The notes beneath the pieces are model-generated. The model saw only the letters and a program-made list of their open reading frames with translations. It searched no databases and was not told the origin of the DNA. This document shows, piece by piece, positions 1 to 64,000 of a stretch of DNA of 64,000 nucleotides. The position numbers were made by a program, and so were the translations under genes. Within the stretch, counting starts at the first letter, position 1, and each line of letters starts with the position of its first letter. This DNA comes from Candidatus Latescibacterota bacterium (lineage in GTDB: Bacteria > Latescibacterota > UBA2968 > UBA8231): the NCBI GenBank assembly GCA_965203175.1, contig OZ241867.1, positions 5,408,001 through 5,472,000 on the forward strand, read 5' to 3'.

Positions 1-312
1 CGTGGCCACTGCCATCATCGCAAAGATCGTCACCAATTCGCCGCGGCCAAACGCCCACTCCCGCCGCACCGCCCCCAAGCCCACCTGCACGGTCACCAAT
101 AGCACAAACAACAAGAAAAACGCCGCGGGCGTCGCCGACGAAAGCCCCAGTCGCGACCCTTGTATCACCATGCCCCCATAGGGCACGCCGATGGCGATAA
201 GAGCCGCCAAGAGGCCGCCGGTGAGTAGGGCGCGCCCCGTAGCACCCCGGCCCGTGGTCTGGTCTCGGCGCACTACGCGGCGACGATAGACAGCCGGTAT
301 TTGTCGGAGCAA
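1..312 (-). CDS. DUF6785-like polytopic membrane protein, paralog copy (5' part only; continues beyond the window start)
   Basis: Bases 1-312 align without gaps (offset 2229) to 2230-2541, the 5' end of the 654-aa gene. Same TTG start and AGGAAAGGA SD-like sequence. Not in the ORF track because it is truncated by the window. Confidence 0.85.
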   Translation of the reverse strand, partial: MLRQIPAVYRRRVVRRDQTTGRGATGRALLTGGLLAALIAIGVPYGGMVIQGSRLGLSSATPAAFFLLFVLLVTVQVGLGAVRREWAFGRGELVTIFAMMAVAT

Positions 313-415
313 GACCAGTCCTTTCCTAGCGCCGCCCCGACAATGTCTGATACGCTACCAAGGCCCTGTGGACATTCAACGAAGGTCTCTTACCGCACAG
401 GTCGAGGCTTCGGTC
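1..415. repeat. Direct repeat copy 1 (5' end of DUF6785-like gene plus ~100 bp upstream)
   Basis: Highly similar to 2230-2661. Similarity ends at GTCG(A/G)GGCTTCGGTC; small indels only in the non-coding part. Confidence 0.9.
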
Positions 416-439
416 AGTGAGGGCGGCTTCTAGGATATC

Positions 440-577
440 TGCGGCAATGGCGGCGAGCGCTTCCCACAGATAGGCCGCTAAGCTATAATCGACCCACAGA
501 CGATACGCGCGCTGCCCATCCTCGCCGCGCGGCAACACTCCGCAAGCCGCTCCAGCCACCTGCGTGTACACCATCAT
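440..577 (-). pseudogene. mgdD: C-terminal remnant of a sarcosine oxidase gamma / N-methylglutamate dehydrogenase subunit D (SoxG/MgdD-like)
   Basis: First ~46 aa of ORF 326..577 (YTQVAGAACGVLP...YRLWVDYSLAAYLWEALAAIA) fit the SoxG/MgdD C-terminal pattern. Same strand as the mgdABC operon, which lacks subunit D. Confidence 0.65.
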
Positions 578-2541
578 TAATACACCGGCAGGCTATTGCC
601 CACCGTCCCAATGAACCCATCTACGACGAGCCAGATCCCCGCAGTAACGATCTGGCCGAGAGCTATGCTGAGGAAGAAAGGCACGGTCTTTTGGTAGAGC
701 GCCGCGCCCCCAAAGCGGAGCACTAAGGTCTTGACGAACCAAGCGAGAAAAATCGCGAACCAGATATGATCCATGACCCAGGCCATGCTCGCGGCAAAGC
801 CCAAAGGATGCAGCGGCCACCAAGCCCAGTGGTTGCGCGCACCAATCAGCGCACTCATCAGCAGCGCACCGCCGCCGGTCCACAGCCAGCCAATGGCATC
901 CGGGCCGGTGGGATGGAGTAGTTTTTGCGCGGCGAACTTGGACGGCGCGGCGGCAAAGGTGGAAAAGTACTGTTGGTGGAGGTTGACGGCTCCGTGCGTA
1001 TAGGCCAAGCGCAGCGTGTACCAAGTCGACAGCACAAGGCTGATGAGCATGGCCGCGGCCAAACCCCACAGCAACCGGCGGCGATCCCCCGCCAACTCGC
1101 TGCCCAAGCGCAGACTATTGGCCAAGGGAGCGGTCATAAAAACCAGCAGATCGTTGAACCAGACAAAGGTATAGCCCAGCGCCACCACGCCCGGCGCACC
1201 CAAGGCCGGCACACCGACAGCACTGACGGTAAATCCAGCGGGAATCATACCCGAAGTAATAGTGGGAGTACCAGCCTCGGCGATGATGCGCGTCAGCGCG
1301 ACCAAAAGACCCAGTGCCACCACCACCACCAACGCGGCGGTCCACATTGGCAACCCGCTCTGCCACAGCCACAGCACCATGCCCGCCGTGCCCAAGACCA
1401 AACCGACGACGGAGAAGCGATAGGACGCCATTTCTCCTTCGTCTTTCCCAGGGTGCAAAAAGCGGCGTCCGACCTCGGCCAGATGAGCGCGGGCCGTCCA
1501 CAAACCATAAACGACGAGCACGGCGCAGGCCCCTATCATCTGGTGCCCCATCCCCGCCTCGGACCAGTACCCCAACTCGTCGGTGTGGTGCAAATGCAGG
1601 CTCTCGAGCAGGCCCTCTTGCAGGGCGTGGATCAGATAGAAAACCCAAAGGCTAAAGGAGAGTTGAACGCCAATGAGGTAGGCGAAACCGAGCATCAGGA
1701 AGTTGATGTTGAGGCGCAAGACAACCATCTCTCGCAGCAGCGACAGCTGCGTCCTCAGCACGGGCGAAGGTATGGCGGGGAAGTAGTGATGCAGGGCATC
1801 TAAACTGCCGAGGACAAAGGGAATGGCTAATCCCAGCCAGACGAGGCGCTGGCGGAAAAAGGGCGCGATCCGGCTTTCCTCTGCGCCTTGGACCATGGCC
1901 AGCGGCACTTGCGCTAAAGGATAGGCTAGCCGCTCGTTATCGACCCACTGGCGGCGCAGGATATTCATCAGGCATATCAAAGCCAGATAGAACGCCGTGT
2001 AGAACGCTAGCCAGCGCCCCAAGGGCACTAACCAGGCATCCCAAGGGATCGGCGCATCGCGTCCTGCACCCTCGTAGAAGGTCTTGATGGCGTCTATGTC
2101 TGCAACGACCATCCAGTCGGCCAAGTGGGGATGGATCAGCTCGGCCCATTGGTTTTCCGGGGTGGCGTAGTAGAAGGTGCCGGTAATCATCGGCAGCAGC
2201 ATCCCCACCACGCCGCGCGTGGGAATGGCCGTGGCCACCGCCATCATCGCAAAGATCGTCAGCAACTCGCCACGGCCAAACGCCCACTCCCGCCGCACCG
2301 CCCCCAAGCCCACCTGCACGGTCAGCAGCAGCACGAACAACAAGAAAAACGCCGCTGGCGTCGCCGACGAAAGCCCCAGCCGCGACCCTTGCATCACCAT
2401 GCCCCCATAGGGCACGCCGATGGCAATGAGAGCTGCCAAGAGGCCGCCTGTGAGCAGAGCGCGTCCCGTAGCACCCCGGCCCGTGGTCTGGTCGCGGCGC
2501 ACTACGCGCTGGCGATAGACAGCCGGTATTTGTCGGAGCAA
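577..2541 (-). CDS. DUF6785/DUF6784-like polytopic membrane protein (putative transporter)
   Basis: 654 aa with many TM helices. Motifs FYYATPENQW, ILRRQWVDNERLAYPLAQVP and WWPLHPLGF. Confidence 0.8.
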   Translation of the reverse strand: MLRQIPAVYRQRVVRRDQTTGRGATGRALLTGGLLAALIAIGVPYGGMVMQGSRLGLSSATPAAFFLLFVLLLTVQVGLGAVRREWAFGRGELLTIFAMMAVATAIPTRGVVGMLLPMITGTFYYATPENQWAELIHPHLADWMVVADIDAIKTFYEGAGRDAPIPWDAWLVPLGRWLAFYTAFYLALICLMNILRRQWVDNERLAYPLAQVPLAMVQGAEESRIAPFFRQRLVWLGLAIPFVLGSLDALHHYFPAIPSPVLRTQLSLLREMVVLRLNINFLMLGFAYLIGVQLSFSLWVFYLIHALQEGLLESLHLHHTDELGYWSEAGMGHQMIGACAVLVVYGLWTARAHLAEVGRRFLHPGKDEGEMASYRFSVVGLVLGTAGMVLWLWQSGLPMWTAALVVVVALGLLVALTRIIAEAGTPTITSGMIPAGFTVSAVGVPALGAPGVVALGYTFVWFNDLLVFMTAPLANSLRLGSELAGDRRRLLWGLAAAMLISLVLSTWYTLRLAYTHGAVNLHQQYFSTFAAAPSKFAAQKLLHPTGPDAIGWLWTGGGALLMSALIGARNHWAWWPLHPLGFAASMAWVMDHIWFAIFLAWFVKTLVLRFGGAALYQKTVPFFLSIALGQIVTAGIWLVVDGFIGTVGNSLPVY

Positions 2542-2661
2542 GACCAGTCCTTTCCTAGCGCCGCCCCAACAACGCCTGATACGCCACCAAGGCCCTGACT
2601 ACGTGGACATTCCGCGAAGGTCTCTTACCGTACATCGGGAGTTGGGGTCGGGGCTTCGGTC
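2230..2661. repeat. Direct repeat copy 2 (matches 1-415)
   Basis: Direct sequence comparison with 1-415. Confidence 0.9.
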
Positions 2662-2810
2662 GGCGGCGAGGGGATCGGCGCGGTAGCTAAAGAAGAGCAA
2701 TACAGCGCAGCGAGGATGGGTTTGGGTAAGGATAGGAAGGGCGGAAGAGAGAGGCAAATAGGGAGTGCGCGTTTGGAACCTTTGCCTATACTGTTTAGTC
2801 ATTTCAACGT

Positions 2811-5333
2811 ATGTTCCCACCAATAGTAATAGTCTGGTTCGCCTTCTTTCTCTTGGGATACTGCGCGGCTGATTCCCAGGCCGAGGTCGTGGTACAGGGC
2901 ATAGTGCTCGATGCGGAGACAGGCGAAACCCTGCCGCGGGCCAACATCGAGGTGGTGGGCCAAGCGTGGGGAACTATCGGCGATGGCAAGGGGGCCTTTC
3001 GGCTGGTGGTAGATGCGTTGCCGGTGACGCTCAGGGCGACGCACATAGGATACGCGCCCGTCGAGTTGCTGGTGGCCGAGGCCGGCCCTCTAGAATTCCG
3101 TTTGCAGCCGATACCCTTCGAGATAGAGGGCCTGATTATCAACGGCGGCGACCCAGCGGTGCGCATCATGCGCGAAGTGATCCGCCGCAAACGCGCGTGG
3201 GCACCGCTTGCGCACCGCTACCGGGTCGAGGCGCATACGCGGCAGGTCCTCTACAGCAATCAGTACATCGCGGCGATCCGCGAGAGCCTAGCCGAGCTGT
3301 ATCGAGATCGAGACAAAGGACTGCGCGAGCAGTTAAAGGCCAAAAAGCACACGGCCAACGTGAGCACTTCAATGCAGGTCTTTGCAGCGTCGAAGTATCT
3401 GTTCAACCTCTACGACGACGAAATCGCGCTCCACGGGCAGATTTTCACAGGGCCGACGCACCCGCAGGCACTGGAGCACTACTCTTTCCAACTAGTCGGC
3501 CACAAGGACGACCACTACTTCATCTCGATACAGCCAAAAACCAATGCCTTGCCCGGATGGACGGGCGCGCTGGTCGTCCAAGACGGCGAGTATGCCCTAG
3601 TGGAGGCACAGCTTTGGCCGAACCGCCGACTTCATCCGGTCGGTTTCTCAACGGAGAACGGGCTTGGCTACCGGCTCAAGCAGCACTTTGCCCGCTTCGC
3701 GCATGGAGCTTGGTTGCCGGTGGAGACCGAATACGAGATCGAAGGACGGTTGGGCACGACAACCGGCGGCGAACGCATCCGTCGCCTCCGCAGCGCGCCC
3801 ACGCCGCAGGCGCGGTTGCGCGGCTGGACCTGGCTCAAAGGCTATGAGTTCGACGCGCCGTCGGTCGATTATGCGTTCGCTATAGAACAAGCGCTCTTGG
3901 TCGAGCCGCACTCGCCGACCTGGGACAAGTTTCTAGACAAACGGCGAGCGGAGCGGCCCTTGACCCGCCGAGAAGCGCAGGCTTTTGCGGACTTACAACA
4001 AGGGTTCAAGCCGCTGGCCGAGCAGGCGGTCGCCGCACTCTACCGGCTCCACGAACAGCAGGTGGACGAGGAGGTGCCCGCCGCGATCAAGGAGGATCCG
4101 CTGGCGCGAAAAAGCTTGATCAACGACGAGCTCTTGCGCTATGTCGTCGCCGGGGCGACCGGGATCCACCTCGACACGAGCTTGACGTTCTTCGGCCAGC
4201 ACGTAGTAGAAATCCCAGCCGCGGTCAGGGGCAAGCTCACGCCGGAATTGTGGGTCAACCGCGTCGATGCACTGCATTTCGGCGCGCGCTGGCGCGGCAC
4301 CAACCTGCTCGGCCAGCGCACGGGGATCTACTTCAAGGGGGGCTACAACACCGGGCACGGGCGCTTCTTTGCCGGCGTGGGGTCAAAGCGGATCTGGGGT
4401 GCGGATGGCCGCAGCTTCACGGGCCTGTCCTATCAGCGCGGCACCGTTCCGCGCTATCCTTCGTCGCTCTATACACTCGCCGACAACAGCTATCCCTTTC
4501 TGCTCAGTCTCGACGACTACTTCGACTTCTACTGGCGGACCCGCTGGCGCGCCGAGGCGGGCTATCGCTTGGCGCAGCACAGCGTCCTGACACTGGCGTT
4601 CAATAGGGAACGGCATAGCAGCTTGCGCAAGGAGACAGACTTCAGCTTCTGCCGCACGCAGTCCAAAGGCAGTTATGTATATAAGTACCTCTGCGCCGAC
4701 CGGGACCTGACCTACAGGGATAATCCCCCAATCCGCGCGGGGCGCATGACGTCGCTGGAGCTAGTGCTCGACCTAGGGGGACTCGACCCCAAGGCGTGGC
4801 ATCGCACCCGGCTCGCGGCCGAGTACAGCGACGAATGGCTGGGGAGCTTTGCCCGTTTTGTTCGCCTAGATGCCCGGCTCGACTGGCACGTCGAGCCAGC
4901 GCAGGGCAGGCTCTGGCCGGCCGAGTCCAACTATCGGCTCCAGGCCGGTGCGGGTCTTGGTCAGGTGCCGATTCAGCGCTACGGGACCCTAGATGCTGGT
5001 CTGGTGATCGTCGCCCCCTTTGGCACATTTAAAACCCTGCGCAACCGCCCATACACAGGCCAGCACTATGCGGGATTTTTCTGGGAACAGCGCTGGCGAA
5101 CCGGCCTCTTCGAGCGGTTGGGGCTAGGGTGGCGCGCCCAGCGCTGGGGATTAGGTTGGGCACTGCACGGGGCTGCGGGCCGAGTTTGGGACCTTGCCGA
5201 GGACCCACCTACACGCCTCCACCACGAACTCGGCTTATCGCTGACCCTGCTCGATTATCTCAATGTAGAATACACCCGCAGACTAGATCGCCAAGGGAAG
5301 TACTGGAGTCTGAGCGCGAAGAAGGCATTTTGA
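2811..5333 (+). CDS. Outer-membrane protein with carboxypeptidase-regulatory-like domain and DUF5686-like barrel
   Basis: Signal peptide; VQGIVLDAETGETLPRANI...THIGY domain; DPAVRIMREVIRRK; NRVDALHFG; C-terminal Phe. Confidence 0.75.
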   Translation: MFPPIVIVWFAFFLLGYCAADSQAEVVVQGIVLDAETGETLPRANIEVVGQAWGTIGDGKGAFRLVVDALPVTLRATHIGYAPVELLVAEAGPLEFRLQPIPFEIEGLIINGGDPAVRIMREVIRRKRAWAPLAHRYRVEAHTRQVLYSNQYIAAIRESLAELYRDRDKGLREQLKAKKHTANVSTSMQVFAASKYLFNLYDDEIALHGQIFTGPTHPQALEHYSFQLVGHKDDHYFISIQPKTNALPGWTGALVVQDGEYALVEAQLWPNRRLHPVGFSTENGLGYRLKQHFARFAHGAWLPVETEYEIEGRLGTTTGGERIRRLRSAPTPQARLRGWTWLKGYEFDAPSVDYAFAIEQALLVEPHSPTWDKFLDKRRAERPLTRREAQAFADLQQGFKPLAEQAVAALYRLHEQQVDEEVPAAIKEDPLARKSLINDELLRYVVAGATGIHLDTSLTFFGQHVVEIPAAVRGKLTPELWVNRVDALHFGARWRGTNLLGQRTGIYFKGGYNTGHGRFFAGVGSKRIWGADGRSFTGLSYQRGTVPRYPSSLYTLADNSYPFLLSLDDYFDFYWRTRWRAEAGYRLAQHSVLTLAFNRERHSSLRKETDFSFCRTQSKGSYVYKYLCADRDLTYRDNPPIRAGRMTSLELVLDLGGLDPKAWHRTRLAAEYSDEWLGSFARFVRLDARLDWHVEPAQGRLWPAESNYRLQAGAGLGQVPIQRYGTLDAGLVIVAPFGTFKTLRNRPYTGQHYAGFFWEQRWRTGLFERLGLGWRAQRWGLGWALHGAAGRVWDLAEDPPTRLHHELGLSLTLLDYLNVEYTRRLDRQGKYWSLSAKKAF

Positions 5334-5413
5334 GAGGGCCAGTTGTACTGACTAACGACAGAGTCTTTACTTTTTGTGGACGCGCTTGCTAATATCGAAG
5401 AGTATCTAGCCTC

Positions 5414-8290
5414 TCACAGCTTCTGCCGCTCGTCCTCGGGGTCGTAAAAGGGCAGCGCAGTCACCTCCGCTACACTCGTCGAGCCGTCGTCCAAGCGCAC
5501 TTCTACCCGCGAGCCGGGCGCAGCCATATCCGCTTCGACGAAGGCCAAGCCCAGCGGATAACCCAGCGTCGAGACCGGGGCGATGCTCGTTATGCGGCCG
5601 GCGATCCACCCGTTCCGCATGATCAAGTTGCACTCCTCGGGCAGCTTGCCGGCAAAATTAGCGGGCCACCGCACGCCGACGAGCGTGCGCCGAACTGGGC
5701 GCGCGGCGTAGGTTTGCAGGCTGCGCTGGCCGACGAAGAAGCGCTTGTTCTTGCCAATGGCCCACGCCAACCCCGCCTCTTGGGGATACGTCAGCGCGTC
5801 CGTGTCGTGGCCGACGATCAGGTGCCCTTTTTCCAAGCGCAACAGGCGCTGCGCCTCCACCCCAAAGGGCCGCGCACCGGCTTCCACCAGCGTCCGCCAT
5901 ACGTGCTCTCCCTCCCAAGCCGGCACGTGAATCTCATACCCCAGTTCGCCGACAAAACCCACCCGCATCACCAACGCCCGCACCCCGGCTACCTCGCCCT
6001 CGCGCACCCGCAGATAGGAGAAAGGTCCCGACCTCAGATCGATGTCTGTCAACTCCGCCAGCGCGTCGCGGCTTTCCGGACCAGCTAAATTGAACGCCGC
6101 CAGTTGACCCGTGACATTGCTCAAGGTCACGTCCAAGCCCCAGATTGCGGCCCAGCGCAGCATCTCGCGGTAAAAGGCCGCCGCGCCGCTGCTAGTCGTG
6201 GTCGCATAGAAGCGGTCTTCGGCCAACCGCGCAATCACCCCGTCCTCAATCACGACCCCGCTCTCGTCGAGCGCCACGCCATAGCGACAGCGGCCGACCG
6301 CCAGCTTCTTAAAGCGGCCAGTATAGAGACGCTCAAGTAGCTCGACAGCGTCCGGGCCGCTGACCTGCAATTTGCCCAGCGTGCTCACGTCGATGATCCC
6401 CAGACCAGCCCGCACCTGTTGCGCCTCCTGCACAATGCGCTCGTCGCGGCTGGCATTGCCGAGAGCATAGTATTCGGGCCGATACCAGTCGCCAGCGTGG
6501 GCAAAGACCGCGCCGTGCTCGCAATGCCAATCGTGGATCGGCGTCCGACGCATCGGGTGGAAGCGCCGGCCGGCCAAATGCCCCAGCGGCACCGACTGGT
6601 AGAAGGGACGGGCGGTCGTCGAGCCGGTCGCGGCAATGGTATCGCCGTTGAGTTTGGCCAAGATCCGCATCGCGTTCATGTTGGACAGCTTGCCTTGGCT
6701 CGGCCCCATCCCCACGGTGCTGTAGCGCTTGAGCAGTTCGACGCTGTCATAGCCCTCTTGGTGCGCATTGACAAAATCCGTCAAATGCAAATCCTCGTCG
6801 AAATCCACGAAATTCTTTTTGCTCGGATGGGCAAAAATCGGATAGCTGTGGCTGGGGGCTTCTCTCCCAAGCAGCGGAGGCGCGGGCACTTCGCCGTCGC
6901 CGTGGCCGGCGTAGTGCGCGGCCCTAAGCCCGGCGACCCGCCCGTCTTCCCGCTGCGCGTCTAGGTCGTACACCCCGCGACCGCGCCCAGCGACAAAGAC
7001 CCCGTCTGGACACGATTGCGGCACGAGTTGCTCCAGCGCCTCGTCGTACGCGAATTGCACTCCCGCTTGACTGGGCAGCGCGGCATTGGGCATCCAGCCA
7101 ACCGACGCGACAAGGCCGTCGCAGGCGATCTCGGTGCCGCGCTGGGCATCTATGGTGCCGTCTGCGGCTAGCGGGGCCACCACTGCGCCGCGCAGGCCAT
7201 TCTTCTGCCTATTCGGCATGGCCGCATAGATCGCGCAGCTGCTGTGGATCGGCACCCCGGCAGCAGCGATTTTTTTCGCTAGGGCCGACGGAGTCGCATC
7301 GGGACGCAAATCGGCAATAGCCGCCACCTCGACCCCTGCGTCGAGCATGTCCAACGCCACCCCGTACGCATCGCTATTGGCCGCTAGCACCACCATGCGG
7401 TCGCAAGGTTTGACTGCGTACAACTTCACCAACCGCTGGGCCGCCGACCCGAGCAGCACGCCCGGCAGGTCGTTGTGCCCAAAGACGGCGGGCTGCTCGA
7501 TCGCGCCGTTGGCATAGACGACAGCCGCAGCGCGCACCTTGGTCATCCGCACCGCGTCGAACAGGGCGACCCATCCGTCGGCGTAATGGCCACCGGCCAC
7601 CGTCCCACAGCGGATCTCCACACGGGGCAACTCAGCGAGCACCTCGACCAGCTCGTCGCAGTCCCCACCGTGCTGCCACGCCCAACTCCCCCCCAGACGC
7701 GCCTGTTCTTCGACCAACAAGACCCTAGCACCTGCTTCTCCCGCAGTCCTAGCCGCCTCCAACCCAGCCGCACCGCCACCCACAACCAGCACGTCACACC
7801 AAGCGTATTCCTTAGGGCTAGCCGTGGCCGCTTGGTCGCGATTGATCTGACCCAAGCCCGCTATCTGGCGAATGATCCGCTCGTGGAAAGGGAAAAGCCA
7901 CTGGGGGTGGTGAAATGTCTTGTAGTAAAAACCCACCGGCATGAAGCGGCCCAAAATCTCCAGCCACTTGAGCAGATCGCCTTTCAGCCCGCCGATGGTG
8001 TTGACGGCCCGCAGGTCCATGCCCGCGGCCAACGGCTCGCTATCGCCGCGCAGATGCGTGCGCTCGCCGTCTGTAAACAGCGCGTTGGCATCGTGACCAG
8101 CCAAGCTGTACGGCCCGCGCGGCCGGTGGTACTTGAAGCTGCGCCCCATCGTCTGCACACCATTGGCCAAGAGCGCAGTGGCGATCACATCGCCGGCAAA
8201 GCCGCTGAACTTTTCGCCCTCAAAGCGAAATTCAAGCGGCTGCGTCCGGTCAATCCACTCCCCAGGCTGTGCGGACAGGCGGCGCTTCAC
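5414..8290 (-). CDS. mgdC: N-methylglutamate dehydrogenase subunit C (sarcosine oxidase alpha-like)
   Basis: GRSFKYHRPRG, GGGAAG, KRYSTVGMGPSQGK and GcvT-like C-terminus (VGFVGELGYEI, LRLEKG). Start moved to GTG 8290 (GTGA overlap with mgdB stop, GGAGG upstream). Confidence 0.9.
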   Translation of the reverse strand: MKRRLSAQPGEWIDRTQPLEFRFEGEKFSGFAGDVIATALLANGVQTMGRSFKYHRPRGPYSLAGHDANALFTDGERTHLRGDSEPLAAGMDLRAVNTIGGLKGDLLKWLEILGRFMPVGFYYKTFHHPQWLFPFHERIIRQIAGLGQINRDQAATASPKEYAWCDVLVVGGGAAGLEAARTAGEAGARVLLVEEQARLGGSWAWQHGGDCDELVEVLAELPRVEIRCGTVAGGHYADGWVALFDAVRMTKVRAAAVVYANGAIEQPAVFGHNDLPGVLLGSAAQRLVKLYAVKPCDRMVVLAANSDAYGVALDMLDAGVEVAAIADLRPDATPSALAKKIAAAGVPIHSSCAIYAAMPNRQKNGLRGAVVAPLAADGTIDAQRGTEIACDGLVASVGWMPNAALPSQAGVQFAYDEALEQLVPQSCPDGVFVAGRGRGVYDLDAQREDGRVAGLRAAHYAGHGDGEVPAPPLLGREAPSHSYPIFAHPSKKNFVDFDEDLHLTDFVNAHQEGYDSVELLKRYSTVGMGPSQGKLSNMNAMRILAKLNGDTIAATGSTTARPFYQSVPLGHLAGRRFHPMRRTPIHDWHCEHGAVFAHAGDWYRPEYYALGNASRDERIVQEAQQVRAGLGIIDVSTLGKLQVSGPDAVELLERLYTGRFKKLAVGRCRYGVALDESGVVIEDGVIARLAEDRFYATTTSSGAAAFYREMLRWAAIWGLDVTLSNVTGQLAAFNLAGPESRDALAELTDIDLRSGPFSYLRVREGEVAGVRALVMRVGFVGELGYEIHVPAWEGEHVWRTLVEAGARPFGVEAQRLLRLEKGHLIVGHDTDALTYPQEAGLAWAIGKNKRFFVGQRSLQTYAARPVRRTLVGVRWPANFAGKLPEECNLIMRNGWIAGRITSIAPVSTLGYPLGLAFVEADMAAPGSRVEVRLDDGSTSVAEVTALPFYDPEDERQKL

Positions 8291-8550
8291 GCTTGGTCCT
8301 CCTCGCCCCACAAATAGGTGCGGACGATCTCGTCGCTAGCCGTGTCGCGCTCGGCGATAAACCAAGTGCTGCTAGCGCTGTGGTACCACCACTCGCGCTG
8401 GATGCCTGGCTCGCCGCAGCGGTTGAACACGTAGTCGGCCCACGCAGCGTCATCCGCTTTCTTAGGATCGGGCATGGGGCGCACCTCGCCGCCGAAGACG
8501 AATTCTGAGAGTGGGCGCGGCCCGTTGATTGGGCAGATGAGGATTTTCAC
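8287..8550 (-). CDS. mgdB: N-methylglutamate dehydrogenase subunit B (sarcosine oxidase delta-like)
   Basis: CPINGPRPLSEFVFGGE, EWWYH, ERDT; operon position. Confidence 0.9.
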   Translation of the reverse strand: MKILICPINGPRPLSEFVFGGEVRPMPDPKKADDAAWADYVFNRCGEPGIQREWWYHSASSTWFIAERDTASDEIVRTYLWGEEDQA

Positions 8551-8568
8551 AGTCGTCCCCTTGCGTCA

Positions 8569-9813
8569 TTAGTGGCCAACGGACGCCGCTCCCTTCTCCC
8601 CGACCAACTCAAACGCACCAAAGCGCGACAGATTAAAAGCGCGGATCAGCGGATGATCCTCGTCGTGGGCGATGGTATGGGCCATGGTGTAACCGCAGAC
8701 CGGCGAGGCCTTAAAGCCCCAGGTGCCCCAACCCGCGTCGATGTAAAAGCCCACAATCGGCGTCGTGCCCATGATCGGCGAGAAGTCCGGGGTCATGTCG
8801 CACAATCCAGCCCATTGGCGCAGCACCTTGACGTCGCTCAAGCAGGGAAAGAGGTCGAGCATGTGCCCGGCCAACCCCTCGGCAAAGTCGAGCGTCGAGC
8901 GCATGGACGTCAGCTCGTAGGGATCCAAAGAGGCACCAGCGACCAACTCGCCGCGCGAGGATTGGCTGACGTACGTGTGCAGGCTGGCCGATACGACAAT
9001 CGCGTCGAGCCACGGCTTGAACGGCTCGGTGACAAACGCCTGCAGTGGATGTACCACCAGCGGCGAGCGCAAGCCGACCATCTGCTGTATCTGCGGCGTC
9101 CAGCCCGCCACCGCGCTGAGCACCTTGCGCGTCTGGATAAAACCGCGATCCGTGTGTACGCCCGCGACCCGACCGTCCTCAACTTCAATGTCGGTGACAC
9201 TGGTCTGCTGGTGGATTTCAACGCCGTTGCTGTCGGCCCCGCGCGCATAGGCCCACGCCACGGCATCGTGGCGGGCAATGGCCCCCGGCGGATGGTAGAG
9301 CGCGCCGACGATGGGCGGCTGGTGCCCGCCGCAGTTCAGGTCGATCTCGGGGATGGTCTTCTTGATGAACTCCGGGCCGACGACCTCGGAGTTGATGCCG
9401 AGGTGCTTGTTGACCTCGGCGCGCCAGCGCTGGGTGCGCAGCGCGGCCGGCGTGTGCGCCAAAGTGAAGTGGCCGCGCTCGGAATAGAACAGATTGTAGT
9501 CGAGCTTCCGCGACAAATCGCGGTACAGATCCACGCTGAATTGGTAAAAGCGCGCACCCTCTTCCGTCAGGTAATTCGAGCGGATGATGGCGGTATTGCG
9601 GCCGGTCCCGCCGTGGCCGATGTAGCGCTGTTCTAGCACGGCCACATCGCGGATGCCGTGCTCGTGGGCGAGATAGTGCGCCGCAGCTAGCCCGTGGCCG
9701 CCGCCGCCGATGATCACTACTTCATAGCTATCGCGCAACCGCTCGGGCGAGCGGAACATGCGCGGCTCAGAGTAATCCTTCTCGAAACCGTATTTGAGCA
9801 ACCGATAAGGCAT
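8569..9813 (-). CDS. mgdA: N-methylglutamate dehydrogenase subunit A (sarcosine oxidase beta-like, FAD)
   Basis: IIGGGGHGLA, GRNTAIIRSNY, GWGTWGFKA, GEKGAASVGH. Confidence 0.92.
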   Translation of the reverse strand: MPYRLLKYGFEKDYSEPRMFRSPERLRDSYEVVIIGGGGHGLAAAHYLAHEHGIRDVAVLEQRYIGHGGTGRNTAIIRSNYLTEEGARFYQFSVDLYRDLSRKLDYNLFYSERGHFTLAHTPAALRTQRWRAEVNKHLGINSEVVGPEFIKKTIPEIDLNCGGHQPPIVGALYHPPGAIARHDAVAWAYARGADSNGVEIHQQTSVTDIEVEDGRVAGVHTDRGFIQTRKVLSAVAGWTPQIQQMVGLRSPLVVHPLQAFVTEPFKPWLDAIVVSASLHTYVSQSSRGELVAGASLDPYELTSMRSTLDFAEGLAGHMLDLFPCLSDVKVLRQWAGLCDMTPDFSPIMGTTPIVGFYIDAGWGTWGFKASPVCGYTMAHTIAHDEDHPLIRAFNLSRFGAFELVGEKGAASVGH

Positions 9814-9817
9814 AGCC

Positions 9818-11176
9818 TCAGCACGAGGTCAAATACCGGTCGATCTCCCAGCGGCTGACTTGGCTGTCGTACTCGGCCCACTCGTCGGCTTTTATCTTGA
9901 GGAATTCGTCGGCGATGGGGCCTAGTGCGCTCTGCACCACTTCATCCTCGCCCAGCTCGTCGAGCGCCTCGGCCAGCGACTGGGGCAAAAGCTGTATCCC
10001 TTCCGCTTGGATCTCATCGAGAGAGCGCTCGTACATGTTGCCTAGGTTTGGCTCGCCCGGCTCCAAGCCGCGCTCAATGCCGTCGAGTCCGGCAACTAGA
10101 TAGGCAGCCAGAGCCAGATAGGGATTGGCCGCGGCGCTGATCGTGCGGTCTTCAAAATGTCCTTCTCCGGCCGTGCGGATCATCTGCGTGCGGTTGTTGT
10201 CACCGTAGGTAATAAATGCCGGCGTCCAAGTAAAACCCGAACGGCTCGAATAAATTCCAGCGCCGAGTTGCAGGCGCTTGTAGCAGTTCACCGTCGGGCT
10301 GGAGACCGCGCACAGGGCGCGTGCGTGGTGCAAAATGCCGCCGAGGAAGTGATAGGCCAGCTCAGAGCAGCCCAAGCCCCGCTTGTCTCCCTCGTCCAAA
10401 AAAAGATTCTCGCCCGACTCGGCGTCGGCCAGATGGTAGTGCGCGTGCAAGCCGCTGCCCGTGCGGTCGGCAAACGGCTTGGGCATGTGCGAGGCGATCG
10501 CGCCGTGCTTCTTGGCGATCTGCGAGGTGGCCATCTTGAAGAAAATGATGCGGTCCGACGTCGTCAGCGCGTCGGCATAGTCAAAGTTCACCTCGAACTG
10601 ACCGTTGGCGTCCTCGTGGTCGCACTGGTACACGCCCCAACCCAAGCTGTTGAGCGACAGCGTCAACTCCTGCAAGTACGCCATGGCTGGCGACATGGAG
10701 CGGAAGTCATAGCAGGGCTTGGCCAGCGAGTCCACCCCGTCTGGGTCCCAAGGCCGGATCGAGCCGTCGTCATTGCGCGCGAGGAGAAAATGCTCCGGCT
10801 CCATGCCCACGTTGAAGACATAGCCCTGTTGCCGGGCGTCGGCGAGCACCCGCTGGAGGTTGGTGCGCGAGCAATAGGGATAGGACTCCCCATCGACGAA
10901 CAGGTCGCTGGCAAAGCGCACGGTATTGGGCTGCCAAGACAGCCGCGCGTACGAATCGAGGTCGATCCGCGCCAGCATATCGTGCGAGTGCGGCCCCTGC
11001 CCCAAACCCCAAATAGACGCGCCGGCAAAGCCCGCGCCTTCGTCAAGCGCGTCGTCGAACGACGTCACCGGCACCATCTTCACTTTGGGCGCGCCGGTCA
11101 TATCGACGAACTGTACGAGTAGGAATTCAATGCCCTCTTGGGCGAGGCGTTCTTCGATCTCAGTGCGTTCAGTCAC
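9818..11176 (-). CDS. gmaS: Gamma-glutamylmethylamide synthetase (GlnT-type glutamine synthetase family)
   Basis: KPCYD, YQCDHEDANGQFEVNF, MPKPFADRTGSG, YGDNNRT. Start GTG 11176 with AAGGAG RBS. Lies between mgsC and mgdA. Confidence 0.9.
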   Translation of the reverse strand: MTERTEIEERLAQEGIEFLLVQFVDMTGAPKVKMVPVTSFDDALDEGAGFAGASIWGLGQGPHSHDMLARIDLDSYARLSWQPNTVRFASDLFVDGESYPYCSRTNLQRVLADARQQGYVFNVGMEPEHFLLARNDDGSIRPWDPDGVDSLAKPCYDFRSMSPAMAYLQELTLSLNSLGWGVYQCDHEDANGQFEVNFDYADALTTSDRIIFFKMATSQIAKKHGAIASHMPKPFADRTGSGLHAHYHLADAESGENLFLDEGDKRGLGCSELAYHFLGGILHHARALCAVSSPTVNCYKRLQLGAGIYSSRSGFTWTPAFITYGDNNRTQMIRTAGEGHFEDRTISAAANPYLALAAYLVAGLDGIERGLEPGEPNLGNMYERSLDEIQAEGIQLLPQSLAEALDELGEDEVVQSALGPIADEFLKIKADEWAEYDSQVSRWEIDRYLTSC

Positions 11177-12521
11177 AACAAGCTCCTTTATTAGTTGGCG
11201 TATTTCCAGGAATCCAATCCGTCCCGGCCAAAGGGATCTTGGCCATGGCCGCCGCCTCAATGGTCAGCGCCGCCAAATCCTCTGGCTCCAGATTGTGAAC
11301 GTGCGATTTGCCGCAGGCGCGGGCAATGGTCTGGCACTCCATGGTCATTACTCGCAGATAGTTGGCAAGCAGGCGTCCTCCCACCACCGGGTCGAGGCGC
11401 TGGGCCAATGTGTCGCTCTGGGTCGAGATGCCAGCCGGGTCTTGGCCGTCCTGCAAGTCGTCGTAAAAGCCAGCGGCCGTGCCGATTTTGCGGTACTCGG
11501 GATCCAAATTCGGACTGTTGTCGCCCAGCGCAATCAGCGCGGCCGTGCCAATCGAACAGGCATCCGCCCCCATCGCCAGGGCCTTGGCCACATCCGCGCC
11601 GCTGCGGATGCCGCCAGACACAACGAGCTGCACCTTGCGATGCATGTCCAACTCGTCGAGCGCCTCCACAGCTTGGCGCACGGCTGGCAGGGTCGGGATT
11701 CCCACGTGCTCGATGAATACCTCCTGGGTCGCACCCGTGCCACCCTGCATCCCGTCGAGCACCACCACGTCGGCTCCAGCCTTGATCGCCAAGAGCGTGT
11801 CGTAGTAGGTCCGCGTCGCGCCGATTTTGACGTAGATCGGCACCTGCCAATCAGTAATCTCGCGCAGTTCGATTATTTTGATCGCCAAATCGTCCGGGCC
11901 GGTCCAATCGGGATGGCGGCAGGCCGAGCGCTGGTCGATGTCCTTGGGCAAGGTCCGCATCTGGGCGACGCGGTCGCTGATCTTCTGACCCAAGAGCATT
12001 CCGCCACCGCCGGGCTTGGCCCCCTGGCCGAGCACCACCTCAATGGCGTCGGCCTTCCGCAGGTCGTCGGGATTCATGCCGTAGCGCGAGGGCAAAAGCT
12101 GGTACACCAAAATCCGCGACTGTTCGCGCTCCTCCGGCGTCATCCCGCCGTCGCCAGTCGTGGTACTCGTGCCCACTTCGCTGGCACCGCGGCCGAGCGC
12201 CTCTTTGGCCTGCGCCGACAGCGAGCCAAAGCTCATCCCCGCGATGGTAATGGGAATGTCGAGGTGGATCGGGTTTTTGGCGTAGCGCGTGCCCAGCACC
12301 ACATCGGTGTCGCAGCGCTCGCGGTAGCCTTCCAGCGGATAGCGCGACATGCTCGCGCCCAAAAAGACCAAGTCGTCAAAATGGGGCACCCGGCGCTTGG
12401 CCCCCCAGCCGCGGATATCGTAGATCCCGGTCTGCGCAGCGCGCTGGATCTCGTAGATGACGTCGCGGCCAAAGGTCGCCGATTCGCGCAGGCCCTCTGG
12501 GCTGTAGTGTGATTGCATCAT
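11169..12521 (-). CDS. mgsC: N-methylglutamate synthase subunit C (FMN-binding glutamate synthase-like, GlxD)
   Basis: SRYPLEGYRERC, GMSFGSLS, GQGAKPGGGGMLLGQK, RHPDWTGPDDL. Start ATG 12521. Confidence 0.92.
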   Translation of the reverse strand: MMQSHYSPEGLRESATFGRDVIYEIQRAAQTGIYDIRGWGAKRRVPHFDDLVFLGASMSRYPLEGYRERCDTDVVLGTRYAKNPIHLDIPITIAGMSFGSLSAQAKEALGRGASEVGTSTTTGDGGMTPEEREQSRILVYQLLPSRYGMNPDDLRKADAIEVVLGQGAKPGGGGMLLGQKISDRVAQMRTLPKDIDQRSACRHPDWTGPDDLAIKIIELREITDWQVPIYVKIGATRTYYDTLLAIKAGADVVVLDGMQGGTGATQEVFIEHVGIPTLPAVRQAVEALDELDMHRKVQLVVSGGIRSGADVAKALAMGADACSIGTAALIALGDNSPNLDPEYRKIGTAAGFYDDLQDGQDPAGISTQSDTLAQRLDPVVGGRLLANYLRVMTMECQTIARACGKSHVHNLEPEDLAALTIEAAAMAKIPLAGTDWIPGNTPTNKGACCD

Positions 12522-12528
12522 AGAGCGT

Positions 12529-13221
12529 CTAGTACTGGGATGCGTTGTCCACCTTGAAGTTGTAAAGCTGGCGCGCCGACCCGTAGCGGCGAAACTCTTC
12601 CGGGCGCACATCGGGCAAATCCGCCCGCGCCAGCAGCTCGGCCAACGCGCTCAAATGCTCGTCGCGCATGGGCTTTTCAATGCAGTCGGCCCCCAAGCCC
12701 GCGACCCGGCCACGCACGAAAATCCGTGCCTCGTACAGCGAGTCGCCCAACGCCTCGTCAGCATCGCCGCAGACGACTAAGTTGCCGGCTTGGGCCATAA
12801 AGCAACTGCTGTGGCCGACCGAACCGCCGACCACAATATCGATCCCCTTCATCGAAATCCCGCAGCGGCTCGACGCGTCGCCCTCAATGACCAGCAGACC
12901 GCCGTGTCCGGTGGCCCCAGCGCACTGGCTGGCGTGGCCTTTCACCCTTACCACCCCCGACATCATGTTCTCGGCCACCCCGACCCCGACCATCCCGTGG
13001 ACAGTGATGTAAGCGCGCTGATTCATGCCAGCGCAATAATAGCCAACGTGGCCTTCGATATCGATTTCCACCGGCACATCGACTCCGGCGGCTACTGCGT
13101 GCGCACCCCGAGGATGTAAAATCCGCCACGGCGTCTTGGCCGTCTCCTCGGTCAGGTCGTGCAGGCGCTGGTTGAGCTGGCGCAACTCTCCGGTCGCCAA
13201 GTCGAAAACCTCCGCACCCAT
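12529..13221 (-). CDS. mgsB: N-methylglutamate synthase subunit B (GXGXG domain, GlxC)
   Basis: GHVGYYCAGMN, GVAENMMSG, RCGISMKG, ALGDSLYE. Start ATG 13221 overlaps the mgsA stop (TGATG). Confidence 0.9.
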   Translation of the reverse strand: MGAEVFDLATGELRQLNQRLHDLTEETAKTPWRILHPRGAHAVAAGVDVPVEIDIEGHVGYYCAGMNQRAYITVHGMVGVGVAENMMSGVVRVKGHASQCAGATGHGGLLVIEGDASSRCGISMKGIDIVVGGSVGHSSCFMAQAGNLVVCGDADEALGDSLYEARIFVRGRVAGLGADCIEKPMRDEHLSALAELLARADLPDVRPEEFRRYGSARQLYNFKVDNASQY

Positions 13222-14123
13222 CAATCGGCTCCTCCCCAGGTGTACACCCGCGCCGGCTTGGGCTCCCACACCTCTGCATCGTCGATCCCCGGCAAGCTCG
13301 ATAGCGCCTGGAACTCGCTGGCCATCGCCACGTACTCATCCGTCTCGGCCAGCACCGCCGGCTTGCAGGCGATCGGGTCGCGCAAAACCGCAAAGCCATC
13401 AGCCGTGCCAATGGCAAAGGTATAAAAGCCGTCGAGATCGTCGAGCGCCTCTTGCAGGGCCGCTTGCAAGGTATCCCCCTGCTGCATCCGCCACATCAAG
13501 TAGCCAGCGGCCACCTCCGAGTCGTTTTCCGTGCGAATTTCGATTCCGTTGCGCTCCAAGCGCGTGCGCAGCCGGTTGTGATTGCTCAGCGACCCGTTGT
13601 GTACGAGGCAGAGGTCCATGCCTGTGGAAAAGGGATGAGAGCCGTCGGTGGTCACCGCGCTCTCGGTGGCCATGCGCGTGTGGCCGATGATGTGCGTACC
13701 GTGCATCTTGCGCACGCCAAAGCGATCGACGATTTCAGCGGGCGCGCCGATCTCTTTGAGGATCTCAATGCTGCGGCCGATGCTCATCACCGTCAGGCCA
13801 GAGTCTGAGTCAGCTAGCGCTCGCCCCAGCGAGTCGGCGTCGGCACACACCGCGATAACCGCGTAGTTGGCGTTGACGCGCAGGCTAGCCTCGCAGCTAA
13901 AGCGCGTGCCGAGTTGGTCGGCCAGCCCAGGCCAGTCGTAGTCGTCGGCCGCGTGCCGCAAGGTGACTTTGATAAAGCCTTCCGGCGGCTCATTGCCATA
14001 GAGCGCTAACCCCGCGCTATCGGGGCCGCGGTCGCTCATGCATATCAGCATCTCGGCGAACAGCGCGCCGAGTTGGTCAGCCAAGTCGTGTTTTTTTACG
14101 TATAGCCCAACAATACCGCACAT
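13221..14123 (-). CDS. mgsA: N-methylglutamate synthase subunit A (class II glutamine amidotransferase, GlxB)
   Basis: MCGIVG, RGPDSAG, GHTRMATES, VHNGSLSNH, ENDSE. Confidence 0.92.
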   Translation of the reverse strand: MCGIVGLYVKKHDLADQLGALFAEMLICMSDRGPDSAGLALYGNEPPEGFIKVTLRHAADDYDWPGLADQLGTRFSCEASLRVNANYAVIAVCADADSLGRALADSDSGLTVMSIGRSIEILKEIGAPAEIVDRFGVRKMHGTHIIGHTRMATESAVTTDGSHPFSTGMDLCLVHNGSLSNHNRLRTRLERNGIEIRTENDSEVAAGYLMWRMQQGDTLQAALQEALDDLDGFYTFAIGTADGFAVLRDPIACKPAVLAETDEYVAMASEFQALSSLPGIDDAEVWEPKPARVYTWGGAD

Positions 14124-14217
14124 TGCATACTAGTCATTTTAGGACGATTTTTTCGCTCGCGGATAGAGTAAACTACACAATCGCTTAATGCGCAACAAAC
14201 ACAGCGAGGCAAATGAT

Positions 14218-14913
14218 ATGGCCAAATTTCCAGCAGTACAAGCCCTCACTTTCGACCTGTTCGGCACCGTCCTCGACTTGGGCGGCAGCCTGACCCCGGC
14301 CATCGCGTCCTATCTGCGCGATAAAGGGTCTTCAGTCCCGCCCGAGCACCTGTGGAACCAATGGCGGGCGCGCCAGCGCCTGGAGCAATATCAGGACAAT
14401 ATCCTCCTGCTAGGCCACAGCGGCTATTTGGAAACGGTGCGGCGGGCCTTGATTTACGTCTTGGCATTGGAGGGAATAGACCCAGACGAAGAGGATGTCC
14501 CCCGTCTCATGAAAGCCTGGCAGCACCTTAACCCCTTCGCCGATGTGAGGGCGGCGCTCGAAAAGCTACAGGGGCGCTACCGCCTAGTCGCACTGTCCAA
14601 TGGCGAAGCGGACTTTTTGGCCCATCTAGCGACCAACCGCATTGGCTGGGACTTCGACCGCATTATCTCAGTCGAAGAAGTAGGTGCCTTCAAACCACAC
14701 CCTGGGGTGTATCGCCGAGCCGCGACCTTGCTGGACTTGGAAGTGGGACAGTGCATGATGGTTTCGGCCAATTCCTTCGACGTGCTGGGGGCGCGGGCCT
14801 GCGGCATGAGAGCAGCCTTCGTCAACCGCAACGTCCTGCCCTACGAAGAAACGCCGTACCGGCCCGATGTGGAGGTGGGAAATTTTACCGAGCTAACCGA
14901 GGCGCTGTTGTGA
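14218..14913 (+). CDS. Haloacid dehalogenase type II-like HAD hydrolase
   Basis: FDLFGTVLD, ALSNG, FKPHPGVY, VSANSFDVLGA. Confidence 0.85.
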   Translation: MAKFPAVQALTFDLFGTVLDLGGSLTPAIASYLRDKGSSVPPEHLWNQWRARQRLEQYQDNILLLGHSGYLETVRRALIYVLALEGIDPDEEDVPRLMKAWQHLNPFADVRAALEKLQGRYRLVALSNGEADFLAHLATNRIGWDFDRIISVEEVGAFKPHPGVYRRAATLLDLEVGQCMMVSANSFDVLGARACGMRAAFVNRNVLPYEETPYRPDVEVGNFTELTEALL

Positions 14914-14980
14914 AGAAACAGGGAAGAAGCGAAAAAGTTGCAAGAGCGAGCCAGAAGATCGAAACTAGGCGGTTGATGAC

Positions 14981-15859
14981 ATGAGAGACAACTTAACAGG
15001 GAAGAAAGGCAGAGAGCCGGTGGTTATTTCCCTTACCAAGAAGGAAACAGGATCTCGGCGCATAAGCCCCAGACGGCTCAAACAGGCGGTAGAGGGGATC
15101 AGGCAGGACGGATATGTCGTCATCGAAAACGCGGTCCCCCATGAACCGCTCGATATGCTCCGGGAGAAGATGGATCGGGATTCCAAGGTCTTGATCGATC
15201 GGGAGCAGTGGGGCGGCGCCGGACAGCTCAAAGGTCACCTGCAACAGGGACCGCCTCCGTTCGCTCCCTTTGTTTTTCGCGAGATTGTCGCCAATCCGTT
15301 TGTGATTCAGGTCAACACCGCCCTCCTCGGCGAGGGAATCTTCAACAACTTTTACAGCGGCAACACCAATTGTCCCGGCAGCGGCACCCAGCCGCTGCAC
15401 CGGGACGGGTCTCATCTATGGCCGGGTCACGAACCTCCTCACCCCACCGCCAGCGTGGCGGTAAATATCTCTCCGCACGATGTGACTGAAGAGAACGGAG
15501 CAGTGGAGCTGTGGCCGGGCACGCATCTGCACCCCTTCCCGGAAACGGTAATCGACAAGGAAACCGAAGAGGCGCAAAGGAAGGTTTCTCCCCCCATGAG
15601 CGGGTGCGCGAAAAAGGGCAGCGTGCTGATCAGAGATATGCGGCTCTGGCATAGAGGCGTGCCGAATCGGTCGGATCGACCGCGGCATATGACTGCTCAG
15701 GTCCACTGTATCCGCTGGTACAGGAATCGCGGACCGCTGATGTTCAACACCGGTTGTGAAAAGGTTTTTCCCGCTGATTGCGGTCTGGACCACAATGCGG
15801 AATTCACTGAGGAGCCGATTAACTATCTGTTGCTCAATCCGCCAGAAAACAAAAAGTAG
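14981..15859 (+). CDS. Phytanoyl-CoA dioxygenase (PhyH) family Fe/2OG dioxygenase
   Basis: DGYVVIENA, QPLHRD (HxD), ENGAVELWPGTH, LWHRG. Confidence 0.85.
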   Translation: MRDNLTGKKGREPVVISLTKKETGSRRISPRRLKQAVEGIRQDGYVVIENAVPHEPLDMLREKMDRDSKVLIDREQWGGAGQLKGHLQQGPPPFAPFVFREIVANPFVIQVNTALLGEGIFNNFYSGNTNCPGSGTQPLHRDGSHLWPGHEPPHPTASVAVNISPHDVTEENGAVELWPGTHLHPFPETVIDKETEEAQRKVSPPMSGCAKKGSVLIRDMRLWHRGVPNRSDRPRHMTAQVHCIRWYRNRGPLMFNTGCEKVFPADCGLDHNAEFTEEPINYLLLNPPENKK

Positions 15860-15893
15860 AGAATGAAGGGGTAAGCACTGTCCCCTCTTAAAT

Positions 15894-15938
15894 ACGACAC
15901 GGGGCCGTCCAAACTGGTATTGGACGGCCCCATGTCGT
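15894..15938. terminator. Hairpin between convergent genes (probable bidirectional terminator)
   Basis: ACGACAC-GGGGCCGTCCAA-actggta-TTGGACGGCCCC-ATGTCGT: perfect 12-bp stem plus extension. Confidence 0.7.
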
Positions 15939-15958
15939 TAAACTGCTGTTGCCCGGCT

Positions 15959-18900
15959 TCAACCGCCAAAATTACAGGACAAGGCCAGCTTCAACCGCCG
16001 TCCCTTGGGGTCGTGTGTAAAGCCATCGTACGCTTGCTCGATGTTGACCAGCGGCGGCATCGTGTCGAGCAGGTTCATCCCCGACAGCGCGATACTGACG
16101 CCCTCGGACAAGTCCCACAAGAAGCTCACATCCCAAGTGACGAACGAGTCAATGGTACCGAATACTTCTTTAATGTCATCATTACCGGAGTTCATCGATC
16201 CCCGGTCCTCGTACGACGAAATGTAATTCAAGAAGCTTACGAGGCGGTAGGCTCCCCAGTAATAGCCCGCTGACACCTGCCCCTTCAACTTCGGTAGCGA
16301 GGTTGCAATGGGATTGCCAAAGTTAAGATACCCGGCCGCGTCTGCCTCATCTTGCAGTACCAAGTCGCCGAGCGTCAGGGCCTTCGTCTGGTATTCCAGC
16401 GTGTACGTAGCGTCCAAGTTGAGCGAAAGTTCCCCGGCTCCGGCATCGGTGTGCCCGCCCAGATGCAAATCAATCCCCGAGGTCTTGACCCCTGGCCAAT
16501 TGACGATATCAACTCGCACCCGCTCAAGTTCGGAGGCCGCGCAGTTGCCAGTTGGCCCGTCCGGGCAGATAATGAACTGCTTAAGGGCCTCATTATTCGC
16601 TTCATCGGCATATAAGGCAGTTATGGCCCCGTGCGGCATGGCACCGATGACATCCTTGAAATCGTAGCTCCAGTAGTCAAACGTCGCATCAAAGCCCTCC
16701 TCGGTGACTAAGACGAAGCCCGCATTATAGGTAAAAGCCTGTTCGGGCTTGAGGTCTTTGCTGCCGATTCGGTCCACCGTTTGATAGGCACCCGTCTCAT
16801 TGATCCACTCGAGCGTCGAAAGCGGGTTTTCATTTACGTCGTCCAGCGATGGTGTGCGAAACGTCGTCTGCACCGAGCCGCGCAGAAACACGGATTGGGT
16901 CGGGGATTCCACTAACTGATAGCGCCAGCCAAACTTGGGGTCGAAACTGCTCGCCACATCGTGGAACTCGTAGTTGGCGGCGAGTTGGGTGTCAAAGCGC
17001 GACCCCAAGCTCAGGGGAATCTCGGCAAAGAAGCGATGCACGGTCTGCGATTCATCATACGGCCGATTCACATTGGTAAACGCATAGGGACCGAACTTGT
17101 CCTCCTCTGTGCAGGTATCATCGCCCACAACCGGGCAGGGGTTGATGGTAAAGTCGCCCTCGTCGTTGGGATCGCCGCTGGCATTGAGCAGGCGGAACTG
17201 GTAGCCAGCCGCGTAACTAGCGACGTCCTCAATCCAAGTGCCGCTCAGCGTCGCATCGGCGACCAGCAGATCCGCGGCGCTCTGTAGATCGACTTCATTA
17301 TTTGCCAGCCAGTGCCGCAACTCGGGGCTGTTGGCAAGGTTGGCGCGGTAATCGGGATTCGCTTGGGTTGCAAACTCCGCGCCATATTGATCCGCGAACT
17401 CGATGGCATTGCCGAAGGGGTTGTAGTACTGGCAGTCGCCCTGACCCGCCTCTTGGCCGTTGAGCGGGCCGAGCCGCATCCCAGCAAGGGACGAGAGATC
17501 CGCCTCCACGCCAACGCCGCAATCGGGTCCGCCAAACCCGCGGAAGCCGAGGAATATCCGCTCGATGTACACCCCCGGCAGGTTGTAGTTGCCCTCGGTG
17601 CGGGAATAGGAGAGACCTAAATCAAAATGGGCATTTTGACTAAGGTCGCCATTGGCGGAAGCCGCCACGCGCCACGTGCGAGAGTCGCGGCCCAATATGC
17701 GCCCAGGACCCGAATTGCCAAATGGACGGCCGTTAAAATACCAGTTCTCGCCGCCTTGGCATTCGTTGTAGTACAGGTCGCCTTCCTCAGCACCGTAGTC
17801 CGCACAGAACGCCTCCCGGCCTGGATGGTTGGGCGCGACCTCCATGATGCTCGTGTCTGTCAGAGGGAAGGGAGGATACGAAGGCGTGGTGTACCATTCG
17901 GGAATTTCCGCTTCGGCCAACAGGCCCTCGAAATGATACTCTATGCCATTGTCCAACGCGCCGTTGATCTCGGCAAAAGCGCGCATATGGCTCATGTCCT
18001 CAATCAGATTCTCGTACTGCTGATAGCGGAAGCGGCAGGTCCAAGACTCCCGGAAGCCGCCAAACTGCTCACAACGCGGGGCGTGGATGGCAGCAGTCCA
18101 AGGGGCCGGAGCGCCAACGGCGAAGGTGCCTGGGTTCCCCAAGCTCGACCAGCCGAGGCGCTGCCCACCGCCGTGCCACGGCTGCAGCAGGTAGTCTCTT
18201 TCGGAGGCCGGTAGCGCCTGACGCCCTCTCCATTCCCCAGCAACAACCGCATGAGCCTCACCGATCTTCCCACCCCAGATCGCGCCGACATTGCTATCGC
18301 CCGCGCCAGCGATATACTCGTGCGCGGCCGAGACCTCAAATCCCTCAAAGTCGGAGCGGGTCAAAAAATTGGCGACACCAGCCACCGCATCCGAACCATA
18401 GATGGCCGAGGCCCCTTCCTTGAGCACCTCGACCCGATCCACGGCGATAGAAGGGATGGCATTTACATCGACAAAGCGCCCGCCGATCAAGCGCGCTGGC
18501 ACATAGGTCTGGCGGCTGCTGTTGATCAACACCAGCGTCCGCGAGGCTCCCAATCCGCGCAGATTGACGTTGGCAATGCTCTCGGAAAGGGTCGCGGCTT
18601 GGTTAGCGTTGTACCAACTGCTGCGCTCGCCGATCACTCCGTGGCTAGCGCTCAAGTTCTTAAAGAAATCAACCGCCTGCGGTGACCCTTGCTCGGCCAT
18701 CTTTTCTCGACCGGTCACCGCGACGGCGTAGGTCAAGCTGATGGGAGATTCCTTAACCGCGGTGCCGGTCACCACCACTTCCTCCAATTCGACCGCACTA
18801 GCCATCAGTTCCAGCTCGACGGTCACAACCTCGCCAGCGACAACCACGACGGTTTCGGTTGCACTCTCGTAGCCGATCAATTCGGCAGTGATCCGGTATT

Positions 18901-19117
18901 CGCCAGCGGGGACCTTGGCCATGGTGAAACGGCCGTCCTCGCTCCATTCCGCGCTCCTGTTTAACTCCGCGATATAGACTTGGGCCAGATCCTGCACCGT
19001 CCCTTTCTCAGCATCGACGACTGTGCCCACAATGGTACCCGTTGATTCGGCCTGAGCTTGGGCGGCAGGCAAGGCCAAAAGTAGGGTTATAAAAATGCAC
19101 TTGCTCCAGAGTCGCAT
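15959..19117 (-). CDS. TonB-dependent receptor with N-terminal carboxypeptidase-regulatory-like domain
   Basis: Signal peptide; EEVVVTG TonB box; plug motifs NLRGLGASRTLVLIN and RVEVLKEGASAIYGSDAVAGVANF; LKPEQA; AAGGAG RBS. Confidence 0.92.
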   Translation of the reverse strand: MRLWSKCIFITLLLALPAAQAQAESTGTIVGTVVDAEKGTVQDLAQVYIAELNRSAEWSEDGRFTMAKVPAGEYRITAELIGYESATETVVVVAGEVVTVELELMASAVELEEVVVTGTAVKESPISLTYAVAVTGREKMAEQGSPQAVDFFKNLSASHGVIGERSSWYNANQAATLSESIANVNLRGLGASRTLVLINSSRQTYVPARLIGGRFVDVNAIPSIAVDRVEVLKEGASAIYGSDAVAGVANFLTRSDFEGFEVSAAHEYIAGAGDSNVGAIWGGKIGEAHAVVAGEWRGRQALPASERDYLLQPWHGGGQRLGWSSLGNPGTFAVGAPAPWTAAIHAPRCEQFGGFRESWTCRFRYQQYENLIEDMSHMRAFAEINGALDNGIEYHFEGLLAEAEIPEWYTTPSYPPFPLTDTSIMEVAPNHPGREAFCADYGAEEGDLYYNECQGGENWYFNGRPFGNSGPGRILGRDSRTWRVAASANGDLSQNAHFDLGLSYSRTEGNYNLPGVYIERIFLGFRGFGGPDCGVGVEADLSSLAGMRLGPLNGQEAGQGDCQYYNPFGNAIEFADQYGAEFATQANPDYRANLANSPELRHWLANNEVDLQSAADLLVADATLSGTWIEDVASYAAGYQFRLLNASGDPNDEGDFTINPCPVVGDDTCTEEDKFGPYAFTNVNRPYDESQTVHRFFAEIPLSLGSRFDTQLAANYEFHDVASSFDPKFGWRYQLVESPTQSVFLRGSVQTTFRTPSLDDVNENPLSTLEWINETGAYQTVDRIGSKDLKPEQAFTYNAGFVLVTEEGFDATFDYWSYDFKDVIGAMPHGAITALYADEANNEALKQFIICPDGPTGNCAASELERVRVDIVNWPGVKTSGIDLHLGGHTDAGAGELSLNLDATYTLEYQTKALTLGDLVLQDEADAAGYLNFGNPIATSLPKLKGQVSAGYYWGAYRLVSFLNYISSYEDRGSMNSGNDDIKEVFGTIDSFVTWDVSFLWDLSEGVSIALSGMNLLDTMPPLVNIEQAYDGFTHDPKGRRLKLALSCNFGG

Positions 19118-19180
19118 ATGACCTCTCCTTTTGGGGGGGGATGAGAGGTGAAAAAACTAGCGTTCAATCGCTATACTATA

Positions 19181-19333
19181 CTACGGCCCAGTCGCTCTGT
19201 CCAATGGCGAGGCGGATTTTTGGCCCATTTGGCAGCCAACCGCATTGGCTGGAACTTCGGCCGCATTGTCCCGGTTGAAGAAGTAGGTACCTTCAAGCCG
19301 CACCTCGTCACCGAGCTAACTGAAACTGTGAAG
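19181..19333 (+). pseudogene. Decayed copy of the 3' half of the HAD hydrolase gene
   Basis: 19181-19304 aligns to 14577-14701 with a 1-bp deletion; 19310-19333 aligns to 14887-14915. About 180 bp is deleted in between. Confidence 0.85.
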
Positions 19334-19366
19334 TTGTCCATCTATAATTATTAGAAAGTGGGCGTT

Positions 19367-21352
19367 ATGAGATCGATAATCGGATGTCTCATGGGACTAA
19401 TATTGGGCATCAGTGCCAGTGCCGAGTCACTCGTCGAAGGGCGGGTGCGGCTAGCTTCGGGGCAACCGGTCGGCGGCGCACAAGTGCGGCTGTTTGCTGC
19501 GACCGACCTGGGCCGCTCGATTCGCACTACCACCGATGAGACCGGCTATTTTGCCTTGTCCCTAGCGGCATTGAGTACGAACGTCTTGGCGGAACAAACC
19601 GTCCTGCCGCAACAATTTTACTTAGGACAGAATTACCCCAACCCGTTCAACCCTTCTACAATCATTCCCTATCGCCTGCCGATCTCGACTAGGGTGCGGC
19701 TAGAAGTGCTCAACGTCTTGGGGCAGCGCCTAGCGACGTTGGTGGATGCGGAGCAGCCAGCGGGCTTTCACACAGCGACGTGGGATGGCACGGATGCGTC
19801 GGGACGGGGCGTCGCCGCAGGGGTATATCTGTATCGGCTAGTGGGCAATGAAGTGCGTTTAACTCGGTCGATGGTCCTGCTCGACGGAGCGGTTGGGAGC
19901 ACCTCTGCGGGTCCGGTGGGCAAGGAACTAGTGGGAGCGACGCAGGTTTATGGATTGACCGTCTCAGGCCAGGGCTTGATCCCCTACGTGGATCCGGCCT
20001 TTCGGGCAGGAGCCGATGCTGTCAATATTGTGGTCGAAGTACTCGACAGTGTTTCCCAAGATAAAGGGGCCGTGAATAGGTTGTTAGGCGACCTCGATAA
20101 CAACGGTCGCGTCGATTGGGCCGATGCGCTGCTAGCCGTCCTGTACAGCGAAGATTCCTCCATCGCTCTGCCCAACAACGGCGATATCTCCTTGGGCGAT
20201 GTCAGCCGAGACGGGCATATCGACCTAGCCGACGCCCAGCTTATCGAGGCGTATAGCATCGATCCGTTCCACCCGTTGCTGCCTGGGTGGATCGGCAAGC
20301 CGGTGGACCCGCCGCCACTCGAAGACCCGCGCCTGACGCAGATCGAGCTGCCGGAAGGGTTCCACATCCGCGTATACGCCAAAGGGGTACCCGGTGCTCG
20401 CTCGCTGAGCCTCAGCCCAGATGGCACCCTATTCGTCGGCACCCGGTCCCCCGGCCGCGTGTACGCACTGCGCGACGAAGACGGCGACCACAAGGCAGAG
20501 CGAGTCATCATCCTCGCCAAGGGACTGAATAGACCCAACGGCGTCGCCTTCAAGGACGGCGACCTGTACGTAGCCGAAATCAGCCGTATCCTGCGCTATC
20601 GCAACATTGAAGCGCACCTCGACAACCCGCCGCAACCGGAGATCGTCAACGACGCTTTCCCAACAGACCGCGCCCACGGCTGGAAGTTCATCCGCTTTGG
20701 CCCCGACGGTTTGCTGTACGTGCCGGTCGGTGCACCGTGCAACATCTGCGCTTCCCCCGATCCGTACGCGTCAATCGGCAGGTTGGACCCCGCCACGGGC
20801 GACTTCGAGGTCGTGTCCCGGGGCGTGCGCAATTCCGTTGGCTTCGACTGGCACCCGGAAACAGGGGAAATGTGGTTCACGGAAAACGGCAGAGACTGGA
20901 TGGGAGACGACATGCCGCCAGACGAACTGAACCGAGTAACCGCCGATGGGCAGCACTTCGGCTATCCCTACTGCCACGGCACCGACATCGCCGATCCAGC
21001 TTTCGGCGCTCAGCGTGGCTGCGGCGAGTTCGTTCCACCAGTCCAAGAACTCGGCCCGCACGTAGCCGCCCTTGGGATGCGCTTTTACACTGGCAACATG
21101 TTTCCGGCGGAATACCGCAATCATATCTTCATCGCCGAACACGGCTCTTGGAACCGCAGCCGCAAGATCGGCTACCGCCTCACCCTAGTGCGTTTGGCCA
21201 CCGACGGGGCGGTCAGTTACGAGCCGTTCGCGGAAGGCTGGCTACAGGGAGAATCGAACTGGGGCCGGCCGGTTGACGTTCTCGTGATGCCCGATGGTTC
21301 ACTGCTGGTCTCGGACGATCAGGCCGGTCTAATCTATCGAATCAGTCACTGA
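19367..21352 (+). CDS. Secreted modular protein: carboxypeptidase-reg-like + FlgD-Ig/T9SS-CTD-like + dockerin-like + PQQ-dependent sugar/sorbosone dehydrogenase
   Basis: QNYPNPFNPST...WDGTDASGRGVAAGVYLYRL; GDLDNNGRVDWAD and GDVSRDGHIDLAD; HGWKFIRFGPDG, GVRNSVG, EHGSWNR, GRPVDV. Confidence 0.85.
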   Translation: MRSIIGCLMGLILGISASAESLVEGRVRLASGQPVGGAQVRLFAATDLGRSIRTTTDETGYFALSLAALSTNVLAEQTVLPQQFYLGQNYPNPFNPSTIIPYRLPISTRVRLEVLNVLGQRLATLVDAEQPAGFHTATWDGTDASGRGVAAGVYLYRLVGNEVRLTRSMVLLDGAVGSTSAGPVGKELVGATQVYGLTVSGQGLIPYVDPAFRAGADAVNIVVEVLDSVSQDKGAVNRLLGDLDNNGRVDWADALLAVLYSEDSSIALPNNGDISLGDVSRDGHIDLADAQLIEAYSIDPFHPLLPGWIGKPVDPPPLEDPRLTQIELPEGFHIRVYAKGVPGARSLSLSPDGTLFVGTRSPGRVYALRDEDGDHKAERVIILAKGLNRPNGVAFKDGDLYVAEISRILRYRNIEAHLDNPPQPEIVNDAFPTDRAHGWKFIRFGPDGLLYVPVGAPCNICASPDPYASIGRLDPATGDFEVVSRGVRNSVGFDWHPETGEMWFTENGRDWMGDDMPPDELNRVTADGQHFGYPYCHGTDIADPAFGAQRGCGEFVPPVQELGPHVAALGMRFYTGNMFPAEYRNHIFIAEHGSWNRSRKIGYRLTLVRLATDGAVSYEPFAEGWLQGESNWGRPVDVLVMPDGSLLVSDDQAGLIYRISH

Positions 21353-22149
21353 GGCCGCGTATACAACGCTTCAAACCGGTCCTTGGCCTCCCAGCCCAAG
21401 AGCCGCTTGGCCTTGTCGGGCCGGTACTTGTCGTGCGGCAGCTGCGCACAGATAAAGAAATCCTCGTACGGCGATGGCATCTCGGGTGCCCGCAACCCAT
21501 ACAAGAACGCCTCCCCGGTGTCCTCCCACGAGGTCGAGTATGGATACACGCCCTGCCCATGTTCCTCGGGCAGGACTTCCCTCGGCCGAAAATGCGTATA
21601 GACAAAGGTGAGCACCTCCAAGCCCTCGCGCTCGGCAAACACGCGCGTAATGTGCCCCCCGAGATACTTGCTCACTGCGTAGAGATCCTTGCCTGGATGC
21701 AGCGGGATGTCTGCTTCCACTTGGAAGTCGTTCCAATAGTCGGCATTGTGGCCCAGTGAGGTGTGAAAAGGCCCAGTGTGGATCAGCCTTTTTATCCCGC
21801 AGGCCACGCAGGCTTTGGCCACGTTGTACGCGCCGACCATGTTGACTTGGAAGGCCAGTACTGGATGCGGCCGGACGACGGACACATTGATCGCCGCGTC
21901 CATGCCCTCGCAGGCCGCCAACACTTGCGCGTAGTCGGTAATATCGACAACCCGATTTTCGTGCGGCGATCCCAACACCTCCGGAATCGGTGCCCGGGGA
22001 TTTTGCGGCGACGCGGCCGCTACTTCCGTCATTGGCCGGAGATCGGTCACCCGCAACGTGTAGTGATCTTTGAGTGCGGCAATCGCCGTAGCGCCGACCG
22101 GACCACCCGCTCCAAACAACACCACCTTGCCTTCGTTCACCGTTGCCAT
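21346..22149 (-). CDS. NAD-dependent epimerase/dehydratase (extended SDR)
   Basis: GAGGPVG and YAVSK motifs. Confidence 0.8.
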   Translation of the reverse strand: MATVNEGKVVLFGAGGPVGATAIAALKDHYTLRVTDLRPMTEVAAASPQNPRAPIPEVLGSPHENRVVDITDYAQVLAACEGMDAAINVSVVRPHPVLAFQVNMVGAYNVAKACVACGIKRLIHTGPFHTSLGHNADYWNDFQVEADIPLHPGKDLYAVSKYLGGHITRVFAEREGLEVLTFVYTHFRPREVLPEEHGQGVYPYSTSWEDTGEAFLYGLRAPEMPSPYEDFFICAQLPHDKYRPDKAKRLLGWEAKDRFEALYTRPQ

Positions 22150-22159
22150 AATGCCCCCT

Positions 22160-22759
22160 TTAGGCGAAGCGCCCGCTCGACGCTACGTGCGCCAGCGACC
22201 AGTGGTGCCCTTTGCGCTCGGCGGTTAGGGCTTGGCGCACCGCTTCCACAGCGTCGTCGGTCGTGGTCTCCTCATCCAATTCACCGAAGCGTAAACAGCG
22301 CACCTCAATCTGACCAGTGCGGGCGGTCTCGCGGCCGACTAATTCGGCCATAAGCGGTGCCAGCGACCCGGCTTCCGCCTTCGGCAAGGCATTCCACTGC
22401 GGATCGACTAGATATTCCTCCGGGTAGTCGCGCACCAAATCGAGGCGACTCAACAGCACCGCTTTCTCAATGCCCACGGCACAGGCCGCCGTCAACGCCA
22501 CGTAGGTTCCCCGCGCCGCAGTATCGAGCACGGCCCCTTCGTCGTCGCCAGCCGGGTCGCCGCCCGCCGCGTGGACAATGGCCCCCACGCCTGCCAGCGC
22601 CGGATCTAATACCTCGCGCTGAAGCAAATCGACCTGCCGGTAGCCAGCTAGGTCGCTCGTCTCCTCTGCACCGAGCGACACCACTTCAAAATCCGCGCCC
22701 AACTCAGCCGCCAGTAGCGCTCCCCAAGGGCGGTCCGCGCCGATTATCGCCACGCGCAT
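22160..22759 (-). CDS. NAD(P)-binding Rossmann-fold protein (degenerate extended SDR)
   Basis: MRVAIIGAD, AIVHAA, LRFG; no YxxxK; GAGGAG RBS. Confidence 0.65.
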   Translation of the reverse strand: MRVAIIGADRPWGALLAAELGADFEVVSLGAEETSDLAGYRQVDLLQREVLDPALAGVGAIVHAAGGDPAGDDEGAVLDTAARGTYVALTAACAVGIEKAVLLSRLDLVRDYPEEYLVDPQWNALPKAEAGSLAPLMAELVGRETARTGQIEVRCLRFGELDEETTTDDAVEAVRQALTAERKGHHWSLAHVASSGRFA

Positions 22760-22769
22760 AACATCTCCT

Positions 22770-23570
22770 CTACCAAGAAAGTTTCTCAGACAAATTGTGA
22801 AAAAAGTAATTATCGTCGAGGTATATCAACCGCGCCGTGTGCGCAGCTTGACCGACGTACACTTCCTGCTCGGGGGCTAAGCTGCATATCTCGTAACCAT
22901 CGGCAATGAGCGCCACCTGACTGTCTACGGTCTCAGGGCTGACGCGCAGCCGCACTCGTTTTTCAGCCGGCAGGATCAAGGTCCGCGACGTGAAGTTGTA
23001 TTCGTTGATGCCGTCGAGCAGCATGCAGCGCACTTCGGGCATGACCAGCGGCGCGCCCATCGACAACAACAGCCCGGTGCTGCCCGTTGGCGTGCCGACG
23101 ACCACGCCATCGCCGCGAATGGTGCGAATTTTGGCATCGTCAACGAATACGTCCGTCGAGAGCATCTTGTGATGTGCCCGCAAGGTCACCTCGTTGAAGA
23201 CCAACCCCTCGCCGCAGGGATGGCGGCAAGAGAGCACCAAGCGTTCGCTGACGAAGTACTGGCCATCAACTAAGAGCTCGACTATGCGCGCCAAATCCTT
23301 GCGGTCCCCAGCGGTCAAAAAGCCGACGGTGCCGAAATTGATCGCCAGCACTGGCCGCTGCGGGAAGCGCGCAAAGGCGCGGAGCACTGTGCCATCGCCT
23401 CCAAGCGCAATAACCAAATCTAGGTCGTCCGGACGCTCATCGCTCTCGATAAAGCGCACCTGAATCCCATGCGGATCAAACAGGTCGCGCACCTCGGAGA
23501 CCAGATAGTCCAAATCCTGGTCACGCGGCAGGACCCCGACCTTTTTCAGTTCGAGTTGCACCGACGCCAA
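22770..23570 (-). CDS. nadK: NAD kinase
   Basis: LGGDGT, GTVGFLT, NE, GDGVVVGTPTGST. Confidence 0.85.
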   Translation of the reverse strand: MASVQLELKKVGVLPRDQDLDYLVSEVRDLFDPHGIQVRFIESDERPDDLDLVIALGGDGTVLRAFARFPQRPVLAINFGTVGFLTAGDRKDLARIVELLVDGQYFVSERLVLSCRHPCGEGLVFNEVTLRAHHKMLSTDVFVDDAKIRTIRGDGVVVGTPTGSTGLLLSMGAPLVMPEVRCMLLDGINEYNFTSRTLILPAEKRVRLRVSPETVDSQVALIADGYEICSLAPEQEVYVGQAAHTARLIYLDDNYFFHNLSEKLSW

Positions 23571-23580
23571 CCTCGGGGGG

Positions 23581-24492
23581 CTACTCGGCCCGCGCTTGTC
23601 TGTCGGCTTGGGCCTCGTAGGCCTTGATCAGCGCCTGAGTCCCCTCTTCGGCGCAACCAGCGCGCTCGACGATGTTGAAAAACTGGTGGGCTATGCTCAC
23701 GGCCGGCAGAGCCAGCTTGACATCGTTGGCCGCCTGCAACACCAACCGCAGGTCCTTTTGCTGCAAATAGACCATAAAGCCTGGGTCAAAATCGCCAGCG
23801 GCAATGCGCGGACCTAAATTGCTCAACTGCCAAGAGCCAGCCGCTCCGCCGCTGATGGCGTCGATGACCTTTTGCACGTCCAAGTCGGAGGTCGCCGCCA
23901 GCATCAGGGCCTCGGCCATCGCCATGTTGTTGACCGAAACCGCGATCTGATTGCAGAGCTTGGTGGTCTGTCCAGCGCCGTTGGAACCAATCAAGTTGAT
24001 GTTGGTACCCATCGCCTCAAAGACCGGTAGGCACTGATTAAAAACGGCCTCGTCGCCGCCGACCATGATCGACAGAGTGCCATTGATCGCGCCCACATCC
24101 CCGCCGCTGACGGGTGCATCGAGCATGGCCACGCCCCGCTCCTGCAAGGCCGCGGCCACTTCGCGGGTAACTTTGGGCGACACCGTGCTCATATCGATGA
24201 CAACTGCGCCCTCTTTGGCCCCGTGGATCGCGCCCTCCTCGCCCACGAGCACGGCCTCCATATCGGGCGTGTCCGTGACGATACTGATAATGACATCCGC
24301 ACCCGTCGCCGCCGCCTTGGGCGAACCGACGCGCACTCCACCCGCGGCGACGACCTCGTCAACGCGCGACCGGTCGCTGCGGTTGTATGCGTTGAGTTGA
24401 TAGCCGGCTTTGAGCAGGTTCTTGGCCATGGGCGCGCCCATGATCCCCAAGCCGATAAAGCCGATTTGCGTTTGCCCCGGTGCTGCTGACAT
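23581..24492 (-). CDS. 3-hydroxyisobutyrate dehydrogenase / 2-hydroxy-3-oxopropionate reductase family
   Basis: FIGLGIMGAPMA, DAPVSGG, KLCNQ, KDL. Confidence 0.9.
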   Translation of the reverse strand: MSAAPGQTQIGFIGLGIMGAPMAKNLLKAGYQLNAYNRSDRSRVDEVVAAGGVRVGSPKAAATGADVIISIVTDTPDMEAVLVGEEGAIHGAKEGAVVIDMSTVSPKVTREVAAALQERGVAMLDAPVSGGDVGAINGTLSIMVGGDEAVFNQCLPVFEAMGTNINLIGSNGAGQTTKLCNQIAVSVNNMAMAEALMLAATSDLDVQKVIDAISGGAAGSWQLSNLGPRIAAGDFDPGFMVYLQQKDLRLVLQAANDVKLALPAVSIAHQFFNIVERAGCAEEGTQALIKAYEAQADRQARAE

Positions 24493-24506
24493 GATTCCTC
24501 TCCAAT

Positions 24507-26327
24507 CTAAAACGTGAAAAAGCGATGTCTGTTGTCCTCGATCTCGGCTGTCTCGTACAGGTGCATAAACCAGTTCTGCACGGCCTCCTGCTCGCGCTGG
24601 GTCTGCAGTTGAGCGACGACCTGCTCGCGCTGCGCGGCGAATTGCTCCTCATCCACCGGTGTCTTCTCCAGCAGTTTCAGCAAGTAAGCACCTCGATTGC
24701 TACCTTCGGCGACCTCGATCACTTCGCTGAGCCGGCCCTCTTCCAAGCGGAAGGCCGCGCCGATCACTGCGTTAGCACGACCTAGACCCTCCACCGATTC
24801 GGTGCGCGCAAAAGCCTCGGGAGTGTGAAACTCCACCCCGGAATTTTGCGCCGCTTGAGCCAAGGTGGCCCCGGCTCCTACTTCCCGCCGCACGGCCTCC
24901 AGTTGGGCCGCGGCGCGGGCGGCCTTTTTGCGCGCGCGCACCAACGGCTCAAGTCGGTCCGTTAGCTCGTCTAAGGGTGCTACGCCCTCAGGCCGCTTGG
25001 CCACTAACTGCGCCACCCACAGCCCCGAGTCGTCCTCGACGACCTGACTAACGGTCCCAGGCTCCTGTTCAAAAAACCAGTTGACGAGCCACGTCGTGTT
25101 CGCACTGATGCCCGGCATAGCTTGGCTCTTGCGCAGGAAATTCGTAGTCGTCGCCTCGGTGCCAGAGGCTGAGAGCGTGGCCGCAAAGCCCTCGGCTGTG
25201 GCCTGCTCCTGGAACACCTCAGCCCGGCTGCGCAGACTATCTTCAGTCGTGCGCGAGGGCTGGTACCTGAGCAGGATGTGGCGGGCGTGCACCCTCTCCC
25301 CGCTGCTTTCCTCCAAGCGTTCTTCCACCTTGATCAGATGCCAGCCATAGCGCGTCTGCACTGGCTCGGAAAGCTCGCCGGGTGCCAAGGCAAAGGCCGC
25401 TTCCTCAAAGGGCGCAACCATCTGACCGCGACCAAAAAAACCGAGGTCGCCGCCTCGGGCAGCTGAACCTTCGTCATCGGAGACCACTCCAGCCAACTCG
25501 GCGAAATCTGCGCCGGCCTCGATCTCTTGGCGAATTCGCTCAATTTCCTCTTTGATCTCCAGCGAATCCTCAGCGCTGGCCACCTTGGGGAAGGACACGT
25601 ATTCCAGCTTTACCTGATCGGGGTGCTCGTAGTCGGCTGCGTTCTCTTGGTAGTAGGCAGCTAAATCATCGTCGGAGACCTCAATCTCGTCGTCCGCAGC
25701 GTCGCTGGGGGCGAACGCGTATTCGACGCGTACCTTTTCGTTGACCTCAGCAAAGTACTGGCGCGCCTCGCTGGGGCTCACCTGCGCGGTGCCCCGCAAC
25801 ATCCGCTGTAGTCTGTAATCGAGCAATTGCCGCTTAATCATACTCTCGATCCCCAAGACTAAGGCTTGGTTGTTGGGGTCGCTGAGATTGGCCGGATTGC
25901 CGATGAACTGGGCGTACTTGTCCATATCGAACGCGCCGTCGGTTTGAAAGGTCTCGAATTCGCGCACGGCCTGCGGGGGGTTACTCCGCGTGTAATAGGC
26001 GATTTCCCCGTCAGTTATCTCAAAGCCCAAGCGCTCGTACTCTTGGGTTAGGATGATCTCGCGGACGTAGTAGTCCCATACCTGCTGCACGAGCAGGGCT
26101 TGGTCGGCGCGCTGCTCCTGCGGCATCTGGCGCGCCAGCCGCCGCAACGCGTCTTGGAACTCCTGGAGCGAAATGGTCTCGCCATTGATCACGCCGACCG
26201 TATCGCCGGCGGCGTTGGGGCGCGCGCCCGAGTAGTCAGCCCCCCATTCAACGACGATCAAGCCGATGAAGGCGAATATCACAAACCACAGAACGAGCAC
26301 CGTCTTTTGGCGCAACAAAGTCATCAT
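24507..26327 (-). CDS. PpiD/SurA-like peptidyl-prolyl isomerase chaperone
   Basis: N-terminal TM anchor, SurA N-domain, parvulin motif [21 protein letters not shown]...[11 protein letters not shown]. Confidence 0.88.
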
Positions 26328-26344
26328 AAGCTATAGTTCTCCTG

Positions 26345-27373
26345 CTATCTTGCGTTTTTTTCTTTGGCCTCGGCAACCAGCCGATTTTTTAGCTCCGCGG
26401 GATAGCGAAGCAGACAAGCCGTACAGTGGCCGCCGCCCAGATCGACGAGGCGTGGCACCACGCGAGTGCATATCTCTTCGCGCTCTGGGCAGCGCGGATG
26501 AAAGGCGCATCCCGAGGGTACGGCCGCCGGATTGGGCGCGTCGCCCTCCAAGAGGACGCGCTGCCGCTTAGTCCGCGGGTCGGGCGCGGGCACGGCCGCC
26601 AGCAGCGCGCTCGTATAGGGATGGGACGGCTGGCGGTAAAGCTGATCGCGAGCCGCCACTTCGACTATGCGTCCCAAGTACATCACGGCCACCCGGTCCG
26701 AAATGTGGCGCACCACACTCAAGTCGTGGGCAATAAACATATACGTTAGGCCCAAATCGCGCTGTAGGTCTTGCAGCAAGTTGATAATCTGGGCCTGCAC
26801 CGAAACGTCCAGCGCAGACACGGGCTCATCGGCGACGATAAATTGCGGTCGCACTGCCAAGGCGCGAGCAATGCCAATGCGCTGGCGCTGGCCGCCGGAA
26901 AACTCGTGCGGGTAGCGCCGCGCGCCGTCCGCCGGCAACCCAACCATCTCCAGTAACTCCCCTATCCGCTCGGCCAACTCGGCGCGCTCGGCCAGCCCGT
27001 GGACCTTCAGGGCCTCGCCGATGATGCCGCCCACCGTCATCCGCGGATTGAGCGACGCATAGGGGTCTTGGAAGATGATCTGCATGTCCCGCCGCTGCCG
27101 CCGCATGGCTTCTTTGCCCAACCCCAACAGGTCAACCCCGGCAAAACGCACCTGCCCAGCCGTGGCCTCGACGAGCCGCAGCATGATCCTACCCAGCGTG
27201 GTCTTGCCGCAACCGCTCTCGCCGACTACGCCCAAGGTCTCGCCGCGCTCAATCGCCAGATCAACTCCATCGACGGCCTTGACATGGGCCTGTACCCGAC
27301 CCCAAAACCCCCGGCGCACGGGAAAGTGTTTTTTGAGTCCCTCCACCTCGACCAAGGGCGCGGCTTCGCTCAT
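26345..27373 (-). CDS. oppF: Oligopeptide/dipeptide ABC transporter ATP-binding protein
   Basis: [32 protein letters not shown]. Start ATG 27373. Confidence 0.9.
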
Positions 27374-28350
27374 GCGTCCCCCGCTTTCCAACAGCTCGCC
27401 CAGTGCGCGGGCTCAATTTCCTCTAGCGCTGGCACTTCCGCCCGACAGTGATCGTCGGCCAGCGGGCAACGCGGGGCAAAGCGACACCCTTGTGGGAAAG
27501 CGCGGGCGTCGGGCACCACGCCCGGGATGATGTCCAATCGCTCCTGCTCGGCGTCCAGCCGAGGGATCGAGCGCAGCAAACCGCGCGTATAAGGGTGCCG
27601 CGGGCGAGCAAAGAGCGATTGCGTTTCCGCGTATTCGACTATTCGGCCAGCGTACATGACTGCCACTTGATCGGCGGTCTCGGCGATCACGCCGAGGTCG
27701 TGGGTGATCATCACAATCGCCATTTGCAGGGACTCTTGCAGCGACTCCAACAGCGCGAGGATCTGCGCTTGAATCGTCACGTCAAGGGCCGTGGTCGGCT
27801 CGTCGGCAATCAGCACGTCTGGATTGCACGACAGCGCCATGGCGATCATCACCCGCTGGCGCATTCCGCCCGATAGCTGGTGGGGGTATTCGTCGATCCG
27901 CTGTTCGGGCGCTGGAATCCCCACCAGTTGCAGCATCTCGATCGCTCGGGTGCGTGCTTCCTGCATGGGAACCTGCTGGTGCAGGACCACGGCCTCGGCG
28001 ATCTGGAACCCGCAGGTCAGCACCGGATTGAGACTCGTCATCGGCTCTTGAAAAATCATCGCGATGTCGTCACCACGCACTCGGCTCATCTCTTCCTCGT
28101 CCAGCGCGAGCAAGTCGCGCCCCTTGAGCAGGATCTGCCCAGCCTCAATGCGGCCCGGCGGATCGGGCACCAAGCGCATAATCGAGAAGGCACTGACGCT
28201 CTTGCCACAGCCGCTTTCGCCGACCAGCCCCAGCGTCTGGCCCCGCCCCACCGCAAACGACACCCCATCGACGGCGCGGGCGACGCCCTCTTCCGTGTGG
28301 AAGTAGGTCCGCAAGTCGCGAACTTCTAACACGAGATCCTGCGCGATCAT
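27370..28350 (-). CDS. oppD: Oligopeptide/dipeptide ABC transporter ATP-binding protein
   Basis: [31 protein letters not shown]. Start ATG 28350. Confidence 0.9.
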
Positions 28351-29126
28351 GCGCGATCCTTTTCCCAGGTACCAGCCCGGCACACCTCATCGGCGGCCAG
28401 CGCGCCCCAGTGCATTTTTGCGCCGAGTTGACGACTGAAGCCCTCGACTAGGCAATCGATCAATTCGGCCCGGTCGATGGGCCGACCCATGCAGGACTGC
28501 AAATCCGTACTGTGCGCTCGTACCTGCCGGGTCCATTTTTGCCGCGTGTCCTCGTCAATCCGAACAAGTTGGGGCAAGCGCTCGTGCGCCCGGCCGAGCA
28601 AAATCGACCCGTGTTGCAGCAAGCGACGTCCGTAGCGCCGCTGCGCACTGCCGACCAACTTGCGCTGCTGGCACTTGAGCTCCCAGCGCGCCGTGCTACC
28701 AAAGCAAGGACCCGATCGCAAGTCTCCAACGCAGCGACCAGCCCTTTCCAACTCTACGGGGGCCCCGAAAAGCCGCAGCCCCTCGGCCAAGCACGCACCA
28801 ATCTTGCGATGCGTAGCTCCTATCCCGCCACCGGAGACCAATACCTCCGCAGTGCAAGCGACGCTGTAGGTCAATTCCTCCCAGTGCAGCACTGCGCGCC
28901 CGCCGGTGGGCCGGCGCACCACGTCAATGCCCAGCGCGCGGCAGGCTTCTACATTAGCCTCGCGCTCGGGCTGCTGGTTCCATCCGCAGGAAACAGCCGG
29001 CGGATCCCAGTCGTAGAACCGCAGCACGGGGCCTTGGGCCGCGTCCGCGGCGAGGACCTGATCGACGCCCATGTTGTACGCGCCACAGTTCGCACCCGTA
29101 TCGACGACGCGCCAGGCAAGGCCCAT
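28347..29126 (-). CDS. Lipoate-protein ligase A / octanoyltransferase LipM family
   Basis: [30 protein letters not shown]. Start ATG 29126 (TAATG overlap with rnc). Confidence 0.85.
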
Positions 29127-29884
29127 TAGAGCGCGTCCAAACCCTCGAGGGCGTCCTTGGCTGCCATCTGTTGGGCCTCCTTCTTGCTCCGCCCCTGGCC
29201 CCAACCCATGCGCTGGCCAGTGATGCACACTTCGACGCTGAAAAGCTTGTCGTGGTCTGGCCCATGCTCTGCATGAACCAAGTAGCGGGGGTGGCCATTG
29301 CCCATGCTCTGCGAGTATTCGAGCAACCTGCTCTTGAAGTTGAAGTTCGCGTCCGGTTGAACTATTTGATGAAAATCCGCCAGCACCGCACGCCGAACAC
29401 AGGAGCGGGCAGCCTCTAAACCACCGTCGAGATAGATCGCCCCAATCAGTGACTCCAAGGTGTCGCAGAGGATTGACGGCCGCTGTCCGCCGTTGGATCC
29501 GCGCTCGTCCTCACTCAGCAACACAAAGGCCCCCAGCCCAAGACGGTCCGCTTGGCGCGCCAGCGCCTTGCGGCTGACTAATTGCGACTTCATCTGGGTC
29601 AACTCACCCTCTCCCTTGTCCTCAAAGCGGCGATAGAGGTAGTCGGTGACCAACAACTCCAGCACGGCGTCGCCGAGAAATTCGAGCCGCTCGTTCGACT
29701 CGATGCGGTCGCGGCCCTCCTCCGCATACACATACGATCGATGCTTGAGGGCCTTGACCAACAAATCCCTGTTCTTAAAATGGTAGCCCAACAGCTCTTC
29801 GAGAGCATGCCGCGAATCCGCGGTGCGATCTTCTGGGACACTCGCCGGCTTGCGGCGATTCCAAAGAGTTGCAATCCAGCTCAT
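29126..29884 (-). CDS. rnc: Ribonuclease III
   Basis: NERLEFLGDAVL signature; dsRBD GRSKKEAQQMAA. Confidence 0.96.
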   Translation of the reverse strand: MSWIATLWNRRKPASVPEDRTADSRHALEELLGYHFKNRDLLVKALKHRSYVYAEEGRDRIESNERLEFLGDAVLELLVTDYLYRRFEDKGEGELTQMKSQLVSRKALARQADRLGLGAFVLLSEDERGSNGGQRPSILCDTLESLIGAIYLDGGLEAARSCVRRAVLADFHQIVQPDANFNFKSRLLEYSQSMGNGHPRYLVHAEHGPDHDKLFSVEVCITGQRMGWGQGRSKKEAQQMAAKDALEGLDAL

Positions 29885-29950
29885 CAGCTTAATACCCGAT
29901 TAAAAACCTCGTTTGTACGGGGAGTGCTCGGGGGATGCTGGGGAAGTGCG

Positions 29951-31210
29951 TCAGCCGGTGAAGCTACCAAACACCAGCGCCACGTTGTGGCCGCCAAAGC
30001 CAAAGGAATTGTTGAGGGCGTAGTTTACCTGCACGCGGCGCGCCTCGTTGGGCACGTAGTCGAGGTCGCAGTCGGGGTCGGGGTTTTCGTAGTTGATCGT
30101 CGGCGGCAGGATCCCGCTTTTGAGTGCCATGATGCAGGCGATGCTCTCGATGGCCCCGGCTGCGCCCAATAGATGCCCAGTCATCGACTTGGTCGAACTT
30201 ACGGCCATGCTGTCGGTGTGGCCGGCGAAGACCGTCTTGAGCGCCGCGGTCTCCTGCTGGTCGCCCATGGGCGTCGAGGTGCCATGGGCATTGACGTATC
30301 CGATGTCGCTCGGGTCCAAACCCCCATCCTGCAGCGCAATGCGCATGGCCCGCGCACCGCCCTCAGCCTCTGGCGCCATCGCCGTCTGGTGATAGGCGTC
30401 GGCGGTAAAACCGAGCCCGAGGAATTCGCCGTAGATCTCGGCACCGCGCCTTTGCGCGTGCTCCAATTCCTCCAAAATGACGGCCCCGGCTCCTTCGCCA
30501 AGCACGAAGCCATCGCGCTCGGAGTCAAAGGGCCGGCTGGCCCGCTCGGGCTCGTCGTTGCGCGTCGATAGGGCCTTGGCCGAGGAAAAGCCGGCCATGG
30601 AAATAGGCGTAACGGCCGCTTCCGAGCCGCCAGTCACCATCACGTCAGCTTCCCCGTACTGGATCTTGCGCGCCGACTCGCCGAGCGCGTGGGCAGCCGA
30701 CGAACAAGCCGACACCGTGCCGTAGTTAGGCCCTTTGGCTCCTAAATCCATGGAGATCATGCCTGGGGCCATGTCGGAAATCATCATGGGCACGTAGAAC
30801 GGACTGATGCGCCTGGGGCCTTTCTCCAACAGGATAGTGTGCTGTTGTTCGTGGGTCTGGATTCCGCCAATACCCGAGCCCCAGATGACACCTACGCGCT
30901 CGGGGTCAACCGCTTCCATGTCGAGCCGGGCGCGGCTAGCCGCCTCCCTGGCCACGCACATCGCGTAGTGGGTGAAGGCGTCGTTGCGGCGCACATCCTT
31001 GCGGTCCATAACCGCCCCTGGGTCGAAATCCTTGACCTCGGCGGCGATCGTAGTCCGGTGCTGGGAAGTGTCGAACCTAGTGATCGGCCCAACCCCAGAG
31101 CGACCGGCTAGGAGCGCGTCCCAGAACGTCGGCAGGTCATTGCCATTGGGTGCTAAGACCCCCAAGCCCGTGACGACGGCTCTGCGCTTCTGCACTGGAC
31201 TGCCACTCAC
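29951..31210 (-). CDS. fabF: 3-oxoacyl-ACP synthase II
   Basis: [29 protein letters not shown]. Confidence 0.96.
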
Positions 31211-31446
31211 GCCTTGCTGTTCTCTTCTAAATATTTAATCGCGTCGGCTACGACCATTATCTTCTCGGCGTCCTCGTCCGGGATGTCGATCCCGAATTCC
31301 TCCTCAAAGGCCATGACCAGCTCGACGGTATCGAGTGAGTCGGCACCCAAGTCGTCGATGAAAGATGCTTGGGGATTTACTTGATCCTGACTCACGCCGA
31401 GCTGTTCGACGACTAGATCTCTCACGCGCTCTTCAATAGAAGCCAT
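31207..31446 (-). CDS. acpP: Acyl carrier protein
   Basis: [20 protein letters not shown]. Confidence 0.97.
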
Positions 31447-31553
31447 GGTGCATTCCTCTTGGGATAAGAGTGAACAATTTTACCGCTGCGGCCAATAGCC
31501 TGCGGTCTTAAAATTAGAGTCTAAATATAGGCGATGGGCAAATTCTTTTAGTC

Positions 31554-32300
31554 TTATATGGCCATGCCGCCATCCACGGACAAGACCTGACCGGTGATAT
31601 AGGCAGCTTGATCTGACGCGAGGAACGCCACAGCGTGCGCCACGTCTTCCGGCGTCCCCGCCCGGCCCAGCGGCACCGTAGCAATCATCTGCTCCTGCTG
31701 CTGTTCCGTCAACCCGTCCGTCATGCCCGTTTCCGGCACCAACCCCGGGGCCACGGCATTGGCGGTGATCCCGCGCGAGGCCAACTCCCGCGCCAAGCTC
31801 TTGGTCAGGCCGATCAATCCAGCCTTGGACGCGGCGTAGTTGGCTTGCCCGGCATTGCCCAGCAATCCCACGACCGAAGTGATGTTGACGATCCGCCCAC
31901 CGCGGGCTTTGAGCATGGGGCGCACCGCCGCGCGGACACAGTTAAAAGCGCCTTTGAGGTTGATCGTCAAAACCTCGTCCCAATCCTCTTCCTTCATCCG
32001 CATCAACAAATTGTCGCGAGTGACGCCAGCGTTGTTGACCAGCACGTCCAACCGGCCCAACTCCGCAATCGTCGCGGCCACCAACTCGGCCGCCTGCTCG
32101 GCGTCGGCGACATCGGCCTGGCGCACGAGGCAACGACGTCCTAGGGCCTCAACAGCCGCGGCCACTTCACCAGCCGCCGCAACATTGCGGGCGCAGATCG
32201 CCAAGTCCGCGCCTTCTTCTGCCAAGCGCAGGGCAATGGCCCGGCCAATGCCCCGCGATCCACCCGTCACCAGCGCAACTTTTCCGTCCAAGAGTCCCAT
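31554..32300 (-). CDS. fabG: 3-oxoacyl-ACP reductase
   Basis: TGGSRGIG, NNAGVTRD, YAASK. Start ATG 32300. Confidence 0.95.
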   Translation of the reverse strand: MGLLDGKVALVTGGSRGIGRAIALRLAEEGADLAICARNVAAAGEVAAAVEALGRRCLVRQADVADAEQAAELVAATIAELGRLDVLVNNAGVTRDNLLMRMKEEDWDEVLTINLKGAFNCVRAAVRPMLKARGGRIVNITSVVGLLGNAGQANYAASKAGLIGLTKSLARELASRGITANAVAPGLVPETGMTDGLTEQQQEQMIATVPLGRAGTPEDVAHAVAFLASDQAAYITGQVLSVDGGMAI

Positions 32301-32301
32301 G

Positions 32302-33231
32302 TTATTCCGCTCCTTTTGCCGCGGCGATTTCTTCCACAGTACCCGCAAGCGCAACCGCGAGCTTGGGCGCAGTGCGGCGCACCAGTCCCCTTAGCACAGC
32401 CCCCGGCCCTACTTCAAAAGCGCGGTTGATACCCATAGCCGCCAGCCGCTGCATCGTCGCGCTCCAGCGAACCGGACCCGTAATCTGATGGATCAGGTGC
32501 AACCGCAGTTTTTCCGGGTCTTCCACAGGCTCAGCCGAGACATTGGTCAACACCGGCACGCGCGGCGGCGCAAAAGGCACCGCCTGTAACAGCGACTCCA
32601 TCTCCACAGCTGCCGACGCCATAAGCGGCGAGTGAAAAGCCCCACTGACGGCCAATTCGACGACGCGCCTAGCACCGGCTTGAGAAGCCAACTCGCTCAC
32701 CTGCGCCACCGCGGCCCGCTCACCCGACACCACGACTTGGCCCGGAGCGTTAAAATTGGCGGCTACTGCGATTCCCACATCCGCTACCTGTTGGCACAAG
32801 GCTACGACGTGGTCGTCGTCCAGACCGATCACCGCCCCCATCGTCCCCGACCACTCGCTGCCAGCCTCCAGCATCAACCGGCCGCGCGTTCCCACGAGTG
32901 TCAGGGCCTCGGCAAAGGAGAGCACTCCAGCCGCCACCAGCGCCGAATATTCCCCGAGGCTGTGTCCGGCTACGGCCACAGGCTGTAATCCAGTAGCGGC
33001 GAGCAACTCGTTGGCGGCGACGCTGTGGACGAAGACAGCCGGCTGCGTAACGTTGGTTTGCGTTAGTTGCTCGGCCGGCCCCTCAAAGCAAATCGCACTG
33101 AGTGGAAAACCCAGCACCTCGTCGGCCTCGGCAAAGCGCGTTCGCACCGACTCGTGCTGCTCGTAGAGGTCGCGGCCCATGCCCACGGCCTGCGAACCCT
33201 GTCCGGGAAACAAAAAGGCGCACCCGCCCAT
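32302..33231 (-). CDS. fabD: Malonyl-CoA-ACP transacylase
   Basis: FPGQGSQ, GHSLGEY, VSGAFHS. Confidence 0.96.
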   Translation of the reverse strand: MGGCAFLFPGQGSQAVGMGRDLYEQHESVRTRFAEADEVLGFPLSAICFEGPAEQLTQTNVTQPAVFVHSVAANELLAATGLQPVAVAGHSLGEYSALVAAGVLSFAEALTLVGTRGRLMLEAGSEWSGTMGAVIGLDDDHVVALCQQVADVGIAVAANFNAPGQVVVSGERAAVAQVSELASQAGARRVVELAVSGAFHSPLMASAAVEMESLLQAVPFAPPRVPVLTNVSAEPVEDPEKLRLHLIHQITGPVRWSATMQRLAAMGINRAFEVGPGAVLRGLVRRTAPKLAVALAGTVEEIAAAKGAE

Positions 33232-33232
33232 C

Positions 33233-34237
33233 TCACGACCCCCAGCGAAACAAGGCGCTGCCCCAAGTAAGGCCGCCGCCGACGCCGGTCATCAGCACCA
33301 AGTCGCCGCGCTCCAACCGACCTTGAGCAGCGGCTTCTGCCAAGGCAATGGGAATTGTCGCGGCCGTGGTATTGGCGTAGCGGTCGATATTCATCATCAC
33401 TTTTTCTGGGGGGAGATCCATGCGCTGGGCCGCGGCGTCGATGATGCGTTTGTTGGCTTGATGTGGCACGAAAAGCTTGAGGTCTGCGCCCGTAAGACCG
33501 TTGCGCTCCAGCAGGCTGACCGACACTTCGGCCATTTTTTCCACGGCAAACCGGAAGACCGTGCGCCCTTCTTGGCGGATGTAGTGCATGCGCTGATCTA
33601 CGGTTTCGTGCGAAGGAGGATGCAGGCTGCCGCCGCCTTTGATGTGCAGGCATTCGACCGCGGCCCCGTCGGCGTATAACTCAAAGTCGATCATGCCGCC
33701 CCCATCCTCACCGCGTTCTAACAATACCCCACCCGCCCCGTCGCCAAAGAGCACGCAAGTCGCGCGGTCCTCAAAGTCGAGGATGCTGCTCATCTTGTCG
33801 GCACCGATGACCATCACCCGGCGATGCGCGCCGCTTTCGATGAACTGAGCGCCGGTCGCCACGGCAAAGACAAAGCCGGAGCAAGCCGCCGACAGGTCGT
33901 AGGCCCAGACCCGGCTGGCTCCGATGGCATGTTGCACCAAGCAGGCCGTCGCCGGAAAGATCATGTCTGGCGTAATGGTCGCGACGATGATTAGGTCGAT
34001 GTCATCGGCGTCGATTCCACGGCGCGCCAATAGCTCTTGGGCCACGGCGATAGCCATGGTGGAGGTCGGCTCGTCCGCCGGCAGGAAGCGCCGCTCGGAA
34101 ATGCCGGTGCGCGAGCGGATCCACCCGTCCGAGGTGTCCACCAGCCGTTCCATATCGGCGTTGGTGATCACCTTGTCGGGCAGGAAGTGCGCAGTGGCCG
34201 TAATGGCCGCGCGAATTCTTTTCCCCTCTTCAGTCAC
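33233..34237 (-). CDS. fabH: 3-oxoacyl-ACP synthase III
   Basis: AACSGF, LFGDGAG, PHQAN, ANTT, GGGLTWG. Confidence 0.96.
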   Translation of the reverse strand: MTEEGKRIRAAITATAHFLPDKVITNADMERLVDTSDGWIRSRTGISERRFLPADEPTSTMAIAVAQELLARRGIDADDIDLIIVATITPDMIFPATACLVQHAIGASRVWAYDLSAACSGFVFAVATGAQFIESGAHRRVMVIGADKMSSILDFEDRATCVLFGDGAGGVLLERGEDGGGMIDFELYADGAAVECLHIKGGGSLHPPSHETVDQRMHYIRQEGRTVFRFAVEKMAEVSVSLLERNGLTGADLKLFVPHQANKRIIDAAAQRMDLPPEKVMMNIDRYANTTAATIPIALAEAAAQGRLERGDLVLMTGVGGGLTWGSALFRWGS

Positions 34238-34259
34238 GCAAGCATCCGCCCCGAGCAGC

Positions 34260-34442
34260 CTAGACTTCAGGCTCTACGTATTCGCGGCCTCGATAGAAGC
34301 CGCAGCTCGGGCAGACGCGATGGGGCAAGGCGGGTTGTCCGCAGTGGGAGCAAGTAGTCCTCGCCGCTGCCTTGATCTTCCAGTGAGTGCGCCGCTTGTC
34401 GCGGCGGGTGCGCGAAATTCTCCTCTTAGGTACTGCAGCCAC
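34260..34442 (-). CDS. rpmF: 50S ribosomal protein L32 (Zn-binding form)
   Basis: AVPKRRISRTRRDKRRTH; CSHC and CPSCGFYRG. Confidence 0.96.
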   Translation of the reverse strand: MAAVPKRRISRTRRDKRRTHWKIKAAARTTCSHCGQPALPHRVCPSCGFYRGREYVEPEV

Positions 34443-34454
34443 GGGGAACTCCTC

Positions 34455-34994
34455 TCAAGAATTTTCTTTGGGTTGGGAAAAATCGATCTGTGCGAGGGCG
34501 GCCCAACGCGGGTCCACTTCTCGCTCCTGTTCGGCGGTGGGTTCGTCGGCTCCGTCAACTCCGCAGTGCGGGCATCGCCCATCGGCGTCCGGGGTGGGTA
34601 TGCGCATCGGCAAATCTAAGATTACGGCCTCGCGAATGTACGCGCACAAATCGAACTCGCGCGTCCCCGGATCGACGATCTCGATGAACCCGTCTTTTTC
34701 GGCCGACGCCAACTCTTCGGGGGTAGCCTGGCGGCGCTGCAAGAGCAAGCGGAACCGCGCTGCGACCTCTTCTTGTACTTCCTCTAGACAGCGATAGCAC
34801 TCGCCGGCAATCCGGCAGGTGACAACCCCGTCGATCCTGAAGTTGTCGAGCGCGCGCCGCACCTCAATGCGGGCTTCCACGCTGGAGGGGAAAGCGAAAA
34901 ATTCGTCTTTTAGCTCCAGTTCCTCTGCGCGCAGATCAAAGGCGAGCGCATTGGGGCCCTCTGCGAGGTCGTCGAGTACTAGCAAGGCGCTCAT
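34455..34994 (-). CDS. yceD: DUF177 / YceD family protein
   Basis: CYRCL, DPRWAAL; directly upstream of rpmF. Start ATG 34994. Confidence 0.88.
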   Translation of the reverse strand: MSALLVLDDLAEGPNALAFDLRAEELELKDEFFAFPSSVEARIEVRRALDNFRIDGVVTCRIAGECYRCLEEVQEEVAARFRLLLQRRQATPEELASAEKDGFIEIVDPGTREFDLCAYIREAVILDLPMRIPTPDADGRCPHCGVDGADEPTAEQEREVDPRWAALAQIDFSQPKENS

Positions 34995-35002
34995 GGGATT
35001 GC

Positions 35003-35404
35003 TCAGTCGGCAAAGAAAAACGCGATCTCGGACTTGGCGTTGGCCGCTGAGTCCGAGGCGTGCACGGCGTTGCACTGCACGTCCGTGCCAAAGTCGCCGC
35101 GAATTGTGCCCGTCGGAGCCTCTGTGCTATTGGTCGGCCCGATAAAATCGCGCAAATGCGCCACCGCGTCGGCGCGCTCTAGCACCATCGGCACCGCTGG
35201 CCCCGAGGTCATAAATTCCACCAACTCGCCGTAAAAGGGTCGCTCCCGATGCACGGCGTAGAAGGCCCGCGCTTGCTCGGCAGATAGCTCGACCATGCGC
35301 AGAGCGCGCACCACAAACCCCTCGCCCTCCACGCGGGCAATAATCTGGCCGATGGCGTTTTTGGCGACCGCATCGGGCTTGATGATCATCAACGTGCGTT
35401 CCAT
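35003..35404 (-). CDS. ndk: Nucleoside diphosphate kinase
   Basis: ERTLMIIKPDAV, GTIRGDF, NAVHASDS. Confidence 0.96.
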   Translation of the reverse strand: MERTLMIIKPDAVAKNAIGQIIARVEGEGFVVRALRMVELSAEQARAFYAVHRERPFYGELVEFMTSGPAVPMVLERADAVAHLRDFIGPTNSTEAPTGTIRGDFGTDVQCNAVHASDSAANAKSEIAFFFAD

Positions 35405-35457
35405 AAATAGAATTTATTTCCTCGGCAAGTGCTTTCCCTAGTTAAACAAAAGTCTGA

Positions 35458-35486
35458 AAAATAGGAGCCAATCGGTTTTGTGTCAA
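35458..35486 (-). promoter_or_regulatory. Sigma70-type promoter for the ndk operon
   Basis: Minus strand TTGACA-N17-TATTTT. Confidence 0.6.
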
Positions 35487-35549
35487 TGGACGGCCCGCGC
35501 AACAAAATGCCCTAAGTATCGCTTTCATAACGAGTTCGGCGCATATTTC

Positions 35550-35578
35550 TTGACAGGGTAACACGCCTCTCCTAGATT
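35550..35578 (+). promoter_or_regulatory. Sigma70-type promoter for the HD-domain gene
   Basis: TTGACA-N17-TAGATT. Confidence 0.65.
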
Positions 35579-35588
35579 GGCCAATACT

Positions 35589-36932
35589 ATGGATTATCCA
35601 CTTTTAGCCGAAGAAGGCAAGGCCTTCCGCGATCCGGTTTGGGGCTATATCCACTTCCCCGCTCCCGTCCTCGCCCTCGTCGATACCCGGGCCTTCCAGC
35701 GCCTGCGCAACATCTCCCAGCTCGGCTACGTGCATCTGGTGTACCCAGGCGCGCGCCACTCGCGTTTTGAGCATTCGCTGGGCGTCTATCACTTGGCCAA
35801 GCAGTTTTTGACCCGTCTCCTCGACTCGGACCCGCCCCTAGTGCTGAGCGAAGAGGACGTGCGCGTCTTCATCGCCGCCACCTTGCTCCACGACATCGGC
35901 CACTACCCCTTCTCGCATACCCTCGAAGAGCTAAGACCCTTTTTCATCCGGCACGAAGAAGGGGCCCGGCAGATCATCGAAGACCAAAACGGCGAACTCT
36001 ACCAGACGATCGCCGATAAATTCCAGATTGATCCAGCGCGGGTAGCCAATGTCATCGACTACGAAAACATCGGTCGCGCGGTTCCCCCCGAGGACCTGCT
36101 CTTGGCCAATATCCTCAGCAGCACCCTCGACCCCGACAAAATCGACTATCTCCTGCGCGATTCCATGTTCTGCGGCGTCCCCTTCGGCGAGAGCGTCAAC
36201 CGCGACCGCCTGATCGCCTCCATCAAGTTCGACTCTGAGCGCCAGCGGCTGGGCATCACCAGCAAGGGCGTCTCCGCGGTCGAGGCCCTTGTCTTTACCA
36301 ATTACCAAATGTACCGCAACGTGTACTGGCACCACGGCGTGCGCTCGGCGTCGGCCATGTTCAAGCGCGCCGTGCAAGAAATCCTCCTCCACCCGCACAA
36401 CCGGCTCGACTTCTCCGATTTCCACCGCCTCACCGAGAGTGGGCTAATCGCTCGCCTCCAGCGCGAGCAGGAGCGCCTAGGGCTGGAAACCTCCGCCCAG
36501 CTCCTCGAAGGCACGATCTACCGCCGCCTCTACAAGGTCGCTACCGTCATCCACCCCAGCGAGCGCACCCAGCCTCTGATGAACCGCCTCGACTTTCTCT
36601 TTCGCCATCCCTATAAGCGCCGCGCCAAGGAAATCGAGCTGTGCCAAGTCTTCGGCCAGCGGCTTGGCCGCTCGTTCCAAGGTCACGAGATCCTCATCGA
36701 CATCCCCAGCTTCAACAAGACCCCCGAAGTCGATCTGAGAGTTTTCTACGGTCGCACGCTTCCCGCCGACAAGACCGACCCCCTGACCTTTGCCGACCCA
36801 GAGGTCTCCCGCCTGCGCGACTCGCTGCTGCACAACTTCGAGGACCAAGCCAAAATTTTCCGTATCTTCTGCATTGACGACCCCGACCTGCGGGAGTTGG
36901 TGGGCAAAGAGGCCAAGCAGTATCTCAGTTGA
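35589..36932 (+). CDS. HD-domain phosphohydrolase (dNTP triphosphohydrolase/COG1078-like)
   Basis: FRDPVWGYI, FQRLRNISQLG, HSRFEHSLG, LLHDIGHYPFSH, DKIDYLLRD, VYWH. ATG 35589 preferred because the TTG at 35577 overlaps the -10 box. Confidence 0.88.
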   Translation: MDYPLLAEEGKAFRDPVWGYIHFPAPVLALVDTRAFQRLRNISQLGYVHLVYPGARHSRFEHSLGVYHLAKQFLTRLLDSDPPLVLSEEDVRVFIAATLLHDIGHYPFSHTLEELRPFFIRHEEGARQIIEDQNGELYQTIADKFQIDPARVANVIDYENIGRAVPPEDLLLANILSSTLDPDKIDYLLRDSMFCGVPFGESVNRDRLIASIKFDSERQRLGITSKGVSAVEALVFTNYQMYRNVYWHHGVRSASAMFKRAVQEILLHPHNRLDFSDFHRLTESGLIARLQREQERLGLETSAQLLEGTIYRRLYKVATVIHPSERTQPLMNRLDFLFRHPYKRRAKEIELCQVFGQRLGRSFQGHEILIDIPSFNKTPEVDLRVFYGRTLPADKTDPLTFADPEVSRLRDSLLHNFEDQAKIFRIFCIDDPDLRELVGKEAKQYLS

Positions 36933-36966
36933 AAATCGGTTCAAGTAGCCAGCCGGAAGCGACGGT

Positions 36967-37011
36967 TATTTCTTGCAGATCTAACATCAGATATTAAATT
37001 TGCAAGAAATA
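36967..37011. promoter_or_regulatory. Inverted repeat upstream of the AAA ATPase gene
   Basis: TATTTCTTGCA (36967-36977) ... TGCAAGAAATA (37001-37011): perfect 11-bp arms. Confidence 0.5.
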
Positions 37012-37023
37012 GGTTCGCATACT

Positions 37024-38253
37024 ATGCCCTATCTCAAGCGTCATTTGACGCAAACCATCCTTCGGGCCGCCGCAACCTTTCCCGCCGTTCTGGTCACCGG
37101 TGCGCGGCAGACGGGCAAAACCACCCTGTTGCGCCGAGAGTTCGGCGCTTCCCACCGCTATCTCTCGCTCGAACGCCCCGACATCCGGGCGCGCGCCCAA
37201 GCCGATCCAATCGCCTTCCTCGCCGAGGCCGCCCCACCGGCGATCCTCGACGAGATCCAGTACGCGCCAGATCTGCTCCACTACATCAAAGAGGATATCG
37301 ACGCCAACCGCTTCCCCGGCCGCTGGCTCCTGACCGGGTCGCAGCACTTCGCGCTCATGCACGGCCTCAGCCAAACCCTCTCCGGTCGCGTCGCCGTCCT
37401 CTCCCTAGACCCGCTCTCCACAGCCGAAGTTGAACAACAACCAGCGCCGTCTAGCATTGATACCCTGCTAGACAAAGTGTTCGGTGCCTCCTCGGCTGCG
37501 GACCAACCATCGCAGCCGATTGAGCTCGCAGACTGGCTTTTACGCGGCGGCTTCCCCGAGCCGAGGATCAACCCGCAGGTGGATCGACAACTCTGGTTTG
37601 GCAGCTATGTCCAAACCTACCTCGAACGCGACGTGCGTGACCTAGCTCAGATCGCCGATTTGGGCGCTTTTACCCGCTTCCTCATGCTCGTCGGTGCCCG
37701 CACTGGCACCACGCTCAACATGACCGAACTCAGCCGCGAAGTCGGCGTCAGCAACCCGACGATCAAGCGCTGGCTCTCAGTGCTGGAAACCAGCCAGATC
37801 ATTTATCTGCTACAACCCTATTACCGCAACTTAGGCAAACGCCTGCGCAAAAGTCCCAAGCTCTACCTGATTGACCCTGGGTTAGCCACTTTCTTCCTCG
37901 GCCTCCACGCACCAGAATCGGTACTCCAAGGCCCCAGTCTAGGGGCGCTAGTGGAAACGGCCGTGGTAGGCGAGTGGCTAAAAGCCTGTCGGCAACAGGG
38001 CGAAAAACCAAATCTGTACTACTGGCAATCGAACACCATCGCCGAAGTAGATCTCGTCATCGAACGCGGCGGCGCGCTCTACGGCATCGAGGCCAAAGCT
38101 ACCGCCACGCCCACGCCAAACCACGCTGAGGGTCTGGCGCGCTGGCTCGCCCTCGTCGGCTCCCAAGCTAGCGGCGTCCTAGCCTGCCGCGTCGATGCAC
38201 CGCACACTTTGCGGCCGGGCATCCGCGCTGTTCCCTGGCACCTCACTTGGTAG
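37024..38253 (+). CDS. AAA_14 ATPase with DUF4143 domain
   Basis: GARQTGKTT, ILDEIQ, LTGS, GGFPE, TYLERD, KSPKLYLIDPGL, EVDLV..IEAK. Confidence 0.9.
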   Translation: MPYLKRHLTQTILRAAATFPAVLVTGARQTGKTTLLRREFGASHRYLSLERPDIRARAQADPIAFLAEAAPPAILDEIQYAPDLLHYIKEDIDANRFPGRWLLTGSQHFALMHGLSQTLSGRVAVLSLDPLSTAEVEQQPAPSSIDTLLDKVFGASSAADQPSQPIELADWLLRGGFPEPRINPQVDRQLWFGSYVQTYLERDVRDLAQIADLGAFTRFLMLVGARTGTTLNMTELSREVGVSNPTIKRWLSVLETSQIIYLLQPYYRNLGKRLRKSPKLYLIDPGLATFFLGLHAPESVLQGPSLGALVETAVVGEWLKACRQQGEKPNLYYWQSNTIAEVDLVIERGGALYGIEAKATATPTPNHAEGLARWLALVGSQASGVLACRVDAPHTLRPGIRAVPWHLTW

Positions 38254-38979
38254 GTTGGTTACAGAGCTTGCTTATTAGTGTATTCGTTTGAAAATTAGGC
38301 AGCGACCTAGCTCTTGTGATAGCTGGCTGCGGCAGCTAGATTCAAGTCACAACAGGCTCAGCCGGGACCAATTATACCTTTTGGGTCAGAGATCACTATA
38401 AAATCCCCGAATAAGCCGCAAGGATTACAGAAATATCACTCATATGTCCCTGCGTTTTATGTCTGTCTCTTAAGACTCATCGTAAAGCGCGTGGCGCACC
38501 TTAATTTCAAACGGATACACTACCCACAGACGAAGGGATAGAGTAATGCCACCGATAGCTAAAGCAATCGGCTTTACCCTCTCCGGCCCTACCGCCGCGA
38601 CCCGGCCTGGGACGAACCGGAGGAGTATACGAGACCCATTACAACCGCACTGGCTGCTTGGCGTAGAGACCGTCGCCGTCTCTACTGGCCTCCTCCCCAT
38701 CCTGCCGCAGCACCGTCTGGCATTAGAGATGAGTACTGCTCGGCGAACGCCAGGAGCGGTAGAGGCAACAGACGTTGCGTACCGCCCGCCCCGAAGGTTG
38801 AGCCGAGCAGGCGCTGAAGGTTGGGTGCTCAACCTGCCAAGAGGGATACCGTCCACATGGAACCGCGTCAAGTTTGAACCTACTCAGCAAGCCAAAACGC
38901 CTTGTGCGTTTCGGCTTCATCGCCGTTTCAATCCCTATCCCTCTGCCGACTCAAATCGCCAGTCTCACGGGAGGTATCT

Positions 38980-40431
38980 ATGAGACAATCAGAGGGAAAA
39001 CGAGAGGCCGGTGAACACAGCAACGGCCTCCAGATGGCACCCGAACAGATGCTTGATCTGGCGCGCAAGGCCGCAGAACTCGTGGTGGAGCGGATCGACG
39101 GCCTGCCCAGCGAAAATGCTTGGGAAGGAGAATTCCGACGCGAACTCGAAAATTGGCTGGTAGAGGAGCCGCCCGAGGCGGGCCGGCCAGCAGCGGAAGT
39201 CATTGAGCAGGCTGCACGAGATGTTCTCCCCATTGCGACGCGGCTGGACCACCCGCGTTGCTTTGGGTTTATCCCGACAGCACCCACTTGGCCCGGAGTA
39301 CTCGCCGACTTCATGGCCGCCGGATACAACGCCAATGCCTGCACTTGGTTGGTCGCCAGCGGCCCGAGCCAGCTAGAACTGGTCGTCATCGACTGGTTGC
39401 GGCGCTGGATCGGCTACCCAGAGAGCGCTGGCGGGCTGTTGACGAGCGGCGGCTCAGCGGCCAGCCTCGACGCCTTTGTCGCGGCGCGAGAAGCAGCGGG
39501 CCACCCCGAGCGGATGACTGTGTACATGAGCGACCAGAGCCATAGCGCACACATCCGTGCGGCCAAGATCATCGGCGTACGGCCGGAGTGCGTACGCTTG
39601 CTTCCGAGCGACGATCAGTTCCGCCTAGACATGGAGGCGCTCGCGCGTGCTGTGGCCGACGACCGAGCGACGGGGTTTAATCCCATCGCGATATGCGCCA
39701 ACGCCGGCGCGAGCAGCACCGGAGCCATTGATCCGATCGGAGCCATGGCCGATTACTGCGAGGCGGAAGGCATTTGGCTGCACGTCGATGCGGCGTACGG
39801 CGGCTTCGCAGTCGTGACCGAGCGGGGCAAGGAGCTTTTGCGCGGGATTGAGCGCGCCGATTCGATTGGGCTGGACGCGCACAAATGGTTCTTCCAGCCT
39901 TATGAAGCCGGCGGCCTACTAGTGAAGGATCTGAGCACGCTTGAGCACGCTTTCGGCGTTCACCACGACATTCTCCAAGACACAATATGGGGCGCGAACC
40001 ACCCGAACTTCTCGGATCGCGGCCTGCAACTGAGCCGCTCGGTGCGAGCGTTGAAGATTTGGATGTCAGTGCAAACCTTTGGGATGGCCGCGTTCCGGCA
40101 GGCCGTGTCAAAGGGAATAGAGTTGGCCGATCAAACCGAGGAGTACGTCCAGGCGAGCCCGACCCTGGAGATGTTGACCCCCGCGTCGCTGAGCATCGTG
40201 TGCTTCCGGGTCAACCCCGCCGACATGGACCTCGACGAGGAATCCCTCGAAGCAATCAACAAGACGGTGCTCGCCCACGTCTTTTGGGACGACCAGGCCT
40301 TCGTATCATCGACCCTTCTCCACGGAAAGTTTTCGCTGCGGATGTGCATCGTCAACCACACTACTACCTGGGACGATGTGCGCAAGACCCTAGAGGCTAT
40401 CGAGCGGTTTGGGCGTGAGGCGTCAGCCTAA
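38980..40431 (+). CDS. Group II PLP-dependent decarboxylase (aromatic-L-amino-acid decarboxylase-like)
   Basis: HPRCFGFIP, TSGGS, HVDAAYGG, DAHKW. GGAGG RBS before ATG 38980. Confidence 0.88.
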   Translation: MRQSEGKREAGEHSNGLQMAPEQMLDLARKAAELVVERIDGLPSENAWEGEFRRELENWLVEEPPEAGRPAAEVIEQAARDVLPIATRLDHPRCFGFIPTAPTWPGVLADFMAAGYNANACTWLVASGPSQLELVVIDWLRRWIGYPESAGGLLTSGGSAASLDAFVAAREAAGHPERMTVYMSDQSHSAHIRAAKIIGVRPECVRLLPSDDQFRLDMEALARAVADDRATGFNPIAICANAGASSTGAIDPIGAMADYCEAEGIWLHVDAAYGGFAVVTERGKELLRGIERADSIGLDAHKWFFQPYEAGGLLVKDLSTLEHAFGVHHDILQDTIWGANHPNFSDRGLQLSRSVRALKIWMSVQTFGMAAFRQAVSKGIELADQTEEYVQASPTLEMLTPASLSIVCFRVNPADMDLDEESLEAINKTVLAHVFWDDQAFVSSTLLHGKFSLRMCIVNHTTTWDDVRKTLEAIERFGREASA

Positions 40432-40507
40432 AGGAGGACATTGTGTGTAGAAGCGGTTTTACACCTGAGCCTCTCTCAAGTTATGAAACCACTTCTAGTC
40501 AACGGAT

Positions 40508-41653
40508 TCACAGGCTGTACTGCGGGATCTTCAGCAGTTCGCCGTCCTTCAGCGCCGACTCGTGCGCGACGATGCCGCTGACCGTCATGTTAAGTGCTTG
40601 GGCCACGTCGATGAGAGGCGTGCGGTCCAGCAGGATCGCCTCGACGAACTCGCACATCAGGTAGCCGTGAGAGCCGCCGTGCCCGCCGGCGTCCACCCCC
40701 GGAGGAAGAGGTGGACGCTTAAATGTTGGCACAGAGTCCTGCCCGCCATTCTGGAACGCGCCGTAGAAGGTGCCCTTCTCCGTGCGAATCCGGCCCGTCT
40801 CCCCGCCGACACCCGGCGTGTCCCAGCTAACCCCCATCCGCGCCATGCCGCCGTCGCTAGTGCGAAATAGCGCGATTTCGGTACCAAACGGGTTGCCGTA
40901 GCGATTGTTTGCAGCCTTCAGATGATCGACGCTGCTGGGCACGCCCATGCAGGAAACCTCGGTGAAGCTCCCGCCGGTGATGCCCACGTAGTAGGCATTG
41001 GAGTGCGTGGGATACCATTGCGGGGGAGCCCCAGTGCGCCAGCCCTCGTGCGCGGCCAGCGGCGTCGGGAAGTAGTGCCAGTATTCACCCTCTGCATAGA
41101 CGACTTTTCCCAGCGCGCCGGCTCGGTACAACTCCCGCATGTTGTAGAGATCTTCGTGGAAGTACGAGGTTTCGAACATCATGTAGCTGCGGTCGGCCGT
41201 CTTGGCCGCGGCGAAAAGCGCCTCCGCATCCTCCAGTGATCCCCACACGGCGGGCACGGCCGATGCAACGTGTTTGCCGGCTTTGAGCGCGGCGATGGCC
41301 AGCCGGGCATGGCTCGGGGCGTCGGTGGCAACGAAAACGGCCTCGAGCGAGTCGTCCTCGATCAACTCTTCGCACGAGGCATAGGCGGTCGCACAGCGGC
41401 ATGCTCTGGCCAGTTCAGCCCGCTTATCGGGATCCAGTTCGGCCACCGCGGCGACAGTCACATTCGGGTGGTTCTGGAAGTGGAAAGCCGCACCGAAATT
41501 GCACACGCCATACCCGGCGATACCTACGCGAATCACGCGGTCGGACACGGGTTGCCAGTCCTTCGACGCCTCGTAGTCAGTAACTGCCTTCTCGAAGCCT
41601 TGGATCGGGACGGCCTCCGCCGTCGGTTCTGCATCACTCTTCTGGTTCATCAT
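40508..41653 (-). CDS. Gfo/Idh/MocA family oxidoreductase
   Basis: VGIAGYG, VATDAPSHA, GKHVASAVP, YAEGEY, GHGGSH. Confidence 0.85.
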   Translation of the reverse strand: MMNQKSDAEPTAEAVPIQGFEKAVTDYEASKDWQPVSDRVIRVGIAGYGVCNFGAAFHFQNHPNVTVAAVAELDPDKRAELARACRCATAYASCEELIEDDSLEAVFVATDAPSHARLAIAALKAGKHVASAVPAVWGSLEDAEALFAAAKTADRSYMMFETSYFHEDLYNMRELYRAGALGKVVYAEGEYWHYFPTPLAAHEGWRTGAPPQWYPTHSNAYYVGITGGSFTEVSCMGVPSSVDHLKAANNRYGNPFGTEIALFRTSDGGMARMGVSWDTPGVGGETGRIRTEKGTFYGAFQNGGQDSVPTFKRPPLPPGVDAGGHGGSHGYLMCEFVEAILLDRTPLIDVAQALNMTVSGIVAHESALKDGELLKIPQYSL

Positions 41654-41703
41654 TCCCCCTTTAGTATCTCAACCACGCGCCTCCATCCACATGGTGAGGA
41701 TTA

Positions 41704-41782
41704 GGAACGATAAAGGGCCCTCACCGATGCGTTGTCAATACGGTCCCTTGACAACGCATCCATAAAGGCTTCTTATCGTTCC
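41704..41782. promoter_or_regulatory. Mirror-symmetric divergent regulatory element (two inverted copies of TTGACAACGCATC-N12-TTATCGTTCC)
   Basis: Minus copy 41704-41738 and plus copy 41748-41782, separated by a 9-bp centre. Confidence 0.75.
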
Positions 41783-41807
41783 GATCCGTACAGAGGGAGC
41801 GATAAAA

Positions 41808-43130
41808 GTGAACGCGCGACAGGAAAAGCTGCTCAGAAGAACCTTCCTCGACTACCAGGCGACGGCCGAGTTTATGAAAAATCCGCTCATCGTGTCGCGG
41901 GCGGAAGGGCTCTACTACTGGGACACGGACGGGAAACGCTACTTCGACGGCATCAGCGGTATCTACTCAACCCTGCTCGGCCACCGTCATCCGCGCGTCG
42001 CAGAAGCCATGCGAGCTCAATGGGACAAGCTCGCCTTTGCGCCGCCCATGCACGGCACGGCCGACGTGACGCTCGACTTCGTCGAGAAGATAGGCAGCGT
42101 CACCCCCGACGACCTCAACTACGTAAAAGCGTTCAGCGGCGGCTCGGAGTCTATGGAGGCGGCGATTAAGTTCACGCGCCAGTATTTCAAGCAGTCGGGC
42201 CATCCGCACAAGTACAAGTTCATCAGTCGCTACCAAGCCTACCACGGCGCCACCATGGGAGCCATGGCGGCCAGTGGTACGGGAGAGCGCAAAACCCCAT
42301 TCGAGCCGGCCCCACCGGGCTTCCTCAAAGTATTCCCCCCAACGCACTACCGCGACCGCTTTGGCGACTGGGATGAGGCCAACCGGTTCGCGGCGCAACA
42401 GTTCGAGGATGTCATCATCAGCGAAGACCCGGCGACAGTGGCCGGCATCATTCTCGAACCAGTGTCGAACACGGGGGGTATCATCACGCCCACAGACGAG
42501 TACTTCCAGATCATCCGCGACACCTGCGACCGCCACAACGTCGTGCTCATCTACGACGAGATCATCACCGGCTTCGGTCGCACGGGAGCGATGTTTGCCG
42601 CCCACACCTTCGGGGTGACGCCCGACATTATCTGCGGCAGCAAGGGGCTGTCGAGTGGTGCCATTCCCCTCGGAGCGCTGATGGCTCGCGAGGGGATGGG
42701 GGAATACTTCTACGAGCAAGGCGAGAACTTCGCTCATGGTCACACCTACGCTGGCCATCCACTGGCCTGCGCAGTCGGCATCGCCGTGGTTGACGAAATC
42801 GTGGAGCGCGGCCTCGATGCCCATGCCCGCGAGATGGGCGACTACCTCGCTGCCAAGCTCGAAGGCCTGCAATCGCTCGGCGTCGTGCGGGAGGTGCGGG
42901 GCAAGGGGTTGCTGAGGGGGATTGAACTGGTGAAGGATACGTCAAGCCTCGCGCCGTTCCCAGCGCTGGGCAGGGCGCTCAAGAAGACGGCGCTGCAAAA
43001 CGGAGTCATCCTGCGGGTTGATCCAAGTTGGTTCGCCGTCGTGCCCGCCCTCATCATCGACAAGCCCCAGGTTGACGAGCTTTTCGACCTCGTCGAGCAA
43101 AGCCTCAAGGACGCACTTGACCAGGTCTGA
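41808..43130 (+). CDS. Class III PLP-dependent aminotransferase
   Basis: SGGSESME, AYHG, LIYDEIITGFGRTG, SKGLSSG, HGHTYAGHP. Confidence 0.92.
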   Translation: MNARQEKLLRRTFLDYQATAEFMKNPLIVSRAEGLYYWDTDGKRYFDGISGIYSTLLGHRHPRVAEAMRAQWDKLAFAPPMHGTADVTLDFVEKIGSVTPDDLNYVKAFSGGSESMEAAIKFTRQYFKQSGHPHKYKFISRYQAYHGATMGAMAASGTGERKTPFEPAPPGFLKVFPPTHYRDRFGDWDEANRFAAQQFEDVIISEDPATVAGIILEPVSNTGGIITPTDEYFQIIRDTCDRHNVVLIYDEIITGFGRTGAMFAAHTFGVTPDIICGSKGLSSGAIPLGALMAREGMGEYFYEQGENFAHGHTYAGHPLACAVGIAVVDEIVERGLDAHAREMGDYLAAKLEGLQSLGVVREVRGKGLLRGIELVKDTSSLAPFPALGRALKKTALQNGVILRVDPSWFAVVPALIIDKPQVDELFDLVEQSLKDALDQV

Positions 43131-43168
43131 TCGGCTGATCAGCGCCGCCTGAACAAGGAGATGCAGAG

Positions 43169-43873
43169 ATGGCGACGATTCAACTTCCAGTGAGATGGTA
43201 TTCCGGCTACGGCCCCGACAATCCCGACGGAAATCGTTTCGGCGACCTCGACCTGCCGTTGGCGACCACTGCCTTTATGATCGTGGATTCGGACTGCGGC
43301 GAGGGGAACCCCTGCGTCGAGGAGGGGATTGCGCCCGCGCTGAAGGCCGCCCGCGCCATCGGCATGCACGTGTTCTTCATTCACAACGACTTTTCCCTGT
43401 GTGACGAACCGGGCAGTATCAAGCGCGAGATCCACGGCACCCGCTGGGGCAACGAAGATGCCGCCGACCGCCCGGCGCCGGAGCGCAGCCCGCTGCAGCC
43501 GAACTATTCGCCGTCGATTCAGCCCCTCGCCCACGAGCCGGACTTTCCCAAGCGGGAGTGGTCGGGATTTCACGAGACCCACACCGACTATCACCTGCGC
43601 TGCCACGACATCAAGACCCTGATCGCCGTGGGATTCTCGCAGCGGTCCTGCCTGTACTTCACCTGTGCCGGCGCGGTGGAACACAACTACCGGGTGGTGA
43701 TGTTGCGGGACTGTACCCACTCGGCCGAGTACCCCGATACGGTGGACGACAGCCTGCCGGAAGGGGGATGGCTGCGCAAGATCATGCTGCGGAACTTCGA
43801 GCACGTAGTAGGCTACACCTCCACGTCGACGGAGTTCGTCCAGGCCTGTTCCGCGCTGAGCGCCGTCCCTTGA
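43169..43873 (+). CDS. Isochorismatase-like cysteine hydrolase
   Basis: Triad positions IVD, PKREWSGF and GFSQRSC; LRDCT; AAGGAG RBS. Confidence 0.8.
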   Translation: MATIQLPVRWYSGYGPDNPDGNRFGDLDLPLATTAFMIVDSDCGEGNPCVEEGIAPALKAARAIGMHVFFIHNDFSLCDEPGSIKREIHGTRWGNEDAADRPAPERSPLQPNYSPSIQPLAHEPDFPKREWSGFHETHTDYHLRCHDIKTLIAVGFSQRSCLYFTCAGAVEHNYRVVMLRDCTHSAEYPDTVDDSLPEGGWLRKIMLRNFEHVVGYTSTSTEFVQACSALSAVP

Positions 43874-43915
43874 CAACGCGTCCAGAAAGACTTCTTATCG
43901 TTCCGAACCATACAG
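43865..43915 (+). promoter_or_regulatory. Third copy of the 41.7-kb element (51-bp direct repeat of 41743-41793)
   Basis: 46 of 51 bases identical; overlaps the hydrolase stop codon and precedes the PhyH gene. Confidence 0.8.
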
Positions 43916-43937
43916 TAGCACAATAGGAGCACGAATA

Positions 43938-44741
43938 ATGGGACAAGCAATAACAGAGCGCGAGATCGAGACCATCGTCCGGGAGGTCACAGACGAGGAA
44001 GTCGCCTTCTACCACGAATACGGCTGGGTTATGATGCCGCGGCTCGTCGCTCCGGAGTTCGCCGGACAGCTTTTGCGCGTCGGGCAGGAGTGGGTCGATC
44101 GCAACGCTCAGGAGGTTGGCCACGGCAATCCACGCGCCGGCCTAGCGCGGAATCAAGAGACCGAGCCGTTTCGCTCATTCATGTTCAGCGAGCGCATGGC
44201 GCAAAACGCAACGCGCCTCGTGAACAGGAAGCGGCTCAAGGGAGTAGATGTTCCGCTCCGCTACCGCGTGGATATTCTCCTAAACAAGCCCCCCGGAGCA
44301 GCCGGGTCCACCTATCACCAGGACTCGTCCGAGCATGGCTCCGACCGGGTCGGCGAGCTCCAGTTCTGGCTGGCGCTGGCGGAAGTCACACCCGACATGG
44401 GTGCCATGCGGTTCGTCAGCCGCTCCCATCGCGAAGGACCGCTCGGTTCGGTGTTCAAGGACGACCAAGGCGACCTGCTCAAGCAGTTCCCGAATCTGAC
44501 GTCCGTGCTGGAACTCTCGCCGCCCTTCCACTACCAGCCGGGCGACTGCACCGTACATCACGGCTACACCGTCCACGGGGGTCCAGACAATACCACCGAC
44601 AAGCCGCGCTGGTCCTACCTCTTCTCGTATAGCCCCGCCGACACCCGCTACTGGAACGGCAGCGCCGCCAACTGGGGCAGTGAGCGGCAGCGCCTGAATG
44701 ACTCGGACAATCCCATGGTGCCCGCCGAGGCCGGACCGTGA
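43938..44741 (+). CDS. Phytanoyl-CoA dioxygenase (PhyH) family
   Basis: FYHEYGW, TYHQD, MRFVSRSH, PGDCTVHHGYTVHG. Confidence 0.85.
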   Translation: MGQAITEREIETIVREVTDEEVAFYHEYGWVMMPRLVAPEFAGQLLRVGQEWVDRNAQEVGHGNPRAGLARNQETEPFRSFMFSERMAQNATRLVNRKRLKGVDVPLRYRVDILLNKPPGAAGSTYHQDSSEHGSDRVGELQFWLALAEVTPDMGAMRFVSRSHREGPLGSVFKDDQGDLLKQFPNLTSVLELSPPFHYQPGDCTVHHGYTVHGGPDNTTDKPRWSYLFSYSPADTRYWNGSAANWGSERQRLNDSDNPMVPAEAGP

Positions 44742-45463
44742 ACCTCGAAGGACACATCGCCGTCGTCACCGGAGCTAGCCGCGGCGTCGGACGGGCAATC
44801 GCAGATGCGCTGGAAGCGCGCGGCCTTGCCGTCGCAACCATCGCGCGCCGCTCGGCGCAATTCGCAGCGGATGTCTCGAACCCGGCCGATGTTGACCGCC
44901 TCAAAACCGCAGTCGAAGCCGAGTTCGGCCGGCCCACCGTTCTCGTCAATGCCGCCGGGGTCTTCGGCCCAATCGCCCTCGTAAAAGACAGCGACCCCGA
45001 AGAATGGGTCGAAACGCTCAGGATTAATGCGGTGGGTCCCTATCTCGTATCTCGCGCGTTCCTCGACGGAATGCTAAACGCAGGATGGGGTCGGATCGTG
45101 AACCTTTCGTCGGCGGCGTCGCTGCACACACCTGGGCGGCTCAACAGCGCCTACGGCACGGCAAAGGTCGCTCTCAACCAGTTCACCCGCCACCTCGCCG
45201 CCGAGCTGGAGGGAACGGGCGTCACGGCGAACGTCATCCATCCCGGCGACGTCAAGACCGCGATGTGGGCGGATATCCGCGACAAGATGGGCAGTGTCAG
45301 CGAGAGCGGCTACCACGACTGGGTGGCGTGGGTGGAGCAAACAGGTGGGGATCCGCCAGAGAAGGCGGCCAAGCTCGTGATCGACATCATCGAGAGCGAC
45401 GTCAACGGACGCTTTCTCTGGATCGACGATCCGCTTCAGACCCCGATCCCGAGCTGGGATTAG
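44738..45463 (+). CDS. Short-chain dehydrogenase/reductase
   Basis: TGASRGVG, VNAAG, YGTAK; GTGA overlap with PhyH. Confidence 0.9.
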   Translation: MNLEGHIAVVTGASRGVGRAIADALEARGLAVATIARRSAQFAADVSNPADVDRLKTAVEAEFGRPTVLVNAAGVFGPIALVKDSDPEEWVETLRINAVGPYLVSRAFLDGMLNAGWGRIVNLSSAASLHTPGRLNSAYGTAKVALNQFTRHLAAELEGTGVTANVIHPGDVKTAMWADIRDKMGSVSESGYHDWVAWVEQTGGDPPEKAAKLVIDIIESDVNGRFLWIDDPLQTPIPSWD

Positions 45464-45502
45464 GCGGCGAAGTCAGAACGACGCAGCAGACAATGCCCAA
45501 GG

Positions 45503-47131
45503 TCATTGATCCGTTGGGCTATAAATACTCTTCATCTCCCAAGCATCCAAAACAACCAAGCGCACATCCCGGCCCACCGCCCGCATTGCCACGCCGACGC
45601 TGTCCTGGCGGCCAGGATACACCCGCACAGCGAGGCATTGCCTGTTGTTGGCAAAGACTTCGACAATGCTTTTGTCGACGAACACCCGCATCTTGAGATT
45701 CTCCTCCGGCGCCAGGAACACCGGGGCAATCTCCGGAGGCCGCGATCGCGCCTCAGGCTGTATCGATGCATGGGAAGAATCAAGGGCGACTAGGCTGTAA
45801 GTGCCCTCATTATTGGGCGGCGTCCCGGCCCCGATACCGGGCTCAAGGGGCTTGACGCCGCGGTCCCGGTAAAAGGCGATCCGGGTGTACTCCTGCTGAT
45901 CCGGTGAGCGCAAAACATCCAACTCGATCAAGGGCGCACCGTTAGTCTCGACTTCGAGGCTTAGCTCAATAGCATTGCCGGCGAGTTGGTCGAAAACGAT
46001 CTCGCTATTGCCCTTGATGGTGCAGTCGGCGATCTGCGTATGGCGGCCGCGTAGCGATTCGATATCCCCGGTCGGTTCAATCTGTACCTCGCCGCTAGCG
46101 CTCAAGCTCAGACGCCGGGGCAGGCTCATAAGCTGCTGTCCTTCCCAACAGCCAAAGTGGCGGATCTGGCGTTCCTCCTCGCTCCAACCTGGGCTCGGCA
46201 TCCCCCAATTGACATTAAAGATCGCAATCAATCCCCCCTTGCCGTCGGGAGTAGCCGATGGCGCGTGTATCCCCCCGGGCCAAGAGGCGCCAAAGTTGAA
46301 ACGGCCGTAATCGCGAGCGATCAATTTGTCTCGCGCTTGGTCGTAATCGCCAATTAGGTACTGACCACCGTTGCGATGGCTGTAATACAGCAGCATGTGT
46401 TTGTCGCCGATGGGCCAAAAATACGGACAGGCCCCGTCGTCACCGTTGCCGCTAAACAGATCGTCTTCGACAAATGGGTGCAGGTATTCCCAGGTTTCGA
46501 GATCCTCCGAGCGAAAAAGAAAATTCGCCCGGCGCTGTAGGCCCCTCGGGCCAGTAGGCAGTGTGCCCCCTGAAAGCGAGTAGTAGGCCCCGTCCTTTTT
46601 CCAAATGCACGGATCGTAAACCCGGTAGGGTTGACTGGGCTCGTTGGCCTTGGGCTCGGGGATACCCCCGGGCACTTTTTGCCAATTCAACAACAGAGGA
46701 TCGCGGCTGATGGCGCTTACATTGCCTACTTGGTGGCCGTAATAGTGAACTATGACCCGATCCCCATCGACCAGCGACGCGCCAGACCAGCAACCGTGTT
46801 CAGGATGGGGATAGATGGCGTAGGGCAAATCGCGCCAGTGGATTAAGTCATCGCTGACCGCGTGGGCCCAGTGCGGCCGCGGGTCTTCAGGGGGAAAGGC
46901 CTGGTAGAACAGGTGCCAGCGCCCCTGCCAAAAACACGGCCCATTGGGATCGTTTAAGCGGCCATCCGGGTTGCAAAAATGGTATATGGGACGCACGGGG
47001 TCGTCGGCATGTGCCTGCCTAGTGGCCCTAAAGCGCTGCAGGAGCGGGTTTGTTCGCAGTTGGGCTTCCTGCTCGGCGAGGGTATCGCCAAAGCTATACT
47101 GGGCAACGCTCGAGGTATGATCAGGTTGCAT
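45503..47131 (-). CDS. Glycoside hydrolase family 32-like protein (non-canonical catalytic motifs)
   Basis: LNDPNG, WHLFYQ, WAHAVSDDL, WSG, YDP, ACP, VFVDKSIVEVFAN. Confidence 0.85.
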   Translation of the reverse strand: MQPDHTSSVAQYSFGDTLAEQEAQLRTNPLLQRFRATRQAHADDPVRPIYHFCNPDGRLNDPNGPCFWQGRWHLFYQAFPPEDPRPHWAHAVSDDLIHWRDLPYAIYPHPEHGCWSGASLVDGDRVIVHYYGHQVGNVSAISRDPLLLNWQKVPGGIPEPKANEPSQPYRVYDPCIWKKDGAYYSLSGGTLPTGPRGLQRRANFLFRSEDLETWEYLHPFVEDDLFSGNGDDGACPYFWPIGDKHMLLYYSHRNGGQYLIGDYDQARDKLIARDYGRFNFGASWPGGIHAPSATPDGKGGLIAIFNVNWGMPSPGWSEEERQIRHFGCWEGQQLMSLPRRLSLSASGEVQIEPTGDIESLRGRHTQIADCTIKGNSEIVFDQLAGNAIELSLEVETNGAPLIELDVLRSPDQQEYTRIAFYRDRGVKPLEPGIGAGTPPNNEGTYSLVALDSSHASIQPEARSRPPEIAPVFLAPEENLKMRVFVDKSIVEVFANNRQCLAVRVYPGRQDSVGVAMRAVGRDVRLVVLDAWEMKSIYSPTDQ

Positions 47132-47244
47132 ATAGTCAGACTTCCTTGGTTAAGTAATAGGAAAAATGAAGAACCTTTTTTCGCTGCTCTGTCAAGGCAT
47201 TGTGCAAATTAGCATGACGCTCAAAATTAGTCTTGCCAAGGTTG

Positions 47245-47280
47245 CCTATCTCAAGCGAGAATTGGCACAAACTATACAAA
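47245..47280 (+). pseudogene. Possible N-terminal scar of an AAA_14/DUF4143 ATPase paralog
   Basis: CCTATCTCAAGCG is identical to 37028-37040; translation AYLKRELAQTI vs PYLKRHLTQTI. Confidence 0.4.
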
Positions 47281-47287
47281 AAAGAAT

Positions 47288-48499
47288 ATGCCCCCTCACT
47301 ATCCACCCCTCTACCTGCGCCCCAACAGCGAGCGCACCGTGCGCAACGGCCACCCTTGGGTCTTCTCCGGCGCGGTCGAACGCCCTCCCCGGGACGCCGA
47401 CACCGGCGATATCGTCGATGTCTTTGACGCGCACGAGCGCTTCGTCTGTCGCGGGTTCTACAATCGGCGCTCGCTGATCCGCGTGCGCAGTCTCACCCAA
47501 GACCCCCGCCGCCCCATCGACGCAGCCTTCTTCACAGAGCGCATCGCCCAAGCCATCGCCCTCCGCCGCAATGCCGGCCTATCCGCCCACACCAACGCCA
47601 TGCGCCTAGTCCACGGCGAAAGCGACGGCCTACCCGGCCTAATCGCCGACGACTACGCCGGCTACCTAGTGGTGCAATTCCACACCGCTGGCATGGAAAA
47701 ACAACGCCCCGCCATCCTCGACGCGCTCCAATCCCTGCTCGCCCCCCGCAGCCTGTACGAACGCAGCGATGTGGGCACCCGCCGCGCCGAGGGACTAGAC
47801 GACCGGCCCACCGGCCTGCTAGCCGGCGAAGCACCGCCCGAATTCGTCGAAATCGAAGAGCACGGCACGCGCCTCTACGCCGACCTCTATCGCGGCCAGA
47901 AGACCGGCTTTTTCCTCGACCAACGCGCCAACCGCTGCTATCTCCAGCAGCTCGCCCGCGACCAGCGCGTGCTCAACCTCTTCTCCTATTCGAGCGGCTT
48001 CTCCGCCCACGCCCTTAAAGGCGGCGCATCCCGCACCCTCGACGTCGATATATCGCCCCAAGTCGTGCCTGCCGCCCGCCGCACCCTCGCGGCCAACCGC
48101 CCCCAAGGCTCCCACTCCGACCTGTTGATCGCCGATGTCTTTTCCTTTGTGGACGAGCTGGCCGACCGCGGCCCCCGCTACGATATCGTCGTCTGCGACC
48201 CCCCCTCGCTGATGCGCAAACGCAGCCAATACAAACAGGCCATGGGCATCTATACCAAACTCAATCGCAACGCCTTCCGCCTCATAGCCGACGGCGGGCT
48301 GCTGGTGACCGCTTCGTGCTCGTCGCGAATTTCCCAAGAGGACTTCTTTCAAATCGTCCGCCGCGCCGCCGCTGGTGCCCGAGTCCGCACCCGCATCCTC
48401 GCCTACAACCTGCACCCAGCCGACCATCCAATAGACCCAGCCTTCCCCGACGGACGCTATCTTAAGTGCATCTTCGCCCGCGTCCATCGCCCTTCTTGA
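47288..48499 (+). CDS. rlmI: RlmI-family 23S rRNA m5C methyltransferase
   Basis: GHPWVFSG PUA domain, HGESDGLPGL, GQKTGFFLDQR, DPP, ASCS, YLK. Confidence 0.85.
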   Translation: MPPHYPPLYLRPNSERTVRNGHPWVFSGAVERPPRDADTGDIVDVFDAHERFVCRGFYNRRSLIRVRSLTQDPRRPIDAAFFTERIAQAIALRRNAGLSAHTNAMRLVHGESDGLPGLIADDYAGYLVVQFHTAGMEKQRPAILDALQSLLAPRSLYERSDVGTRRAEGLDDRPTGLLAGEAPPEFVEIEEHGTRLYADLYRGQKTGFFLDQRANRCYLQQLARDQRVLNLFSYSSGFSAHALKGGASRTLDVDISPQVVPAARRTLAANRPQGSHSDLLIADVFSFVDELADRGPRYDIVVCDPPSLMRKRSQYKQAMGIYTKLNRNAFRLIADGGLLVTASCSSRISQEDFFQIVRRAAAGARVRTRILAYNLHPADHPIDPAFPDGRYLKCIFARVHRPS

Positions 48500-48589
48500 T
48501 GCTGCCGGGGAGTCGGCACAACTTTAGAACTGAAGTGATCCAAGCCGACTGCGAAAGCGTATATTCCAATGGATGGACTGAGTTAGACC

Positions 48590-50038
48590 GTGCTCCTGCT
48601 CCTTTTGCTCGCTTGGGGCTGTGCCCGCGACGATCCGCTCCTAGTCGAGGGCCGGCAACACTTCCACAATCGAGACTACCAAGCCGCGATTGTGGTTTTG
48701 CAGCAAGCTGTACAACGCCCGTCCCCGTCGCAAGTCGCCTATCGCTATCTAGGACGTTGCTACCTCCAAGTCGGCCAATACGAGCAAGCGCGAGAAACAG
48801 CGCGCGCTGGCCTAGCTCTGGCCCCCAACGACCCCGAACTCTACGACCTGCTCGGCGCTATCGAGATGACCCGCGCATTCGCCGAGGCCCGCTATAGCGA
48901 TACCGATGCCGCCCTGCGAGCCTTCCAACAGGCCATCAAACTCGACTCGCAACGCGCCACCACCCACTACAACCTCGGCCTCGTGTACAGCTACCGCGAC
49001 AGCGCCCACCTCGCCGAGCGCGCGTATCTATCCGCCTTGCAGGTAGATTCCACGCTCGCGCCAGCCCACAAGAAGTTGGGCCTGTATTACCGACGACAAG
49101 GGGCCTTAGACCAAGCCCTCAGTTATCTACAACGCGCCGTGCAGTACGCACCCGAAGACGCCGAAGCACATTTCCACCGCGGCTTACTACTCCGCGCTCA
49201 AGGGCACTACGACCAAGCCGTCGAGGCGCTAGAGCAGGCCGCCGAACTCAATCCTCATTCTCCGCAAGTCCACTTCAATCTGTCGCAACTCTACTTGCGC
49301 ACCGGGCAGCGCGAACAAGGAGAAAAGGCCCTAGCGCGCTCGGAAATCCTCCGCCAGCACCACCGGGGCATCGGCTCGGAACAATCCCCGCCTGCTGGGA
49401 GCGCAGTGACTGTCGGCTCGGCCACGGCCCGCTACAATCTCGCCCTAAACCTCGCCCTACAAGGCCACTACGACCAAGCCATCCTCGAATATCAAAACGC
49501 TCTCGCCATCAATCCCAAACTAAAAGACGCCCACAGCAGCCTCGGCGTCCTATTCACCTATCAGGGCGATTTGGCCGCGGCAGCCGAGAGCTTTCGCCAA
49601 GCTCTTGCCCTCGACGAAGAAGACCCACTCAGTCACACTCGGTTGGGGATGATCCTCCTCAAGCAGCAACGCTATGCGGAGGCTCGGGCCAGCCTGCTGC
49701 GCGCCGCCGCACTCGACTCTAGCCTGCACGAGGCCGCCTACGGACTCGGCTTGGCTGCGGTCCGCACAGGCGATTTGACCGGAGCCGTCGCTCACTTTGC
49801 TGAGGCCTCCCGACTCAACCCTATGAGCGCCGCCGCACAGTTGAACCTCGGGGTGGCATACGCGAAATTGGCCCGATTCGACGAGGCCGCCCGCGCCTAT
49901 GCCCGCGCCGTTGAGTTGGATCCTGCCAATGACCGCGCCCATCTCTACCTCAGCGACGCCTACCAGCAATTGGGGCATCTGCAAAAAAGCCAAGCGCACC
50001 GCGAAAAAGCACGGCGGTTAGCGCGCGAGGTGCCGTAG
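48590..50038 (+). CDS. Tetratricopeptide repeat lipoprotein
   Basis: Lipobox-like LLAWGC followed by many TPR units (e.g. HYNLGLVY, AQLNLGVAY). Confidence 0.88.
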   Translation: MLLLLLLAWGCARDDPLLVEGRQHFHNRDYQAAIVVLQQAVQRPSPSQVAYRYLGRCYLQVGQYEQARETARAGLALAPNDPELYDLLGAIEMTRAFAEARYSDTDAALRAFQQAIKLDSQRATTHYNLGLVYSYRDSAHLAERAYLSALQVDSTLAPAHKKLGLYYRRQGALDQALSYLQRAVQYAPEDAEAHFHRGLLLRAQGHYDQAVEALEQAAELNPHSPQVHFNLSQLYLRTGQREQGEKALARSEILRQHHRGIGSEQSPPAGSAVTVGSATARYNLALNLALQGHYDQAILEYQNALAINPKLKDAHSSLGVLFTYQGDLAAAAESFRQALALDEEDPLSHTRLGMILLKQQRYAEARASLLRAAALDSSLHEAAYGLGLAAVRTGDLTGAVAHFAEASRLNPMSAAAQLNLGVAYAKLARFDEAARAYARAVELDPANDRAHLYLSDAYQQLGHLQKSQAHREKARRLAREVP

Positions 50039-50157
50039 CTCCCGTACCGTGCCAACGCATCCTTCTGCTACCTCGCGGCGGCCTTTCCGTTTCTCATCCG
50101 TCTCACCGCAAATACCAACCGCGGCCAACAGCAACGCCACAGCCTCGTCTCTATCGT

Positions 50158-51801
50158 CTATTGACGCGGCTCAACAACGGTCAGGACCTGGTCGGCAGCA
50201 ATGTCTCTCAGCACCTGAACTATCCCGCTGGGCCAGCGTACTTCGAGCCGATCCACGCGCTCGGCCGGTCCCAAGCCAAAGTGCAGCCGCAGATCGTTGT
50301 GCGACAAATAGCTTCCCCCGCTTTGCACCTCGGCGTGCTGGATCTGTCCGCCGGCATGGATAATAACCCGCGCACCAATCCCGTCGCGATTGCTTACCGT
50401 GCCCTCCGTGCGCACCAGCAGGTAGTGATTGCCGTGGTCGCCGTCGTTGCGCAACAGGGTTGGCGGGCCGTTGAGATTGAGAATAAATAAGTCGATGTCC
50501 CCGTCTCCATCGTAGTCAGCGAAACTCGTCCCGCGGCTGACACGACGCAACGCAAAGCCCGCGCCCGCTGCGGTCGCCACCTCCACCAGCCGTCCGCCCC
50601 TATTCTCAAACAGCGAGTTACCTTGTTGGTAGCTAGAGTTGACTCTCGGCAAGTCGGCCTGCGGGTAGGTGTGGCCGTTGGCCACAAAAAGATCGCGATC
50701 GCCGTCGTTGTCGTAGTCGAAAAAGCCCGTGCCCCACGAGACCAATTCGGCCGGTGCAGCCCCGATCCCCACAGCAAAAGACACATCCGCAAAAAATCCT
50801 CTACCCTCGTTCTTGTAGAGCGCGTTGTACTCGTCGGCAAAATTGGTGACAAAGAGGTCGAATAGGCCGTCGTTGTCGTAATCGCCCCACGCGGCCCCCA
50901 TACACCCCTGCGTCACGCCTTCCCCGCTGTACGCCACCCCGGCCATGAGCGCTTCCTCGGCGAAGCGACCATCCCGGCGATTGCGAAAAAGCAGGTTGGG
51001 CGTGGAATCGTTGGCCACGAACAGGTCGGGCCACCCGTCGGCGTCGTAGTCGCCGAACAGGGCACTCATGCCGTAGAACTTTTCGCCTTCCAGCCCGGCC
51101 TGTTTCGTCCACTCGGAGAACGTCCCGTCGCCGTTGTTGCGGTAAAACACATCCGCCGCCGGCAGCAAGCCCACCGGCCCGCAGTACACCTTCACGTTCT
51201 TCCATAGGCAGGGTATTGGGGATTCGTAGTCGAGGGAGAAATCCACGTAGTTGGCCACGTACAAGTCCACGTCGCCATCGCGGTCGTAATCGCCAAAACT
51301 GGCACCCGTGCCCCACCCCATATCGCCTACGCCGGTTTCCACCGTCACATCGGCAAAACGGCCGGCACCCGCATTGCGATACAGGGTATTGCGGCCAAAG
51401 TTGGTAACGTAGAAATCCGAGTGGCCGTCGTTGTCGTAGTCGGCCACCGCACATCCCATTGACCAACTCGTATCGCCCACGTCAGCGGCGACCGTCACAT
51501 CGGCAAAGTGACCACCGTCGTTGCGATAGAGTTGGTTGGCCGGATGCTCGCCTGCGGCAAAGCTCGCAAAGGAAGAGCCGTTGGCCACGTACAAATCCAC
51601 GTCGCTATCGCGGTCGTAATCGAAAAAGGCCGCACCGCCCATCATCCCCTCGACTATGTAGCTTTGGTCAGTGCCTGAGACATTGCGCTGTGTCAAGCCG
51701 GCCGTCACTGCTTGATCGACAAACTGCGCGGCCAGCGACTCGGTCCACCCACTGGTGATCCCGATGAGGCACCCGACCGCGCACTTGTAGAGAGATTTCA
51801 C
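50158..51801 (-). CDS. CRTAC1 / ASPIC-UnbV family protein with FG-GAP repeats
   Basis: Repeated DYDxDGxxDLxVxN; SNRDGIGARV, GGSYLS, LHFGLG, EVRWPSG. Confidence 0.92.
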   Translation of the reverse strand: MKSLYKCAVGCLIGITSGWTESLAAQFVDQAVTAGLTQRNVSGTDQSYIVEGMMGGAAFFDYDRDSDVDLYVANGSSFASFAAGEHPANQLYRNDGGHFADVTVAADVGDTSWSMGCAVADYDNDGHSDFYVTNFGRNTLYRNAGAGRFADVTVETGVGDMGWGTGASFGDYDRDGDVDLYVANYVDFSLDYESPIPCLWKNVKVYCGPVGLLPAADVFYRNNGDGTFSEWTKQAGLEGEKFYGMSALFGDYDADGWPDLFVANDSTPNLLFRNRRDGRFAEEALMAGVAYSGEGVTQGCMGAAWGDYDNDGLFDLFVTNFADEYNALYKNEGRGFFADVSFAVGIGAAPAELVSWGTGFFDYDNDGDRDLFVANGHTYPQADLPRVNSSYQQGNSLFENRGGRLVEVATAAGAGFALRRVSRGTSFADYDGDGDIDLFILNLNGPPTLLRNDGDHGNHYLLVRTEGTVSNRDGIGARVIIHAGGQIQHAEVQSGGSYLSHNDLRLHFGLGPAERVDRLEVRWPSGIVQVLRDIAADQVLTVVEPRQ

Positions 51802-53462
51802 TCCTCCGCTAACCGCTGCATTTCCGCCACGTTTTCCTCGAATAAGGTGACGGAGTATTTCTGCCGTAAACTGCGGACATAGTGCACATAGCCCCTCTTG
51901 GCTTTGTCGATTTTCACGTAAGCCCGGGCCCGACGCTGGGTATCGGCATCGTAGGGCTCTTTTTCCCGCCCTCGATCTATTACCCTAAACACAGAATACC
52001 CCTTCCCTGTGGGCACTGGGCCACCTACTTCGCCTACCTCCAAATGCTGCGCTGCTTCATAAATGCTCGGATAAAAGGCTTGAGTATAAACGTTGAGACG
52101 CAGATTGCCGCTGTGATGCAGGGCTCCTTCCCGCATAGTATGCTGCACGGCTAGCTGGGTCGCATCCGCTCCCTCCTGGAGTTCTCGCTTAAGGCGATAA
52201 GCAAGGGAATCGCTAGGCACCAAGATCTCGGTCACCACGATCGTTTCGGGCGAGGTAAATTTCTCGGGATGGGCGTCGAAGAACGCCTGAGCTTCCTCAT
52301 CGCTAGCGGTCGTGTGCTGATCCACCTCGCGCTGCCGCAGAAGACTGATGAGCAATTCCTCCCGTTTCCTGCTGAGAAAGTCCAGTAGTTCCGGATCCTG
52401 ATCTAGGCCAAGAACCTTGGCTTCTTGGAGGAAGAGGCGTTCCGGTATGAATATGTTCTGCAGCAGAGCCACGACACGACTGCTGTCTGCCAGCTCCCGT
52501 GGAGCGATGCGAATCTTCTGGGCATCCTGAAGAAAGTCGGCGAGCGCAATCTGTCCCCCTTTGAAGGTGCAGAGAGCTTTTTTGCCCGTAGAATCGGACA
52601 AGCTAGCCCCATCTACAGCGCTCAGCAGCGGAATCCTGTGATACATGATCCTAGGCGCATATTCCTCTCTCAACGAATCGAGCAGAGCCTGGGTCCTAGT
52701 CGCCATTTTCCAAGATATCAACTCTTCCCTTATTCTCTGTTCAGACGACTCCAGCGGCACCGGGACGGCGTCCAGGACTTTAAAAACGACATACCCCTTT
52801 TGGCCTTCGTAGGAAAAAGGCACTGGTTCTGAGGTTTCCCCTATTTCTAGATGGAAAACTTTTTCCGCAATGGTTGGCCTTGTTTGGTCTCTCAGCTTGT
52901 ATTTGCCACTATCCCCGCCGTGCTCTCCGGTGTCTTGATGTAATGAGCGCTCGCGGGCGAGTTGCTGGAAATCGGCTCCTGCTTCGAGCGCTGCGACGAC
53001 CTGCTGAGCTTCCTCCCTAGTCTCGATCATGATTCCACCTAGGCGGAGGGCACGATCCCGGTGCGTGGCGCGATAATGCCTGTGTAGTTCTTCATCGGTA
53101 ACTAGCACCTTGTCAACGATCTGTCTTTTTCTATATAGTTTGAGCAGGCGGGATTTTACCTGTTCGTCCATCCGCTTCTGGAATACGGGATCGCTATCGA
53201 TATTCTGGGCATGTGCTTCCCTGAGCAGGAGTTTCAGGTCTATCAGGGCTTCCAGCAGGTTCCTATCGATTTCTAAGGGAGTCTCACCCACCTGCATACC
53301 GGCAGAAACGCGGGACTTGAACGCCTTAAATTCCGAGGAAGAGATCGTCTCGTTCCCTACTATGGCGAGGATAGACTCGGCCTCCGGCAACGGGCGAGAA
53401 TCGTCGGCGAAGGCGATGGTTACGCTAGCTGCCATGAGAAAGGTCAACAGGTATTTTTGCAT
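51798..53462 (-). CDS. Exported peptidyl-prolyl isomerase/chaperone with two parvulin-like domains
   Basis: Signal peptide from ATG 53462; GADFQQLARERS..GGDSG; second domain GEVGGPVPTGKGYSVFRV. Confidence 0.8.
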   Translation of the reverse strand: MQKYLLTFLMAASVTIAFADDSRPLPEAESILAIVGNETISSSEFKAFKSRVSAGMQVGETPLEIDRNLLEALIDLKLLLREAHAQNIDSDPVFQKRMDEQVKSRLLKLYRKRQIVDKVLVTDEELHRHYRATHRDRALRLGGIMIETREEAQQVVAALEAGADFQQLARERSLHQDTGEHGGDSGKYKLRDQTRPTIAEKVFHLEIGETSEPVPFSYEGQKGYVVFKVLDAVPVPLESSEQRIREELISWKMATRTQALLDSLREEYAPRIMYHRIPLLSAVDGASLSDSTGKKALCTFKGGQIALADFLQDAQKIRIAPRELADSSRVVALLQNIFIPERLFLQEAKVLGLDQDPELLDFLSRKREELLISLLRQREVDQHTTASDEEAQAFFDAHPEKFTSPETIVVTEILVPSDSLAYRLKRELQEGADATQLAVQHTMREGALHHSGNLRLNVYTQAFYPSIYEAAQHLEVGEVGGPVPTGKGYSVFRVIDRGREKEPYDADTQRRARAYVKIDKAKRGYVHYVRSLRQKYSVTLFEENVAEMQRLAEE

Positions 53463-53621
53463 AAGCACTGCTTGGATTCTTTCAGTTTTGCAAAAAATAG
53501 TTTGGTTAAGATTTTCAAATCTATTGATTTTTTTCATGCGATCAAATGCCTATAAAATCTTTGGTGATCCGATGGATAATTGGCTAGGTCAGGAATATAA
53601 AACTCAGTTTTGGAGTCATTC

Positions 53622-54632
53622 ATGATGTTAAAAAACACCAAATTCAACGACAGCGAAATGGCACGCATGGCGTCAATATTGATCAAGTACTACCATTTTC
53701 ACAAAAAACAAAAAGACATAGCTCAAGAGATGGGCATTAGTCCCGGCCTAGTGAACACGATCCTGTCACAAGCAAAAAAGAATGGCTTTGTGCAAAACTT
53801 GATTTCCATGCCCAAAGAGAATGTGTTGGCCGCCCATGTCCAAGAATTGTTCTCTCCAGACATTCCAACCCCTAACGCCATCGTGGTACCCTTTTCGAAA
53901 AATATATCCGAGCGAGAACGCCTGCGGGGAATCGGCGTAGCAGCAGCCCGCTACTTCGAAGCCATTGCTCGCGATGGGATCCATATCACCCTCGATGGGG
54001 GAGAGACGATCTTCTGCATGATAGAGGAACTGCGCCGGGCATTTTTGCAGATCGAGGTGTACAGTGTCGCTGGCGGCCCCCAATACGACCCCTATACTTC
54101 CGTGAACCTGCTAGTCAACTGCCTGCTGGTCCAGTTCGGGGCAACGCGGATGAATCCCCATATTCTGCCAGGCCCCAGAGACAAGGATCTACCTATTTAC
54201 AGGAAGAAGGCCCAGAATACCTTGAAAGCAGCCTCGAAAGCTGACGTTTTCTTTCTCGGTGTTGGCGCTTTGGGCCGCTCCCTTTCTAGGACCAATAGGA
54301 AAAACATGGACGATCTAGGCATAGATTACAAGAAACTACAGGATCGGGGTATCGTCGGCATCAGTGCTTACTCGGCTTTCGATGCCGAAGGAGAGCATAT
54401 TGTCTGCGAACTAGACGAAAAGATCCTCAAGGTCGCACCTGAACAAATTAAAAAAGCGGCCAGAAGCCGGAACAGGCATGTCGTCATCTTAGCCTACGGC
54501 CTCCCTAAGGTCAAGGCTCTGCGCGCCATGTTAAAAGGAGGCTGGGGCAACTGTCTGATCACCGACAGCAGCACGGCCGAAAAGCTTCTCGATAAGAACG
54601 AACATATTTCCAAGCACTTCACTCCTATCTAA
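53622..54632 (+). CDS. SorC/DeoR(LsrR)-family sugar-binding transcriptional regulator
   Basis: YY..KQKDIAQEMGIS..VNTIL..AKKNGFV HTH; GGET, LGVG, LITDSSTAEKLL. Confidence 0.85.
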   Translation: MMLKNTKFNDSEMARMASILIKYYHFHKKQKDIAQEMGISPGLVNTILSQAKKNGFVQNLISMPKENVLAAHVQELFSPDIPTPNAIVVPFSKNISERERLRGIGVAAARYFEAIARDGIHITLDGGETIFCMIEELRRAFLQIEVYSVAGGPQYDPYTSVNLLVNCLLVQFGATRMNPHILPGPRDKDLPIYRKKAQNTLKAASKADVFFLGVGALGRSLSRTNRKNMDDLGIDYKKLQDRGIVGISAYSAFDAEGEHIVCELDEKILKVAPEQIKKAARSRNRHVVILAYGLPKVKALRAMLKGGWGNCLITDSSTAEKLLDKNEHISKHFTPI

Positions 54633-54699
54633 AACCATAGGACCGGCTGGCGGGTTTGGTCCCCACTGTTAAAAACAAACGCTATTGGCAAATGCTTTA

Positions 54700-54790
54700 G
54701 GGGAGATCATTATATTCGATATAAATTTATTCAATTTATTTGAAGTTTTTACTTAATTCTCTTTATATTGTCTAAACATCGATGCTAGGT
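54700..54790 (+). promoter_or_regulatory. Very AT-rich promoter/operator region upstream of the secreted-protein operon
   Basis: ATAAATTTAT palindrome (54721-54730) and repeated AATTTATT in an otherwise GC-rich window. Confidence 0.5.
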
Positions 54791-54855
54791 GGGTTTAATG
54801 CGTCTTCTGAGCCTCTTTTTGGCAGTACATAGGCCCTAGACCCAGGTGGTTTGAG

Positions 54856-57120
54856 GTGTTTGAAAAATCACACTTATCCAGACTAGTCCTAGCAGGACTA
54901 GCCGCGCTCGTCTCGATAGCTAGTCGATGCACGGCGGAAGTTGTCGTCGTGGGTGGCAGTCGAGGATTGGGCTGGGAAAGCGGCGGCGGCAGCATTCCGG
55001 CCACCGTCATCCGAACCGCCCGCACTGTCGAGCGCACCAACGCGCCGGGCGGCGTCATCGACTTTGCCCCCCAAGACAGGCCCAACTGGATCTTTCCGCA
55101 ACGCGCCGATATCACAGCCAATATCGCCGTGGGGGCCAACAGCGAAGAGCGAGGCGGCAGCATCCTCTCCCTCAACTCCTCCCGCGGAGCCGAGTTCGCC
55201 AAAATGATCGATGACGACGGAACTACGGCTTTGGATATGCGCCAAGCTTCTCCCTTACTGGGCGTTATCATCGATCTCGACCTAGGATCTCGCTTCGGAA
55301 TCAACCGCTTCAAATTCTTCCCGCGCAACGCCGACCCCGACTATCCGGCTCCCGATTTTCCCTTTCAGAACAATTTTATCCGGGGTTTCGAACTCTTCGT
55401 CAACGACGGCACTCCGCAGGCTCAGCTAGAAGGGGTGCCGATCTTTGAGACCGTGATCCTCCAGACTCAGAACGACAACGCGGTGGTGGACATCAGCATA
55501 GAGCCACAGTACGTCCGCTTTATCCGTCTGAAGTCTCTGACTACGGTCGGTTTTGAAATCGCCGAATTTCAGGTCTTCGGCACCGGATTCGTACCCGAAG
55601 CTCGCTACGTTTCGAATGTATTCGATTTTGGCGACCTCGCGCTGGTGGGCAAGCTGCGCTGGCTGGAGGAGAAGGAGGGAGACACAGAGCGGTCTAAAGT
55701 GGAGATCCGTACGCGTTCGGGGTTGGACCCGCAGCCTATCGAGTTCAACAAAATTCGTCCCGGCGAGCGCCTCTTCCGAGTAGGCGGCGGCACGGGCACC
55801 GATACCGGGATCATTAGCAGCGTGTACCGGGGAGGCATCAACACCTCCGAGGTAGAGGTACCGTGGAAACAGGCTAAAGATGTAGAGGACGAAGAACTCA
55901 AAACGCTGATCGAGACCGTCTTAGACAACGACGCAATCGACGCGCGGGAAGCCTTTCGAGTCTTCAAGGAGCTACCCTTGGAAAAGCAGGCCTTGATCGT
56001 TATAGATCAGGGAGATTACACCAGACTGAGCAATGACGACAAAGGCGGCATTCGCGATGACCTGACCAACTGGAGCGATTGGTCCCCCCCCCAAGCGCGT
56101 GCCGGGGTCGTTGCCAGCGAAGAGGAACTAGAGGACACCGGTCTGGGCGTCCAGGTCTTCTCACTCGTGCCCCGGCGCTATTTCCAGTTCTCCATCGACT
56201 TTTTCAGTGACGATTTCAGTGCCTCTACGGGCGTTGGCGGTCTGGCTTTCGAAGTGTTATCACCCCCCTTTGCTGCGGAACTGATCGCCGAGATCGCGCC
56301 GCGCACGGCCATTTTAGGGCAGAGGACTGACTTTATATACGCCGTGCGGAATCGCTCTAGGCCTGGACAGGACCGGGGTTTTGATCGCTTCGAAATCGAT
56401 ACGCCGGTGCGGGTTGAATCAATTGGACGGATCGAAATAGAGCAAGTAGATGGTACCGTGCAGGAAGCCGACTTCTCAACCGTTTCTTTAGATGCACTGC
56501 CCCTATCCCAGAACGGTTTCAGCGTTCTAGAGGTGCGCGAGGACGGTTTCGTCATTGCCTTTAACCCCATCGTCGAGGACGGCGTGCTGCTTAAAGTGGC
56601 GTTCGCGGGAACCGTCCTGCGCTTTGGTACAACTTTTACCGGCCGGGCCCGACACAGCCAAGCGAATTCGACCATCGGCCAAGGGGTCATTGCGGGCAAC
56701 GCGGCAGATTTGAGTCCGCTGGGTTTTGCCGATATCGATCAGCAACCAGTGGGCACTCCAGTGGCCCGCAACCTCTCCGTAGCCGGCCCCCTCGTCGGAG
56801 ATTTGCTCATAAATGTGAGAGCCAAGCCGGCTGTCTTTACCCCCAACGAGGATGACCTCAACGACCGGACATTTATCCAATACGATATTACTAGCCTACG
56901 GCGACTCTCGCCGGTAGCAGTGCGCATCTTCGACCTAGCCGGCCGTCTGGTCAGAAATCTTTACCAAGATCAGGACCTCAGCGGCCGCTTTACCCGCTCT
57001 TGGGACGGGAGAGACGAGCAAGGCAATCTCGTGCCGCCGGGGCACTACGTGTTTAGCGTTTCTCTGACCGCTGGGACGGGGAAAGTAGAAGAAGCAGGCT
57101 TGGTTGGTGTGGTCTATTAG
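54856..57120 (+). CDS. Secreted protein with discoidin/galactose-binding-like domain and C-terminal FlgD-Ig/T9SS-like sorting domain
   Basis: Signal peptide; IIDLDLG..FFPR, VRFIRL..EIAEFQVFG; C-terminal FTPNEDDLND..IFDLAGRLVR..WDGRDEQGNLVPPGHY. Confidence 0.75.
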   Translation: MFEKSHLSRLVLAGLAALVSIASRCTAEVVVVGGSRGLGWESGGGSIPATVIRTARTVERTNAPGGVIDFAPQDRPNWIFPQRADITANIAVGANSEERGGSILSLNSSRGAEFAKMIDDDGTTALDMRQASPLLGVIIDLDLGSRFGINRFKFFPRNADPDYPAPDFPFQNNFIRGFELFVNDGTPQAQLEGVPIFETVILQTQNDNAVVDISIEPQYVRFIRLKSLTTVGFEIAEFQVFGTGFVPEARYVSNVFDFGDLALVGKLRWLEEKEGDTERSKVEIRTRSGLDPQPIEFNKIRPGERLFRVGGGTGTDTGIISSVYRGGINTSEVEVPWKQAKDVEDEELKTLIETVLDNDAIDAREAFRVFKELPLEKQALIVIDQGDYTRLSNDDKGGIRDDLTNWSDWSPPQARAGVVASEEELEDTGLGVQVFSLVPRRYFQFSIDFFSDDFSASTGVGGLAFEVLSPPFAAELIAEIAPRTAILGQRTDFIYAVRNRSRPGQDRGFDRFEIDTPVRVESIGRIEIEQVDGTVQEADFSTVSLDALPLSQNGFSVLEVREDGFVIAFNPIVEDGVLLKVAFAGTVLRFGTTFTGRARHSQANSTIGQGVIAGNAADLSPLGFADIDQQPVGTPVARNLSVAGPLVGDLLINVRAKPAVFTPNEDDLNDRTFIQYDITSLRRLSPVAVRIFDLAGRLVRNLYQDQDLSGRFTRSWDGRDEQGNLVPPGHYVFSVSLTAGTGKVEEAGLVGVVY

Positions 57121-57170
57121 GTTTGGTCTAGACGCGACAGAAACTTCAATCCAGGAGAGAAAGACTTAAA

Positions 57171-59969
57171 GTGAACATCGCCAAGAACTGTCTCCTCGTC
57201 GGCCTGGCCTGTTTCCTGCTCTGCGCCGGGATACTGGACGCCCAGAGCTACGATTCTCGCATCGGCATGCAACGCGGGGGTAAGGTAAGTTTTGAACCTC
57301 GGGGGCCCGGCGTGTTATTCGGGGCGCTCGATCCGGCCGTAAAGAAGTGGTATGTCCCCCAAGAACTTTTCCTCGATTATTCCTGGCGCCAGTGGGAATA
57401 TTCCAACTACGCCAGAGATCCGTACCAGCGCTACGTCAACACCTCGCTAGAAGGTGGCTATTTCTACGATTTCTACGGCAATTTCATCGGTCACGGCTGG
57501 CTAATCTACGACTGGCGCCAGAATCAGCCCCAGCAACTGGGCAGCGGCATTTTCCAAGACACTCGCTTCAGCCGTTGGTTCAATTCAGTGACTATCGGCG
57601 GCGATGCGAAAGGACAGTACTTCTACTCAATCACTGTGGGCAATCGCATCCGCACCACGCTCACCCCCATGACATTCTCCAAACCCACTTTTAACGGGGT
57701 ACAGCTCGATTTTGCCTCTGACAAGTACCACGCCACTATTCTGGCTTCGCGCATCAGCGATCCTATTTCCGGAGCGACCCGCGAACCTGTTGTTCGCACC
57801 AATCAGACGACCTTTTTCGGAGGTCGAGCTACCTTCCAAGTGGGAGACTTCGTAGAGCTGGGAGCAACTCTGGTCAACGCCCACAATGCCAACACGGCCC
57901 TCGATCTGTTCGGCGGCGATCTCTTTGCCGGCAATCTGACCAACGGCCAGAGCAGTACCCCGCTAACGGCTATCGCCGTCGTCCTCAGCGACGATTCGCC
58001 CCAAGACGGCGAGGGAGGAACGGCTCTTTTCAACCACGACATGCGCATCGTCAGCCGGGATTTCGAGACCGATGAAGAGAGTGTTTTTACGCTCCAGGAA
58101 GTCACGCGGCCCGGAGCCGAATGGCCCATCGTCTTCGGGGGATTTGTCCGTCCAGACTTTCTGGCCGCCGATGGACAGGAGCGCATCGTCCTCAACTACG
58201 ACTTTAACGACCCAGGCTATATCGGTCCAGATCCCACCACTATCGTCAAGGTAGAGTTTGACTATCTGGTAGGAAACGACTTCAAGATAGAAATGTGGTC
58301 GGACCGACAAAGCGGCCGGCACGACACGCCGATCCCCCCACTGAGTCCCGAGACCATCGACAGCGCTCGCCCCGCTCTAGCGACTGTGCGCCGGGCACCG
58401 GGCAATATTAAAGACACCTCCAACCTGCAGCGGGTTCGTTTCGACTATGGGCTGCCCACGGCCAACCTAGTAGGCGGCTTCTCCATAGAGGGGACCGATG
58501 TCTGGGGATTCGACTTCTACGGAGAGTGGGACCGCAACAAGCGCTTTACCCAGTACCCAAACGCCGCGCTCTTTAGCGCCAACGAGATACACAAGATATC
58601 ATCTCAAGACGCCGACGCCTGGAACTTCAACCTCTCCAAACAAGCCTATCCCTGGTTCTTCTATGCGGAGGGATACTCATTTGACGAAGCCTACTCTACT
58701 ACGGCATTCATTGTGGACTCCAGAGGCGATGTGCAGTACGACAATACCCAGCGCTATCTGTACGAGTTCGTCGACGATAACGACGACCAAGACCGCTTCC
58801 CCGACTGGATCCGCTTCGGCACGCTTAACGACCTGCTGATCTTTCCGGGGTGGGACGAGAACAACGATTTCATCAACGACTTCAACCAGAACGACAACGA
58901 AGCAGTAACCAACACTATTCCCGACTACGAAGAGCCTTTCCTGCGCTACGAAGTAGATCGCCCCGAATTCCTCTTCGGCATCGATCTAAACAACAACGCT
59001 TGGATCGACCGCTTTGAAGACGACGATTTGCCCGACTATCCCTACAAGCCCGACCGCCGCGGCTACAATATCTTTGCTGGTGTGCATATCGCGCCGGATG
59101 TGCGCCTGACTATCGGGCGCACGGATGAGGAGCAGCCATCAGAGGGCCGTCATAACCAGACGGACTACCTGCTGCTGACCTTTGATGGCGATTACCCCGG
59201 CTTGGGGCGAGTGCGCGTCTTTGATATGCTCAAACGAGCAGAAGATGCTATCGCGGACGACCGGCGCGAACCGGCACCCTACATAGAATCGGCGGTCATC
59301 CAGCCCCTAGTGCCCGACCTGCTACCGGCCCAGAACACCTATATCAACACGCTCTGGATCGGGTTCGATTATAAGGGCATTGAGCATCTCAATTTCGTCA
59401 ACAAACTCAAATACGAGACCTTCCATCAGCAAGAGGATCGCCCACGCGATATCGAGGGACGTTCTCTCCGGGACAGATCCAATCTGTTCGGCCTAGTGAA
59501 CAAGATCGACTATTTGTACGGATTGGGCCGCCTCGATCTACAGCCCAAGTTCAAAAGCGAATATTTGCGGCGCACACCCTTCCTCGCCGAAGAGAAAGAG
59601 CTTCGTAGCTGGACGGGCACGGCTCTGCTGCTGGCTCGGCTGCCCATCCTGCGACATACCGTCCTTGAAGGGGGGTTGGAAGTTCTGCGATTCCGGGACC
59701 TGTGGGTGGACGAAAATGAGATGCTAGACCAAGGCATCGCTGGTCAGACTGGAGACCTGAACTCAACTACCATCGCCGTCCAGCTAGCCAACTCCTCGGC
59801 CTACCAAGGGTACCAGCTAACCACCCTGCTGGGCCTGCGCTTTAGTCGCATTGGAGCGGAGCGGGTGATACGCAAAGATCCACGCGCCAATCCGTCTCTA
59901 TTCGAAAAGGATATAAAGACCAGCAACGAAACCGTCACTTTCATAACGGTCTATGCCGGTTTGGAATGA
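57171..59969 (+). CDS. Large exported hypothetical protein, putative outer-membrane beta-barrel with Asp-rich Ca-binding-like loops (paralog A)
   Basis: 932 aa; signal peptide; alternating aromatic/hydrophobic strands; VDDNDDQD, DENNDFIND, DLNNNAWID; AGGAG RBS. Confidence 0.7.
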   Translation: MNIAKNCLLVGLACFLLCAGILDAQSYDSRIGMQRGGKVSFEPRGPGVLFGALDPAVKKWYVPQELFLDYSWRQWEYSNYARDPYQRYVNTSLEGGYFYDFYGNFIGHGWLIYDWRQNQPQQLGSGIFQDTRFSRWFNSVTIGGDAKGQYFYSITVGNRIRTTLTPMTFSKPTFNGVQLDFASDKYHATILASRISDPISGATREPVVRTNQTTFFGGRATFQVGDFVELGATLVNAHNANTALDLFGGDLFAGNLTNGQSSTPLTAIAVVLSDDSPQDGEGGTALFNHDMRIVSRDFETDEESVFTLQEVTRPGAEWPIVFGGFVRPDFLAADGQERIVLNYDFNDPGYIGPDPTTIVKVEFDYLVGNDFKIEMWSDRQSGRHDTPIPPLSPETIDSARPALATVRRAPGNIKDTSNLQRVRFDYGLPTANLVGGFSIEGTDVWGFDFYGEWDRNKRFTQYPNAALFSANEIHKISSQDADAWNFNLSKQAYPWFFYAEGYSFDEAYSTTAFIVDSRGDVQYDNTQRYLYEFVDDNDDQDRFPDWIRFGTLNDLLIFPGWDENNDFINDFNQNDNEAVTNTIPDYEEPFLRYEVDRPEFLFGIDLNNNAWIDRFEDDDLPDYPYKPDRRGYNIFAGVHIAPDVRLTIGRTDEEQPSEGRHNQTDYLLLTFDGDYPGLGRVRVFDMLKRAEDAIADDRREPAPYIESAVIQPLVPDLLPAQNTYINTLWIGFDYKGIEHLNFVNKLKYETFHQQEDRPRDIEGRSLRDRSNLFGLVNKIDYLYGLGRLDLQPKFKSEYLRRTPFLAEEKELRSWTGTALLLARLPILRHTVLEGGLEVLRFRDLWVDENEMLDQGIAGQTGDLNSTTIAVQLANSSAYQGYQLTTLLGLRFSRIGAERVIRKDPRANPSLFEKDIKTSNETVTFITVYAGLE

Positions 59970-62938
59970 CCATGACACCGGGCATCGCGCTACATATTTG
60001 CCGCTTTTGGGGAGCCCTTTCGCTAATTGTCGTCCTAACTCTTCCCCTCGCCGTCGAAGGGGACTACGGCAACCGCTTGGGCCGGCGGACGAGCGGACAG
60101 ACGACTTATACGGCAGTGGGTCCGAGCATTTTGCTAGAGGCCCTAGATCCAAGCGTGCAGCGGTGGTATTTGCCTCAAGAATTATTCGCCGAGTACGGCC
60201 GACGCCAGTGGCAGTACACCAACTACGCCCGCGAGCCCTACCGGCGCTATCTAGAACGCCAACTTGAAGGGATTCATTTTTACGACGATTTCGGCTCATT
60301 TGTCACCCGAGGCTGGATCATCTACGATTGGCGGCAGACCCGTCCGCGTCCCTTCCAGAGCAGTCAACTCACCAAGCCCGGACGCTACGAAACTTGGTTT
60401 CAGCGCCTAGTCATCGGCAAAGACAGGAGTGGGGACTACGGCTACTCAATCCTCATCGGCGACGAGATCAACGCCACATTAACTCCCATGACGTTCCGCA
60501 AGGCTGGCTTTAACGGGATCGCAACCAGCCTAGTTGGCGACCGCTTCCGGGCCACCGGGCTGTTTTCCAGAATTTCGGCTCCAATCGTCGAGATTGATTA
60601 TCTGGCCCCCACAGTGGCCCTGTCTAATTCCACCAACCTTTCAGCAGGACGATTCGAAGCCGACCTAACCGATTTCCTGACTTTGGGCCTGACTGCTGTG
60701 AATTCCCACAACGTCCGCGGCTCGCGGGAAAGCTTCAGGGACAATCCCTTTAAGGGCATGCTGACTGCGGGGCAGCTAAGTAGGCAAACAAACCTGTTGG
60801 TCGTGCGTCTCAGCGACGACTCTCCAGAGGACGATGAAGGTGGGGCTGTGCTCTTCAGCGAGGATGTGGAGATCACGACCACCCTGCTTCAGCGGATCGA
60901 GGTCGCCGACAGCGTGCAGGTGGTGCCCATCGACACGGTCATCACAGGCAGCAGCATCGGATTCCACGCTGCGCGCGAGGGCGGCAGCGTGCGCGACGGG
61001 TTCCTGACGGCTGACGGAGCCGAAAGTATTACCCTCAAATACGTCCTGAGTCCTGGAGAGACCGAAAGCGAAGAGAGCAGCCTGCGTTTCCTGATGCAGC
61101 GGCATTTCAAGCTAACTCTAGCAGAAGCCGAAGACGCAATAAACGCCATCAGCAATGTGCGCTTCCGCTTGGTGCTGGCCAACGACTACCGAGTCGAGGT
61201 GACTTCCGACCGGCAAACCAACCTCGATGGCCAGCCGCAATTTCTCCTAGTCGAGCGGGCCATCGGCAATATCAAGAACCGCTTGAACCAACGCCAAGTG
61301 GTCTTCGACTACGGCCTACCTACCGCCCATCTGATCTACGGGATCACTGCCGAAGTGCGAAATTTCTATGGCTTCGATTTCTACGGTGAGTTCAACCTCA
61401 GTACTCGGTACCGCAAATATCCGGCCATCAACCGCGAAAAACACCGGGCTATTGCCGGTACTTCAGGCGACAGAGAGGCCGTCGGCTGGATGATCAACCT
61501 GACCAAACGCGTAGGCCCCTGGCGCTTGTTCGCCGAGGCCTTCGGCATGGACGACGAATACAGCACCAGCATCAAGCCAGTAGATGGCCGTGGCATAGTT
61601 GACTTTTCACCCGAAGCCACGAACCGTCTGTACGACTTTGTCGATGACAACGACGACAACGACCGCCATCCAGACCAGATTCGTTTCAATCAGGGCAGCC
61701 TGATCCCGATCCCAGGTCAGACAGCGTTCTCGATCCGCGAGGAGGGCGTGCCCGACCCGGCAGTTTTTCCCGGATACGATGAGAACGGCGATTTCATTTC
61801 CGATTTCAACCAGAACAGCAACAGTGAGCGGCCCAACTTCTTCCCCGACTACGACGAACCGTTTCTGCGCTACAGTTCGGACCGCCCCGAGTTCCTCTTC
61901 GGCATCGACCTGAACAACAATGGCTGGATTGACCGCTTCGAAAACGACGACTTGCCAGACTATCCGTACAAAAAAGATCACTGGGGCTACAACCTCTACA
62001 GCAGCGTCCAAATCAATCCCGCAGTCAAAATAACTCTGGGGCACCTGAACCAAGTGCAGCGAAAGACCGACCGCAGGAATAAGACTACCTACGGCATCTT
62101 CACCCTAGAACGGGACTGGCCGACCTGGGGAAGGGTCCGGATTTTCGATATGCTCAAAAAGGCCGAGGACGATATTCCCGATCCACTCTCCCAGTGGATC
62201 ATGCCCCGCACGCTGTTCGGACAGGCCGGAGAGACCAGCGGCAGCAATATGGCCGTACCCGATCCACTGGCTGCGGAGAACACTTGGATCAATACATTCT
62301 ACATCGATTGGGAATATGCCAGCCCGCGTCAGTGGAGTACGCGGCACCGATTCAAGTGGGAGGTTTTCAGGCAACGAGAGATCGACAAAGGATTCTCGCT
62401 GGACGAAGCAGGGAACATCCTTTTAGATAAGCAGGAGAATCGGCTAGCAGGTTTTGATCCCTTGGGAGCGGAGCCTCGCGATGGCCGTCGGACCTCCGGG
62501 ATGGTAGGGCTGATTGACAAAGTCGATTGTAATTTAACTTGGAGAGAACTAACGTTTTTGCCCAGATTTAAAAGTGAGTTCCTACACGTCGTGCCCTTTG
62601 AGCAGAACGAGGATACGCAGCGGACTTGGGATGCGCTCTTTTTCTTTATGACCGAAGTGCCTTTTTTGCAAAATACCCGCGTCCAGCTAGGCTTGGAGCA
62701 GAGGCTATTCTACAACCTCAAAGGGAAGGAGGACAATCTGCTTACTGGCACTTTGACTGGAGATTTTCGCGGCACCGTTTTCGCCTTGCAACTATCGACT
62801 ACCCATCCATACTCGGGGTACTCTTTAACCACGCAGTTGGGGCTGCGCTACGACAGGCGCTCCTTAGAAGCGGCCACTGATGAACGCAAGATACGGACTT
62901 CGGGATTGGCCTTCCTGTCGATGTTCGTCGGCCTGTAA
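59966..62938 (+). CDS. Large exported hypothetical protein, paralog B of 57171..59969
   Basis: 990 aa; colinear conserved blocks with paralog A along its full length; ATGA overlap. Confidence 0.7.
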   Translation: MTMTPGIALHICRFWGALSLIVVLTLPLAVEGDYGNRLGRRTSGQTTYTAVGPSILLEALDPSVQRWYLPQELFAEYGRRQWQYTNYAREPYRRYLERQLEGIHFYDDFGSFVTRGWIIYDWRQTRPRPFQSSQLTKPGRYETWFQRLVIGKDRSGDYGYSILIGDEINATLTPMTFRKAGFNGIATSLVGDRFRATGLFSRISAPIVEIDYLAPTVALSNSTNLSAGRFEADLTDFLTLGLTAVNSHNVRGSRESFRDNPFKGMLTAGQLSRQTNLLVVRLSDDSPEDDEGGAVLFSEDVEITTTLLQRIEVADSVQVVPIDTVITGSSIGFHAAREGGSVRDGFLTADGAESITLKYVLSPGETESEESSLRFLMQRHFKLTLAEAEDAINAISNVRFRLVLANDYRVEVTSDRQTNLDGQPQFLLVERAIGNIKNRLNQRQVVFDYGLPTAHLIYGITAEVRNFYGFDFYGEFNLSTRYRKYPAINREKHRAIAGTSGDREAVGWMINLTKRVGPWRLFAEAFGMDDEYSTSIKPVDGRGIVDFSPEATNRLYDFVDDNDDNDRHPDQIRFNQGSLIPIPGQTAFSIREEGVPDPAVFPGYDENGDFISDFNQNSNSERPNFFPDYDEPFLRYSSDRPEFLFGIDLNNNGWIDRFENDDLPDYPYKKDHWGYNLYSSVQINPAVKITLGHLNQVQRKTDRRNKTTYGIFTLERDWPTWGRVRIFDMLKKAEDDIPDPLSQWIMPRTLFGQAGETSGSNMAVPDPLAAENTWINTFYIDWEYASPRQWSTRHRFKWEVFRQREIDKGFSLDEAGNILLDKQENRLAGFDPLGAEPRDGRRTSGMVGLIDKVDCNLTWRELTFLPRFKSEFLHVVPFEQNEDTQRTWDALFFFMTEVPFLQNTRVQLGLEQRLFYNLKGKEDNLLTGTLTGDFRGTVFALQLSTTHPYSGYSLTTQLGLRYDRRSLEAATDERKIRTSGLAFLSMFVGL

Positions 62939-62987
62939 GAAGGGAGGGTCTCTTGGCCTACCGCATTGAGAAAAGGGACTGGAAAAT

Positions 62988-64000
62988 ATGAGACATACTC
63001 TGTGGCTCTGCCGACTCAGTGCATTGGCTCTGCTGCTGACCGGTACGATAGGATGGGCTCAGCAGCGGGGACATCGGATCGGCAGCGCTGAGGTCCTCGT
63101 CAATACCCGGAATCACTGGCAGAACTGGGAGTTCCCCGCGGGAACCGTGGAGATTTCCGCCACAGGCACAGTACGGCCCCGTCAATTGCGACGAGGGACC
63201 AACGCGGTGGAGGATATAGTTGAATTTCTACGGCGGCATCCTCCGGGTAATTTAACCAAGAAAGACCCCGAACAAATCAGTCTGACTGATGCCATCCAAG
63301 CCGGCTCCAATCCAGAGGATGTGATCCACGTCCTAGATGGCGACCCGAGCACTTACTGGGAGCCCGATCCTCCTCGGAACCCAGACAATCTCGCTTCGGA
63401 GTGGTGGTTCACCGTCGATTTGGGGCGGCTCGTCTTTGCTAAGAAGATAGTAGTGCGATTCGCCCAAGAGGGAGATCCGTTTCTCTTGTTTGAACTGCTC
63501 GTAACCGACGGGCAGAAACGGGCTCAGTTTCCGCGCCCAACCTTCAAGACCGTTCTTCGCACTCTGCAACCCAACAGGAGCGAAAGGCTCTTCGAGATTG
63601 ATCTAACAGACAGCGAAGTAAAGGGTCAGGCCGTGCGCTTATTTCAGGTGCTCGTCAGCGGCAGCAACCTAGGCCGCAGCCAAGAACTTACTCAGGAAGA
63701 ATACAATGCTCTGTCGGCCCCCGATCGAGGTGCGATCGAATACTACAAGCGTCTGCCCGACGGAGGCAGCTTCAGAGTCGAGAAGGAGGTTTATGAACAA
63801 CTGTCGGTGGAGCAGCAGGGGGACGTTCGCCATTTCCGGCGCGAGCGACCCCGGCTAGCAGAAGTGGAAGTATGGAGCGAAGGAGATGAGATAGTCGGCG
63901 GCGCTATCGAACGAGGCGGTCGGCTATCGACCAGCCAGCCGGCTGCTGCAACCGGCAACTTCGTCGATGGCGATCCAAACAGCAAGTCGCGCCTGCCCTG
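62988..64000 (+). CDS. Secreted discoidin-like domain protein (partial; runs off the window end)
   Basis: Open frame from ATG 62988: MRHTLWLCRLSALALLLTGTIGWA signal; LDGDPSTYWEP, WFTVDLGRLVFAKKIVVRF, LAEVEVW, second VDGDPNS. Absent from the ORF track because it has no stop in the window. Confidence 0.8.
   Translation, partial: MRHTLWLCRLSALALLLTGTIGWAQQRGHRIGSAEVLVNTRNHWQNWEFPAGTVEISATGTVRPRQLRRGTNAVEDIVEFLRRHPPGNLTKKDPEQISLTDAIQAGSNPEDVIHVLDGDPSTYWEPDPPRNPDNLASEWWFTVDLGRLVFAKKIVVRFAQEGDPFLLFELLVTDGQKRAQFPRPTFKTVLRTLQPNRSERLFEIDLTDSEVKGQAVRLFQVLVSGSNLGRSQELTQEEYNALSAPDRGAIEYYKRLPDGGSFRVEKEVYEQLSVEQQGDVRHFRRERPRLAEVEVWSEGDEIVGGAIERGGRLSTSQPAAATGNFVDGDPNSKSRLP

Follow-up and report, generated by a model that had tools for sequence, protein, structure and literature searches.

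A repeated Latescibacterota envelope cassette pairing very large predicted outer-membrane barrels with lectin-like proteins that carry T9SS-type tails

The locus that closes the window (the 64-kb stretch of Candidatus Latescibacterota DNA analysed here) and runs on beyond it represents, in full, one copy of an envelope cassette repeated in Latescibacterota, of which no account was found in the literature searched. Its genes encode two very large barrels (a and b), three lectin-like proteins (A1, A2 and A3), a parvulin protein (K), a CBM9-like protein (G) and a DUF6785 membrane protein (E), and its most likely role is nutrient capture and uptake.

A sequence-only reading of this DNA had described four tightly packed exported proteins behind an AT-rich leader and a SorC-family gene, with an ATGA overlap between the two large paralogs and with double-parvulin and CRTAC1-like genes transcribed divergently, and all of these features are present as claimed (Table 1). 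The ATGA shared by the barrel a stop and the barrel b start was read directly from the sequence at 59966-59969, G+C is 0.44-0.48 at 53500-54999 versus 0.51-0.60 in the surroundings, and a hydrophobic signal-like segment was seen by eye at the start of all four operon proteins. The four genes were correctly identified but do not make up the whole operon, as the downstream sequence, once retrieved, continues past the window with the full A2 and then with three more cassette genes, A1, G and E.

Table 1. Features of the locus; coordinates are positions in the 64-kb window unless marked G000 or L009.
Feature	Position	Strand	Basis
TPR protein, 482 aa	48590..50038	+	Pfam TPR families; accessory cluster B
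FG-GAP/UnbV_ASPIC (CRTAC1-like) exported protein, 547 aa	50158..51801	-	FG-GAP_3 172.8, UnbV_ASPIC 86.5 bits; cluster B
K, double-parvulin PPIase-like protein, 579 aa	51798..53537	-	Rotamase_2 92 bits, Rotamase 65 bits; divergent
Intergenic region between K and regulator	53538..53609	.	Sequence reading; AT-rich
SorC/DeoR-family regulator, 340 aa	53610..54632	+	PF04198 Sugar-bind 96.3 bits
AT-rich leader/control region 5' of operon	54633..54855	.	G+C 0.478 over 54500-54999
A3-type lectin-like surface protein, 754 aa	54856..57120	+	Pfam, AlphaFold2 model, type HMM
Barrel a, 932 aa	57171..59969	+	AlphaFold2 model; first-position clade
Barrel b, 990 aa	59966..62938	+	39% identical to barrel a; second-position clade
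A2-type lectin-like surface protein, partial at window end	62988..64000	+	Full protein 843 aa, ends G000 5473519
A1, 666 aa, beyond window	L009:3576-5576	+	FlgD_ig 40.5, CHU_C 32.9 bits
G, CBM9-like, 305 aa, beyond window	L009:5720-6637	-	ESM Atlas neighbours
E, DUF6785/DUF6784, 629 aa, beyond window	L009:6856-8745	-	DUF6785 293, DUF6784 82 bits

A census of the closed host genome (6.58 Mb) found 62 barrels in 40 loci, and the core genes sum to 625 kb, or 9.5% of the genome. An A-family gene lies at most 7 genes from a barrel in all 40 loci, and within 7 genes K occurs in 34, G in 32 and E in 26 (E is absent from 14); directly upstream of 43 of the 62 barrels is an A-family gene, usually at a gap of a few bases. 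The module was also found in related Latescibacterota, including 63 of 63 genomes of its own family, and among 79 foreign loci the barrels are paired in 69, an A gene is directly upstream in 65 and K is present in 62. With more than 1000 homologs in existence, and with 40 loci of the host genome and 79 foreign ones repeating the arrangement, it lies far beyond chance. With copy number, range and conserved neighbours mapped, the homologs do co-occur with discoidin/FlgD-type genes and a parvulin gene; the system is not a single locus, however, the host genome having 40 repeats of the cassette. In the tree, barrels from the first position fall into one clade and those from the second into another, with mirrored internal topology (a in the first, b in the second), which points to the copying of whole cassettes; the host genome has gone through about 40 such duplications. 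Across ten paired cassettes, median paralog identity is 52.5% for barrel a, 45.3% for b, 44.4% for A3, 39.1% for A2, 37.2% for A1, 34.0% for G and 28.1% for K, the least conserved; by these medians the partner proteins may be the seat of specificity.

Barrels a and b are 39% identical over 1012 alignment columns and have no Pfam, NCBIfam or PDB sequence match, which places the large paralogs outside characterised families. Structure prediction shows them as very large outer-membrane beta-barrels of a family without a database model, and since the models fold as barrels and not as soluble non-barrel proteins, they support the proposed outer-membrane location. In the AlphaFold2 model of barrel a (pLDDT 71), long antiparallel strands, roughly 26-28 as counted from the DSSP string, span residues 139 to 930, and residues 22-146 and 535-625 are of low confidence. 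All of its fold matches are outer-membrane barrels, and the best Foldseek matches are very large ones, namely SlpA, LptD-LptE and MtrB-MtrA (E 1.7e-7 to 2.5e-6, TM-scores 0.16-0.25); across model residues 138-932, VIA matched 412 residues with 7zgx_A (Z 12.1) and 417 with 6r2q_B (Z 9.8). An EF-hand-like loop is invariant in the family (D605, N607, N609, D613 and E616 in barrel a; 648-659 in barrel b). Domain searches of the barrels detected no Plug domain, as the sequence-only reading had held for TonB plug and POTRA alike, and no POTRA, TPS or usher domains; no TonB box was recognised in them and no energy-coupling gene was seen at the locus. Gaps in the 14 adjacent barrel pairs range from -62 to +89 bp, five being ATGA overlaps, and both the mirroring of the clades and the coupling of the genes would fit a heteromeric a/b pair. 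To this extent the proposal of a heteromeric outer-membrane complex is favoured; import through it, and a carbohydrate as its substrate, stand as candidates.

A1, A2 and A3, whose types were assigned by HMM, proved to be paralogous lectin-like exported proteins with a T9SS-type C-terminal domain. A3 (706 bits for its type against 265 and 113 for the others) comprises a signal peptide, a CBM32/discoidin fold, Ig-like domains and the T9SS-type domain, and no catalytic domain was seen in it. The discoidin-plus-FlgD assignment of this 754-residue protein was confirmed by two routes: Pfam gave FlgD_ig at 36.6 and CHU_C at 32.5 bits, both above the cut-off of 27, and the discoidin domain, invisible to Pfam, came from the AlphaFold2 model (pLDDT 87, pTM 0.77), in which residues 85-245 resemble CBM32 modules (4a42_B, VIA Z 15.7, rmsd 2.0 Å, 123 residues) and residues 487-754 the C-terminal part of PorU (Z 12.4). 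The partial A2 reading frame reached 22 bits for F5_F8_type_C, below the cut-off, and the full 843-aa protein 35.8 (cut-off 28.2), with CHU_C at 27.0 and FlgD_ig at 28.6 bits. The likeness of the FlgD-Ig tail to a T9SS sorting domain is borne out by its scoring as CHU_C and by secretion genes in the host genome, where SprA (490 bits; 618 including neighbours in frame) and PorU (632 bits) exceed their cut-offs and a PorV-like gene adjoins PorU. No gene in the genome exceeds the PorP/SprF family cut-off; the one weak match (21 versus 90.55 bits) falls on the PorV-like gene.

The Pfam parvulin stretches of K cover residues 172-255 and 412-523, and no SurA_N domain was detected in it. The supposition that this PPIase is locus-specific is supported by the position of its paralogs, 35 of 38 of which are at most 6 genes away from a barrel in the host genome, and the PpiD-like gene at 24507-26327, with SurA_N and one parvulin domain, is indeed separate. 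A strict lipobox occurs in 24 of 35 K paralogs; the copy at the locus has a plain signal peptide, judged by eye. The low conservation of K is as compatible with a helper under loose constraint as with a specific partner. G itself has no Pfam match, but its ESM Atlas neighbours are CBM9_1 clusters (0.97), and 4 of 16 G-type proteins scanned matched CBM9_1. E is polytopic, with 10 hydrophobic segments, and its Atlas link to OPT-type peptide transporters is weak (0.80); Q, a small lipoprotein of single-barrel cassettes, might serve as a partner in the barrel lumen. Accessory cluster B, in which BLAST merged TPR with FG-GAP/UnbV proteins, is represented no more than 7 genes from a barrel in 32 of 40 loci, and 64 of its 124 members genome-wide are near barrels. 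The regulator scored far below the NCBIfam cut-offs for DeoR (79 bits) and LsrR (42 bits). It had been counted as the sugar-sensing part of the system, a view that must be withdrawn: its gene is the sole copy in the genome, recurs among the 79 foreign loci only in one ortholog, L027, and is a locus-specific add-on, not a module component.

Flanking genes give the cassettes a PUL-like setting, with sulfatases, FGE-sulfatase enzymes, esterases, sugar-acid enzymes, sugar ABC importers and varied regulators, and a GH32 gene lies 6.7 kb upstream inside the window. True PULs are usually rich in glycan-cleaving enzymes. Of 210 flanking proteins scanned, only 4 carry a classical glycan-cleaving domain (PL4, GH5, a GH2-type sugar-binding domain and a 3-keto-disaccharide hydrolase), and 60 have no Pfam family at the E-values used. 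The genome holds 1 SusD-like match and 32 Plug matches versus 62 cassette barrels.

The putative mechanism that we prefer, tentatively and at a little short of even confidence, is uptake through an a/b barrel channel supplied by lectins that the T9SS displays. The A proteins would pass the inner membrane through Sec and the outer membrane through the T9SS encoded in the genome, and once held at the surface would bind glycan-bearing substrates through their predicted CBM32 modules, perhaps helped by G; barrels a and b would form a heteromeric channel carrying the captured material over the outer membrane. The invariant acidic EF-hand-like loop and a conserved aromatic-rich N-terminal segment may act as plug or gate, but the model is of low confidence over both the acidic insert and the N-terminal 125 residues, and the plug is therefore a guess. 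K might assist assembly of the unusually large barrels or receive substrate in the periplasm, E might pass products over the inner membrane, and at this locus the SorC-type repressor would sense a phosphorylated sugar product and free the operon. Against uptake stand the few glycan-cleaving domains in the flanks and the energy coupling not seen at the locus.

The main rival is that nothing passes through the barrels and that they anchor the co-encoded T9SS cargo, the product being adhesins or lectins by which the cell attaches to particles, algae or hosts. PorP/SprF barrels, about 300 aa long, are the outer-membrane anchors of type-B CTD proteins in Bacteroidota; the CHU_C-type (type-B-like) tails above the Pfam cut-off, the close 5' position of A genes and the scarcity of CAZymes nearby agree with such a role, and 169 A-family proteins need a surface anchor in a genome that yet has no PorP/SprF above cut-off. 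We nevertheless regard display alone as rather unlikely, since barrels of ~900 aa and some 26-28 strands far exceed an anchor's need, one or two barrels come with three A proteins, and the cassettes are found together with a polytopic membrane protein, with sugar ABC importers and with catabolic genes; moreover, the PorU sortase could attach cargo without a protein anchor.

The tight A-barrel gene order and the co-encoded chaperone could also mean that a barrel or pair exports its own A proteins without T9SS, much like a two-partner secretion system or an usher, with K as the periplasmic chaperone of the cargo. The barrel fold does resemble those of FhaC, CdiB and usher barrels (Z 14.1, 13.8 and 9.6), but these matches are generic (rmsd 7-12 Å) and tied with porins and BamA, the corresponding POTRA, TPS and usher domains were not detected, and the cargo already has a T9SS signal in a genome with SprA, PorU and a PorV-like gene, all of which makes dedicated secretion pores improbable. 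Least probable are SlpA-like envelope tethers or outer-membrane pores exporting a polymer such as exopolysaccharide: the Deinococcus SlpA barrel gives the top Foldseek match (E 1.7e-7), SlpA_C is matched below threshold by 2 of 12 divergent family members (22.2 and 16.8 bits, cut-off 35) and TPR proteins are often nearby, but TM-scores to SlpA are just 0.17-0.19, no SLH or coiled-coil domain was found, the cassettes have no glycosyltransferase or polymerase set, and 62 paralogs in 40 diversified cassettes are ill-suited to a structural tether.

Among known systems, SlpA (8ae1, 7zgx), LptD-LptE (5iv9) and MtrB-MtrA (6r2q), each with a lumen partner or plug, have barrels of comparable size, but the cassette barrels show no sequence relation to them and have no SLH, OstA or cytochrome partners. 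SprB-SprF of Flavobacterium johnsoniae exemplifies T9SS type-B CTD cargo with its cognate PorP/SprF barrel, and there, as in the cassette, a gene for cargo with a CHU_C-type tail adjoins an outer-membrane barrel gene and T9SS core genes are present; the cassette differs in its set of two barrels and three cargo proteins, the barrels having no PorP/SprF (TIGR03519) match and being about three times longer. Like the SusC/SusD PULs of Bacteroidota, in which a TonB-dependent barrel is joined by SusD/E/F lipoproteins, the cassette exists in many diversified copies per genome, couples an outer-membrane barrel gene to genes for surface carbohydrate-binding proteins with CBM-type beta-sandwiches (SusE-like BT2857 versus the A3 CBM, Z 11.9), and has copy-specific regulators with catabolic and import genes alongside. 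Unlike those PULs, it has no Plug or TonB_dep_Rec domain and no SusD, its barrels are larger and come in a/b pairs, its binders are T9SS cargo and not lipoproteins, its set includes a parvulin protein and a DUF6785 membrane protein, and glycoside hydrolases are few in its flanks. If the uptake reading is true, the cassette would be a PUL-like core built from parts unrelated to SusC/SusD.

The cassette lies at the end of the window and continues beyond it (see table). ORFs were called in the host genome (G000, a single contig of 6.58 Mb, of which the window covers C1:5408001-5472000) by a simple longest-ORF heuristic that returned 5184 ORFs; start positions may be inexact, which accounts for some of the negative gaps between genes. 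The window's own ORFs lie exactly at the positions given by a sequence-only reading of the same DNA, and the overlap which that reading had described between the 932- and 990-aa genes was read directly in the sequence. The AT-rich control region that it had marked is a leader before A3 with a G+C content of 0.44-0.48, compared with 0.51-0.60 in the surroundings. All four operon proteins have, by eye, a signal-like hydrophobic start. Retrieval of the downstream sequence from G000, which the same reading had called for, supplied the rest of A2, then A1, G and E, and HMM typing of the completed locus gave a full but rearranged set in the order K (reverse), regulator, A3, barrel a, barrel b, A2, A1, G (reverse), E (reverse).

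Features of the cassette locus and related genes. Positions are those of the window, except for the PorU entry, which is given on the genome contig C1. A1-A3, lectin-like exported proteins; G, CBM9-like protein; E, DUF6785/DUF6784 membrane protein; K, double-parvulin protein.
Feature	Position	Strand	Evidence or remark
A3, 754 aa	54856-57120	+	ORF call
Barrel a, 932 aa	57171-59969	+	ORF call
Barrel b, 990 aa	59966-62938	+	ORF call; ATG overlaps preceding TGA as ATGA
A2, 843 aa at full length	62988 to beyond window end	+	F5_F8_type_C 35.8 bits (above cut-off 28.2), CHU_C, FlgD_ig
A1, 666 aa	after A2, outside window		FlgD_ig 40.5, CHU_C 32.9 bits
G, 305 aa, secreted	after A1, outside window		convergent gene
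E, 629 aa	after G, outside window		convergent gene; DUF6785 293 bits, DUF6784 82 bits
SorC-type regulator	upstream of A3		Sugar-bind PF04198, 96.3 bits (cut-off 27)
K, 579 aa			divergently transcribed; two parvulin stretches
FG-GAP/UnbV (CRTAC1-like) protein, 547 aa			divergently transcribed; Pfam
PpiD-like gene	24507-26327		SurA_N domain present
GH32 enzyme (fructan or sucrose hydrolase family)	45503-47131	-	Pfam; 6.7 kb upstream of cassette
PorU sortase and directly downstream PorV-like gene	G000:C1:2958744-2963097		PorU 632 bits, over cut-off

Barrels a and b (P0001 and P0002) are 39% identical. The sequence-only reading had allowed for membership of a characterised family, and none was matched: both proteins were without a family in Pfam and NCBIfam, phmmer and profile searches of PDB sequences returned no barrel match, and a Pfam search at E<=1 of all 44 members of the barrel alignment, P0002 among them, gave no meaningful family. 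At the sequence level the barrel family is therefore a new one. The large paralogs had been described as lacking a TonB plug, and at E<=1 Pfam detected neither Plug (PF07715) nor TonB_dep_Rec (PF00593) in P0001, and none of the 44 aligned members matched either of them, while the same library detects both in the window's own TonB-dependent receptor at 15959-19117; inspection of the barrel consensus by eye revealed no evident TonB box. The receptor at 15959-19117 (minus strand, 1052 aa) is SusC-like, combining CarbopepD_reg_2, Plug and barrel, and adjoins at 19358-21352 a protein with internal FlgD_ig and a GSDH/DUF7133 domain.

An AlphaFold2 model of barrel a from the 44-row alignment (pLDDT 71, pTM 0.63) consists of long antiparallel strands over residues 139-930, roughly 26-28 as counted on the DSSP string, with low-confidence stretches at residues 22-146 and 535-625. 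Foldseek matched the model to SlpA (8ae1_A, E 1.7e-7) and also to LptD, MtrB, porins and TonB-dependent receptors, at TM-scores of 0.11-0.25. A VIA search, which does not depend on Foldseek, returned barrels only and no clear winner, with FhaC at the top (Z 14.1, 274 aligned, rmsd 11.2) and SlpA 7zgx_A at Z 12.1 with 412 residues aligned across 138-932. These matches are all generic outer-membrane barrels at rmsd 5-14 A, and no family was assigned from them. Since the searches yield outer-membrane barrels only, the model belongs among outer-membrane barrels, in their largest size class, and the soluble fold for which the earlier reading had left room did not appear. SlpA_C (PF21620) had no match in P0001 or P0002 and Pfam found no SLH domain; sub-threshold SlpA_C scores in two of 12 divergent barrel relatives (22.2 and 16.8 bits, cut-off 35) amount at most to a hint of very distant kinship. 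In the alignment the N-terminal segment is aromatic-rich with many invariant W/Y/P positions, and an Asp/Asn-rich insert contains a canonical EF-hand-like loop in which D605, N607, N609, D613 and E616 are invariant. Of the 44 aligned homologs, 37 match the strict EF-hand-like pattern, as do 27 of the genome's own 62 paralogs. Most paralogs end in a final strand resembling F-I-T-V-Y-A-G-L.

In the AlphaFold2 model of A3 (pLDDT 87, pTM 0.77), residues 85-245 fold as a CBM32/discoidin sandwich that aligns to 4a42_B (CpGH89 CBM32-6) at Z 15.7 over 123 residues with rmsd 2.0 A, dozens of CBM32 and F5/8C entries being the next matches. The discoidin domain that had been proposed for the 754-aa protein is thus borne out by the model, though missed by Pfam. 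Ig-like sandwiches and a helical insert make up the remainder, fold searches of the model revealed no apparent catalytic domain, and a model comparison matched residues 487-754 to the PorU C-terminal region (Z 12.4). A T9SS-like FlgD-Ig tail had also been proposed; CHU_C, the T9SS type-B signal family, reaches its cut-off of 27 in A3, A2 and A1 (32.5, 27.0 and 32.9 bits), and TIGR04131 scores 26.2, below its cut-off of 35. T9SS machinery is present in the cassette genome, where SprA and PorU both exceed their profile cut-offs; the PorV-like gene, at 147 bits, falls short of its cut-off (250). At least 50 further ORFs matched the PorU C-terminal domain (51 of 231 candidates scored), which points to a very large T9SS cargo set. 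GldM had no match in G000, with control genomes equally silent, and GldK gave sub-threshold matches only, which were FGE-sulfatase-like and partial.

A family HMM identified 62 barrel genes in 40 loci among the G000 ORFs, and BLAST clustering of ORFs around the barrels defined the neighbour families. Lectin-like, CTD-bearing A proteins number 169 genome-wide, 124 of them within seven genes of a barrel; genome-wide and near-barrel counts are 38 and 35 for double-parvulin K, 44 and 34 for CBM9-like G (~300 aa), 60 and 29 for E, and 18 and 16 for Q, lipoproteins of ~250 aa without a Pfam family, while 64 of the 124 B proteins (FG-GAP/UnbV and TPR) lie within six genes of a barrel. At seven genes or fewer from a barrel, A is found at all 40 loci, K at 34, G and B at 32 each, E at 26 and Q at 15. 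The core genes total 625 kb, or 9.5% of the genome, most commonly in the order G-A1-A2-A3-barrel a-barrel b-K(-E), and an A gene stands directly upstream of 43 of the 62 barrels. The HMMs that typed A1, A2 and A3 took their seeds from three paired cassettes, which makes the typing less reliable in divergent classes.

The tree of the 62 barrels supports an old pair, in that a barrel's clade follows from its place in the cassette. In the paired cassettes, the ten barrels in first position and the ten in second position fall into two sister clades that branch internally in the same way, which argues that whole cassettes were copied after the a/b split, and triple-barrel loci contribute one clade for each position. 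Adjacent barrel pairs (n=14) are spaced by -62 to +89 bases, with an ATGA overlap in five. Compared across the ten paired cassettes, paralogs have a median identity of 52.5% for barrel a, 45.3% for b, 44.4% for A3, 39.1% for A2, 37.2% for A1, 34.0% for G and 28.1% for K; by this measure constraint is strongest on the channel-like parts, and variation is greatest in K and the binders.

Q (for example L101:4800-5597 and L176:4216-4935) is found chiefly with single-barrel cassettes and also at some divergent two- or three-barrel loci; the ten cassettes with an a/b pair all lack it. Pfam returned nothing meaningful for eight Q lipoproteins; Q might replace barrel b or serve as a lumen partner. The divergent two- and three-barrel cassettes, at 2.79, 5.64, 6.16 and 6.51 Mb of G000 (L121/L122, L158/L159, L168/L169 and L174/L175), form their own deep clade and are accompanied by a 1080-1090-aa TPR/YfiO-like protein, DUF4159 and a MotA/ExbB gene (three loci each) and by one full CBM9 protein. 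The MotA/ExbB gene and its companions hint at proton-motive energisation of this class.

The parvulin protein had been suggested to be a locus-specific PPIase, and the proximity of 35 of 38 K paralogs to a barrel, with the PpiD-like gene lying separately, agrees with this. Pfam detected no SurA_N in K, unlike in the PpiD-like gene, and every NCBIfam equivalog scores far below its cut-off. K is the least conserved part of the ten paired cassettes (its paralogs have a median identity of 28%, those of barrel a 52%), and its copies are mostly lipoproteins, the window's copy being an exception. G has no Pfam match; in the ESM Atlas clusters closest to it (0.97), 13-37% of the proteins carry CBM9_1, and CBM9_1 was matched by four of 16 G-type proteins scanned, one at 8.4e-10. 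E has ten hydrophobic segments, and its DUF6785 and DUF6784 scores exceed the Pfam cut-offs; its ESM Atlas tie to OPT transporters is weak (0.80), and a full-text search found no literature mention of DUF6785. Members of this family number 60 genome-wide, and 31 of these are located away from cassettes; a second DUF6785/DUF6784 membrane protein in the window (577-2541, minus strand, 654 aa, 416 and 96 bits) is far from any barrel. The SorC regulator that had been assigned to the system is present and its PF04198 domain fits, with weak HTH matches at residues 22-62 (Sigma70_r4_2 25.2, HTH_24 20.2 bits). We dropped it from the module because it is found only at this locus and at the foreign ortholog L027.

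Flanking genes were scanned with Pfam at thresholds of E 1e-6 and 1e-9 in 210 proteins of the 40 loci, selected from 354 accessory ORFs (at most ten of cluster B, at most three per other cluster and all singletons, >=180 aa); 213 qualified, and three already scanned among the window proteins were excluded. The flanks hold three sulfatases, three FGE-sulfatase enzymes, three GDSL esterases, four SBP_bac_1 and two SBP_bac_5 binding proteins, ABC permeases, sugar-acid enzymes (enolase-superfamily, UxuA, aldolase, GFO/IDH/MocA and aldo-keto-reductase), an FGGY kinase, six PhyH dioxygenases and several peptidase-type proteins. Regulators are varied (a hybrid kinase, an ECF-sigma-like protein, a two-component pair). 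Classical glycan-cleaving or related domains occur in only four of the 210 (PL4, GH5, GH2-type sugar-binding and 3-keto-disaccharide hydrolase), and 60 had no Pfam family at these thresholds. Three large proteins beside cassettes carry a Spermine_synth domain (L113:5459-8248, L130:2523-5063 and L132:2131-4575; 929, 846 and 814 aa), and the paired cassette at 1.47 Mb is flanked by two proteins with Receptor L domain repeats, a match uncommon in bacteria (L111:5432-6466 and L112:25-1404). The GH32 enzyme upstream of the window's cassette was dropped as a cassette part, its link being weak because L027 has no ORF of its size (542 aa). There is no SusD in the cassette locus; genome-wide, SusD_RagB matched once, elsewhere, and SusD-like_3 not at all, so that one SusD-like match and 32 Plug matches stand against 62 cassette barrels.

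Latescibacterota are an uncultured phylum widespread in soil and sediment. A protein search returned 1066 barrel relatives, all unnamed or 'hypothetical', and the barrel profile, run against 1.84 billion representatives, matched 942 clusters at 50% identity; 335 of these clusters reached E<=1e-30. Among 79 foreign loci, labels read Latescibacter* in 60, Gemmatimonad* in 16, and Planctomycetota, Myxococcales and 'uncultured bacterium' in one each; near-identical loci occur under different labels, and we therefore suspect labelling rather than true spread. These loci gave a barrel call in 78, a pair in 69, an A gene directly upstream in 65, K in 62, at least three A genes in 60, G in 51 and E in 25, so that A genes and K recur beside barrels in foreign genomes as in G000, in keeping with the association that the sequence-only reading had proposed. 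The ortholog L027 is 94% identical to the window's locus and has the same order, regulator included. In a phylum sample of 151 genomes, whose kin are not independent, a barrel was present in 93 (E<=1e-20): all 63 genomes of the own family have it, and two further families belonging to that class lack it altogether (0 of 30 and 0 of 19).

From parts and genomic coupling that are observed, and folds that are modelled, we infer every contact and transport step of the following proposal. We tentatively favor, with less than even confidence, a device for surface capture and uptake. T9SS-displayed A1-A3 lectins, perhaps with G, would bind glycan-bearing material, and barrels a and b would form the outer-membrane passage, in which the acidic calcium loop and aromatic N-terminal segment may act as plug or gate. 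K could serve in barrel assembly or substrate reception and E in an inner-membrane step, and SorC would switch this one copy on sensing the product. A fuller version, which we consider doubtful, would make the cassette a third, independently evolved Latescibacterota uptake locus, in which T9SS-displayed CBM32 lectins pass on glycans or glycoproteins to plugless, calcium-gated heteromeric giant barrels, K is a co-diversifying periplasmic receiver or ratchet and DUF6785 an inner-membrane permease, with ~40 substrate-specific copies filling a tenth of the genome.

The main rival to capture and uptake is that the barrels merely anchor cargo in place of PorP/SprF, which we judge rather unlikely. 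PorP/SprF barrels themselves did not turn up in the genome, as this rival would have it: a whole-genome search with TIGR03519 gave a single 21-bit match, on the PorV-like gene, and none over the cut-off. The cassette barrels, for their part, have no NCBIfam or Pfam match to PorP/SprF (TIGR03519/PF11751) and are 932 and 990 aa long, PorP/SprF barrels being ~300 aa. Prediction of a complex between the C-terminal domain of A3 (640-754) and barrel a (139-932) returned no answer (score 0.00) and speaks neither for nor against. That the barrels are dedicated secretion pores seems to us improbable, and structural or export roles would be more surprising still. Whether it serves import, anchoring or secretion, the cassette is probably the main interface between cell and substrate.

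About 9.5% of a 6.6-Mb genome is thus devoted to an unannotated machine built around a barrel family without a Pfam or NCBIfam model. To our knowledge, current understanding of outer-membrane nutrient uptake in polymer degraders comes almost entirely from TonB-dependent SusCD systems and porins. For structural work, the cassette barrels are a new kind of large-barrel architecture; the cassettes supply a first genomic context for DUF6785/DUF6784, and their genes provide a marker set for Latescibacterota metagenomes and metatranscriptomes. A 2015 genomic study of Latescibacteria assumed non-specific porins (PMC4454575). We found no description of the cassette in full-text searches of the literature, and regard the module as categorically new as a system. 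Its nearest functional likenesses are the SusCD polysaccharide utilization locus, from which it departs in lacking the defining Plug/TonB_dep_Rec domains, and the T9SS cargo-anchor pair, from which it departs in lacking PorP/SprF; SlpA, LptD and MtrB resemble its barrel in size class only. Set beside the PUL landscape as a whole, the cassettes are unlike it in enzyme density and alike in number, diversification, regulators and import genes.
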